Source of the DNA: Chiloscyllium plagiosum
Taxonomy: Eukaryota
NCBI RefSeq assembly: GCF_004010195.1
Contig: NC_057720.1
Coordinates: 90,413,801 to 90,470,883, forward strand
Length of the DNA stretch: 57,083 nt
Direction of reading: 5' to 3'
Shown: positions 1 through 57,083 of the stretch, piece after piece
How positions within the stretch are numbered: the first letter of the stretch is position 1
Layout of the letters: each line of letters opens with the position of its first letter
Translations under genes and position numbers: made by a program
Notes under the pieces: generated by a model
Database searches by the model: none
What the model saw: only the letters and a program-made list of their open reading frames with translations
Told to the model about the DNA's origin: nothing

Positions 1-354
1 TTAGTGGAGTAAGTGCTCAAATAAATCCCAGCTTTTGACTTACTGTTCTAACAATATCATTTATAACTAATCTAGAATGAATCATTCTCGAAGCATATTT
101 GATGAGATTATGCTTAGGCTGTTTTACTTTATGTAAACCAGTGCTGTAGCTGAATTTGATGTTCAGTACGATGGGGATTCCGCTGAATACAACACTTGCT
201 AGCAGATGGTGATAGCTTTTCAACTGGTCTTCAATTGCTATCTCCGACCATCCAGTACCTCTGCTAAGAATCCTTGTTCCAACAGGAGTCAAGCAAACGT
301 AATCACTGTTTATCTCAACGGGTGTGAGTTCTTGTGCCAAAAACATGAAAACAA

Positions 355-480
355 TTTGCTGACGAGGGGGGGTCTCTGGATGCGAAAGGTTAACCTTGCT
401 TTCTCTCCACAGGAGCTGCCAGACCTGCAGAGTTTCTTCAGAAATTTCTGTCTTTATTTTGGTTTTCTAGCATTTAAAGT
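355..480 (+). mobile_element. Penelope-like element terminal fragment with degenerate hammerhead motif
   Basis: CTGACGA (359-365)...GAAA (384-387), followed by the PLE terminal motif ctctccacag..gctgccagacctgc.gagtttc..cag.aatttctg. Confidence 0.55.
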
Positions 481-1779
481 TTGTTGGTTCATTGAAAAAT
501 GTTCTGTTCGATGAAACACGTTCTTCAGAGAAAAGATGCATTTGAACAAATTGCAAATGTTCAGAGATATTACATATCAGAGAATCATTGAATTTGAGCG
601 CCCTGATCTCAAGCTGTAGTTTCACAAGAAACTATTATGAAGTAACAACACACTCCAGAGTGCAGTGGCTGCTGTAATTGGGTGGAAGTTATTTTGATCA
701 CTCAAATATGGAATGTCAATGATCCTGTTCCAAATAATCAACAGAAGTTTTTTTTTAAAAGCATGTGTGAAACAATTAACTTTTTGAAATATTTTAACAA
801 AAAGTGTTCACCACCATTGCTAGCTTAATGAATGACACAATGATAGGAAGGTGGGAGCAGAGGAGGGCACTCAGCCACTCGAGCTGTTCCACCAATTACT
901 TAGATCATGGTGCATCTGTGAGCTAAATCCACAGGTCTCCCTTTGGCTAAAACTCTTAAATACCTTTGATTAACAAGCAAAAACTATCCCGGATTTACTG
1001 ATTCGACTGCCCATAACAAAGGGAGGCACCCTTTCTGAAATACATTTCTGTGGGTATTTAAAGGTACAAAATGAGACTGGAATTAATTGCTCATGAAAGT
1101 AAGCTTTAAATCTCTGACAATTTCCAATTGAAACATCCCAATAATCATATTCCATTAATTTAACACTATACTCCCCTGGAATAAAGAAATATAATGTGTG
1201 ATTGCCTTGCTAAAAATGAGGGAAGCTTCATTCCTATTATATGATTAAGAAATAGCTCTGTTCATTCAGTGAAGACACAGACAAATCACACAAAAGGAAA
1301 CCATGTCATCTTGTGGAGACACACAAGTGCCTCAAATAATTTTTAATTCTTCTAGTGGTTGTTTGAATCTCTAGACAAGTGTGGAAGTGTCAGACCTTTT
1401 ATATCGCCTTGAGAAGCCAGTCGTCATCAGCATATTTGAATTGCTGAAGTTTGTGTGGTATTAGCACATTCACAGCGCTGTTAGGAAGTGAGTCCCATGG
1501 CTGTGATTGAGGAACAGGAAACAGGCAGGGAAATAGTTAGAGTCAAGTTGAAGTCTGATTTGGAGGAAAGCTTTCAGGAGAAGCATTGACATGCATGTGC
1601 GCCCTTATCCTCAAGGATCACAGTTTTGGAACATACTGCCGAAGGGACATGTCAGCATGCAAAATGGAAGCTGAACAGGGCACCTCGGCCCCTCTGGAAT
1701 GCTATCCCATTCATGGGATCATCATTAATCTTGCTGCTCGTCGGTCATCCCAACACATTGATAACATTGAACCTGATTG

Positions 1780-2525
1780 TTTACTCTTCAACAAAAGAAT
1801 GGTGAACCTTTGGAATTCTCCGCCGCAGAAATTGATTGAGGTCAAAACATTAAATGATTTCAATAAGGAGATGAATTCCTTCAATCCTTAAAAAATGCTA
1901 CGGATATGTGGGAGAAAGGCAAACAGGCTACAATATTGGTTGAAATCCATGAAAACATTGAATGGGACATGGTTTGTAAGTTTGCACGTAACGCCAAAAT
2001 TGGTGGTATAATTGGCAGTGAAAGTTACCTAAACGTACAATGAGATCTGGGCCAATGGGCTGAGGAGTGGCAGATGGAGTTTAATTTAAATGAATACGAG
2101 GTGTTGCTTTCTAAGAAGACAAATCAGGTCACAACTTACAGAGTTAATGGTAGGGCATTGGGTAGTGATGTTAAACACAGGGCCCTGAGGGTTTAGACTC
2201 ATAGATTCTTGAAAGCGTCGTCTCAAGTAGCTAGTGTTTTGAAGGTGTTTGGCACATGTACCTTTATTGGTCAAAGCACTGAGTGCAGGAGTTGGGGTTT
2301 TATGTTGTAACAGTGCAAAACATTGGAATGAACTGCCAGAGGAAGTGGTAAATGCAGTAATAGGTACAAGATTTAGAAGACATTTGAACAGCTACAGGAA
2401 CTGGATAGGTCTGGATGGATATGGGTCAAAGGCAGGCAAGTGGAATTAGTTTAATTTGGGAACTCTGGTCAGCATGGATGAGCTAGACCAAAGGAACTGT
2501 TTCTGTGCAATATGACTTTATGACT
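1780..2525 (+). mobile_element. CR1 LINE 3' fragments
   Basis: RMVNLWNSPPQK, tggcagatggagtttaat and WNELPEEVV motifs, plus a CR1-type 3' UTR ending tatgactttatgac. Confidence 0.75.
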
Positions 2526-3159
2526 CACTGTCTTTCTGGTGGAGTCGGCTCAAAGTTGGAAGTTGGTTAGCAAGTGAGGGGCTAGATTGGGAATGTGGGG
2601 GAGTTTGGGCTTGTAGGCTGTGAGGTGTTGGTTGGCTGTTGGTTAAGCTTGCATGCACCCTGTCTGGAAAGGTGGCATCAAGTTAAATGGTAATGGTCAC
2701 AGGATACTTTGGTCGAATTGTGCTTGGTAGATGAGGGGTAGTTTGAGCTGAAATGCAGGAGGTCTGTCGTTGCCAGGCTGGTTTGTGGAGAGATCATCAG
2801 GGTGCCAGTCTGGTTTGTGGAGAGGTGGGCAGAGTGCCAGGCTGTTTGGGGGGGTGGAATGTCACTGTAATGCAGTAGCAGGTGGACATGATGTCAAAAT
2901 GAAAAGCTCGGAGTCGGCAAAATGGTAGGTGGTAAAGCACAGATGCGAAAGGAGCGAGGATGCAATGTGCACAGGTTGACTTGGGTAAGATGATAGGTCA
3001 GTGACCAAGGGCTGAGGTCATGCCTCGGGTAGTGGGCTTAAGTCAGAGGTTGTGAAAATTATGGTGCCAGGTCCAGTCAGGGCCAGATTCACCATGGGTA
3101 AGGTGCAGGGTGGCAGGAGTGGAAATGAGTGAAAGGAATTGAGTTCATATGTCCATCTG

Positions 3160-3870
3160 GAATATAGAAGTTAGAACATTGCATTGCAGTACAGGCCCTT
3201 CAGCCGTTGATGTTGCGCTGACCTGTGGAACCAATCTGAAGCCTATCTATCCTACACTATTCCATTTTCATCCATATGTTTATCCAATGACCTTTTAAAT
3301 GCCCTTAAAGTTGGCGAGTGTACTATTGTTGCAGGCAGTGCGTTCCATGCCCCTACTACTCTCTAAGTAAAGAAACAACCTCTGACATCTGTCCTCTATC
3401 TATCAGCCCTGAATTTAAAGCTATGTCCTCTCTTGCTAGCCATCACTATCCAAGGAAAAAGACTTTCACTGTCCACCCTCTGTTTATCTTTTATGTCTCC
3501 ATTAAGTCACCTCTCAAACTTCTTCTTTCAAGCAAAAACAGCCTCAAGACCCTCATCCTTTCCTGATAAATCCTTCCCGCCATACCAAGCAACATCCTGG
3601 TAAACTTCCTCTGAACTCTTCTAAAGCTTCCACATTCTCCCTATAATATGGTGACCAGAACAGGACACAATATTCCAAGTGCGGCCACACGAGAGTTTTG
3701 TACAACTGCAGTCTCACCTCCTGGTTCTGAAACTCAATCCCTCTATCGATGAAAGCAAACACAAAGTATGCCTTCTTAACAACCCTATCAAAATGGCTGG
3801 AAACTTTTCGCGATCTATGTACATGGACACCGAGATCTCTTTGTTCAGCTACTCTACCAATATGGATTGC
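3160..3870 (-). mobile_element. CR1 LINE 3' end (RT C-terminus and 3' UTR)
   Basis: ORF QRDLGVHVHRSRKV...LQLYKTLVWPHLEYCVLFWSPYYR. Confidence 0.88.
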
Positions 3871-4426
3871 CTTGGATGTGTTTTTTGTGATAGGGGTTGT
3901 GTGGTCCAGGCATGAATGGGTGTGTAGCAGGGTACGGTTTGTCAATGTGAGTGGAAATTTTGGTCTAGACAGAGTAAGTGCAATGGTTAGTCTGAGAGAT
4001 GAGGTTTGGTGGTGAACTGCGTGTCAGTTTGATAGTTATTAAAGTTAAAGAGTACTTGTTCATTTCTCAAATCATATTTACATAAATACTCAGCTTTAAC
4101 ACTCCAAAGTCTCTGAAATTTAATTGTCCTCCATTTTTCAGAGGCCTCTAAATTCAGATAATTGTAAATTAGAAGTTTCAACTTCCAGGCAATTGGCATG
4201 AGTTCAGCAGTGACAGCCATCCTCCCAGTCCCAGTGCTCAGCTCCTGCCTGTGCTGCTGCTGCAGTGACCTTCATCCCAGAGCGAACACTCTGCCTTGCA
4301 TTGATAAGTGAGGAATGCTCACTGGACCTGATTCACTCTGATTTCTCTCCAGGACTACTGCCAGCTTTTGGGCTTTTCCAGCAATTTCTGTTTTGTTTTT
4401 GATTTCCAGCAGCACGGTACCTAGTG

Positions 4427-4750
4427 GGGTGGCATGCTGGTTCCGTGTTTAGCATTGCTGCCTCACAGTGCTAGGGACTCGGGTTCCATTCCAGCCTCGG
4501 GTGGCTGTCTGTGTGGAGTTTGCACTTTCTCCCCATATCTGTGTGCGTTTCCTCCCACAATCCAAAGTTGTGCAGGCTGGGTGAATTGACCATGTTGCGT
4601 TCAGGGATTTGGAGGTTAATTGCATTAATCAGGGCTAAATGTAGAGTAATAGGGTAGGGAAATGGGTCTGGATGGGTTACCTTTCAGAGGGTGGGTGTGG
4701 ACTTGTTGGGCCAAATGGCCTGTTTGCACACACTGTAGAATTTCGATGAA
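4427..4750 (+). mobile_element. HE1/V-SINE (tRNA-derived)
   Basis: tRNA-like head (ttagcattgctgcctcacag, gggttccattcc), V-domain tgtgtggagtttgcac and CR1-like tail gggccaaatggcctgttt. Confidence 0.85.
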
Positions 4751-5089
4751 TCAGCATTTCCTTGATTTATATTTTGTGAAACCTCTCTGCTCTTCACTTG
4801 CAGTTCAGTGAAAATGTCAGTTGGTGAGATCTTCAAACAGTTACTGTGGTGGGATCAGGATGTTCTTCTTCCTAAATTATACAGTAATGGTCAAGGTCGA
4901 GGGCATGATTCTAAAGAGGGAACCAATGATCATGATCAGCAGCTGGTAGGAAACAAAAACAAACTCCAGTTATGCTGTAGACTTCAGCGGGAGCATGCTT
5001 GCAAACATTTACAACTGAAGATACATTTGAGTAACTGATAAGATCAAATTAACAGAAACTAACATGCTCAATTGGTCATTCTATTGTAG

Positions 5090-5395
5090 AGACATCGTCT
5101 TTCCCCACGCTCTATGGCCTGGTCTCCTCCTGTCAGTAGCACAACACCGGTTCTGTGTTCTTTGGTTGTTTGGCGATGGAATATTCCCCTGACGTCACCA
5201 AGGTAACCTGGAAGAAAGGAGGGGAGCTATTCATGACTGAATTGAAGACTTACCCATCAGTGAGAAATAAGAAGGGAACCTACACCCTGAGCAGCCAGTT
5301 AACCCTGCCCGAGTCAATGGTAGATTGCCCCAGCAAAACCTATTGTGAGGTTCAACACAGCAGGTCACACAAGAGCAAAGAAATGCCATGTCCAG
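5090..5395 (+). CDS. IGHM: IgM CH1 exon with in-frame stop
   Basis: Acceptor ttgtAG at 5088-5089. Reads [41 protein letters not shown]...YTLSSQL...YCEVQHS...MPCP. Donor GTAAG at 5396. Confidence 0.93.
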
Positions 5396-5474
5396 GTAAG
5401 TGTTGTGGGAACTGAGATAAACAGAACATCTGTGATTTTAACATGAATAAGGCATTATTTATAATCGTTTTCAC

Positions 5475-8290
5475 AGAATCACCTTATAGCACAGGAGAAA
5501 GGCCCTTTGGTCCATCCAGTCTACCCATATCAATAACAGACACCTAACTATTCCAATCACTTGATCCATTGCCTTGTGTGACTTGCCTTTGCAAGGATGC
5601 ATCTAATTACTTTATACTTATTATGAGGGGCTCAGTCTCTACATGACTTATAGGCACTGAGCTCCAGACTCACACCACCCTCTGTTTGATTTTGTTTTCC
5701 CCTGAGATTCACTTGGAACCTCCTGGCCTTACCTTCACCCTGTGCCCCTGAGACATTGATCTCTCCATCAAGGGGAAAGGTTTCATCCAGTTTACTCGAT
5801 CGGGAATTAATTTAGGCATAGATATCGCAATCATCTTCTCCCTAATTCTCCTCTGCTCTAAGGAAACCCCCCATCTATCTAGTCTAGTTTCATAACTAAA
5901 ACCCTCCAACCCAGGCAAAATCCTGGCAAATCTCATCAATACTGCCTTCAGTGTAATCACATTCCTTCGATAGCATGCACACAATGCTTCAGTACGGACT
6001 AACCAGTGTTTTATTAAGTTCCAGTATCATCTCCCTACTCTTCATTGTCTGTGTCTAGGCTAATAAAAGCAAATATCCTGCCCCCTTCTTAGCCTCTTTA
6101 TCCAGACAGCACATAGGGGATCGGTGGGTACGTACACCAAAGATCCTCAGTCCTTTCCAGGGTTCCACCACTAAAAACCTAATACCTCACAGCTTCTTCT
6201 GCTAAATTACATCACCTTACGTTTATCCAGAATAATTTCCATTTGCAACTTCTCTTCACATATAATCAACCCGTGTATATCCTCCTGCAATCTAAAGCCA
6301 TTCTGCTCATGACTTACCAATATGACAATTTTTCGTTCATCTGTGAGTTTACTGGTTAACCCTCCTAAAGTTGAGTCGCAATCATTGGTATATAAGAGAA
6401 ACAGCAAGGAAATCAACACCTACAGAACACCATGAGACATAGATTTCCAGTCACGCAGATGACCATTATCCCCTGCTCCCAAGACTCAGCCAGTTCTGAA
6501 TCCAATCTGTCAAATTAACTCAGATCCCATTGGCTCTGATTATTGCTATCATCTGGACATCAAGTTATCTCGCTGAAAACTACCATCAAATTGTTAGACA
6601 TGACTTCCTCTCAATAAAACCATGCTGAAAATTGCTGATTGCTGTTCCAAATGAAGACTAAATACACTTCTCAATCGTTTCCCTACCACTGAGACTAGCT
6701 TGTGGTTTCATTGTTTATCCCTTCCTTTGTCCTGCATAACAGTGCAACACTGGCTGATCTACACTCACTTGGCACAACTGCTGTGGCCAGACAAGAATTA
6801 TAAGTTATTGTCAGTGACCCAACTATTTCAACCTTTGCATCGCTCAACAGCTTGGCAGACATTTCATCTGCCTTGGAAATATAAGCACTTTTCATCCAGC
6901 AAGACAACACAGAACATCACATCATGTGTCCTAATTTCTGAAAGTACATCACAACACTCCTCCATGATGCCTCTCTCCACATTGTCCCTCTTACTAGTGA
7001 ACACTGACACAACACCTACGTTTCGACTCCAACCTAACACTCCAATAATAACACTTAATGGGCATTACTGTTTCCCAAATTATTCTTTTATGAATTAGCC
7101 TGTAACTTTTTAAAATATTTTCCTTTATTTTGACTGCTATTATTTTCTCATGGTCCCATTTGCTCTTCTAATTCTTCTTTCTTTCAAACTCCCCCTTGCA
7201 CGTTCTGTACTCTATATTAGTTTCTATTGTTTTCAGATTTCAGTACAGACCAGAAGCCATCTTAGTTTCTCTTTATCTCCCCCTCCATGCCCTTTGGTGT
7301 CCAGAGCCCGCTGCATTCTTGGTCCCAGGCAATGGCTTCCTGGGAAATGTCCTTTTTGTGCTTTTCTTATTTCTTTCTTAAATGTGTCACATTGCTCTGA
7401 TTTAGATTTACCACTAAGTGCTAGCTTCCAGTCCACTTTGGTCAAATCACTACCTGATCTTATTAACATTGTCCTTCCCCCTTCAGAACTTTGGGCCGAT
7501 TTCTATCCCTTTCCAGATCAATCTGGAATCCAGCAGATTTTTGATCACTGTCTGCAAAGTGCTTCACCATTGATGTTTTACCCACTGGGTTGACTTCATT
7601 CCCTAAAGTTAAGTTCAGGTTCACCCCTCTCTTGAAAGGTTTTGATTAAAATTCTCTGTATTAAACATATACTTTTAAAAATATTCTCCTGGGAGCATTT
7701 TCAGAATTCTGCTCCCTCTAAACCTTTGACAAAAGGAATATCCAAGCTGACGCTGAGCAAGTGAAAAACATCTTTACTCATTCCCCTGTTTAATTTACAT
7801 TTCTCTGAAATTTGCCCATGTATCTGCACTTGTTCTTTTGGACCTATAGTAAGTCTATCATGCTCTCCCAGTAGTTACGTTTGCTGTATTTTGGTTTTGA
7901 AGTAATGTCCATTTGCCGTCGTTCGAGGAGTTATCCATGATTTCATTTCTCTTTCCAGCAAAAAATACTCGTCAGAATTGCGACAGAACCAAAATTCTGT
8001 ACCGCACCCCCCCCACCCCCATCCTTGTCCATCTTTCCCCGTCTTGCCTGACGGCACTAAATCCTTGAATATTGAATAGCCACTCCTGCCCCGCTCTCAA
8101 AATGTCTCCGTGATAGGAACCGCATCATTTCCTAATTTATGCCGGTAATTCATCTGTCTTGTTCAACAGACTCTGTCATTAAAACAAATACCATCCAACA
8201 TTGCTGTCTCCCTTCTGATTTAGCCAGCCTGTAATTTCTATGCCTCCTTGACTCCCTTGTTTTGTTCTATAATTTTAGCCCTACACATTG
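5475..8290 (-). mobile_element. Highly decayed CR1 LINE ORF2 in the CH1-CH2 intron
   Basis: Scattered CR1 remnants (RFARILPGLEGFSYETRLDR, SKLTDERKI, KKEIRKAQKGH) in colinear order on the minus strand. Confidence 0.7.
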
Positions 8291-8459
8291 CCCTGATGAT
8301 CTTTCTGTGTGGATCCCAGTTTCTCCAGCACTCTGCACAAGTATGATTCTTGTAATATCGAGGTTACTATCCATTAACCACAAGAAAACTTGATATATGA
8401 GAACTGATTGTATTTGCTATGAAATTTGTCAGATAATGTGTACAATGTGTTTCCTAAAG

Positions 8460-8768
8460 GTCCAGATATTCTCCAAACGACTCTTCTCCTTACTGTGAGC
8501 TCTAGTGAAGAAATCGCAAGCAGCAAGTTTGCAACCGTCGTCTGTTCAATCATTGATTTCCATCCGAAGTCAGTCTCCGTGAGTTGGTTGAAAAATGGCC
8601 GACCCTTGGATTCTAGCTTCTTCACGTCTCCAGTGTGTGAGGCGAATGGGAACTTCTCGGTGACGAGTCGGCTAATGGTCCCTTATGGTGAATGGTTCAA
8701 CAGTGCAGTCTATATCTGCCAGGTCACTCATGGAGAGAACACTCAAAGTAAAAACACTGCACTCCAGG
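8460..8768 (+). CDS. IGHM: IgM CH2 exon (open)
   Basis: Acceptor cctaaAG at 8458-8459. Reads [47 protein letters not shown]...YICQVTHG. Donor GTAAG at 8769. Confidence 0.93.
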
Positions 8769-9111
8769 GTAAGAGACACATACTGAGAGACCTACAAATC
8801 ATTCTGAACTCAGATGTGAATCAAACACACTAATTTATCAGGCTTAGTAAACAGCACGGTACAGCTTCTCATTTCCAACCTGCCACGTGTCTCTTATTTC
8901 AGTTTGAGTGATATATTAGCTTTGCGCATAATTCAACATTTTAGCAAATCAGAAAAGCATGTTTCCTCTCTGTTGAAGATAGATATATAGACAGTTAGAT
9001 TTGTTAAATAGTTTGTTGCCTGACCGTGCTGGGAGAGGCATTCAGAGTGCTGAATCCTTGCCTGGTAGTGGCTTCAAGGATATGTTTGGGGTTGGAAGGG
9101 GGCTATTGGAG

Positions 9112-9426
9112 AGATTAGATTAGATTAACTACAGTGTGGAAATAGGCCCTTCGGCCCAACAAGTCCACACCGACCCGCCGAAGCGCAACCCACCCATACC
9201 CCTACACTTACCCCTTCACCTAACACTACGGGCAATTTATCATGGCCAATTCACCTGACCTGCACATCTTTGGACTATGGGAGGAAACCGGAGCACCCAG
9301 AGGAAACCCACGCAGACACGGGCAGAATATGCAAACTCCACACAGTCAGTCGCCTGAGGCGGGATTTGAACGCAGGTCTCTGGCGCTGTGAGGCAGCAGT
9401 GCTAACCACTGTGCCAGCATGCCGCC
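9112..9426 (-). mobile_element. HE1/V-SINE, young copy with (TAATC)n tail
   Basis: Reverse complement reads ggcggcatgctggcacagtggttagcactgctgcctcacagcgccagagacc...ccacactgtagttaatctaatctaatct. Confidence 0.92.
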
Positions 9427-9429
9427 AAC

Positions 9430-9790
9430 TAATATCGGATTGAAACATAGAAAATACTGAGAGACTGAGATCGAGTGAATGTGGAATAGATGTTTTGACT
9501 GGTAGGTGAGACTAGGACCCAAGGACACAGTCTCAAGATCAAAGGGTCACCATTTAGAACTGGGATGGGAGGAATTTCTTCAGCCAGAGGGTGATAAATC
9601 TGTGGAACTTGCTGTTGCAGAGGGCTGTGGAGGCCAGGCCATTGTGTGTATTCAAGACAGAGATAAATCAGCTCTTGCTTAGTACGGGGAGATGGCAAGA
9701 GAATGGCTTTAGCCCGAAACGTCGATTTCCTGCTCCTCGGATGCTGCCTGACATGCTGTGCTTTTCCAGCACCACTCTGATCTAATCTCT
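9430..9790 (+). mobile_element. CR1 3' fragment followed by a PLE terminal fragment
   Basis: INLWNLLLQRAVEA (CR1), then gcccgaaacgtcgatttcctgctcctcggatgctgcctga (PLE terminus). Confidence 0.75.
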
Positions 9791-11051
9791 GGATTGGCCA
9801 AACAGCCTTATGCTGATCCTCTATCTTATGATGTTGTGGTCTCAAAATGACATGGTTAAAATATGCAGTGACCCTTACTTGAAAATAAATCAAAATGCGT
9901 TCATTACTTCATTCCCTGCTCAGGAATGACCTGTTGGCTTTGGACATTGTACGACATCGATTTTTATCCAGTACTGAGCTCTTTAACTTCATTTATGGGA
10001 TCAGATCACAGACCACGTGGGTATCACATTTGATTAACTGGGATAAACGTGATCTCAATGAACTTCTTAACATGCTCTCTGTAATTAGTGGATGAGGCAG
10101 GAGAATAAATTCTGGTAAGAATGCTACAACAGGGATGAATGAACGAGGAACTCGAGACAGGCTGATTTAGTCTGGTTTGGGGCGGTGATGTTTACACAGT
10201 GAGTAGTGGATGTCTATAAAACTAGTGCACATTTCCATCGCATTTGTAGATTCATTTAAGATGCTTTTGCTTGTTTTTTTCTCCCCTGTTCTATGAAGAA
10301 ATTAAAAATGCAGCTTGGTAAATAAAGTGAAAGTACAGACCAGTCATGAACTAAGTAAATGGATGGAAAGACTTAAGGAGATGGGTGTCCTTCCCAATAT
10401 CCAATGCTGAACTCAGTGTCTTGTTTTCAGATCTACTCCAAACTCAGCCCACTAGGAACAATGACATAAATTAGAGAATGACATCACACCAATAACGCAA
10501 ACTATTTTCAATCACTTTAAATATAATGAACAGAATTTCCATGGTTGTTCACCGCTCCTGTAAAACTTTAGAACTCTGCAAAGAGAATAATTATTATTTA
10601 TTATAATTTGTTCAAAATTTGGCATGTGATTTGGCAGTCAGCGTGACCAGCAGCATTTGCACCTAAGGGTTATGAGCATGGAAATGAACTCATTATATTC
10701 AGATTACTCTTGTCACAAGTATCAATAGATGGTCTTATGTGAGAGACAGACTCTGAAAGAAAGATAATTCCATGGGTTACATGATGGTATTTTCGATGAT
10801 TTTACTTTTTTCACAGGTTTCACTTGTTACAAAGCCAGTATTCTTTAGGAATAATTACACAGGGTGTGTCCTAGGTAATCACAATTGCTTTCACAAATCA
10901 AAATACATCAACAATAGTAAGCATCGTTTCAGCAATGGTTGGAGTTGCCATTTTGAAGGTGGTGTCTTCACTCTGTGAAGAAGTAATCTGAAGAGTGGGT
11001 GTTTTTATCATAAAGAGGCAATTTTCATTGACTTTGATTTTTGTTTCATAG

Positions 11052-11360
11052 AAGATACCGAGTGCCACGCTAACACCGTTAAAATCCTCCCACCGCCAGT
11101 AGAACAAGTCTTACTGGAGGCGACGGTAACGTTAACCTGCGTTGTGTCCAATCTTCCTTCTGGAGTCAACGTTACCTGGACACAAGAAAAAAAGCCTCTG
11201 AAATCAGAGATTGCTGACCAGCCTGGACAGAATCCCGACAGCGTGTTCAGTAAATTAGACATTTCGATTGAAGCCTGGCTGAATGGCGTTACTTTTGAAT
11301 GTGTGGTGTACCATCAGAATCTACCGACTCCACTGAGACACTCCATCCACAAGGAGAAAG
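11052..11360 (+). CDS. IGHM: IgM CH3 exon (open)
   Basis: Acceptor ttcatAG at 11050-11051 (NAGNAG). Reads [44 protein letters not shown]...[22 protein letters not shown]. Donor GTGAG at 11361. Confidence 0.93.
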
Positions 11361-11816
11361 GTGAGCGATGAGATTAAAACACAAAGAATCCCATGTGTAA
11401 TCCAGATCCAGTTACATCAATGGCAGGCTTTGATTGGTAATGAACAATCATCATTGGGAGCATTAATGATGCATCTGAAGGCAGGAGAGCTAAGTAGCTG
11501 ATTAAGAAGAAGATGGACCAAAGGATATTGTATTCTGATGAAGTCAGATAAGGTGGGAAGAAGCCTGGGTTGTGACGTCACCATCAGTAATGACAATTGG
11601 ACAGAATGTTCTCGTTGTGGGCTGGAAACATGGAGCCAACTTTCACATTAAACTTTACTTTTTTTACTGAACAGGATGTGTACCATACTGCTCCTTCAGG
11701 AAACGAAAGTGAATAAATCTCAAATTAAAAATGGCGTATTTTAATACTTTGTGAAATTGTGATTATTGACTCTGGATTTTTATAGTTGATTCATATTTGT
11801 CTCAAATATTCCGCAA

Positions 11817-12208
11817 TGATTAATCCGCTGGAGCCATCAGTGTCGGTCCTCATACCACCAACAAAAGAAATCTCCGCTCAGAGGTTTCTCTCCCTCACCT
11901 GTTTAGTGAGAGGTTTCTCCCCCCGAGAGATCTTCGGCATGTGGACAAACAATGACAAGCCGGTGAATCCCAGTAACGACAAGAACACCGAGGTGATGTC
12001 GGAGAGTGACAACATCTCCTTCTTCATGTACAGCCTGTTATCCATTACAGCGGAGGAGTGGGCCAGCGGTGCCTCTTACTCCTGTCTGGTGGGACATGAA
12101 GCGATTCCTTTGAAGATCATCAAAAGAACAGTCGATAAATCCAGCGGTAAACCGAGTTTTGTAAACATTTCACTTGCACTGATGGACACTGTTAATTCAT
12201 GTCAATAA
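11817..12208 (+). CDS. IGHM: IgM CH4 plus secretory tailpiece exon; splice acceptor mutated
   Basis: Reads [14 protein letters not shown]...[16 protein letters not shown]...[43 protein letters not shown]. The tail has an N-glycosylation sequon (NIS) and a penultimate Cys. Internal membrane-form donor G|GTAAA at 12147. The expected acceptor reads ccgcAA. Confidence 0.92.
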
Positions 12209-12250
12209 AAATCTCAAAGTTGCACTTAATAATTCAACAGAAGTAATAAA
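12204..12250 (+). terminator. Poly(A) signals for secretory mu mRNA
   Basis: AATAAA at 12204-12209 (overlapping the stop) and at 12245-12250. Confidence 0.65.
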
Positions 12251-13379
12251 GTTTATTTTCCTCCAGCTGTGAGTTAAATACTGAATTAATTGTTTCCCAC
12301 TCTGATTTAAATTCCATCTGTGTAGTTAAAGTGGATTATTAACAGGTATAGGACGAGTGTCTTGTGCAGTTAATGTTCTCTGCCAGATACACCCTGGGTC
12401 AGAGACAGAGTAAAGGTCACTCATTGCAGGATTCCGCCAAGTACCTTATCCATCCTAAATCCCTCTGTGACAAAATCTGACAATGTCCATTTCATGTCAA
12501 GAGTAGAGCACGAGTTTAGAACTTGGTGTTCTTGATTCCCCCGATTGGACATTCTTACAAAATTTATGTCAGTTTTAAACTATCACATTGCCCAATTGGA
12601 AATGTAAATTTAAGACACTTTAAAATTAAATTTGCTTGGAACATACCAATCGTAAAGAGTGCAGAAAAGTTTGAATGTAACCTTTGTTTCTGGGGAACTG
12701 CCAGGTATCTTGCACCAGCGCATGAGTTGACAGAATGTATCTTCACTGTCACACCAAAGAGAATCGACAGATAAGTTGTTATGGAGCAGAGGGGAGGGGA
12801 AAGATGAATGGTCTGTCCTCTTGCTCCCGATGCAGAGGTTTCATGGTAGATGTCTTCTATAATGTAACCCAGTTGCTAACAGGAACAGTCAGCTTCCTGC
12901 TTTTTTGTCCAAAGATTTAACATGTCCATGCAAAATAATACCTTTGAAGCATGTTGGATACGCTTGGCTCTCTTAACAAATGATTAACTTTGATTCCATA
13001 ATCCAAAACTGGTGTTTGCATCATCCCGGTTTGAATTCCATAGTTTTGTCTCAGTTTTCTGGAGCACATGGGACCAGTTCTGGTATTCGAATACCTGATA
13101 TCATTTTGTTTCACATACAGAACACAAGTAGACATTTTCTAATAAATATATTCAGAAATGTTATCTCTGGAACAGTGGGGATTTGAACTGACGCCTTTTC
13201 TCTCATAGACAGAAATTCTATCACTGCAACAGAACAGTTGCTCATAAAACGCTTATCTCTCCACGACAATGGGAAATGTTTCCTACAACACCAAGGTCAG
13301 GTCTATTATGGGCAATCCATTAGAATTAGAATAAATTAGAATAATAAAAATTGCAGTCTGGTATAAGAACAGATACAGA

Positions 13380-13810
13380 GAGATGATCGCAAATACACAT
13401 GTAATGATACATATACAGGCTGTCACCTAAAGACACATATTTATGTGCACTCTCAAATGTGCATATAGCTAAGATGTTGCACATGCATACTCACACAGAG
13501 CCACACGTGCAAGTGGTCCGTGAACACTCACCTAAGCTCATACAAAAACTCACATACACCGAAAGAAAATCATTTGCACAAATGAACAGGGGTACTCACA
13601 CATAACCATGAGGAACACAGACACACGTTAACACACAAAAAGGAACAGGAATATGTTTATTCATGCACAGACTCCAACATGGGCAAGAGTGAAGTAAGAG
13701 ACTCTTATAACCACATACACAAACATTAAAGGGAAACCAAACACACCAAGCAGTAGATCAAATAAATTAAGGGACACACGTACAAAAACTTATTCCTAAA
13801 TATACAGATC
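13380..13810 (+). repeat. Degenerate CA/purine-rich low-complexity tract between the secretory and TM exons
   Basis: Many acac/acat/cacac units with strong A+C skew. Confidence 0.55.
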
Positions 13811-14289
13811 CTACAAACTAAAATATGAAGCAATGTCCTGACTGTGATGTCACTTATATTCATGATTTGCCAAGCAATTGGTCACCAATACAAAAGATGA
13901 GAATCACATTTGAACTTTTATTCAGTGATGGCCACAATTTTCAACTAAAGTGCTGTCACAGCCTATATTTAAAATATAATGATATAATTAAAATCATCAT
14001 TCGTAATAAGCATTCCTCAAATAATAATATCCTTAAATAATAGATGAAAAGAAAAATAATTTAAAACGTTCTGACATGGACAATGAAGAAAGAACATATG
14101 CAGTCACTATTTGTAATTTCTTGCTGAGAGTCAATAATGCACTAATAGATACAGATAAGAGTCACACTTGAGAAATACCTGACTGCTCTATGAAGATGTA
14201 ATGGTCTCTAATTACATGACTTGGATGCAGATAGATCGACCTGGATCAACAAACAATCTAAATGCGTTCTCTCAGCTTTATATTCATAG

Positions 14290-14410
14290 ATTCAGTAGAT
14301 CGTACTTGGATTGAAGACTTTGAGGATGATAATAGCAACATCTGGACAACTGCTTCATCACCTTGTTCTTCCTGAGTATTTTCTTCAGCACTGCCGTCAC
14401 TCTGGTGAAG
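14290..14410 (+). CDS. IGHM: IgM TM1 exon, frameshifted
   Basis: Acceptor ttcatAG at 14288-14289. DSVDRTWIEDFEDDNSNIWTTA is followed, in a shifted frame, by FITLFFLSIFFSTAVTLVK. Donor GTGAG at 14411. The 121-nt length does not fit a phase 1 to phase 0 exon. Confidence 0.9.
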
Positions 14411-14549
14411 GTGAGAATGATCACATCTTTCACATGCCAAGCAGCCCAATATGTTTTGTGAAATCTCTAAGTGTGCCATTGAATAAAATACAAATCTAAA
14501 AGTCCCTGATTATAAACAAATGCGTCATTGCTTTATCTCTCTTTTCCAG

Positions 14550-14558
14550 GTTAAGTGA
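14550..14558 (+). CDS. IGHM: IgM TM2 exon (VK*)
   Basis: Polypyrimidine tract, cttttccAG, then GTT AAG TGA, completing the conserved KVK cytoplasmic tail. Confidence 0.88.
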   Translation, partial: VK

Positions 14559-14973
14559 ATGAATTGTGGACCCCTTTGATTTTTCTGCTCTGCTGATCGA
14601 GGTCTCTGAATTCCCAATCTACAATCTGTCCTGTTGCTGACTCTAACAGTGAGATCACTTCAGTTTATCAGCATGTAACTGAGACAATTATTGATGGATT
14701 TTCCTTTTTACTTTGATATCGTTGAGATGGTTGTGGTTGGAAGAATTTGTTGCTTCCCAGTTGCTTGAAGACAATTTATTTTGTTTTTATTTGTTCCTTA
14801 TTCAGAATGGTTGTGTACCCTTTCTGATGAGCCTTTGTATTCCCTTTCTTGTGACAGAAAACTCCCAGCTCACAGCGCATGTATTCTCGGCTCAATGTTG
14901 CATTCAGCCATTATATTCTTTTCTGTTAACTTTTACATCAACCTTTTGGATAAAAATGCTTTCTGAAATGGTT

Positions 14974-14979
14974 AATAAA
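14974..14979 (+). terminator. Likely poly(A) signal for membrane mu mRNA
   Basis: AATAAA about 420 nt after the TM2 stop, followed by T-rich sequence. Confidence 0.55.
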
Positions 14980-16124
14980 TCTCGAATGAATATGCACTAA
15001 CCTTGAGTTTGCTTAATTCTTTCTTCAAGCCCAGTCAGTAATAATACATTTTCCTCCATCCAACTCCTTTCCCAGCCAAATATTTTCACTTGTTCTGTTT
15101 GGTTGTGTTTCATCCAGACATTTAGTTTAATGCTGCACTACCATGCAGCCCACTAATGTAAATGCATCTTTCACACAAGATGCCAGATGGAACACTCCAG
15201 AGGCAGGATGATTCGAGAACATTTCCGCTTATGCACAAAGGGTCACATAATGATAATTTTATAGGCTCCACCAGAAACCTATAAAAGGCAGGCAACGGAT
15301 TTTGAAAGTTTACTCTACACTGTCTATACTAAAAGTACTCCCAATGTCGGGACAGCCTGGGTTAGTAATGCAGAAATCGCCACCTAAAGCGCCCAACGAA
15401 ACATTCATCAGCCAAAAATGTCAACGTTCAGTCAGGTATTCAGACACAAGTGCACAATTCAAGGGCGCATTCTCAGAACTGGAGTTTTTCTCACACATAA
15501 ATGTCATGGAGCACAATTCCTGGGATCAATGTGACACACTACACCTGTCAAATTCCAGGAAATGAGACTGAGATATTTGTGATACAGGGATATTACTGAA
15601 CAGCAACCCTCAAAAATAATAAATCGGAGGTCGATGTTGATCAGGCAAGGCAGAGCTCATAAGTAAATATTCAGCCATTGGGATCTATATGATGCAAGAC
15701 GGAATTAAGAACCAATCATAGCAACTGTTAACAGAGTTTGGAAACTATCAGCAGAGGAGAACAGTCCCAATTTCTCAGAGTCGGTGAAGTTCATCATCCT
15801 GGGAATAGTGTTGTGAATCAGTCACATTTTTTCAAAAATGTGGCACCTGAAATTGGATGAAATATTCCAAGTGAGGCAAGCGACTGTTTTATTTCAGTTT
15901 AACATCATTGCTTTGCATTTATTCTCTACAGCGTGCTTGAAGTAGAGTTTATTTGCTCTTCTGTCCACGTGTCATGGTACATTCCTTGATTTGTGCACAT
16001 ATACACGGAGGATCCTCTGCTCCTGCACCCCTTTGGGTTTGCTCCCTTACTGTTTTATGTTCCTCTGAATTCATCACAAACCAAAGAAGCACGTCACACC
16101 TCCCTGAGACTGAGATCTATCTGA

Positions 16125-16705
16125 CACACCATGCATTCACAACTCTCTGCGTAAACAACCTACCTCTAACCTCTCCTCTATACCTTTCTCCTAATATCTT
16201 AAAACTATGACCCCCTCGGCTCAGTCAATCCTGCCCTGGGGAAAATTCTCTAGCTATTGACTTTATCTATCCCTCTCATTATTTTGTATACCTCAATCAG
16301 GTCTCCTCTTTTCCTCCTTCTCTCCAGAGAGAAAAGTCTGAACTTATTCAACCTTTCTTCATAAGGCAAACCTCCAGTCCAGGCAGCATCCTGGTAAACC
16401 TTCTTTGCACCCTCTCCAAAGCCTCTATATATTTCTTTTAGCAGGGCGACCAGAACTGGACACAATATTCCAACTGTGGTCTCACCAGGGGCATGTAAGC
16501 TGTAGCAAAACCTCGCGGCCCTCAAACTTGATTCCCCTGTAAATGAAAGCCTAAACATCATATGCTTTCTTAACAAACCTATCCATTTGGGTGGCAACTT
16601 TGAGGGATCTATGTACTTGCACACCCTGATCCCTCTGTTCCTCCATGCTGCCAAGAATCCTGTCTTTAACCCTATATTCAGCATTCGAGTTTGACCTTCC
16701 AAACT
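16125..16705 (-). mobile_element. CR1 LINE 3' end
   Basis: GLPYEERLNKFRLFSLERRRKRGDLIEVYKIMRGIDKV and EEQRDQGVQVHRSLKVATQ. Confidence 0.9.
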
Positions 16706-19507
16706 GGAAAAGAATGCACCGAATGCCAAACAGGAGAAGGTTGTTGGCATGTATCAGTAGAGTTTGGACCAATGACCAGAAACATGAAACCGGCTTTTAG
16801 GCAAGCTTTCAAAGTGAGCATGAGTACCAGAGGGCAGCTAAGGAAGTTTGTCAGTAAAGTACAGCTAATTAAGGGGACTTGACCATACTCATGGACAAAA
16901 AGATATAAAGCAATCAGAGAACCAAAGAACAGAGTGCGTGTATAAAAGGTACAAGAGGCAGCGTGGATCAAGGACTTGAAGAATTTACAGACAGTCATAA
17001 GTTTAAATTCAATACATTAGATGATAATGAGCCAGTTAAGATCTCAGTCCTTTCTCTATAAGCACCAGTTTAAATTTATCAGTCTTGTCCAGGCCAGCGT
17101 TAAATGAGATTGTTATTTGCACTGTGCACATCTCCTGATTTCACAAGATATCTTAGTTTTGTAAATGCAATAGAATGTATTTTCCACCGTTTCATCAATT
17201 CATTAAATAGAAGTTAACAGAAATGAACAACTTTCCGAAGCTGCCTTTCAACAGCCAGACTGATACAATATTCAAAGAGGATCTGCATGAACAAAGTGGG
17301 CTTGTCAGCGGGTTGCATCATTTCACATTCGAAACCTAGATTCCATTTTAATCATATCAGATGGATGTTGGATTCTCCATTAGCAAAAGGTTCCCATATT
17401 CAAACGGTTGTTTGCCAATACAGAAATTGGGTATTGCTGCAAAATAGGACACGCTTTTTTTTTTGTCTTGCATACATCAGGATAGCTGCAAGGATTTTAA
17501 TATAAATGGAAACAACATTTTACACTGAACAAGAAAAGAGTTCTGATGCTTTGCAAAGTGCACAATGATTGATCAAGATGTCCCCAGTGGAAATGGTCTG
17601 GTCAAATGGTGATGGACAGTTAACAGCTAAAATTTGTTAAATTTTCAAATGGCAGGTTGCCTGAGTGGTCAAGGTATTGCCCTGCCAAATGAATCAGAGA
17701 ATGGCCATCACCAATTTAGTCGAATCACAACAAGCATTGGCAGTTAACTGCCAATCATCACCGGGTCCATTCTCCGTGACTTTACCAATCAGCACTCATT
17801 ACCCAGACAGATTAAATGCCTTCTCCCTTTCCATTGGTATTCTTGAGAGTGTCCTGAGAAGTACAATACTAAAGACTTAAATAAAAAAATCTTTATTTTC
17901 TTCAATACTCAAATTTCCATGTTGTACCAGCTGGCAGAGGTGAAACTTAACTATAATGTATCTGGGCTGCAATAAACTGATAGAGTTCTGTACTGGCCTC
18001 AGAGGAAAACCAGCAACAATGTACTTCTGGAGAGAGAATAATGGGATTACTTTGCCTTTGATCCTATACAGTAAGAGTTTCAAAGTCATTGAGGAACAGA
18101 AATAAATAGAAACAAACCACGTGCACATACACACAGCACACTATTATTTAAAGTAATAGAGACAAATTCTGCATGAGCAGAAAAACTAATTGATATTCTG
18201 AATAGTGAATGTGGCACCAAAAGCACCCTTGTGATAATGACAGCTTGAAAATCTAGACAACATTGATTTGTAGCAATTGAAGAGTTGGTCATTCTATTAT
18301 GAGCCCCGCTCAGTTCCTACACCAGTATGTGACCATAGATTCAGATTGTTTTTAAAGGCAGATAACAATATGAAGTTGCACAGTGGCAGGAGCACGGCTC
18401 TCCTATAGACAGCACTAAAGAGATCTCACACACATTGGCACTTTAATAAAGAAATGGGACAAACCTCAGAGGTAGGGAAATGTAAATAAATGAACCACTA
18501 ACAAGATTTCATCCAATTCGATAGTAACTGCTACCTGATCACCAAATTCAGCTGCCACTTTAAAGGATGCAAGAAACCCCATAAGGAGATACTCCAAATT
18601 TCACTTGATTCTGTGTCACATTATCGCAAGAGAGCTTTGTAGTTGCCTCCTAGCAGACATTATTTGTTTCCACAAACCACATAGGTTTGACAGAGAAGCA
18701 TTGGTTCTGATCAGAGATCAGAACCGAATAGTGCAGAACCACATCATAAAATAGATTGGAACAGACTCAACTGTTTGCTGTTACTTGACACAATGAGAAT
18801 TCTTGAAATATTTCAATACACTCCTTTGGTGAAACATAGAATTTGTTTTAAACTTTTAAAACTGGTTCAATTCATTTTATATTTGCATTGAATGGTATTT
18901 TAGTTTGATCCAGATGTTAGTACAAAGTGAAATATTACAGCACTGAGCTTTGTCTCATTCTCCTTTGGTGGAAGTTAGAAAGGAGTGTTTTCTTACAGCA
19001 GAGAGTGAAGAGAGTGAAGTATAATCTCCTCACGTTAATTCAGAATGATAAGGGTCCCTTTAACGGGCAGAGTGGCTTTGGTTTAATGCCTCGTATACGT
19101 CTGATCTGTAGGATTATCTCAGGACTACACTGCTGTGGCAGTATCAATTAGTCTATTCTAAACCTGAGGGTAGATCTTGAACCCTGAACGTTCCGACTTA
19201 AACATCAGCACACTACTCAGTGACACCCTGACAAGTGGCTTATTATTTACATCCCCAGGGATAAATGAAGCAATTAGGACCAATTGCATCGATTCTTTCT
19301 GAGATGTCAAACAGGCCTCTTATGGTCAAATGATAGTCTCCCTACCCTAGATCAGTAGCTTAAGTTCCTAGGTTAGACTGAGTAAGCTTAACTTCCTGTC
19401 CCACCTACTCCAGAGGTATGTCATACATCGATGGACATTTTAATTTAAAAAAAGGAAAACTTCTTCAATCAATCGGCTGTTGTCATTTGGAACGTGCAAC
19501 ATGTGTA

Positions 19508-20690
19508 ATTAGGAATCAGCACTTTGGGTCACCTTTGCTGATTCCCTGTGTGTTCTACGGGAGTCAGTAATTTCTATCAGTGTCCACCGTTACAGTTACA
19601 AAACGTCCTCTAATATCTCTCTCAATATGTCATTCTTCCCTTTTGAATATGGGCAGTGAGCACTCAGTCCTATCTCTTTTTTTGCAACAAATGGCCAACT
19701 TGCTTCCAGCCTGGTAATCACAAGAGGTTAACTTGCACTGTCAAAGTGTGGCAATACAGAGAACAACCCTCCCCATACATGACCCAGGCGAAGATCACAA
19801 GATGCAGCACAAGCCAGTGTTTATGCCCAGAATTAGATAACCAGGAAGGATGATCTCTACAGCTGGAGAGTCCCGAACCAGGGCTCACGGAATAAGGAGA
19901 CTGTCTCGGGCATTTTGGACTAAAATGAGGAAACTTTTCTTCACCCTGACAGTGGTGACACTTTAGAATTCAGTGTCATAGAAATTGATTAAGTCCAAAA
20001 CATAATAGTTTTTTTTNNNNNNNNNNNNNNNNNNNNNNNNNNNNNNNNNNNNNNNNNNNNNNNNNNNNNNNNNNNNNNNNNNNNNNNNNNNNNNNNNNNN
20101 NNNNNNNNNNNNNNNNNNNNNNNNNNNNNNNNNNNNNNNNNNNNNNNNNNNNNNNNNNNNNNNNNNNNNNNNNNNNATTAGGAATCAGCACTTTGGGTCA
20201 CCTTTGCTGATTCCCTGTGTGTTCTACGGGAGTCAGTAATTTCTATCAGTGTCCACCGTTACAGTTACAAAACGTCCTCTAATATCTCTCTCAATATGTC
20301 ATTCTTCCCTTTTGAATATGGGCAGTGAGCACTCAGTCCTATCTCTTTTTTTTTAGCAACAAATGGCTACCTTGCTTCCAGCTTGCTATCAGCAAGAGGT
20401 TAACTTGCACTGTCAAAGTGTGGCAATACTGAGAACAACCCTCCACATATTGACCCAGGCTAAGATCACAAGTTGCAGCACAAAGTCAGTGTTTATGTCC
20501 AGAATTAGATAACCATGAAAGATGTTCACCACGGCTAGGCAGTCCAGAACCAGGGCTCACGGTCTAAGGATACTGGCTCGGGCATTTTGGACTGAGATGA
20601 GGAAACCTTTCTTCACCCTGACAGTAGTGACTCTTTGGAATTCACTGTCATAGAAATTGATTGAGTCCAAAACGTAATATTTTGTTTTCG
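19508..20690. repeat. Direct duplication of an ~500-bp unit on both sides of an N-gap
   Basis: 19508-20016 matches 20177-~20690. About the first 175 nt are identical and the remainder is clearly diverged. Confidence 0.9.
20017..20176. other. Assembly gap (160 N)
   Basis: Run of n. Confidence 1.
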
Positions 20691-21765
20691 GGCTAAAGGG
20701 GTCAAAGCTTAGAGGAAGAATGATGGAACAGGGTACTGAATTGGATAATCAGCCATCGTCATTTTGAACAGCAGGGCATGCTTAAGGGGCTGAATGGCTT
20801 ACTGCTCCACCTATTTCTGTGACCATTCTGTGGCTTGAAGAGATGTGTTTTGTTTAAAAGCTATTTTGATAGGAAAACAAAAGAGAATGTGTTACTGGTT
20901 ACAACACAGAGTGACGAAACAATTTCAGATGATTGTGAATTGGTCTCCTCAAATTAAATTGAACAATGAGGTAGTTCTGGAAAACTGGGATAAACTACCG
21001 AGTTACCTTCCAGATGAAAATTGAAATGACCTAAAGAGTTAGTATAATCACATGGGGAGATATGTGGGAATAACCTGAGAATTAATAATCTCACTACACA
21101 TAATATTGATTGAGGAAATGCTGTTCCAATCAAACAACATCTTACAGATTTAACCTTTGAAGGTTGGCACAGGTCCAGAAAGAGACTGAACACATGCTGA
21201 AAGACAATATAATCAAAATCAGTCGTAGTGAATAGAGCTCACCTACATAAGTGGTACCAAAGCCAGAAGTATCTAATGATTATGTGTGGACCTACGCAAA
21301 ATCCATGCAGTTACTAAATCTGATACATGTACTAAATCAAGTTTGGAAGACCATATTGAGAAGATGGGACTAGCAATTTATATTTCTCAGTATGACTTAC
21401 TCAAAGGATACTGGCAGCTACTTCTATTCAAAAAGGTGAAGAATGCGCCAGCTACATTTCAAAGACTACCAGTTTACAGTCATGTCATGTGGTATGAAGA
21501 ATGCGCCAGCTACATTTCAAAGACTAACCAATGAAGTCATTTCTTCGTTACCCAATTACGTGGTACACATTGATGACCTGGTTTTTAGTCAAACATGGAA
21601 GGAAGATTTGCAGAAATCCTCAAAATTATTCATTCGACTTTGAGACGCAGGCTTGGTGATAAACCTGGCTGACAGCGAACTCGAGAAGACACAAGTCACT
21701 CTCCTGGACCATGTTATTGAACATGGACAGGTGTCCTCATTGACCAAAAAAGAGCATTACGACTA

Positions 21766-21943
21766 CAAAACAATCTTGATTATCCAAATTAGACGGGTGG
21801 GGATAACTAATTGTTCGGATAACTGATTGTTCAGATAACGCATTGCTCAGATAACTGATCAGATGGCAAACAAAGGACCTTGAGATCTTGTCGGATAATC
21901 TGAAATTTGGATAATTGACGTTCGGATAACAGAGGTTGTTCTG
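21766..21943. mobile_element. Tigger/pogo-like MITE inserted in the Gypsy RT
   Basis: Imperfect TIRs (ta)caaaacaatcttgattatccaaa and ttcggataacagaggttgttctg(ca), with internal ttcggataa repeats. Confidence 0.7.
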
Positions 21944-22268
21944 CATTTGGTAGTACTATGAGTGGGTTTTATCATAAAGTTGTATGGAGTCTTAGCAGTG
22001 TGGCTGCTTCACTCACTGAATTGCTGTAGAAATGCAGGAAGTTTCAATGGGTGGAAAACTGTCAGAAGGCATTTGTCAGCCTGAAAGTTGTGTTAACTAC
22101 TGCCCCAATATTAGCGACAACTAATATCCCAAAGCTATTCAAGGTAGTTATCGATGTAAGTGATAAAAGTGTTGGTGCTGTGCTCTTACAGAAAGCAACG
22201 AGAAGATAAAAAAGACTTATCAATTATTTCTCAGGAAGCTAAACATTCATCAACAGGAATATTTGACA

Positions 22269-22671
22269 GGTCAGGCAACATCCAAGGAGCAGGAGAGTCG
22301 ACGCTTCTCTTGTGATCTTAGCATGGGTCATGTATGGGGAGGATTGTTCTCAGTATTGCCACACTTTGACAGTGCAAGTTAACCTCTTGTTGATAGCACG
22401 CTGGAAGCAAGGTAGCCATTTGCTGCCAAAAAAGAGATAGGACTGAGTGCTCACTGCCCACATTCAAAGGGGAAGAATGACCCATTTACGAGAGATGTTA
22501 GAGGATTTCTTGTAGCTGTAACAGTGTGGGCACTGATAGAAATTACTGACTATTGCTTATGCCCAAAACGTCGATTCGCCTGCCCCTTGGATGCTGCCTG
22601 ACCTGCTGTGCTTTTCCAGCAACACATTTTTCAGCTCTGATCTCCAGCCTCTGCAGTCCTCACTTTCTCCT
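22269..22671. mobile_element. PLE-derived foldback mini-element with 14-bp TSD and captured DNA
   Basis: TSD aggaatatttgaca at 22255-22268 and 22672-22685. Inverted PLE terminal arms enclose 22309-22551. Confidence 0.85.
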
Positions 22672-23671
22672 AGGAATATTTGACAATTGAGAAAGAGACC
22701 TTGAGTTTGGTATTGGCGTTACAACATTTGCCAGTAATGTATCTGAGACAACCATACATATTGATCATAATCCTTTTGAAGTTTTTTGGAGAAATTCAAG
22801 GACAAACATTGTAGACTGGTTTTCGGGGCATTTCTCCCTGAGAAAGTCTCTATATTATTTTACAGGACATTCTGACTCTCCAGCAATTTCTCTCATATTG
22901 TTAAATTCCACATTAAAAATACAATTTAGCCACATGACAAATCAAACTTACTTTCTCGTCACTGCTTTTTTTTCTGTAGAATTGAGACTATCATTTTTTT
23001 GAATGCTCGGTCTGTTAAAGTGCAATTGATCAATAACCACAAAATGAAAAGCAAACTAAAATGGTGTCTGGGTCTATAATTTATTGCCAGACATTAAAAA
23101 ACAGAAGTCTCACAATGCTGCATTTCAAGCCATGATCAGCTAATTTAATGAAACAAGGTCATACTCCAATCAGCATGATCGTGATGAATGGCAGAGCAGG
23201 CTCGAATGATTGCATGGCCTCCTCCTGCCCTATTTTCTACGTTTCTAAACAGGCTTAAATCCCCAAGAAAACTGACGATTCAGAATTATAAGCCTTCATC
23301 AGATGATTTAGGTAAACAGGTTACACATTAGATTTTTTAGTCAGCATATAAAGTTAGTCCATTTGATCTCCCAGTATTGTTGCTTGAGGCTGTGATTACA
23401 GTTCATTTGAAGCTTTCCCACCAGTAAAATGAATCTGGTTGCTGTATTTATCCAGACAATTTGAACAAAAGTATTTTAAATGTTGTGATTCTCATGTCTC
23501 TGATCCCATATCTGTATTTGAACATGATACGATTGTTGTGGATATTACCACTGCAGCTTCGATGTTCCTTTTCTCTGTATCCTCGGGTGTTTCCAATTCA
23601 GTGGTTATCAGTTACCAACACTCACTGAGGATCAGCCTTTCTAATTGAAAGCGAAATAGCTGGATATGCTC

Positions 23672-24240
23672 TATCCACCACAAATTCACCTGCACCTCCA
23701 CACATCATCTATTGCATCGGCTACACCCGATGTGGCCTCCTCTATATTGGGGAGACAGGCCACCGACTTGCGAAACGTTTCAGAGAACACCTCTGGGACA
23801 CCCGGACCAACCAACCCAACCACCCAATGGCTCAACACGAACTCAGCACCGCCTTCCTAACCTGCAATCTTCCTCCTGTCCTCTCCACCCCCACCCCACT
23901 CCGGCCTATCACCCTCACTTTGACCTCCTTCCAACAATCGCATTTCCAACGCCCCTCCTCCAAGTCCCTCCTCCCTACCTTTTATCTTAGCCTGCTGGAC
24001 ACACTTTCCTCGTTCCTGAAGAAGGGATTATGCCCGAAACGTCGATTCTCCTGTTCCTTGGATGCTGCCTGACCTGCTGCGCTTTTCCAGCAATACATTT
24101 TCAGCTATGCTCAATGGGTCACAGGACTCGAAAACATTAACTCTGTTTTCCCACCACAGATGCTGCCAGACCTGCTGAGATTCTCCAGCAGTTTCATTCT
24201 TGTTTCAGATTTCCAGCATTTGCAATTTTGTTTTATTTTA
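23672..24240 (+). mobile_element. PLE 3' fragment (GIY-YIG endonuclease remnant plus terminal repeat), followed by a second PLE-type terminus
   Basis: FTCTSTHHLLHR../CGLLYIGETGTDL remnant and cctgaagaagggattatgcccgaaacgtcgattctcctg. Confidence 0.88.
24012..24047 (+). ncRNA. Minimal type I hammerhead ribozyme motif in PLE terminal repeat
   Basis: CTGAAGA (24016-24022), stem II GGG/CCC, GAAA (24036-24039), then CGTC with self-complementary ACGT in place of stem III. Stem I is only about 2 bp. Confidence 0.6.
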
Positions 24241-24809
24241 GCCTTTCTAAAATTCTGTCAAACTTCATCTCATCCAAGTCGCAACTACATATTTTTTCAC
24301 CATGAACTGGACATCAACTTCCTCCTCATAATACCTCAGCCAGGCCCCTGCCCCTATGAGGTTTAAACAGGGAATTTATGATAATTGGCCCCAGTCATTC
24401 TTTTGCTACCCTTTCACTGTTTGTGACAAATGATGCCTTTTGGATTCCCTTTTAACGTTAGCTGCCAGTCTTCCTTACTCATTATTTCCCCTCTGAACTA
24501 TCTATATTTAGCATGGTTCTCACTGGGGTTAACAATAATACATATTCTTTGCCACCATTTCCTGCTTGTTGAAATATTAAGCTGTACTCAACAGCTGAAG
24601 CTGAACCTTGTCCAGATTTGTGCACAATTGTCCTTGCTCAAATGCCCTCTTGCCCCATTGAACTCAGCCCTCCTCCAACTCAGAATTATTCTGGATTGTT
24701 CCTTGTTCATTTTATACACAATCTTTCGATACAATGACCAATGCTTCCTTAAATGATCCCAATTTAATATTTAATGCATTTTATACATATTGTGTGTATG
24801 CACACAAAT

Positions 24810-25500
24810 TATGAAGTTGGCAGTACAGATTAAAGATATCATTAGGATTCTGAACATTATAAATAGGACCGTCGCATGCAAAATAAGGAAATTATGACAA
24901 ATAGTTAGAAACAGTTCTGCTTTTCCCTCATGCCTAGTATTTATGCAGAAGCTTCAGGAAGGGATTTGAGAAGGTGAACAAAAGGTACACAAAAATGGTA
25001 TCAGAGATGAGCAACTGGACAAATATGTGGATAGTTTGAAGAAGCTCGGCTGCTCTTTATGGAGGACAGAAGATGAAGAAGACATTTTACACGTGTTCAA
25101 AATCATGAGGGATTTGGACAGAGGAGAGTAAAAGGGTAGGGAGAATGCATCTGTATTGGTGACTCTTTGGAGGGTTGGTGTGGACTTGTTGGGCCAAGTG
25201 GCCTGTTTCCATACTGTACGGATTCTATTTAAAAAAGCCTTGAGAAGAAAAGGACACTGATTAAAGAGATCAGCAAAATAAAACAACTGTTACAAGGATT
25301 ATATTTTTTTTAAAAAAAGCATAGTTTGGAAACTGGAGTGTTCTGCCTTATAGTGTTGTGGAGGAAGCAACTTCAACTGAGGTCTTCAAAAGGAATCTAC
25401 AATTTTCATAAGGAGATGTTTTGCAGTATTACATAGTATAAGGATTTGGGAGTGAACATAGGCAAGTTCCTCTTTGAGAGCTGATCAAATCATTGCCTCC
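24810..25500 (+). mobile_element. Decayed CR1 3' region with inserted HE1 SINE tail
   Basis: CR1 remnants (ttcaaaatcatgagggatttggacaga). SINE tail ggtgtggacttgttgggccaagtggcctgtttcc at ~25140-25225. Confidence 0.6.
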
Positions 25501-27454
25501 GAGTGGTTACCATTTATCGTTGTATAACATTGCACAAACTACCAGCTCACCAGTTATTTCCTAATGATTTGTCATGTTCTGAAATATTGACTTAGTCATG
25601 CATGCAACTAAACTTACTTTGCAATTACTTCTTTTGATCCAGGAGAACCTGCATTCTCATTTACCTCACTGTTTGCACTGACAATGTTTTCAGAACTGCA
25701 ATTCATCAAAGAGCACAAATTTAATCATTTAACATCAGTAAACTTATCCAGAATTAAGTCCAAAGCAATTTAACACAAAAAAAAAATCACAGATTTGAGA
25801 TTCAATATTCCAAGCTTGGTCGACTAGTTTTCTTAAGTTTGTCAATGATTGTGCAATTTAATAAATCACATTATTTTGACATGGTGATAATAAAAGAACA
25901 GAGATGTCCATGCAAAGGGAGAATCAGGTGTAACAGACCTTTAGCTGATCGCTGTTCTCTTCGGAAATAGTGATTATAGACAGGAAAGCTCATTTCAGTG
26001 TAAGTCTAATGAGTTGCTGTAGTTCATTCCGTAGTGTGTAAGTGCTAGGTAGTCCAACATCGTAGCTCAGTGATGGTTAAGCGAGTGGAAATTAGGTACG
26101 TTAGTTCTTTTGCCAGTCAATCAAACTGCTCTCTCTTTGATCATATTGAGCTTCTTGACTATTGTTGCAAATAAACCAATCACCAGGTGAGCAGTAAAGA
26201 TTCCAATGCTCCCGATTTTAGCCTTGTAATGGTGAAGTAAACTAGGGGGTAATGACAAACCAGTATACCTTGAATCCCAGTCTTGTAATCTTGCTAATGT
26301 TATTAGTTATTGATGCCTTCACCACCCATCCCCCTGGAGTGTATTGATAATGCTGTCCTATGATCTGGAAAATGTTGCTGGGATTTTGTTTTCAAGATGT
26401 ATCATGAACCATCTTGGTCGTGTTGGTATGGGGTTCTTTTGACTTCCACAATATGTCTACAATACACCACAATGAGGGAATGCTGGGGTTGGGGTGTGGA
26501 AGAGACAGTACAGAGTGAAAAGAAGAGAAAAACATTTCTTTAGTATGTCACCATTGTTTATAGCCATTTCTGGGCTATGCAAAACCTTCATACTGAAAGA
26601 CAAGCAAAATTCAACCGACCATCGAAAAACTTTGGATGTTTTATGCTGATTCAAGATTGGTCTCTCAAAATAAGCCGAGCATTTCTGAACCAGTCAAGCA
26701 GTTTTTTTCTGTGATTGTGCTCATCTGTGTTAGTGTTCACCACACTGCCATGGGATGCCTTCATGAGGCAACCCTGACATAATCTTACAACAACTGCCAG
26801 CACTTCCCTTTCACATTATTGGATCCCTAACATTGCAGATTTAAATCTGACATTAGATCAAACTTACTTGCCAATTTGTTTCCTTTAGTTTCTGACAAAC
26901 TTAGGATTCCGCCTAATTCACAGTGTGAGGTGTCAACATTTTCACAGCTGCAACTGGTCATAAAGTACCAGTTAAATCATTTTAAATATGTGCAAGATCA
27001 CGAAGTTAATATTTGGCGCTTCTTATCAACATCGAGAGTTTTGGCTGTGAGGGCAGGAGCTGGTGGGTGGGTAGTAAAGAGGTCAAATAAAGATTTGTCT
27101 TCACTGGGACAGAAAGAAAACATCCCAAATGCAAGGATTTAAGTTTAATTTCCTTATCTCGGAAAAAAGACTCTCAGGCTCTTTATACAATATTGCTAAT
27201 TTAACCCTTACATGCACAATTTGTAACTCAATGTTTGATTCAGAATCCGAATATACTAATTTCTTATTATTCAAATTCACTGAAGGTTCATGTCATATTA
27301 GTCAGTATTGATTGTTTTGTTGAAAAGAGAATTTTATTTCTTTTCCTTTCCTGCTCCTTCTTCCGTTCAGAGTTTACTGAAAAATCTGACCATAATAAAC
27401 CCAGAAGTAATTACAGGTCTCTGACCCAGAGCAGTGTGATGACTTCAGTATTTA

Positions 27455-27910
27455 GGAGAAAGTGAGGTCTGCAGATGCTGGAGATCAAAGTTGAAACTTT
27501 ATTGCTGGAACAGCTGGAACCCCAAAGGAACCCCAAAGGAAACTTCCATATCCGCCACAGATTCACCTGCACCTCCACCCACATCATCTACTGCATCCGC
27601 TGCAGCATAGTTAGGTCAGGATCACGGTAAAGCAGACTGGGATCACATTTAATTAGGTCAGGATCACAGTGAACCAGACTGGGATCACGGATAGTTAGTC
27701 TCCTCCGACCTATCACCCTCACCTTGACCTCTTTCCACCTATCACATTTCCAACTCCCCTCCTCCAAGTCCTTCCTCCCTACCTTTTATCTTCTCCTGCT
27801 GAACACTCTCTGCTCATTCCTGAAGTAGGGCCTGTGCCCGAAACGTCGAATCTCCTGTTCCCTGGATGCTGCCTGACCTGCTGTGCTGTTCCAGCAATAA
27901 AGTTTCAACT
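27455..27910. mobile_element. PLE-derived foldback mini-element with TSD
   Basis: Direct repeat acttcagtatttagga at 27442-27457 and 27908-27923. Inverted arms agttgaaactttattgctggaacagc. Contains a GIY-YIG remnant and a hammerhead-like motif at 27816-27851. Confidence 0.85.
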
Positions 27911-29199
27911 TCAGTATTTAGGATTGTATTCATTGATGACATCAGTGAAACGGTGTGGATTTGATGCTGCCTGTATTCGATTCACCATGAAAGCACTTTA
28001 TAAGCTTGATTCAAACAAATAACTATGACTTGGGAAAGTGCCTGACTCTGTGGATACACATGGCCTCTGGCCAACTTAAATTATAAAAAAATGCAAAGCA
28101 TTCAATGGCGACACTACGTGAGATAGACCAAGGCGAGGAGACCAGGAGCCGGTCTCAATCTGTAGCCATATTTCTTCAAATATCATCAAACTTGCGGAGA
28201 CCATGGAAATAATTTTAGAGATAGTGTGGAATGAGGGGTGGGGGAGTGAGGATGAGCAGGAAAGTGAAACAAAGAAAAGCGATGAGGTGGGGTGAATGAG
28301 AGGAACCTAATCCTTCAGTATTTTCAGTAAGACTCCATTGTCCAAAAATAGAATCTCAATATTGATCAGCAAGCAATTTCCCATCCAGCGTTTAGGATGG
28401 TGGTACTACTGTTTAAGTCAACCCTGTCTCAAATATTAAATTCCTCGGGAGGCAGTCCATCAGCCTCGTTAATGTAGCTGTTATTGTCTGGACTGGCATT
28501 TGTCGCATTGCACAAAACATTTTAAAGGAATCGATGGTTCTCCAACATTCCCTTTTCACATTGTTGTATTCCAAATGAAGCATAATTAAACCACATCAAA
28601 ATCAGATCAAATCGAACTTGGTTCCTCATGGTTGCCCTCACGTCTGGCAAACCTTAATTCCCATCCTCCTGACAATCTGATCTGCCAAATGGTCCCAGCC
28701 ACAAGTCATCATGAAGCACAAGTTAAACAAAGGACTTACATCTATGAATGTCTTGCAAACATTTGAAAATAAACCCTGAAGATCGAAAGGCTCTATTGAA
28801 CTGATACAGCATTTTTTAAAAAAAAAAGTGGAATCACTATAATCACCAGGAGTAATGCAAATATTGGGAGGGGCTGTGGTCTGGAATGGTGGTGTTTGCT
28901 GTAGCACTGAGAGACGTTGTCAAGAGGAAGTTTCTCCAGAAATCTTACAAAAATTCCTACTCTCCAGAAATTCCTTTTCACATTACATTCTGTTAAAAAG
29001 GCCACTTTCAAAAGCTATGACTGCAATATATGTTGCCTTTTTTTTCAACTTTCACAGAGTTTTGCAGGACACCATGGCCTGTTCATTTTGAAGAGATGAG
29101 GGTGAGGGGAGGTGGCCGATCTAATAGTATTGGGAAGAAGAGAGTTAAATAGTCAATGTGTTTTCAATATGTTCAGCCTCATTGCACAGTCTAGTGCTT

Positions 29200-30465
29200 G
29201 GAAGTGAACAACTGAAGGCCTGAACATTGAAGGGCAAGAAAGGACAAAAAGAATCCCGCTCTAAAAAGAAATGCGGAAGGACAGAGAAAACCCTTCCCCC
29301 CATAAGAATCAACTAAGCCTCCCGGCCTGTAAAAAATAAGAACAATCACATAGTGGATAACAAATAAGCCTCCCTCGCTACCCCCTGGAGGTGATATTAA
29401 ACAATAAAGGGGATGAAAAGGGAAAGAAAAGGTAAACCGGGGTGGGGGGAATGTAAAATAGCATCATTAGCCATACAGTTTAATTCTTGCAGTCTATTTA
29501 AGAGAGTCCAAAAATTCTTTACCCTCCTCCGGTGATCCAAAGTTATAAACGGATCCTTCACGGCTGTAGCACAGCGTTGCTATGTACCACAAGGAATATT
29601 GGATGTTTGAGCTTCTCAGATGCTTTTTCACCTCATCAAATGCCCTCCTTTTGCAGACCACAGCTGGAGAAAAATCCTGAAATAGCATAATCCTAGAGCT
29701 CTTGTACACCATGGCCTGGGGATCCATCCCCACGATTCTAGTGGCTTCCAGGAGCTTCTGCTTCTCTCTGTAGCATTGGAGCCGGAACAGGACCGGGTGG
29801 ACCTACTCTATCCATGCCAGGCCTGGTCCAGACTCCAGCTTTAATATTTCAGGGATCCATTGTTCCAAAGAAAAACTGCCCCAGCTGGCCTTCCTCTTCT
29901 CGTTCAGGAAGGCCCAGCAACCGGATATATTTCAATTACCCCAATGTCGAACTCGTCGATGTGCTCCTCCAAGGTCCAAACTCACTGTTCGAGAGCCCGG
30001 ACCCGGCCCACGACCGATTCAGCCTCAGCCTCCGAGGTCGCGGTCTTTTGCTCCGCCCCTCCAACACGATTTTCGAGGTTTTCAATTTCTCGGTCGTGCT
30101 GAGAACGACTCCCACCTGCTCCTGGATTCTTCGATGAAGGTGTCGATCCTCTCTTGCAGCTTGTTAATCACGTAGACCAGGCTCGCCTCTGCAGTAAGTC
30201 CCCCGAGGCGGCCGTGGACATCTCTGCTGCTGCTGGAGAGGGCGGGGTCCCCGCCTGTTGCGAGCTGCGGGCATTTTTTCCTTTAGTCATTTTAAGCACA
30301 GCACCAAACTGTTCAAGCTTGGTGCAAAATGACTAAATATGCTGGGGAAAAAAATATTTTAAATGGTTTAGAGTACGTGGTGGAGTTGCGTACCCAAGTT
30401 TGCCTGAGTCTTGGACAGAGTACTACAGACTCACACTTGCTGGATCGCCACCATTTTGAATCTCA
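29200..30465 (-). mobile_element. L1-clade LINE 5' UTR plus disrupted ORF1; ORF2 absent
   Basis: ATG at 30290 (MTKGKNARSSQQAG). C-terminal L1 ORF1p motif RIMLFQDFSPAVVCKRRAFDEVKKHLR...YNFGSPEEGKEFLDSLK* ends at 29494. Relatively GC/CpG-rich. Confidence 0.8.
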
Positions 30466-30500
30466 ATTCATGACTTTGAATGAACAACGTTATTGTACAT

Positions 30501-33500
30501 TGTTATGGACCAGGCCCGACCCCTCAAAACATTTTTAAGCATGTAGCCCAGACCGTAATGTTGCTATTTGTTGAAGTTAAGTATATAGTAGATATTCCCA
30601 GAGTGAATTATCTTGTCTGACTGAGCTAAAAATGTGTTGCTGGTAAAGCACAGCAGGTCAGTCAGCATCCAAGGAACAGGAGAATCGACGTTTCGGGCAT
30701 AAGCCCTTCAAGGGCTTATGCCCGAAACGTCGATTCTCCTGTTCCTTGGATGCTGACTGACCTGCTGTGCTTTACCAGCAACACATTTTCAGCTCTGATC
30801 TCCAGCATCTGCAGACCTCACTTTCTCCTATCTTGTCCGACTGCCAACTTTTAAACAAACAGAATTTATTTACAAAAGTAAGGAATGAAACACAACGAAC
30901 CGAAAATCCAGTAGCTGAATAATTCATCCTATCCGGACCTGACAGGCTATCACAACTTAATGATGTTTTTCCAAATTTTTTGCAACAATCTCAATAAACA
31001 AAATCCTGAGCAGAAAGAGTAAAACTTACACACAATAAACTTACAAGTTAGGAAATCAGAGGGCTGAAGGAGGGGGATGGCGTCCAGTTTCAACAATGAC
31101 CCTGACTCAACTAACCCACGAACTGAACTGATCTGTGCAGCTGCAGAGCTCGCTACGTCCCCTTGATTACACCAATTTTTTAAAAAAGACTTGAAAGCCT
31201 TCATTCCGATGCATTATCTGTTAGGTAAAAACCAAAGGACCCCAATGAAGCATTCAAAATTGGGACATGTTGGAACCTTGGGTCGTTTAGAAAATCACTG
31301 AAAACAATTCAAGGACAACATAACCTTTTAAGGGACCAGCTTTGTGACAACCCCCTTGATATAAAACTGAATCATCAATATCCGAAGATGGCTTCAGTTT
31401 TCTAACCCCCTCCCCCCAAATAAATAGTGGTTAGTACACTAAAATACGTATGTACATTCATTTACTATAAACATGCAAATATGCACAACAACATGTGGAC
31501 TCAGTGTGTGGTACTTACATTACTGAGTGTCTTCATCTGTCATTCAAGTCTGGAAAATGCATTGGCAATCATGTTTTCAAGACCTGCCACGTGCACAATT
31601 TTCAAATTGAATGGCTGCAACTACAGGCTCCAGCTAAACAGTCTCGCATTTTTGTCCATAAGTTTCTCCAAAAACTTCAATGGTTTATGGTCAGTGTACA
31701 TGGTCGCCTCAGATGTGTTGTTGGTAATATAAACACTGAAATGTTGTAGTGCCTACACAAAGCTCTCAGTGTCTTTCTCAACTGTTGAATAATGAACGTT
31801 CAACTTCTCGGAGAAATATCCAATAGGTCTTTCTGTCTTCTTGCCCTCTTGCTGCAGTAGTCCAGCACCGATACGCAGACCACTCACATTTAAAGCCACC
31901 TTGAATGGTTTTGCATAATCAGGTGTGTTTGATAGTGGAGCAATGATTAACACATATTTCATGCTGTCAAATGCCTTCTGACCGTCCTATGTCCACTGAA
32001 TTTTCTTGCCTTTCTTTAACAAGTGGAGCAGTCATCTTGCGAAAATGAGGCACAACCCATCGATAAAATCCACACAATTCCAGGGAGCTCATTTTGTCAA
32101 CGGTATGAGAAATTCCCCAATTACCTTCACTTTTAAATCCCACGTCACTGTTTATTTATGTCTAATATCATGGCCCAGGAAGGTTGACTATTGCTTTGGC
32201 AAATTCACTTTTTGCTCGGTACTTTCTACTCCTGTGCCAACTTTAGAGGATTATGCCTGTAATGATGTTGCTTAATCATAACAGCAACTCCTGTAGCTAC
32301 GTTATGCACAGTTGGGTTAGTACGTCCAAGTTAATTACTGCATATCTCCCCATGTGATGACAATAACTGTTTCTGGTCATTTCAATTTTTATCAGGAAGG
32401 TAATTCAATAATGTATCTCAATTTTTGACAACTATCTAATTGCCCACTTTAATTTGAGGAATGTTCGATTCAGAAGCCTCTGAAATTGGTTCTTCCTTCT
32501 GTGACACAATCATTAAAAGCTTCACCTCTTGCTTTCTTCCCTATCAAAATACCTTTTGAGCATATTCACATGACAAACGCTGTGAGATTTTTTTTTCTGT
32601 CTGGAGTTCTTATCAAGTAATTACCCTCACTCAATATAATTTGTATTTCATAAGGTCCACTAAACCTTATTCACCTATCCCTGGAAGCAACAGTAACGCC
32701 TTATCCCTGATAGCAAAATTGCATTTGTTTGATTTCCTGCCCGCTTTCTGTTTTATTACATGCTGCGGTACATTTAAATGCTGCCTAACCAATTCCCCAG
32801 TGCTATTAATCATTCCTTAAAGTTCGACCTTTAAATGCTGAGTTATTATTTTCTCCTTAATCGACTTTAATGGTCCTCCGACTTAATGCCCCAAAACTAA
32901 TACAAATGGATTGAATTTGCTCTGTTAATTTGGTGCATCCCTGATCATGAAAAGCACAAATGTAATTCCCATGCACTAATCATCTGGATAATCCTGAGCA
33001 TAAGCCCTCAACATGGTCTTTAATATTTAATGCTACCTTTTCTGCGCTCTCTGCAATTTTGCATGGTACGCAGTAGCTTTGAATTGCTTCATTCCAAAGA
33101 CATGATGGTGAATAATTTGGATGTGAGGTTTGAACCTTGATCTCACTACATCTCTACTGGTAGTCCTTATCTACTTCTTAACAATAAAATTCCTCTGCAA
33201 TTCTTTTAGCTGTGATATTGCATCTTGGGATAGCCTCTGGACATCTCATTGGTACATCCAGTATTGTTATCAAATGCTGTTGCCCATTTTTTGGTTTGAG
33301 GTTGGGGAGTTGGCCAATCTATTAAGCATTTGTAAAAGGCTCCTCAAATGCAGGAATTGTTAAGAAATGCGCAGGTTTTATTATCGCTTGTGTTTTTTCA
33401 ATTGACTGACATGTAAGACATGTCCGCCAAAATTCAACTACGTTCTGTTGCAGTCCAGGTCAATAAAAATGTCTCTGTATTTAAGCCTGTCTTTTCCTCA

Positions 33501-35379
33501 CTCCTAAATGCCTTCTAGGTGGTAGCTCATGCACCATTCGCATCACCTCCTTTCTGTATCCCATGGGCAATATGATTTGATGAACTTCCACCCAATTATC
33601 ATCTCCTTGAATATATGATAGTATCCATTCCCTCATTTGGACATCATTTTAAGGGTAATAACACTCAGGGATACATTCAAAATTCTTAACGTATATGCTT
33701 TTTGACATAATTGCTTTAACCTTTTATCTTTCTGCTGAAACTCATTTAGTTTAGCTGAGCTACAAATATTTAAATTTGTACAAATTAATTGTCTCTCGAA
33801 GAGCATCATAGGTTTGCTCTCTTTTTAAAGCTCTTATCCATCCATCAAAATTACTTTGTTTCATCCTTTCAGACTCAATATGGGTTTGACCAGGATCTCT
33901 CCTTAGATTTCAGAAACATTGTCTTTAGGATTCTGGCACAAGGTCATATGCACTTTCTTTACCTCCTCATACTCCCCAGCTCAATAGTGTTGTGAATACC
34001 TCAAAGCTCTACCTACAAAGTTTGGTTTGGATCAACAACACCCTCATGGCCACTGGCCACTACAATGTTTTAGCAATTTTTTGAAATTAAATGAAAAAGA
34101 TTTCCATATTCTATTCATCACTTTAGGCAAGGTGTGAATATTCTTGAAATGTTTCTCACCAGGTTTTGACTACCATGGGTTTGCTCATCCTCACTCTGCT
34201 CGTTACAAAGTTCACCTTCAGCTTTCATCTCCATCCTTTTACGCTGACTTTCCATTCTAAGTGCCATCCCTGAAGCGCAAACGCTCTTTCCTTTTCTTTC
34301 TTTCTAGGAAAGCTATTTGTTATTTTTTTCTCTTTCCTCTGCTAAATCTATTTGTTCTCTTTCTCTATCTTCTGATTCTAGTCGCAACTCAAACTGCTTC
34401 ATTTCTGCTTCTAACTCAAACTGCTTCATTTGCGATTGAAGTTTAGTCATCTCCACAGATCCTGATGGAGTTTCTAGCAAATTTGAATGCTGAGCTATTG
34501 CTTCAATCATCTCATCTTTCCTCACATTAGGATGTAGCTTCAACTTCAGCTCGTCTATTAATTCCCGCAGCTTGAACTTATGTGCATTTTGTAAAACCCC
34601 CCAAGGTCAATTCTTCCACCTCAAAAACATCCTTGGTGACTGCAAGAGCCATTGCTATTCAGGTTCTATTTCCCCACCAAATCAACACACGAAATAAAAC
34701 ACATTAATACTCGCCACTCACCGCCGAAATCCCACAACGGACCCCCAACCTCTTATGGAGCAGGCCCGACCCCTCAAAACATTTTAAAGCAGGTATCCCT
34801 TACCATAACTTCGCTATCTGTTGAAGGTTATTTTATAGTGAATATTCCCAGAGTGAATTAACTGGTCAGAATGCCGTGTTGGGAACAAACAGACTTTATT
34901 TAACAAATTATGGAATGAAACACAAGGAACAGAAAATAGAATACCTGAATATGTCATCTTATCCAAACCTGACAGGTTATCCCGCCTTAAGGATGCTGTT
35001 CCAAAATACTTGCAACAATCCCAGTAAATGAATATCTTTGCATAAAGAATAAAACTGACAAAATGGCTAACAGATTGTAAAATCAGAAGGGCAGAAGGAC
35101 TGGGAGAACATCCAGTTACAACGGTGACCCTGACTCAACTAACCCCAGAACTGCTCCGACCTGTCCAGCTAGAGAGCTGGCCACATCCTCTTGATTATAC
35201 AAGTTTCTGTTTAAAAACTTGAAAGCTTTGTGTCTGAGGCATTATCTGTTATGTATAAACAAAAGGACCCCAATGAATCTTTCAAAGTTCTGGCATGTTG
35301 GAACATTGGGTTGTTTAGGTCCTCTTTAAGGAAAAATCCAAGGACAACGTAACGTTGTGAAAGGACCGACTTTGGGACG
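30501..35379 (-). mobile_element. Gmr1-like Gypsy LTR retrotransposon with both LTRs, internally deleted and decayed
   Basis: LTRs at 30501-31349 and 34751-35379, 4-bp TSD ACAT, tRNA-Pro-like PBS at ~34730-34748, PPT at ~31350-31360. Gag N-terminus 34313-34543, integrase ~33600-32550, then RNase H ~32000-31545. Confidence 0.88.
30624..30828. mobile_element. Palindromic PLE-derived mini-element inserted in the LTR
   Basis: 85-bp inverted arms 30624-30708 and 30710-30794 plus a 34-nt tail. 15-bp TSD at 30609-30623 and 30829-30843 (one mismatch). Confidence 0.92.
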
Positions 35380-36071
35380 ACATGCCACGTTTGGTTTTGG
35401 ACTGCAGTCAAAAAAATTAAGTCCTCCTGATTTGAAGCCAATAAAATGTACGAAGGTGTTTGTCAGTTTACATAAAACTGTGCTGACTCGCATTGTGTGT
35501 TGAAAATACCAAACGGTCTCATTAGTGCAAGCTGAGGAATGCCCAGTCAGATCCACACTTCCTGTGTATTGGAGTGCAAATATGCCTACTCAGAATTTGT
35601 TGGTTGGTACCTGTTCTATTCGAGAAGATATCAGCACAATAATAACATTTAAATTGTGTTTTTTTTGTTGGGGGTCGTGGTGGGAGGTTCAGGCGGATAT
35701 AGCATTGCAAATGGACAACACTGCAGAATCATCCAGCCTGCTGTAAGAAAACATCGATCATTCTCCTTCACAACGAACTTCAGGAGAGCAATTGGTGATG
35801 GCAGTTATGACCAATAGCCAGCGATGTCAACATTCAATTCAATCCAGTTGTTATTGAGAACTGAAGGTACCATACTGAAAAGAGTTAACTGGATCTGTTT
35901 GTTCACTGACTGTAACTGATGTCAGTCTCCATGGAACTTAATTGTGTCACTGGACGGTATCCCTTTTCTATTAGTAAGGGGCTTCTTGCAATGCATTATC
36001 CCATTATAGCTGCAGATACATCACCTCCAAAACTAACAGGAATCAGCAGCTCCAGAGACGGGGAGACGAGA

Positions 36072-36196
36072 GATCAGAATCTGAGAATTGGCGGCAAGTT
36101 CCAGCAATGAATCAGAATCTGAGAACAATAGACTGGAATGTCCAACCAATGGATCAGAATCTGAGAACAGTAGACTGGAATGCGGTAACAATGGAC
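36072..36196 (+). repeat. 42-bp coding tandem repeat (ATCAGAATCTGAGAA core) in the GPCR N-terminus
   Basis: ATGs at 36107, 36149 and 36191 are 42 nt apart. A shortened, out-of-frame upstream unit starts at 36072. Confidence 0.85.
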
Positions 36197-36323
36197 AGGA
36201 GTTTATTCTGGGCTCATTACTATCTTACCTGGTTTGGGCACAAGTTATCATATCGGATATTAGGTGTACTGCTGATTATTCAGGTGGACTACTATCCCAT
36301 GCTCGCTATTGTTGGTGTTCCTG
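36107..36323 (+). CDS. First coding exon of a shark GPR139-like class A GPCR (N-terminal repeats plus start of TM1); downstream exon not found
   Basis: MNQNLRTIDWNVQPMDQNLRTVDWNAVTMDR...ILGVLLIIQVDYYPMLAIVGVP, then phase-1 donor G|GTAAGT at 36324. As I recall it, the YYPxLAIVGVP|intron signature is typical of the expanded chondrichthyan GPR139-like family. Confidence 0.75.
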
Positions 36324-37159
36324 GTAAGTCTCTCCATCTCTATCTATATATTAATCCCATAAGCCATGGTGAACTTCATTTCATTTCTGTTATCTATATT
36401 TGGCAAGAATGGAAACTGTTGTCTTCAGTTTCACATGCAAATCCATTCATGACCGCAAATGTCAGGACTGGTTACGTCCCTGCCCTCACAGACATCTGAG
36501 AACAAGACTGATCACAATCCTTAAGTACCAATTTACCCTCAATTGATTTGGGTCTTGGTATTCTCTCCATCACCGAACCTACCCACTACCAGCTCCATCA
36601 TATCCCCAGTCTCCAACTTAACATGAGTGTGGTTTCTAAATAAACCATTATCTATGTCTCGGTAAAATTCAGACTCCATGGTTCCAGCTCTCTCCTAATC
36701 ACTCTTTCTGTTAGAAATGTTTCCATCACAACCTTGTTATTGTCTCTAAAGTAAATTAATGACAGGGACAGTGTGTCAGAGAAGTAATGTTGCTGGACAT
36801 GTAATTCAGTGGCCCAAGTTACGACACTAAAGACACTGCTTAAATCCTACCTCAGAGGATGTCAGAAATGAAATTAAAATGACAGAAATTAAAAATGAAA
36901 GTGAATTTCCCCAATATCAACCATAAAACCACCAGCGCCTTATCACTAAGTTTATCTATTCCATTGTTATCCAAAGATAAAGAAAACTAACATTATTGTC
37001 TAGTTGGGTTTAAGACTGAAGTCAGACTCACAGCAATGTGCTTGACTCTATACTAAAGAATGACCTTACAGGAAAGGGTATTCAGTGAGGTCAACAAATG
37101 CTGCCTCTGTCAGCAATGCCGACATCCCATTTAATAACAACATTAAAGGTTAAATACAA

Positions 37160-37400
37160 CAAATAATGATGCAAGAGATCAGAATGAAATACAACATGAA
37201 AGTGCCAGAGAAACTGAGCAGAGTTGTCAGGCTCGGATAGAGAGAAAAACAGAATTGGCATTTCGAGTCCACTGACCATACATCAGAACTGAACATGACT
37301 GGGGAATAGTGCAATTGATGTTGGTGATAGGGATGTCTGTTGTGAGGGGGAGAAGGACTGAGTTGACTAGATCGAGAAAGCGAGAGATAAAAAAAGGCAA
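37160..37400 (-). mobile_element. PLE terminal fragment, decayed
   Basis: Reverse complement gttCTGATGTatggtcagtggactcGAAAtgccaattctgtttttctctc matches the second PLE terminus type. Confidence 0.55.
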
Positions 37401-37569
37401 ACAAGTGGATCGTTGATGATCAACTGAGATGGAAGTAAAAAATCAAGATTAATCTTGTTTATTTTTCTCCTGTCCCGATATTAACGAAAATCATGCCATC
37501 TAAGGTGTACATCAAAGCCTCGGTTTAAAGTGAGTAATGTCTCTTTGTAATTTCCCTGAGTATGATCAT

Positions 37570-38040
37570 CTTCTTTCTTTCATTAATGGGATGCTGGGAC
37601 AACATTTAATTTCCTTTCCTCATTGCACTTGAGAAGGCATTGGTGAGCTGCCTTCCTGATCACTTCAGTTGGTGGGCTGTAAGTAGTCAGTGCTTAGTTC
37701 TGTCCGGTTTTATTTCTTTGAGACATTATAGTGAGTGATACAACTGAGTGGCTGGCTTGGCCATTTCAAACGGCACCTGAGACTTAAAAACTTTGCAATG
37801 GATCTAGAGTTACATGTAAACCCGGTGAAGATGATAGATTACCTTCCCTGAAGGGCATTAGGGTACCCAGGGGATTTTTTTCTGACAATTGAAAATAGTT
37901 TCATTGGACACTTAATTCCTGATATTTTGTGGAATTCAAATTCCAACATTTGCTGTGGTGGAATTCAAATCTAGGCACTCGGTCATCACCTGGGTCCCTG
38001 GATTAATATTCTTGAGATAATACAGCTAGGCCATCATGTC
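37570..38040 (+). mobile_element. Old LINE-derived (L2/CR1 group) 3' fragment
   Basis: attgcacttgagaaggcattggtgagctgccttc motif, which recurs in degenerate form at ~1400. Confidence 0.45.
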
Positions 38041-39338
38041 CTCAGAATCTCCAACCATCTCCAATGGTAATAGTGGCGTTGCTCTTGGCGTGGCTGTGCT
38101 TGAAGCATCCGGGTTTGCAAAGCAAAGAAATGATTTGGCAAACATACCATCCTTCTCATTTTGTATGTATGAGAAGGCGAGATGATGGGAAGTGCTCTTG
38201 ATGAAAAGGACCTGGATGTCCTTGGTCATGAGTCAGTAACCGAATTCATACGGAGCAGTAAGTAATCAGCACAGTAAATATGTGTTGTCCTTCAGTGCAA
38301 ACTGATTAAAGCATATGAACGTTGACACCTTTGTGCAGTTGTAGAGTGATATTGATAAAGTACTTGGGGCGCTGTGAAAAGATTTTCTCTCCTTTATATT
38401 GAATGATCTCCTTGTCACGATGAAACAGTGTAAAGGAGTTTCACTAGCCTAATCCCTGTACTGATGGTACCATGAGGAGGGTGTGAAGAAAATGAGTATT
38501 TAATCTGTAATGCTACAAAAGAATAAAAAGTGATTGCGATAAAACTTGAACGTAATGGACCAAAACAAAACATTGATGGCATGAAATATAACATGTTTTC
38601 CGCAATGCATGTTTCATATTTGGGCAAATACATGGATAAGAAACTTTGAGAAGGACAAGGTCGAAGCGTAAGGAAATGGTTTGAGCATGGATGACATATT
38701 GGTCGGCATAGATCAGTTAGGTTGAAGGGCCTGTCCCCGTGCTGAAGGATTCGATGAATCTATGACAGTTTACATATCTCTGTGGAACCCCTATATTGGT
38801 TGCGAGAGAGCTACAGGTTCTGAATAAACTCTCACCATCTCAATGTACAGTTGGGGTGAGACCCTGCACTGAGCACCACATTTTTCTCAAACCTGCCAGT
38901 AGCCACACTCTGATAGAATTGGCCATTCCCAAAAGTTTTTGATCTCCATGCAGAACACTAGCCTGTCTTCTCGGAGATGGAACATGCCTTCTTGAGACTT
39001 GGTACAAACCATCCACTTTGCCTCCCTACCATCAACAAACCACGTTAATGTAACACTTATGTACCATTAGCAATGGAGCCATTAGGGACAACTTGGAGTA
39101 GTCTGTCTCTGCAGTCTGTGCTTCATTGGTTTTTCGTGTTGCAGTATTAATGACATCCTCCTATTGCAGTATAATGGTTTGGAGGGGATGAATGGCTTCT
39201 TCTATTCATGTGTGAGAGTTTCAAGGGGCTGAATGCCCTCCTTCTGCTCCCAGAGAAGAGGGTCATTATTGGGCAACCCATGTTCCCTGCTTACCAGCAT
39301 GTTGTGCTGACTGGACGCCTTATCTTCCTGTGTAATAA

Positions 39339-40801
39339 TAGACAAACAGGAGGCTGGAATAACACGGCAAACCAGGCAGCATCAGGAGATAGAGAAGTCA
39401 AGATTTCAGGTATAACCGATCTTCAGGACTATGGGTGGGGGTAGGGTAGCTGCAGATAAAGAGGGACGGGGGAGGTTGGACTGGGGAGAGCAGCGGGATG
39501 ATGAGGTATGGATTGGCGGTCACAAGTAGTGAATTCAACCTGCTTGGTCAATGGGAGGGATGAATCCATTTGGTAGCTGGAAGGCAGGGTCGTTAGGTGG
39601 AATAAAAGAGAGGGGGAGTGGCTGGAAAGGGAGCAGGGGCATGACTCGGATGTTTATTAAAATTTGGAGAACTCAACGTTGAGTCCTCCAGGCAGTAGGC
39701 TGCCCAGGCAGAAGATACGGTGTTGTCCCTCCAATTTGCAGTCTGACTCATGGTGGAAACAGAGGAGGCCAAGGATAGTCATGTTGGAAAGGGATTGAGA
39801 AGGGGAATTGAAATGTATGGTGACTGGGATGTCAGGTCATCCCCTTTGTGCCCAGCTGTGATGCTCAGAGAAATGTACCCTTAGTTTATGTTTCGTCTCT
39901 CTCATGTAGAGCAGACCACATTGGGAGTACCTGATGCAGTAAACTAGGTTGGAGGAAAGACAGGTGAACCTCAGTTTCAAATGAAGGACTGTTTGGGGCG
40001 CTGGATAGATGTGAGGGAGGTGTTGTGCAAGCGGGTTATGCAACTTTTCTGTTTGCAGCGGCAGTGCCAGTGGGGATTGGAGGTTTTGGTGAAGAGTGTG
40101 GCACGAACCAAACATTAGTGAAGGGAATGGTCCTTGTGGAAGATGTGCCAGGTGGTGGGATCCAACCCAGTTTACTGTATCTGGTGCTCCCAATGTGGTC
40201 GTCTTCACATCAGGGAGACCAAATGTAAACTAAGGGAATGTTTTGCTGAGAATCTCAGTTGGGTCTGTAAGGGCTGACATGGTCTACCAGTCACTGCCTA
40301 TTTCAATTGCCCCTCCAACGCCCTTTCCAACGTCGCCATCCTTGACTTCCTCCATTGCCACAATGAAACAAACCGCAAACTGGACAAACAACACTTCGTC
40401 TTTCGCCTGGGCAGCCTACAGCCTGGGGGACTCAACATTGATTTCCCCAATCTCAAATAGCCGTCCTTCCAATCCCCCAAATACATTCCCAGCCCCTCCT
40501 CCTCCCTTCCATTCCTCTGATGAGCCCTTCTGCCAATAACCATCTGGATTCATTCCTCCTATCGACAAACACGGTCATACCCTGTACCTGCATTCACCTA
40601 TACCCACCTCACCACCCTGCCTGCTCCTCCCCACCCCGCCTCTTTAAATGTAGACCCTCTTACCCCTCACTCTCAGTCTGGAAGAAGGCTTTTACCCAAG
40701 GCGTTGACTTCTCACCTCCTGAAGCTGCCTCTCTTGTTTTGTTGTTCCGGCTTCCTTCCTGTCTACTTTGAATTCCAACATTTGCAGAATTTTAAAAAGT
40801 C
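39339..40801. mobile_element. PLE with inverted halves and 16-bp TSD
   Basis: Minus-strand GIY-YIG remnant (RFTCLSSNLVYCIRYSQCGLLYMRETK) and a plus-strand counterpart from ~40165. TSD tcttcYtgtgtaataa at 39323-39338 and 40802-40817. Confidence 0.85.
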
Positions 40802-41812
40802 TCTTCTTGTGTAATAAGCAACAGAGAGTGAATGGGCTGTTTCGATGGGCTGAATGGCTTTCTCACATTCCAGTGAAATCAGCTGAATGACCTCCTCTTT
40901 CTGTACTGTGGAAATGTGCAGTGTCCAGCAATGCGATCACACGAATGTTACCTGCACATTAACAGCATGAGCTTGAATATTGTCCAGGTTTTGATGCTTT
41001 ATGTGATCTTCACTGAACATCTTCACTTCTGGACGAATGACGGAAGGTAAGACATTCATGAATCAGCTGAAAATGTTCATGCGGAGGAAGCGACCCTCTT
41101 GATCGCCTACAGAGATATCCAGGGACTGAGAGGATTGATGTCCAACAGCCACATTGTGTTCTGAATGACCCAACCAGTGGAGAGATTACTATAGATTCCC
41201 ATTAAGTACGAATCTTGTTCAAACCCTTTGACACATTGCTCAGTCAAATCTTTCAGTAATGTCAGGGCCAGTCACTCTGACGCTGTGTTCATATCTTTTG
41301 TTCATATCAATAGGCCAAGGTAGATGTGTGGGGAGTGCTTCCTTCTCTGATAGGATAGTGACTGTTGGGGCCTCTCTATCCCAGACAGATGCATCACTGA
41401 AATGTTTGGGAGGGGGTGAGGAGCGTGTCAATGGACTTTGGGAGAGTCGAGTGCTGCAAAGAATTTGCATGAAAGAGAAATTTCCACAGCCAGCAGATCA
41501 TCCCTGACCTTACTGAAGGGAAGGGCAGGCTTGAGGAGCTAAATATCCTCGTGTTATTCCAGTATATCCCAGAGTCCAGTCAGTTTGTGGTCTGTTCCAT
41601 TTCCTGTGTTACTGACCTGAAGTAGCTGAATAAACTGATCCTGTTGCTGCATAACAGGGTACTGATGCGACATGATCTACTCTGGGTCCAGTGTTCTAAG
41701 TTCGAGGGGCTGATTGGCCTCCTCCTGCAACTGTATGTCAGGCTCCAGGGGCTGAAAATCCTTATTTCGTCCTGGTGTAACTGAAATCCATATAGACTAA
41801 ATCTACTACCCG

Positions 41813-42010
41813 AGGAGAAAATGAGCACTGCAAATTCTGGAGATCAGAGTCGACAAGTGTGGCACTGCAAAAGCATGGCCATTCAGGCAACATCTGAGGG
41901 ACAGGATAATCGATGTTTTGGACATTCGTGATGAAGGGCTTATGCCTGAAATATCGATTCTCTTGTTCCTTCCTGATCTGCTGTGCTTTTCCAGCACCAC
42001 ACTTTTTGAC
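41813..42010. mobile_element. Decayed PLE foldback mini-element (second copy at 48757-48954)
   Basis: ggagaaaatgagcactgcaaattctggagatcag tail and inverted arms around gtgatgaagggcttatgcctgaaa. Confidence 0.75.
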
Positions 42011-44760
42011 GTCTATTGCCTAGTCAACCTTCCTGGTCATGTCATCAAATAACTTTAAGAAATCTGTCAAGCATGATCTCCCACGCACAAAGCCATGCTC
42101 AATATTTCTAATCAAATATTGTATTTTGAAATTAATGTACATCTTATCCTTCAGAATTTTCTCAAGAAACGTAACTGCCACAGATGTTAAACTTACTGGT
42201 CCATAGTTCGAAAGCTTTTTTACCCCCAGTCCTTCTTAAATAAGGTCACAATATTTGCTAACCTCCAGTCTTCCTGGATCTCATCTGTGGTTAATGCTGA
42301 TCAAACTTATCAGCCAGGTCCCCCATAAATTCTTCTCTAGCCCCTGACAGTGTTCTTGGATATATCTGGTAAGGAACGTGAGATTTATCCAAACTCAAGC
42401 ATTCTACTACGTCCAGTACCTCATCTACTGCAATATGGACTGTCCCTAAGAAATCACCACGAACTTCATCAAGTTCCTAAGTATTCATTTCTTTCTCCAT
42501 GTTAAACACAGAGCCCCCTTTTTGTCCTCCTGATTTCCTTCTTCAGTAAATTCCTGCATCCCTTATATACCTTGATTCACTTGATTCCAGCTGCCTTAAC
42601 TGAGCTGCCTTTTTTTCCGGTCAAAGCCTAAATATATCTTGTCATTCAGGGTTCCCCATTCCTGCTAACTTTCCTTTCACCCCCACAGCAACAAATAGAC
42701 CTTGAACTCTAGTATCTCGCGTTCAAAGGCCTCGCACCTGCCAGCGGTCCCTTTGCTGGCAAACAAACTATTCCGTCAAACCCCTGCAAACTCCAATTAA
42801 TTCCATCTAAATTCGTCTTGCCTCAATTTAGAACTTGAAGCTGTGGACCAGTTTTGTCGCTCTCCATAACTACGTAAAAATTAATAGAATTACGGTCACT
42901 GATTCCAAAGTGCTCCCCCACTGTCACCTCCACCTGCTGTTCTATCATATTTCCAACGAGTAGGTCGAATTTTGCCCCTTCACGAGTATGCCCCCTCTAT
43001 ATACTGCTTGAGGAAATTTTCCTGGATTAATTAACGGATTCGAGCCCACCAAATCACTTAAAGTTCTGGTAGTCCCAGTTTATGTTATAAAAATTAAAAT
43101 CCCCAATTATGACAATCTTTTTGCTCCTGCATGCCCCATCTCTCTGCTAGTATATTTGTTACTCTAATTCCTGTTGACTATTTGAAGGCCTATTGTACAA
43201 CCCCTAGAACATCACCATTCCCCTTCCTATTTATTAGCTCCATCCATAAATCCTCGTTATTTGATCCTTCAGTTATTTCTCTCTCATTACTGCTGTGATA
43301 CTTCCCTTCATCAGAAATGCAAATCCCCCTCTCCTCCTTTCACTGGCGCTGTCCTGCCTAAAGCAGCTAAACCCTGGCACATTAAGCTGCCAGTCCTGTC
43401 CCTCCCTAAGCCATGCTTCTGTAATGGCTAGAATATCCCATTCCCACGTACCTATCCATGCCCTGAGTTCATTGGCCTTACCTGTCAGCCCTCTTGCAAT
43501 GAAATAAATCCAGCAGGCATTCCTTGCTCTCTATCGTTTTTCAGCCTGACCCGTCTCTTCACTTTACTGTTTCTGATTACTGTATCTCCTTCCAGCCTCA
43601 CACTTGCTTCCCTGCTCTTGAGGATCCCACACCCTGCCAATTTCGTTTAAACCCTCCCTTGGAACACCAGCAAAACTGGTCGCCAAGTTATTGGTCCGCC
43701 CTCCAGTATATGTGCCACCTGTCCCTCTTGAAAAGATCAACTCTGTCACAGAAAAGACCCCAATGATCTAAAAGTCTGAGTCTCTACACCATGTACCAAT
43801 TCTTTAGTCATGCATGTATCTGCCATATCCTCCTATTCTCATGAAACAGGAAGTAATCAGGAGATTACCAAATCGAAGTTTTGGTTTTGAACTTTTCTCC
43901 TAGCTCTCTGTAATCACTCTGTAGGACTTTATCCCTATCTCTACCTGCATCATTTATACCAATGTGCACAATGATTTCTGGCTGCTCACCCTCCCACGTG
44001 ACAACGTTCTGCAGCCACTCAGAGTCTTCCTGGACCCTGACACCTGTGAGGTAACACACCTTGCTGGATTCCCGTTTGAGGCCCCATAATCTCCAATCCG
44101 TTCCTCCAACAACCGACTCTCCTATCTCTAAGACCCTGTTACATTTACCCTTTCCCGCTGTACCCCAGAGTCAGTGGTCTTGCCACCAACCTGGCTACTG
44201 TTGCATTCCCTTGAAAGGTCTTTCCTCCCAACAGTATCTAAAATGTTTTCCGTGCTTTCGAGAGGAATGGCCATAGGGGATTGCTGCACTCTCTGCCTAC
44301 TCCCTTTCCCATTCCAAACCTACTCTCTGCCTGGAACACGACAGGGAGCAAGGACTGGCCGTTGAATCAAGTTGTGTTTATTTAAACGCAACAGGACTGA
44401 CAGGTAAGGCTGATGAAATCAGGGCGTGAATCTGCATGTGGGACTGGGTCATTATAGTCATTACAGAAACATGGCTAGGGGCGTGTCTTGGGCGTGACCA
44501 CCATACTAAAGCACGTATCTATGAAGTTCATAGCATCTCCGATGATCCTGAGTGTATCCAGCTCCAACTCCCAAACATGGTCGATCAGGAGCTGTAGACA
44601 GGTGCACTTTCCACACATGTAGTCATCAGGGACGGTGGAAATCTCCCGGAGCTCCAACATCCCACAGGAGGAACGTGCAACTGGACTGACTGCCATCTCG
44701 ATTGCTGAAATACGAAATTAAAAGGAGTTTATTTGAGCATGCTCTGTGCTTTTTGCTGAG
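42011..44760 (-). mobile_element. CR1 LINE 5' half: ORF1 (zinc finger plus SGNH esterase) and ORF2 endonuclease to RT start, decayed
   Basis: SSCGMLELREISTVPDDYMCGKCTCLQLL (44475-44696) and GEQPEIIVHIGIND (43865-44059), with endonuclease remnants at 42900-43500. Confidence 0.85.
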
Positions 44761-45249
44761 CTGCTGCTATCTGAAGCCTCTCAATCCAATGAAATACTAC
44801 TTAAGTCTCGTAGCAACTGCACTTTCTCTACTCCTCCACATTTACTTTTAGTCAGGAAAGTAGGGAGACACGACAGTGATGTATATTTGTGACTTACACA
44901 CTCATTGACACCAATCCGATGATAACCTGCTCTCCAGAGCAGGTCTTACTGAGATCTTCCTCCTGGTAGAGGTGATTGCGCTGATGCAAATCTTCACCCC
45001 AACAGCCAATCTGCTTTGTCGCAGTCCTCTGGTCCTTTCTGTCTATTAGCACTGGTTTTATGAATTCCTTGAATCCGTCGATTTTATTCCAACCTGTGTC
45101 TCACTCCAAAGGGAGGGAGGTTAATGTTCGAACAGAGGGCTATTGCAAAAAAAAAGCATTACACGTAGGAGTAACATTATGCCTAACCGCTCACTCAGTC
45201 TGCTTTCATGTTCAATTCGGTTATATTTATTCTGATAATCTCGCATTCT

Positions 45250-46870
45250 ACTTTCACGCCTTCTCCCCATAACTAACCCTTGTTTAAAAATCTGTCTGAC
45301 TCAGCCTTCAAGATAATTAATGATCTAGCCTCAACAGCCCTCAGGAATTTCTGCAATTGTTTCCCTCTCACTGTTGGGAGACTTGGTTGTGTTTAATCCC
45401 ATGCCTTATTCCTAGCACATTTTGTGAATTGTGCCGACATTAGATGTTATCGTGTCCTATCACTCTACTCTGTGGCCAGAGGCAAAAAAAAAGATGAAAA
45501 TTTCAGAGCCTGTAATCTTCTCCCTCATCTTCCACATCAGCCTAAGATGCAGCTCATTCAGATCTGGGGATTTGCCCACTGTTTACCATGCATACACTTC
45601 CAATTCTTCCTTGGCTTCTTTATCAATTCATTCAAGGGTCACACAGTCATTCTCCCTGAATCCAGGAACGGCTTCTTCAAACTGAAGACCGACATGAAGC
45701 GCGTGTTTAATATATTCTGTGGCTCGGTGCACAGGCTGCCCCAATTGGTCTCTAATACTCCCCCTTCTTTCTGTTGTTATCCTCTTCCTCTTAATAAATT
45801 GATAAAATGTCTTTGGATTCATGTTAATCTTACCCACTAATGTTTTATGCCGATCCCCCTTCTGCTCTTCGACTCACTTTTTAAGTTTAGCCCTCCACTT
45901 ACTATATTCTTTTAGTGCATCCATTGATCTGATCACATTGTACCCGCTTTAATCTCTCTTTCGTTTTTAATCCTGTTCTGAGTGTTTGTTGACATCCGAG
46001 GTTCTCTGGGCTTGTTTTCCAAATTTTCATCTTCAGTGTAACATGTTGGGCGGACCCTCTCATTAATTCCATTTTGATCAAGTTATCTCCCATGCCCCTG
46101 CCACACTCAGTTCTGCTACAGTTTCATCCAGAAACCACTGCACTTTGGCCAGATCCTGTCATTTTTTTTCATAAATTCGGTCTCCCCAATCCATTAACCT
46201 TTTACTTTCCAGACGGTGTTTGTTTTATCTTTTACTTAACAAACTTAAAATGTATGATGTCACGGTCACTGGCCGTATAATGCTGTCCCAATCCTGCCTG
46301 CGATATCCTGACTGGCGGTTCCCCACAGTGAGGCCCAGCATTGACCCACCCATTGTTGTATCTGCTACATGTTGATATAAAAAGCTCTCTGGAAAAAATT
46401 TCAAGGCATCTGTCCCCTCTTGAAAAGTTATCACTGCCCGAATGAATGTTTAGAAATGAAATGCCTGTATGTAACAATCCTGTTATTGTTTTTACACACC
46501 CCAGTAAATTGGTTATATATTTGCTCCTGTACTTTCTTTTATCTCGAGGTCTATAATATATCCCCAACAGTGCCCACCAGTTTTGATCCTGAGCTCTATC
46601 CACCAAGCCTCATTAGAAGATTATTCCAAGGTATTGTCCCTCCTTACTGTAGTAAATGACTCCATAACTAAAAATGCAACACCAACTCCTCTTTTACCCC
46701 TTTCCTGTCCTGCCTATAGGTCTTGTAACACAGCATATTGCGTTGTAAGCACTGACCTCCCTCAAACATATCTCTGTAATGGCAAACGTGTCACATTTCC
46801 ACATGTCACCTTGTTCCCTTATCACATCTGTCTGTTCGATAATATTCCCAGCATTAAGGTAAAGCACATC
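45250..46870 (-). mobile_element. Second CR1 ORF2 endonuclease region, decayed
   Basis: VLYLNAGNI, CDTFAITEICL, LLGIYYRP and NPKTFYQFIKRKR. Confidence 0.8.
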
Positions 46871-47370
46871 NNNNNNNNNNNNNNNNNNNNNNNNNNNNNN
46901 NNNNNNNNNNNNNNNNNNNNNNNNNNNNNNNNNNNNNNNNNNNNNNNNNNNNNNNNNNNNNNNNNNNNNNNNNNNNNNNNNNNNNNNNNNNNNNNNNNNN
47001 NNNNNNNNNNNNNNNNNNNNNNNNNNNNNNNNNNNNNNNNNNNNNNNNNNNNNNNNNNNNNNNNNNNNNNNNNNNNNNNNNNNNNNNNNNNNNNNNNNNN
47101 NNNNNNNNNNNNNNNNNNNNNNNNNNNNNNNNNNNNNNNNNNNNNNNNNNNNNNNNNNNNNNNNNNNNNNNNNNNNNNNNNNNNNNNNNNNNNNNNNNNN
47201 NNNNNNNNNNNNNNNNNNNNNNNNNNNNNNNNNNNNNNNNNNNNNNNNNNNNNNNNNNNNNNNNNNNNNNNNNNNNNNNNNNNNNNNNNNNNNNNNNNNN
47301 NNNNNNNNNNNNNNNNNNNNNNNNNNNNNNNNNNNNNNNNNNNNNNNNNNNNNNNNNNNNNNNNNNNNNN
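46871..47370. other. Assembly gap (500 N)
   Basis: Run of n. Confidence 1.
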
Positions 47371-50300
47371 GGGACTCAACATTGATTTCCCCAATCTCAA
47401 ATAACCGTCCTTCCAATCCCCCAAATACATTCCCAGCCCCTCCTCCTCCCTTCCATTCCTCTGATGAGCCCTTCTGCCAATAACCATCTGGATTCATTCC
47501 TCCTATCGACAAACACGGTCATACCCTGTACCTGCATTCACCTATACCCACCTCACCACCCTGCCTGCTCCTCCCCACCCCGCCTCTTTAAATGTAGACC
47601 CTCTTACCCCTCACTCTCAGTCTGGAAGAAGGCTTTTACCCAAGGCGTTGACTTCTCACCTCCTGAAGCTGCCTCTCTTGTTTTGTTGTTCCGGCTTCCT
47701 TCCTGTCTACTTTGAATTCCAACATTTGCAGAATTTTAAAAAGTCTCTACTTGTGTAATAAGCAACAGAGAGTGAATGGGCTGTTTCGATGGGCTGAATG
47801 GCTTTCTCACATTCCAGTGAAATCAGCTGAATGACCTCCTCTTTCTGTACTGTGGAAATGTGCAGTGTCCAGCAATGCGATCACACGAATGTTACCTGCA
47901 CATTAACAGCATGAGCTTGAATATTGTCCAGGTTTTGATGCTTTATGTGATCTTCACTGAACATCTTCACTTCTGGACGAATGACGGAAGGTAAGACATT
48001 CATGAATCAGCTGAAAATGTTCATGCGGAGGAAGCGACCCTCTTGATCGCCTACAGAGATATCCAGGGACTGAGAGGATTGATGTCCAACAGCCACATTG
48101 TGTTCTGAATGACCCAACCAGTGGAGAGATTACTATAGATTCCCATTAAGTACGAATCTTGTTCAAACCCTTTGACACATTGCTCAGTCAAATCTTTCAG
48201 TAATGTCAGGGCCAGTCACTCTGACGCTGTGTTCATATCTTTTGTTCATATCAATAGGCCAAGGTAGATGTGTGGGGAGTGCTTCCTTCTCTGATAGGAT
48301 AGTGACTGTTGGGGCCTCTCTATCCCAGACAGATGCATCACTGAAATGTTTGGGAGGGGGTGAGGAGCGTGTCAATGGACTTTGGGAGAGTCGAGTGCTG
48401 CAAAGAATTTGCATGAAAGAGAAATTTCCACAGCCAGCAGATCATCCCTGACCTTACTGAAGGGAAGGGCAGGCTTGAGGAGCTAAATATCCTCGTGTTA
48501 TTCCAGTATATCCCAGAGTCCAGTCAGTTTGTGGTCTGTTCCATTTCCTGTGTTACTGACCTGAAGTAGCTGAATAAACTGATCCTGTTGCTGCATAACA
48601 GGGTACTGATGCGACATGATCTACTCTGGGTCCAGTGTTCTAAGTTCGAGGGGCTGATTGGCCTCCTCCTGCAACTGTATGTCAGGCTCCAGGGGCTGAA
48701 AATCCTTATTTCGTCCTGGTGTAACTGAAATCCATATAGACTAAATCTACTACCCGAGGAGAAAATGAGCACTGCAAATTCTGGAGATCAGAGTCGACAA
48801 GTGTGGCACTGCAAAAGCATGGCCATTCAGGCAACATCTGAGGGACAGGATAATCGATGTTTTGGACATTCGTGATGAAGGGCTTATGCCTGAAATATCG
48901 ATTCTCTTGTTCCTTCCTGATCTGCTGTGCTTTTCCAGCACCACACTTTTTGACGTCTATTGCCTAGTCAACCTTCCTGGTCATGTCATCAAATAACTTT
49001 AAGAAATCTGTCAAGCATGATCTCCCACGCACAAAGCCATGCTCAATATTTCTAATCAAATATTGTATTTTGAAATTAATGTACATCTTATCCTTCAGAA
49101 TTTTCTCAAGAAACGTAACTGCCACAGATGTTAAACTTACTGGTCCATAGTTCGAAAGCTTTTTTACCCCCAGTCCTTCTTAAATAAGGTCACAATATTT
49201 GCTAACCTCCAGTCTTCCTGGATCTCATCTGTGGTTAATGCTGATCAAACTTATCAGCCAGGTCCCCCATAAATTCTTCTCTAGCCCCTGACAGTGTTCT
49301 TGGATATATCTGGTAAGGAACGTGAGATTTATCCAAACTCAAGCATTCTACTACGTCCAGTACCTCATCTACTGCAATATGGACTGTCCCTAAGAAATCA
49401 CCACGAACTTCATCAAGTTCCTAAGTATTCATTTCTTTCTCCATGTTAAACACAGAGCCCCCCTTTTGCCCTCCTGATTTCCTTCTTCAGTAAATTCCTG
49501 TATCCCTTATATACCTTGATTCACTTGATTCCAGCTGCCTTAACTGAGCTGCCTTTTTTTCCGGTCAAAGCCTAAATATATCTTGTCATTCAGGGTTCCC
49601 CATTCCTGCTAACTTTCCTTTCACCCCCACAGCAACAAATAGACCTTGAACTCTAGTATCTCGCGTTCAAAGGCCTCGCACCTGCCAGCGGTCCCTTTGC
49701 TGGCAAACAAACTATTCCGTCAAACCCCTGCAAACTCCAATTAATTCCATCTAAATTCGTCTTGCCTCAATTTAGAACTTGAAGCTGTGGACCAGTTTTG
49801 TCGCTCTCCATAACTACGTAAAAATTAATAGAATTACGGTCACTGATTCCAAAGTGCTCCCCCACTGTCACCTCCACCTGCTGTTCTATCATATTTCCAA
49901 CGAGTAGGTCGAATTTTGCCCCTTCACGAGTATGCCCCCTCTATATACTGCTTGAGGAAATTTTCCTGGATTAATTAACGGATTCGAGCCCACCAAATCA
50001 CTTAAAGTTCTGGTAGTCCCAGTTTATGTTATAAAAATTAAAATCCCCAATTATGACAATCTTTTTGCTCCTGCATGCCCCATCTCTCTGCTAGTATATT
50101 TGTTACTCTAATTCCTGTTGACTATTTGAAGGCCTATTGTACAACCCCTAGAACATCACCATTCCCCTTCCTATTTATTAGCTCCATCCATAAATCCTCG
50201 TTATTTGATCCTTCAGTTATTTCTCTCTCATTACTGCTGTGATACTTCCCTTCATCAGAAATGCAAATCCCCCTCTCCTCCTTTCACTGGCGCTGTCCTG

Positions 50301-50660
50301 CCTAAAGCAGCTAAACGCTGGCACATTAAGCTGCCAGTCCTGTCCCTCCCGTAGCCATGTTTCTGTAATGGCTATAATATCCCACTCCCGCGTACCTATC
50401 CATGCCCTGAGTTCATTGGCCTTACCTGTCAGCCCTCTTGCAATGAAATAAATCCAGCAGGCATTCCTTGCTCTCTATCGTTTTTCAGCCTGACCCGTCT
50501 CTTCACTTTACTGTTTCTGATTACTGTATCTCCTTCCAGCCTCACACTTGCTTCCCTGCTCTTGAGGATCCCACACCCTGCCAATTTCGTTTAAACCCTC
50601 CCTTGGAACACCAGCAAAACTGGTCGCCAAGTTATTGGTCCGCCCTCCAGTATATGTGCC
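47371..50660 (+). repeat. Near-identical copy of 40427-43716 (offset 6944)
   Basis: Identical ORF translations at offset 6944 and only a handful of substitutions. Confidence 0.95.
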
Positions 50661-50965
50661 CTCCAGTATCCAGGATAATATTCCCAGCATTAAGGTAAAG
50701 CACATCCAACCTGGAATATAGCACCTGGAATCCTCTGTATCTCGGAGTTCTTCAATCAATCAGTGTTCGGTATCAAGCTGCCCAATTCATGAACCAAAAC
50801 TGTAACCTCTGGGACTGAATTAGTATTTGTTGAAATGCAATTTAGTTTTTAATAAATGCATTAATCAAATGCAATTTTCCGGAACTGAGCAGTCTTATCC
50901 ACATACAATGAGTTTCTCCTGATTAATTCCCTGCTCAGTATGCAGGTGGGATAGCCGTCAGTAAT

Positions 50966-51095
50966 AGGGAAAATAAGGACGGCAGATGCTGGAGATCAGA
51001 GTCGAAACGTGTAGCACTGAAAACGAACAGCCGGTCAGGCAATATCTGAGGAGCAGGAGAGTCAAAGGTTTGGGCTTCACCCCTTCATCAGGAAA
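50966..51095 (-). mobile_element. PLE terminal fragment
   Basis: gcagatgctggagatcagagtcg...gaggagcaggagagtc...ccttcatcagg. Confidence 0.7.
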
Positions 51096-51329
51096 ACATT
51101 CGTGCCTTCCCATATTTTTAATTCCATGGTTCACAGGATATTGCAATACATACATGCTCAGTGAAGCAGCACGGTGTATAACCCTGAAAACGAAAGTTGT
51201 CAATCAGTTGGTTAGACAGGGCATAGACAATTTGAGGTGAAGTACAGACTAATTGAAGTACAAACATGAGGAGAGATAAATACCCTGAGCCAGAGGGGAA
51301 ACACCTTAGGTTGCTACAGGAAAAGAGGA

Positions 51330-52390
51330 AAGAGATTTATGTCTCTTTGGCGATGATCTTTGTGTCTTCACTCTCCATTGGAGTACTGCCAGATGATTGA
51401 GAGTGGCAAATGTTACTCCCTTGTTCAGGCAAGGAAATAAGGATAATCCTGAGAATTACAGTCCAGTCAGCCTTGCATCAGTGTTGCACAAAGTGAACGT
51501 GAGGATTCTGAGAGACAGACTTTATGATTACTTCGAAAATCATAGTTTGCACAGAAATAGTCAGCATGACTTTGTGAGGGGCAAGTCATGCCTCACAAAC
51601 CTGATTGAATTCTTTGAGGATGGGATCAAACACATTGAAAAAGGTAGAGCAGTGGATGTGGTGTACATGGATTTTAACAAGGCGTTTGATCACGTTTCAC
51701 ATGATAGGTTCATTCAGAAAGTAAGGAGGCATAGGATAGAGGGAAACCTATATCTGGATACAGAATTGTCTGGCCCATATAGACACAAAGTAGTGGGAAA
51801 TGGGAAGCATGAGACGTGGACGGCACGGTGGCACAGTGGTTAGCACTGCTGCCTCACAGCGCCAGAACCCTGGGCTCAATTCCCACCTCAGGCGACTAAC
51901 TGTGTAGAGTTTACACGTTCTCCCCGTGTCTGTGTGGGTTTCCTCTCGGTGCTCCGGTTTACCTCCTACAGTCCAAAGATGTGCAGGTTAAATGAATTGG
52001 CCATGCTAAAATGCCTGTAGTGTTTGGCATACGGGAATGGGTCTGGGTGGGTTGCCCATCGGTGTGGATTTGTTGGGCCAAAGGGCCTGTTTTCTCCCTG
52101 TAAGTAATGTAATCTATTCACTCTGGAGTTTGGTGAAAAGTAGGGTTCGGTTCTGGGAGCTCTGTTGTTTGCGTTTTTTATAAACGATTTGGATGATTTA
52201 CATTTTGCGATGTAAAAAATGATTGGTGGAATTGTGGCTAGTTTGGGGGATGTTGTAGTTTGCACTGGGACATTGACAGAATGATGAACTGGGCTGATAA
52301 GTAGCAGGTGGATTTCAACCTGGAAAAGTGTAAAGGATTCATTCTGGACAATTGACTTTGAATGCAGAATACAGGATAAAAGGTAGGTAG
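51330..52390 (+). mobile_element. CR1 RT fragment interrupted by a SINE
   Basis: RVANVTPLFRQGNKDNPENYSPVSL...QHDFVRGKSCLTNLIEFFE...AVDVVYMDFNKAFD. Confidence 0.9.
51818..52116 (+). mobile_element. HE1/V-SINE
   Basis: ggacggcacggtggcacagtggttagcactgctgcctcacagcgccag...gggcctgttt...taagtaatgtaatcta. Confidence 0.9.
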
Positions 52391-52394
52391 TGCT

Positions 52395-53495
52395 CGTCAG
52401 GCCCCCAACAATTCATCCTCCTCTCCAAGCACCTTCCCCTGCCACCACAGGAATTGCAAGACCTGTTCCCACACTTCCCCCCGCCCCCAACCCAAGGCCT
52501 CAAAGATCCTTCCCCATCTATCAAGGTTTCACCTGCAGTTCCTCACATGTCAGCTCCTGTGTTCATTGCTCCCAATGTGGTATTCTATACGTTGGTGAGA
52601 TAGGACATCTACTCGCACAGCACTGTAGAGAATATCTCTGGGACACCCGCACCAACCAGCCCAACTGCCCTGTGGCCGATCGCTTCAAACCCCCCTCCCA
52701 CTCTGCTGAGGACATGCAGGTCCAGGGTTTCATCCATCACCACTCCCTTGCCATCACATCTTCAACCTCGGGACCCTCCAACCCCATGGTAGCAATGTGG
52801 ATTTCACAATTTCCTCATTTCCCCTCCTCCCAACTTATCACAGTTCCAAACTTCCAGCTTCGCACCGCCCTCACGACCTGTCCCATCTTTTTATTCAAAG
52901 TGGGAAAGGGTACTTCTTTTAGACTCCCTACAGAGTGGAAGCAGGCCCTTTGGCCCAACAAGTCCATACCAAACCTCTGAAGAGTAACCCATTTCCCTCT
53001 GACTAATGCACCTACAACTATGGGCAATTTAGCATGACCAATTTACCTGGCCTGCACATCTTTGGAACGTGGGAGAAAACCAGAACACTCGGAGGAAACC
53101 TACGCAGATACATGGGAGAACGTGCAAACTTCACACAAAGAGTCGCCTGAGGCCGGAATCGAAACTGGTCCCTGGCACTGTGAGGCAGTATGCTACCCAC
53201 TGAGCCACCGTGCCCACCTGTCTATCTTCCTGCCCACCTATCAACTCCACCCTCTCCTCCGATGTATTACCATTACCCACACTTCCATCCAACTATCGCA
53301 CTCTCAGTTACCTTTACTGCCCCACCCCCTCCCATTTATCTCTCCACCCTCATGGCTCCCTGACTTATTGCTGATGAAGTGTCTTTAGCCGAAACATTGA
53401 TTTTCCTTCCCATTTGAATGCTGCCTGAGCTGCTGTGCTTTTCCAGCTCTACCATCGCGTCTCGAACCTCCAGCATCTACTGTTTTCTCTTTCAC
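52395..53495 (+). mobile_element. PLE 3' fragment (GIY-YIG endonuclease plus terminus) interrupted by a SINE
   Basis: FTCSSSHVSSCVHCSQCGILYVGEIG. Degenerate hammerhead CTGATGA (53371-53377)...GAAA (53391-53394). Confidence 0.85.
52920..53215 (-). mobile_element. HE1/V-SINE
   Basis: Reverse complement gggcacggtggctcagtgggtagcatactgcctcacagtgccaggg...ttgggccaaagggcctgcttccac. Confidence 0.88.
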
Positions 53496-55036
53496 CTTGT
53501 TAACATCTCCACTCAGTGCCTGTCCAGGTTACAGATGTATGGAGTCTGGGAGGTAGGTCAGATGTCATCACCGTAAGTAATTTGTGTGGTGTGCTTCTGA
53601 CACTCCATGTCCACACATCTGCTCCCTGGGCCAGGGTCTGACTGAAAATGAATTTGTAAAGCATGGTTGCTAGCCAGTCATTGATGTCTAGATTGGACAG
53701 CATTTGTACTTACACAGAGACCAGTAATAGCCTGTTGGAGTTTTTCCTCCCGGCCCAACATGGATTCTAAATGATTTGCTGTGAAATAATGCTTGAATGA
53801 CTGCCATGAACCACGTGGTAATGCTCTGGATACATTTAGGTGCAGGCCAGGATCTCACTAAGTGCCACAGGCAGCTATGATTTCAGTAACACTCTGCCTG
53901 AATTCAGATCCTTCTAAATCTGTTTTCAACGAAGGTTAAGATTGCAAGGTGATAAGTTTAGTGATCCGAAAAATAATCAGATATTTGCCATGTTTCATGA
54001 ATTGCACAAAAATGAGATGTGAAGTATGATTTTTCAACTGAGCAATAACTGCATCCTCTCTTAAAGCAATTAGCTTGATGTTATATTTATGGAACTAAAT
54101 TACAAACTCCTGTTAACATTTTATGATTCAAAAGTAAGGAATGTACATTTTATTTTATATCGAAAAACGAATATGCTATCTGACTATAGACGTGATCACA
54201 ATTACATATTCATTGTCGGTATTCAAACAAATACATTGTTGCACCAACATTTAGAAAGTGGTTGGTGTCTGACCGATTATAGATTCAGATTGAGAAAATG
54301 ATTGAACAATCATATAGAAATAGCGTTCTTATATATTTAAGTAGCAATCAGTTTAATTTCTCACTTAAATGTACGAGCTTCAGCTTTTTACCAACAATTG
54401 AGAAATGACAATAACTCAACATGCAATGTAAATGTTAACGTAAATGAATGATTTGTGATATTACGTTGTAGAGAACAATAATTCAAAATCTTGCATTTTT
54501 TAAAGAATGAATGGCATTTAATGCAAAATTTGGTTAGTGAACAAAAACGATGAACGTATTTCCGTATGAGTGAAAAGTCAAATATTTACAAAGTGTTTTA
54601 TGCCAAAGTAAAGAAGAATTTGTTTTAATAATTGGAATACAAGGATTAAAATATTCCTGCGCTGAGTAGTAATTAGTCTTCATCTTCAAGCTGACCTTGA
54701 ATTAATTGCATTTTAAATGGCTACAACTGGAAATAATCAGATGCTGAAGTTGATTTGCGTCTGTACATGATACAGTACAGAACTTCAATGGATAGAAGGA
54801 CGCTACTGGGGCACTCTGTATGCAACAGCTCCGGAAATGTCTCCCAAACTCCTCCCATTTGCGACCCGGTCTCTAGCCCTATACATTCGTAACTTGCAAA
54901 TATATATCCAGTTCCATTTTGAATCTTCATTCACAACTCTCCCAGGCAGAACATTCTAAATCCTAACAACTCTCTCAGTAAAGAAGTTTTCCTTATCTCA
55001 CTTCCAGCTCTTGTGCTGACAATCTTGAAAGTATGG

Positions 55037-57083
55037 GCTGAAAATGTGTTGCTGGAAAAGCGCAGCAGGTCAAACAGCATCCAAGGAGCAGGAGAATCAA
55101 TGTTTCGGGCATGAGCCTTTCTTCAGGAAGAGGAGAGTGTGCCAAGCAGGCTAAGATAAAAGGTAGGGAGGAGGGACTTGGGGGAGGGGCATTGGAAATG
55201 TGATAGGTAGAAGGAGGTTAAGGTGAGGATGATAGGCTGGAGTGGGGGTGGAGGTGGAGAGGTCAGGAAGAAGATTGCAGGTTAGGAAGGTGTTGCTGTG
55301 TTCGAGGGTTGGGACTGAGACAAGTTGGGGTAAGGGGAAATAAGGAAACTGGAGAAATCTGAGTTCATCCCTTGTGGTTGGAGGTTTCCTAGTTGGAAGA
55401 TGTGGCACTCTTCCTCCAGCTGTCGTGTTGCTATGGTCTGGCGATGGAGGAGTCCAAGAACCTGCATGTCCTTGGTGGAGTGGGAAGGGGAGTTGAAGTG
55501 TTGAGCGACGGGATGGTTGGATTAGTTGGTCTGGGTGTCCCAGAGGGGTTCTCTGAAACGTTCCGCAAATAGGCGGCGTGTCTCCCAATATAGAGGAGGC
55601 CACATCGAGTGCAGCGGATGCAGTAAATGATGTGTGTGGAGGTGCAGGTGAATTTGTGGTGGATATGGAAGGATCCCTTGGGGCCTTGGAGGGAAGTAAG
55701 AGGGGAGGTGTGGGCGCAAGTTTTGCATTTCTTGCGGTTGCAGGGGAAGGTGCTGGGAGTGGAGGTTCGGTTGGTGGGCATGTGTGGACCTGACAAGGGA
55801 GTCACAGACGGAGTGGTCTTTTCGGAACGCTGATTGGGGAGGGGAGAGAAATATATCCCTGGTGGTGGGGTCCATTTGGAGGTGGTGGAAATGATGACAG
55901 ATGATATGATGTATATCGAGGTTGGTGGGGTGGTAGGTGAGGACTTGGGGTTCTGTCCTGATGGCAATTGGAGGGGCGGGGCTCAAGGGCGGAGGAGCGG
56001 AAATGGAGGAGATGCAGTGGAAAGCATCGTCGATCATGAATGGGGGGAAATTGAGGTCTCTGAAGAAGGAGGCCATCTGGGTTGTTTGGTATTGGAACTG
56101 GTCCTCCTGAGAGCAGATGCGGCGGAGACCAAGGAATCGTGAATATGGGATGGCGTTTTTACAGGGGGCAGGGTGGGAGAAGATGTAGTCTACATAGCTG
56201 TGGAAGTCGATCGGTGTAAAATAAATGTCCGTGTTGATTCGGTCGGCCGCGATAGAAATGGACAGGTCTAGGAAGGGGAGGGAGGAGTCTGAGACGGTCC
56301 AGGTTAATTTGAGGTCGGAGTGGAATATGTTGGTAAAGTGGATGAACTGTTCAATCTCCTCGTGGGAGCACGAGGCAGCAGCGATACAGTCATCGATATA
56401 GCAGAGGAAAAGGTGGGGGTGGTGCCAGTGTAGCTGCAGAAGATGGACTGTTCCACATATCCTACGAAGAGGCAGGCATAGCTGGGGACCATGCGGGTGC
56501 CCATGGCTACTCCATTGGTTTGGAGGAAGTGGGAGGATTAGACAGAGACCTTCTTCAGAGGGAGGACCAGTTCAGTCAGTCGAAGGAGGGTGTCAGTCGA
56601 AGGGTACTGGTTAGTACGGCGGGAAAGGAAGAAGCGGAGGGCTTTGAGACCTTCGTGATGGGGGATGGAGGTGTACAGGGACTGGATGTCCATGGTGAAG
56701 ATAAGGCGTTGAGGACCGGGGAAGCAAAAATCATGGAGGAGGTGGAGATCATGGTTGGTGTCCCGAATGTAGGTGGGGAGTTCTTGGACTAAGGGGGACA
56801 GGACCGTGTAGAGATATGCAGAGATGAGTTCAGTGGGGCAGGAACAGGCTGAGACAATGTGTCGGCCAGGGCAGTCAGGTTTCTGGATTTTGTGCAGGAG
56901 GTAGAAACGGGCGATACGGGGTTATGGGACTATGAGATTGGAGGCGGTGGATGGGAGATCCCCTGAGGTGATGAGGTTATGGATGATCTAGGAGATGATG
57001 GTTTGGTGGTGGGGGGGGGGGTCATGGTCAAGGGAGCAGTAGGAGGAGGTATCTGCGAGCTGGCGTTTGGCCTCAGCGGTGTA
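55037..57083 (-). mobile_element. Penelope-like retroelement (RT plus GIY-YIG endonuclease plus terminal repeat), frameshifted, running off the window end
   Basis: GVAMGTRMVPSYACLFVGYVEQ and YIDD RT motifs, CNRKKCKTC, FTCTSTHIIYCIRCTRCGLLYIG. Hammerhead-like CTGAAGA...GAAA on the minus strand at 55103-55126. Confidence 0.92.

Follow-up and report, generated by a model that had tools for sequence, protein, structure and literature searches.

The insertion at positions 22255 to 22685 of the window (the whole stretch of DNA analyzed here, 57,083 nt) is a dead two-armed Penelope insertion whose inverted 244-bp center matches DNA 1.8 kb upstream; this center was probably made as a microhomology-primed repair patch at the joining of two cDNAs, themselves likely primed off both cut strands. 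It is one case of a recurrent class, and its interest lies in the family-wide statistics rather than in the dead locus itself. A strict pattern finds at least 4,900 young foldback joints in the genome, and this large natural collection lends support to two-strand priming with subsequent end-joining. The features of the window are listed in Table 1.

Table 1. Coordinates of the insertion, its presumed sources, and its surroundings in the window.
Feature	Position	Strand	Remarks
3' exons of IgM-type heavy-chain gene, upstream of the insertion	10979..14412	+	A pair of C1-set exons plus secretory tail and membrane exon
Apparent second source, copy A	19562..19802	+	Probably assembly overlap ahead of N gap
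Source segment, copy B	20231..20472	+	Part of multicopy Ig-cluster unit; closest sampled copy to the cargo
Broken Gypsy-type pol fragment (insertion target)	20885..22830	+	Stops and frameshifts; approximate ends; Pfam matches and translations
Left TSD copy, 14 bp	22255..22268	.	Exact repeat; single copy in four empty-site paralogs and in public runs
Short untailed Penelope terminal arm	22269..22307	-	Antisense; lacks 15 bp that the duplicated locus keeps
Captured inverted copy of upstream segment	22308..22551	-	244 bp
Three bases matching neither source nor adjoining arm	22552..22554	.	Present in both insertion copies
Long tailed Penelope terminal arm, 117 nt	22555..22671	+	Begins right after hammerhead-like core
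Right TSD copy, 14 bp	22672..22685	.	Exact repeat of left copy
Cargo-free foldback of the same family	30610..30843	.	14-bp duplication with one mismatch; one-base center

The 14-mer that opens the insertion is repeated exactly at its other end, without a third occurrence in the window, and the two copies enclose 417 bp. The sequence-only reading had taken this repeat for a TSD interrupting a Gypsy RNase H, and the exact repeat, the empty sites, and the Pfam matches in the target (RVT_1 at 21440-21640 and RT_RNaseH_2 at 22030-22206) all bear it out. Four paralogous contigs (L286, L287, L288, and L289/L305) carry the 14-mer once and no insert, and public runs show the identical 417-base skip (22269>22687) in contigs of X15 and X3 and in five raw reads of X22. 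The joint between the center and the right arm is spanned by a contig from another organism's run, X19 (22409-22598, with 17 differing letters and 3 gaps), and a duplicate of the locus, lying 216 kb off in inverted orientation, contains the same insertion with the same TSD. Read shares for the insertion (0.16 to 0.32) were never taken alone as support. The copy in the duplicated locus, the empty sites, the bridged joint, and the armless state of the other genome matches to the center together indicate that the insertion is real, old, the product of a single event, and has not moved since. It contains no ORF, and nothing about this dead scar points to a function.

Both arms match the Penelope terminal repeats at 24028-24112 and 55037-55116, which belong to GIY-YIG-bearing copies, confirming the earlier identification of two inverted Penelope-like arms; the right arm is 92% identical to the arm at 30714-30830. 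The Penelope-like copies in the window lie at 23672-24107 and 55037-57000. An ORF at 23629-24069 gave a GIY-YIG match under the Pfam cutoff (E value of 0.0033), and the RT C terminus and GIY-YIG motifs at 55037-56300 were judged by eye. The copy at 23672-24107 is 5' truncated, retains remains of GIY-YIG, and is found in the window's unit only, being missing from the paralogs examined. Insertion units of EN+ Penelope-like elements (Penelope/Poseidon type) have been described as an inverted 5'-truncated copy with a one-sided tail of 30 to 40 bp and a short TSD (PMC8557442, PMC3846280, PMC11167929), and the insertion has the shared terminal repeat, the inverted copy with a one-sided tail, and a TSD, of 14 bp. 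By domain order and analogy, this EN+ Penelope-like element could be called Poseidon-type. In contrast to those units, both copies here retain no more than the terminal repeat, and the piece captured between them was traced to DNA adjoining the site. An Rfam scan of 18000-32000 gave no hammerhead at E values up to 5; on inspection, the letters of a hammerhead core can be made out in intact copies (24013-24050), where they agree with the minimal type described in PMC4209133. The CUGANGA core is retained in neither arm of the insertion; the statement of the sequence-only reading that the cargo replaces this half of the arm gives way to a trimming of the arm ends. Both arms are trimmed beyond the family norm, the left-arm loss of 15 bp being specific to the window copy. 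The left joint has a 1-nt overlap and the right joint three extra bases, which are either untemplated or a leftover of the usual arm end.

The center is the reverse complement of copy B (89.0% identity; E value of 4e-87) and also of copy A (88.5%), so its recognition as inverted upstream DNA was right, whereas of the two upstream sources then proposed probably only copy B stands. An N gap (20017-20176) sits between the two copies, and their first part is identical at 182 of 183 positions. At the 12 diagnostic sites past 19727, copy A agrees with the young paralogs throughout, and copy B keeps the old state at 11; a single source copy is present in the duplicated locus and in the other paralogs examined. 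Most simply, copy A would be the end of a chimeric contig that has run into another paralog, the less likely alternative being a true duplication plus conversion, and the idea that the cargo was ancestral to both upstream copies is lost with it. The nearest real source lies 1,783 bp from the element. Among the sampled source copies, copy B shares 91.2% with the cargo and the next ones 90.0 to 90.7%, while the two cargos, in the window and in the duplicated locus, share 93.4% (6.6% apart).

The source belongs to an Ig-cluster unit (window 11602-29244; L002-L039, L286-L313) with at least 40 copies, many of them on unplaced contigs, and the copies are mosaics of one another. Most of the Gypsy fragment is gone from a young group (about 97% identical to its majority), whereas an older group retains it. 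At six sites the cargo agrees with the old lineage of sources, namely window, duplicate, L037, and L305 (not all copies at all sites), as against the young group. A tree of 40 cargo and source rows splits off the young paralog group (94/90, left open) with the cargo outside it; the tree does not identify the donor and leaves the old lineage unresolved. All four old-lineage sources, one of them from an empty-site contig, have in common a two-base change that the cargo is without, and no source copy has most of the cargo-specific changes. ADAR editing was considered as the origin of these changes and rejected, with just 3 of 8 being A>G. The two filled loci are sisters beside the insertion (3.9 to 5.5% apart) but not at the source (9.3%), which makes the region a mosaic. 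Sequence comparison does not tie this particular cargo to the cis copy, and its local origin is suggested by membership in the same unit together with the behavior of the family.

To characterize the family, foldbacks were collected by strict exact-match patterns with a gap of up to 280 nt between the two arm motifs, two-tailed foldbacks counting twice; because the patterns are exact, the counts refer to young copies only. There were 4,266 foldbacks with a gap of 0 to 39 nt, 383 with 40 to 99 nt, 118 with 100 to 170 nt, and 169 with 171 to 280 nt. We analyzed 144 distinct loci, an enriched set that was partly handpicked for foreign-looking centers and is not a random sample. A TSD of 10 to 20 bp (mode of 14 to 15 bp) was present at 117 of them, and 140 have one arm of about 115 nt, the other arm being about 80 nt. 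They yielded 61 non-Penelope center segments of at least 25 nt, and 36 of these aligned at ≥95%, across half or more of their length, to the flanks of their own locus, compared to 1 of 8,723 cross-locus pairs. This proximity is far beyond chance, and it upholds at the level of the family the local sequence capture that had been suggested from a single locus. At ≥90% identity and with widened flanks, 42 of the 61 centers matched, or 41 without L204, which was left out of the joint statistics because its match extends into a neighboring Penelope copy.

For these 42 patches, the source lies 40 to 2,289 bp away (median of about 501 bp). Only three sources are at 1.6 kb or farther, placing the 1.8 kb of this locus in the tail of the range. 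The four combinations of source side and orientation are represented by 12, 12, 10, and 8 patches; these counts were set aside as evidence on whether the template was RNA or DNA, since both templates predict symmetry, and they do not discriminate between copying by the Penelope RT and by a host polymerase either. Median patch length is 123 nt and median identity 97.7%, with 7 patches at 100% to their source. The other 35 differ from it, and patch-to-source divergence tracks arm-to-arm divergence (rho of 0.35, P = 0.023), which argues against assembly gap-filling. Mean divergence is lower from patch to source (1.9%) than from arm to arm (3.2%). For 19 or 20 of the 61 centers there was no qualifying local source, some having a partial one and some being common repeats, and five (L067, L180, L187, L197, and L203) had no source within 15 kb on each side. 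In the unselected first loci of each gap class, searched with flanks of mostly 1.5 kb, a local patch was found in 0 of 29 (0 to 39 nt), 1 of 29 (40 to 99 nt), 8 of 29 (100 to 170 nt), and 2 of 30 (171 to 280 nt). Roughly 1 to 2% of young foldbacks carry a local patch. In L119, L174, L191, and L194, the center is a composite of at least two pieces, one or more of them copied from nearby DNA, and represents several rounds of template switching.

The joints look like products of end-joining. Among 82 patch joints, 53 are direct, and an overlap of at least 3 nt is seen in 23 of these 53, against 6.7% in simulation (P = 8e-14). In 48 of 82 cases, the arm of a patched foldback ends 14 to 16 nt past the motif, at a point directly preceding the hammerhead-like core. 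Where a short center has an insert of at least 8 nt, 18 of 26 copy at least 8 nt of their own arms (1.25 expected), and arm-copying scars of this kind have been described for polymerase-theta joining (PMC7165422). Short microhomology and direct or inverted local templates, which are typical of that pathway, are thus found at the family level. Primary polymerase-theta tracts are rarely over 10 bp (PMC7165422), in contrast to the 244 nt found here and to the survey median, and a more processive host polymerase or the Penelope RT itself would be needed for such long patches.

We propose that the target would first receive a staggered cut of about 14 nt, the duplication being observed and the enzyme presumed. 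Both 3' ends would then prime reverse transcription, one at the tailed and one at the untailed start. Arms of about 115 and 80 nt are seen in the family, and the two-strand priming and two starts are suggested by work in vitro on an anole Penelope element, whose protein cuts and extends both strands and has two internal start sites that delimit the tail (PMC11167929). That result would predict converging tailed and untailed cDNAs inside one TSD. Both cDNAs would end near the 5' end of the RNA, just upstream of the hammerhead-like core, where 48 of 82 arm ends are seen to fall within a 3-nt window, and their ends, without long homology, would be sealed by end-joining through short overlaps or short copies of their own arms. 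In a variant of this step, used in some 1 to 2% of cases, 30 to 250 nt would be copied from DNA within about 2 kb; the products are observed, whereas the pathway is deduced from them. A host DNA polymerase acting on a DNA template is slightly ahead of the Penelope RT as the enzyme responsible. An Ig pre-mRNA is an unlikely template, as the site lies about 8 kb past the membrane exon (14300-14412) of the IgM-type gene. The locus was later duplicated along with the Ig-cluster unit; the patch never moved by itself.

The copying may instead have been done by the Penelope RT jumping off the end of the RNA onto nearby DNA or local nascent RNA before joining, which was the first idea of the sequence-only reading and a possibility that we regard as unlikely without dismissing it. 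Long unbroken tracts (median as above) would suit such an enzyme, many tracts begin where the arm is untrimmed, and L1 insertions containing genomic DNA templated from nearby have been reported, the share of RT and host in them being left open by the authors (PMC11702581). The centers nevertheless carry typical end-joining scars, with several short arm-copying rounds, no germ line transcript is known for the source at this locus, and "template switch" is not mentioned in the available text of PMC11167929. In its widest form, which we likewise hold to be rather doubtful, duplication of host DNA would be an intrinsic side effect of Penelope insertion, the telomerase-like RT, with both cut strands primed, jumping to DNA up to about 2 kb off and copying 30 to 250 nt of it, and the thousands of hairpin centers would be a germ line record of the unsolved last step of transposition. 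The timing could also differ. Long palindromes get revised at their center, and a plain hairpin might have been inserted first, its unstable center breaking later and being repaired by local templated insertion. The lower divergence of patches from their sources than of arms from each other and the trimmed arms at 22255-22685 speak for this and against copying at the time of insertion, but the common end point of 48 of the 82 patched arms marks full-length cDNA ends and more than 4,000 short-center hairpins remain unrevised, making later repair improbable.

Transport of the host segment by a nonautonomous Penelope vehicle, or the nesting of a separate element in the center, has very little left in its favor. 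The cargo segment does have at least 40 matches in the genome (40 among 53 candidates, a lower bound), and Penelope ends mobilize host DNA in trans in a rotifer (PMC3846280). Two unrelated loci, L071 and L118, have near-identical 169-nt all-Penelope centers with no duplication found, among several listed matches of the same length, and this may be a hairpin center that has spread. However, only 2 of the 40 cargo matches are flanked by arms, and the second has the same site and flanks as the first; the other examined matches are the source position inside the long Ig-cluster unit and are armless. The cargo has no duplication, terminal repeats, or tail of its own, and no two of the 61 surveyed cargos are alike beyond a common repeat. 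The vehicle suggested by the sequence-only reading was accordingly abandoned, while its capture proposal survived the check for a dispersed transposable element with its own TSD inside the foldback, of which there was none. It is hardly conceivable that the pattern arose from hairpins gap-filled with neighboring reads. The assembly is gappy, and 7 of 42 patches are identical to their source. At one of these identical patches, L087, the joints were not seen in reads: across four contig runs, pieces covering the cargo represented the source copy or were uninformative, and one arm-flank joint had 30 arm-side letters where 31 were needed. For the locus at 22255-22685 an artifact is refuted, since the cargo is 11% off its source, is found at two loci that are 6.6% apart, and has its right joint bridged in another organism's run.

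The literature searched (mostly open-access main texts) contained no description of Penelope foldbacks capturing local sequence at their centers. PMC3846280 mentions unrelated sequence captured between solo repeats, and the available text of the EN+ Penelope-like unit accounts (PMC8557442, PMC3846280, and PMC11167929) gives no local origin, frequency, or joint statistics. According to PMC11167929, the steps that complete a Penelope insertion once reverse transcription is over have yet to be validated. The joining of two cDNAs preferred here resembles L1 twin priming, in which RT extends two DNA ends that are then ligated, although in L1 the two parts are nonoverlapping stretches of one RNA and microhomology is needed to prime (PMC11702581). 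Three L1 insertions that have microhomology or DNA templated close to the site are reported there as rare events; in the Penelope family, by contrast, both arms represent the same stretch from fixed starts, in the germ line and at thousands of joints. The likeness to polymerase-theta insertions lies in microhomologies of 2 to 3 nt, direct or inverted copies of the flanks, and repeated short rounds (PMC7165422), and the difference lies in single tracts of 45 to 250 nt taken from hundreds of bases off, a scale that would be closer to copying of the strand-invasion type. Microhomology-mediated template switching (MMBIR; PMC8421209) was also compared. The survey yields testable numbers for tract length, reach, and microhomology. 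Foldback patches are also a minor means by which local sequence is duplicated, and an old patch such as 22308-22551 preserves past sequence of the multicopy Ig-cluster unit.

The exons upstream of the insertion were recognized by Pfam C1-set matches, and their best PDB matches were Ig mu constant regions (E value of 1e-45). A V-like exon lies 5.4 kb ahead of the window, and further C exons are present. The membrane exon lacks seven bases that are kept in the duplicated locus; owing to the resulting frame shift, the Ig cluster of the window may be a pseudogene or secreted only. Between the positions that correspond to window 22804-22806, the duplicated locus (L032) carries some 630 bp of additional sequence that includes an N gap, is found only in the duplicate, and may be LINE-like. 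Elsewhere in the window, 40427-42010 and 47371-48950 are identical, 6,944 bp apart, and lie beside an N gap (46871-47370), probably as another assembly overlap. An inverted repeat at 39599-40515 has arms of 355 nt that are 73% complementary, with 207 nt between them.
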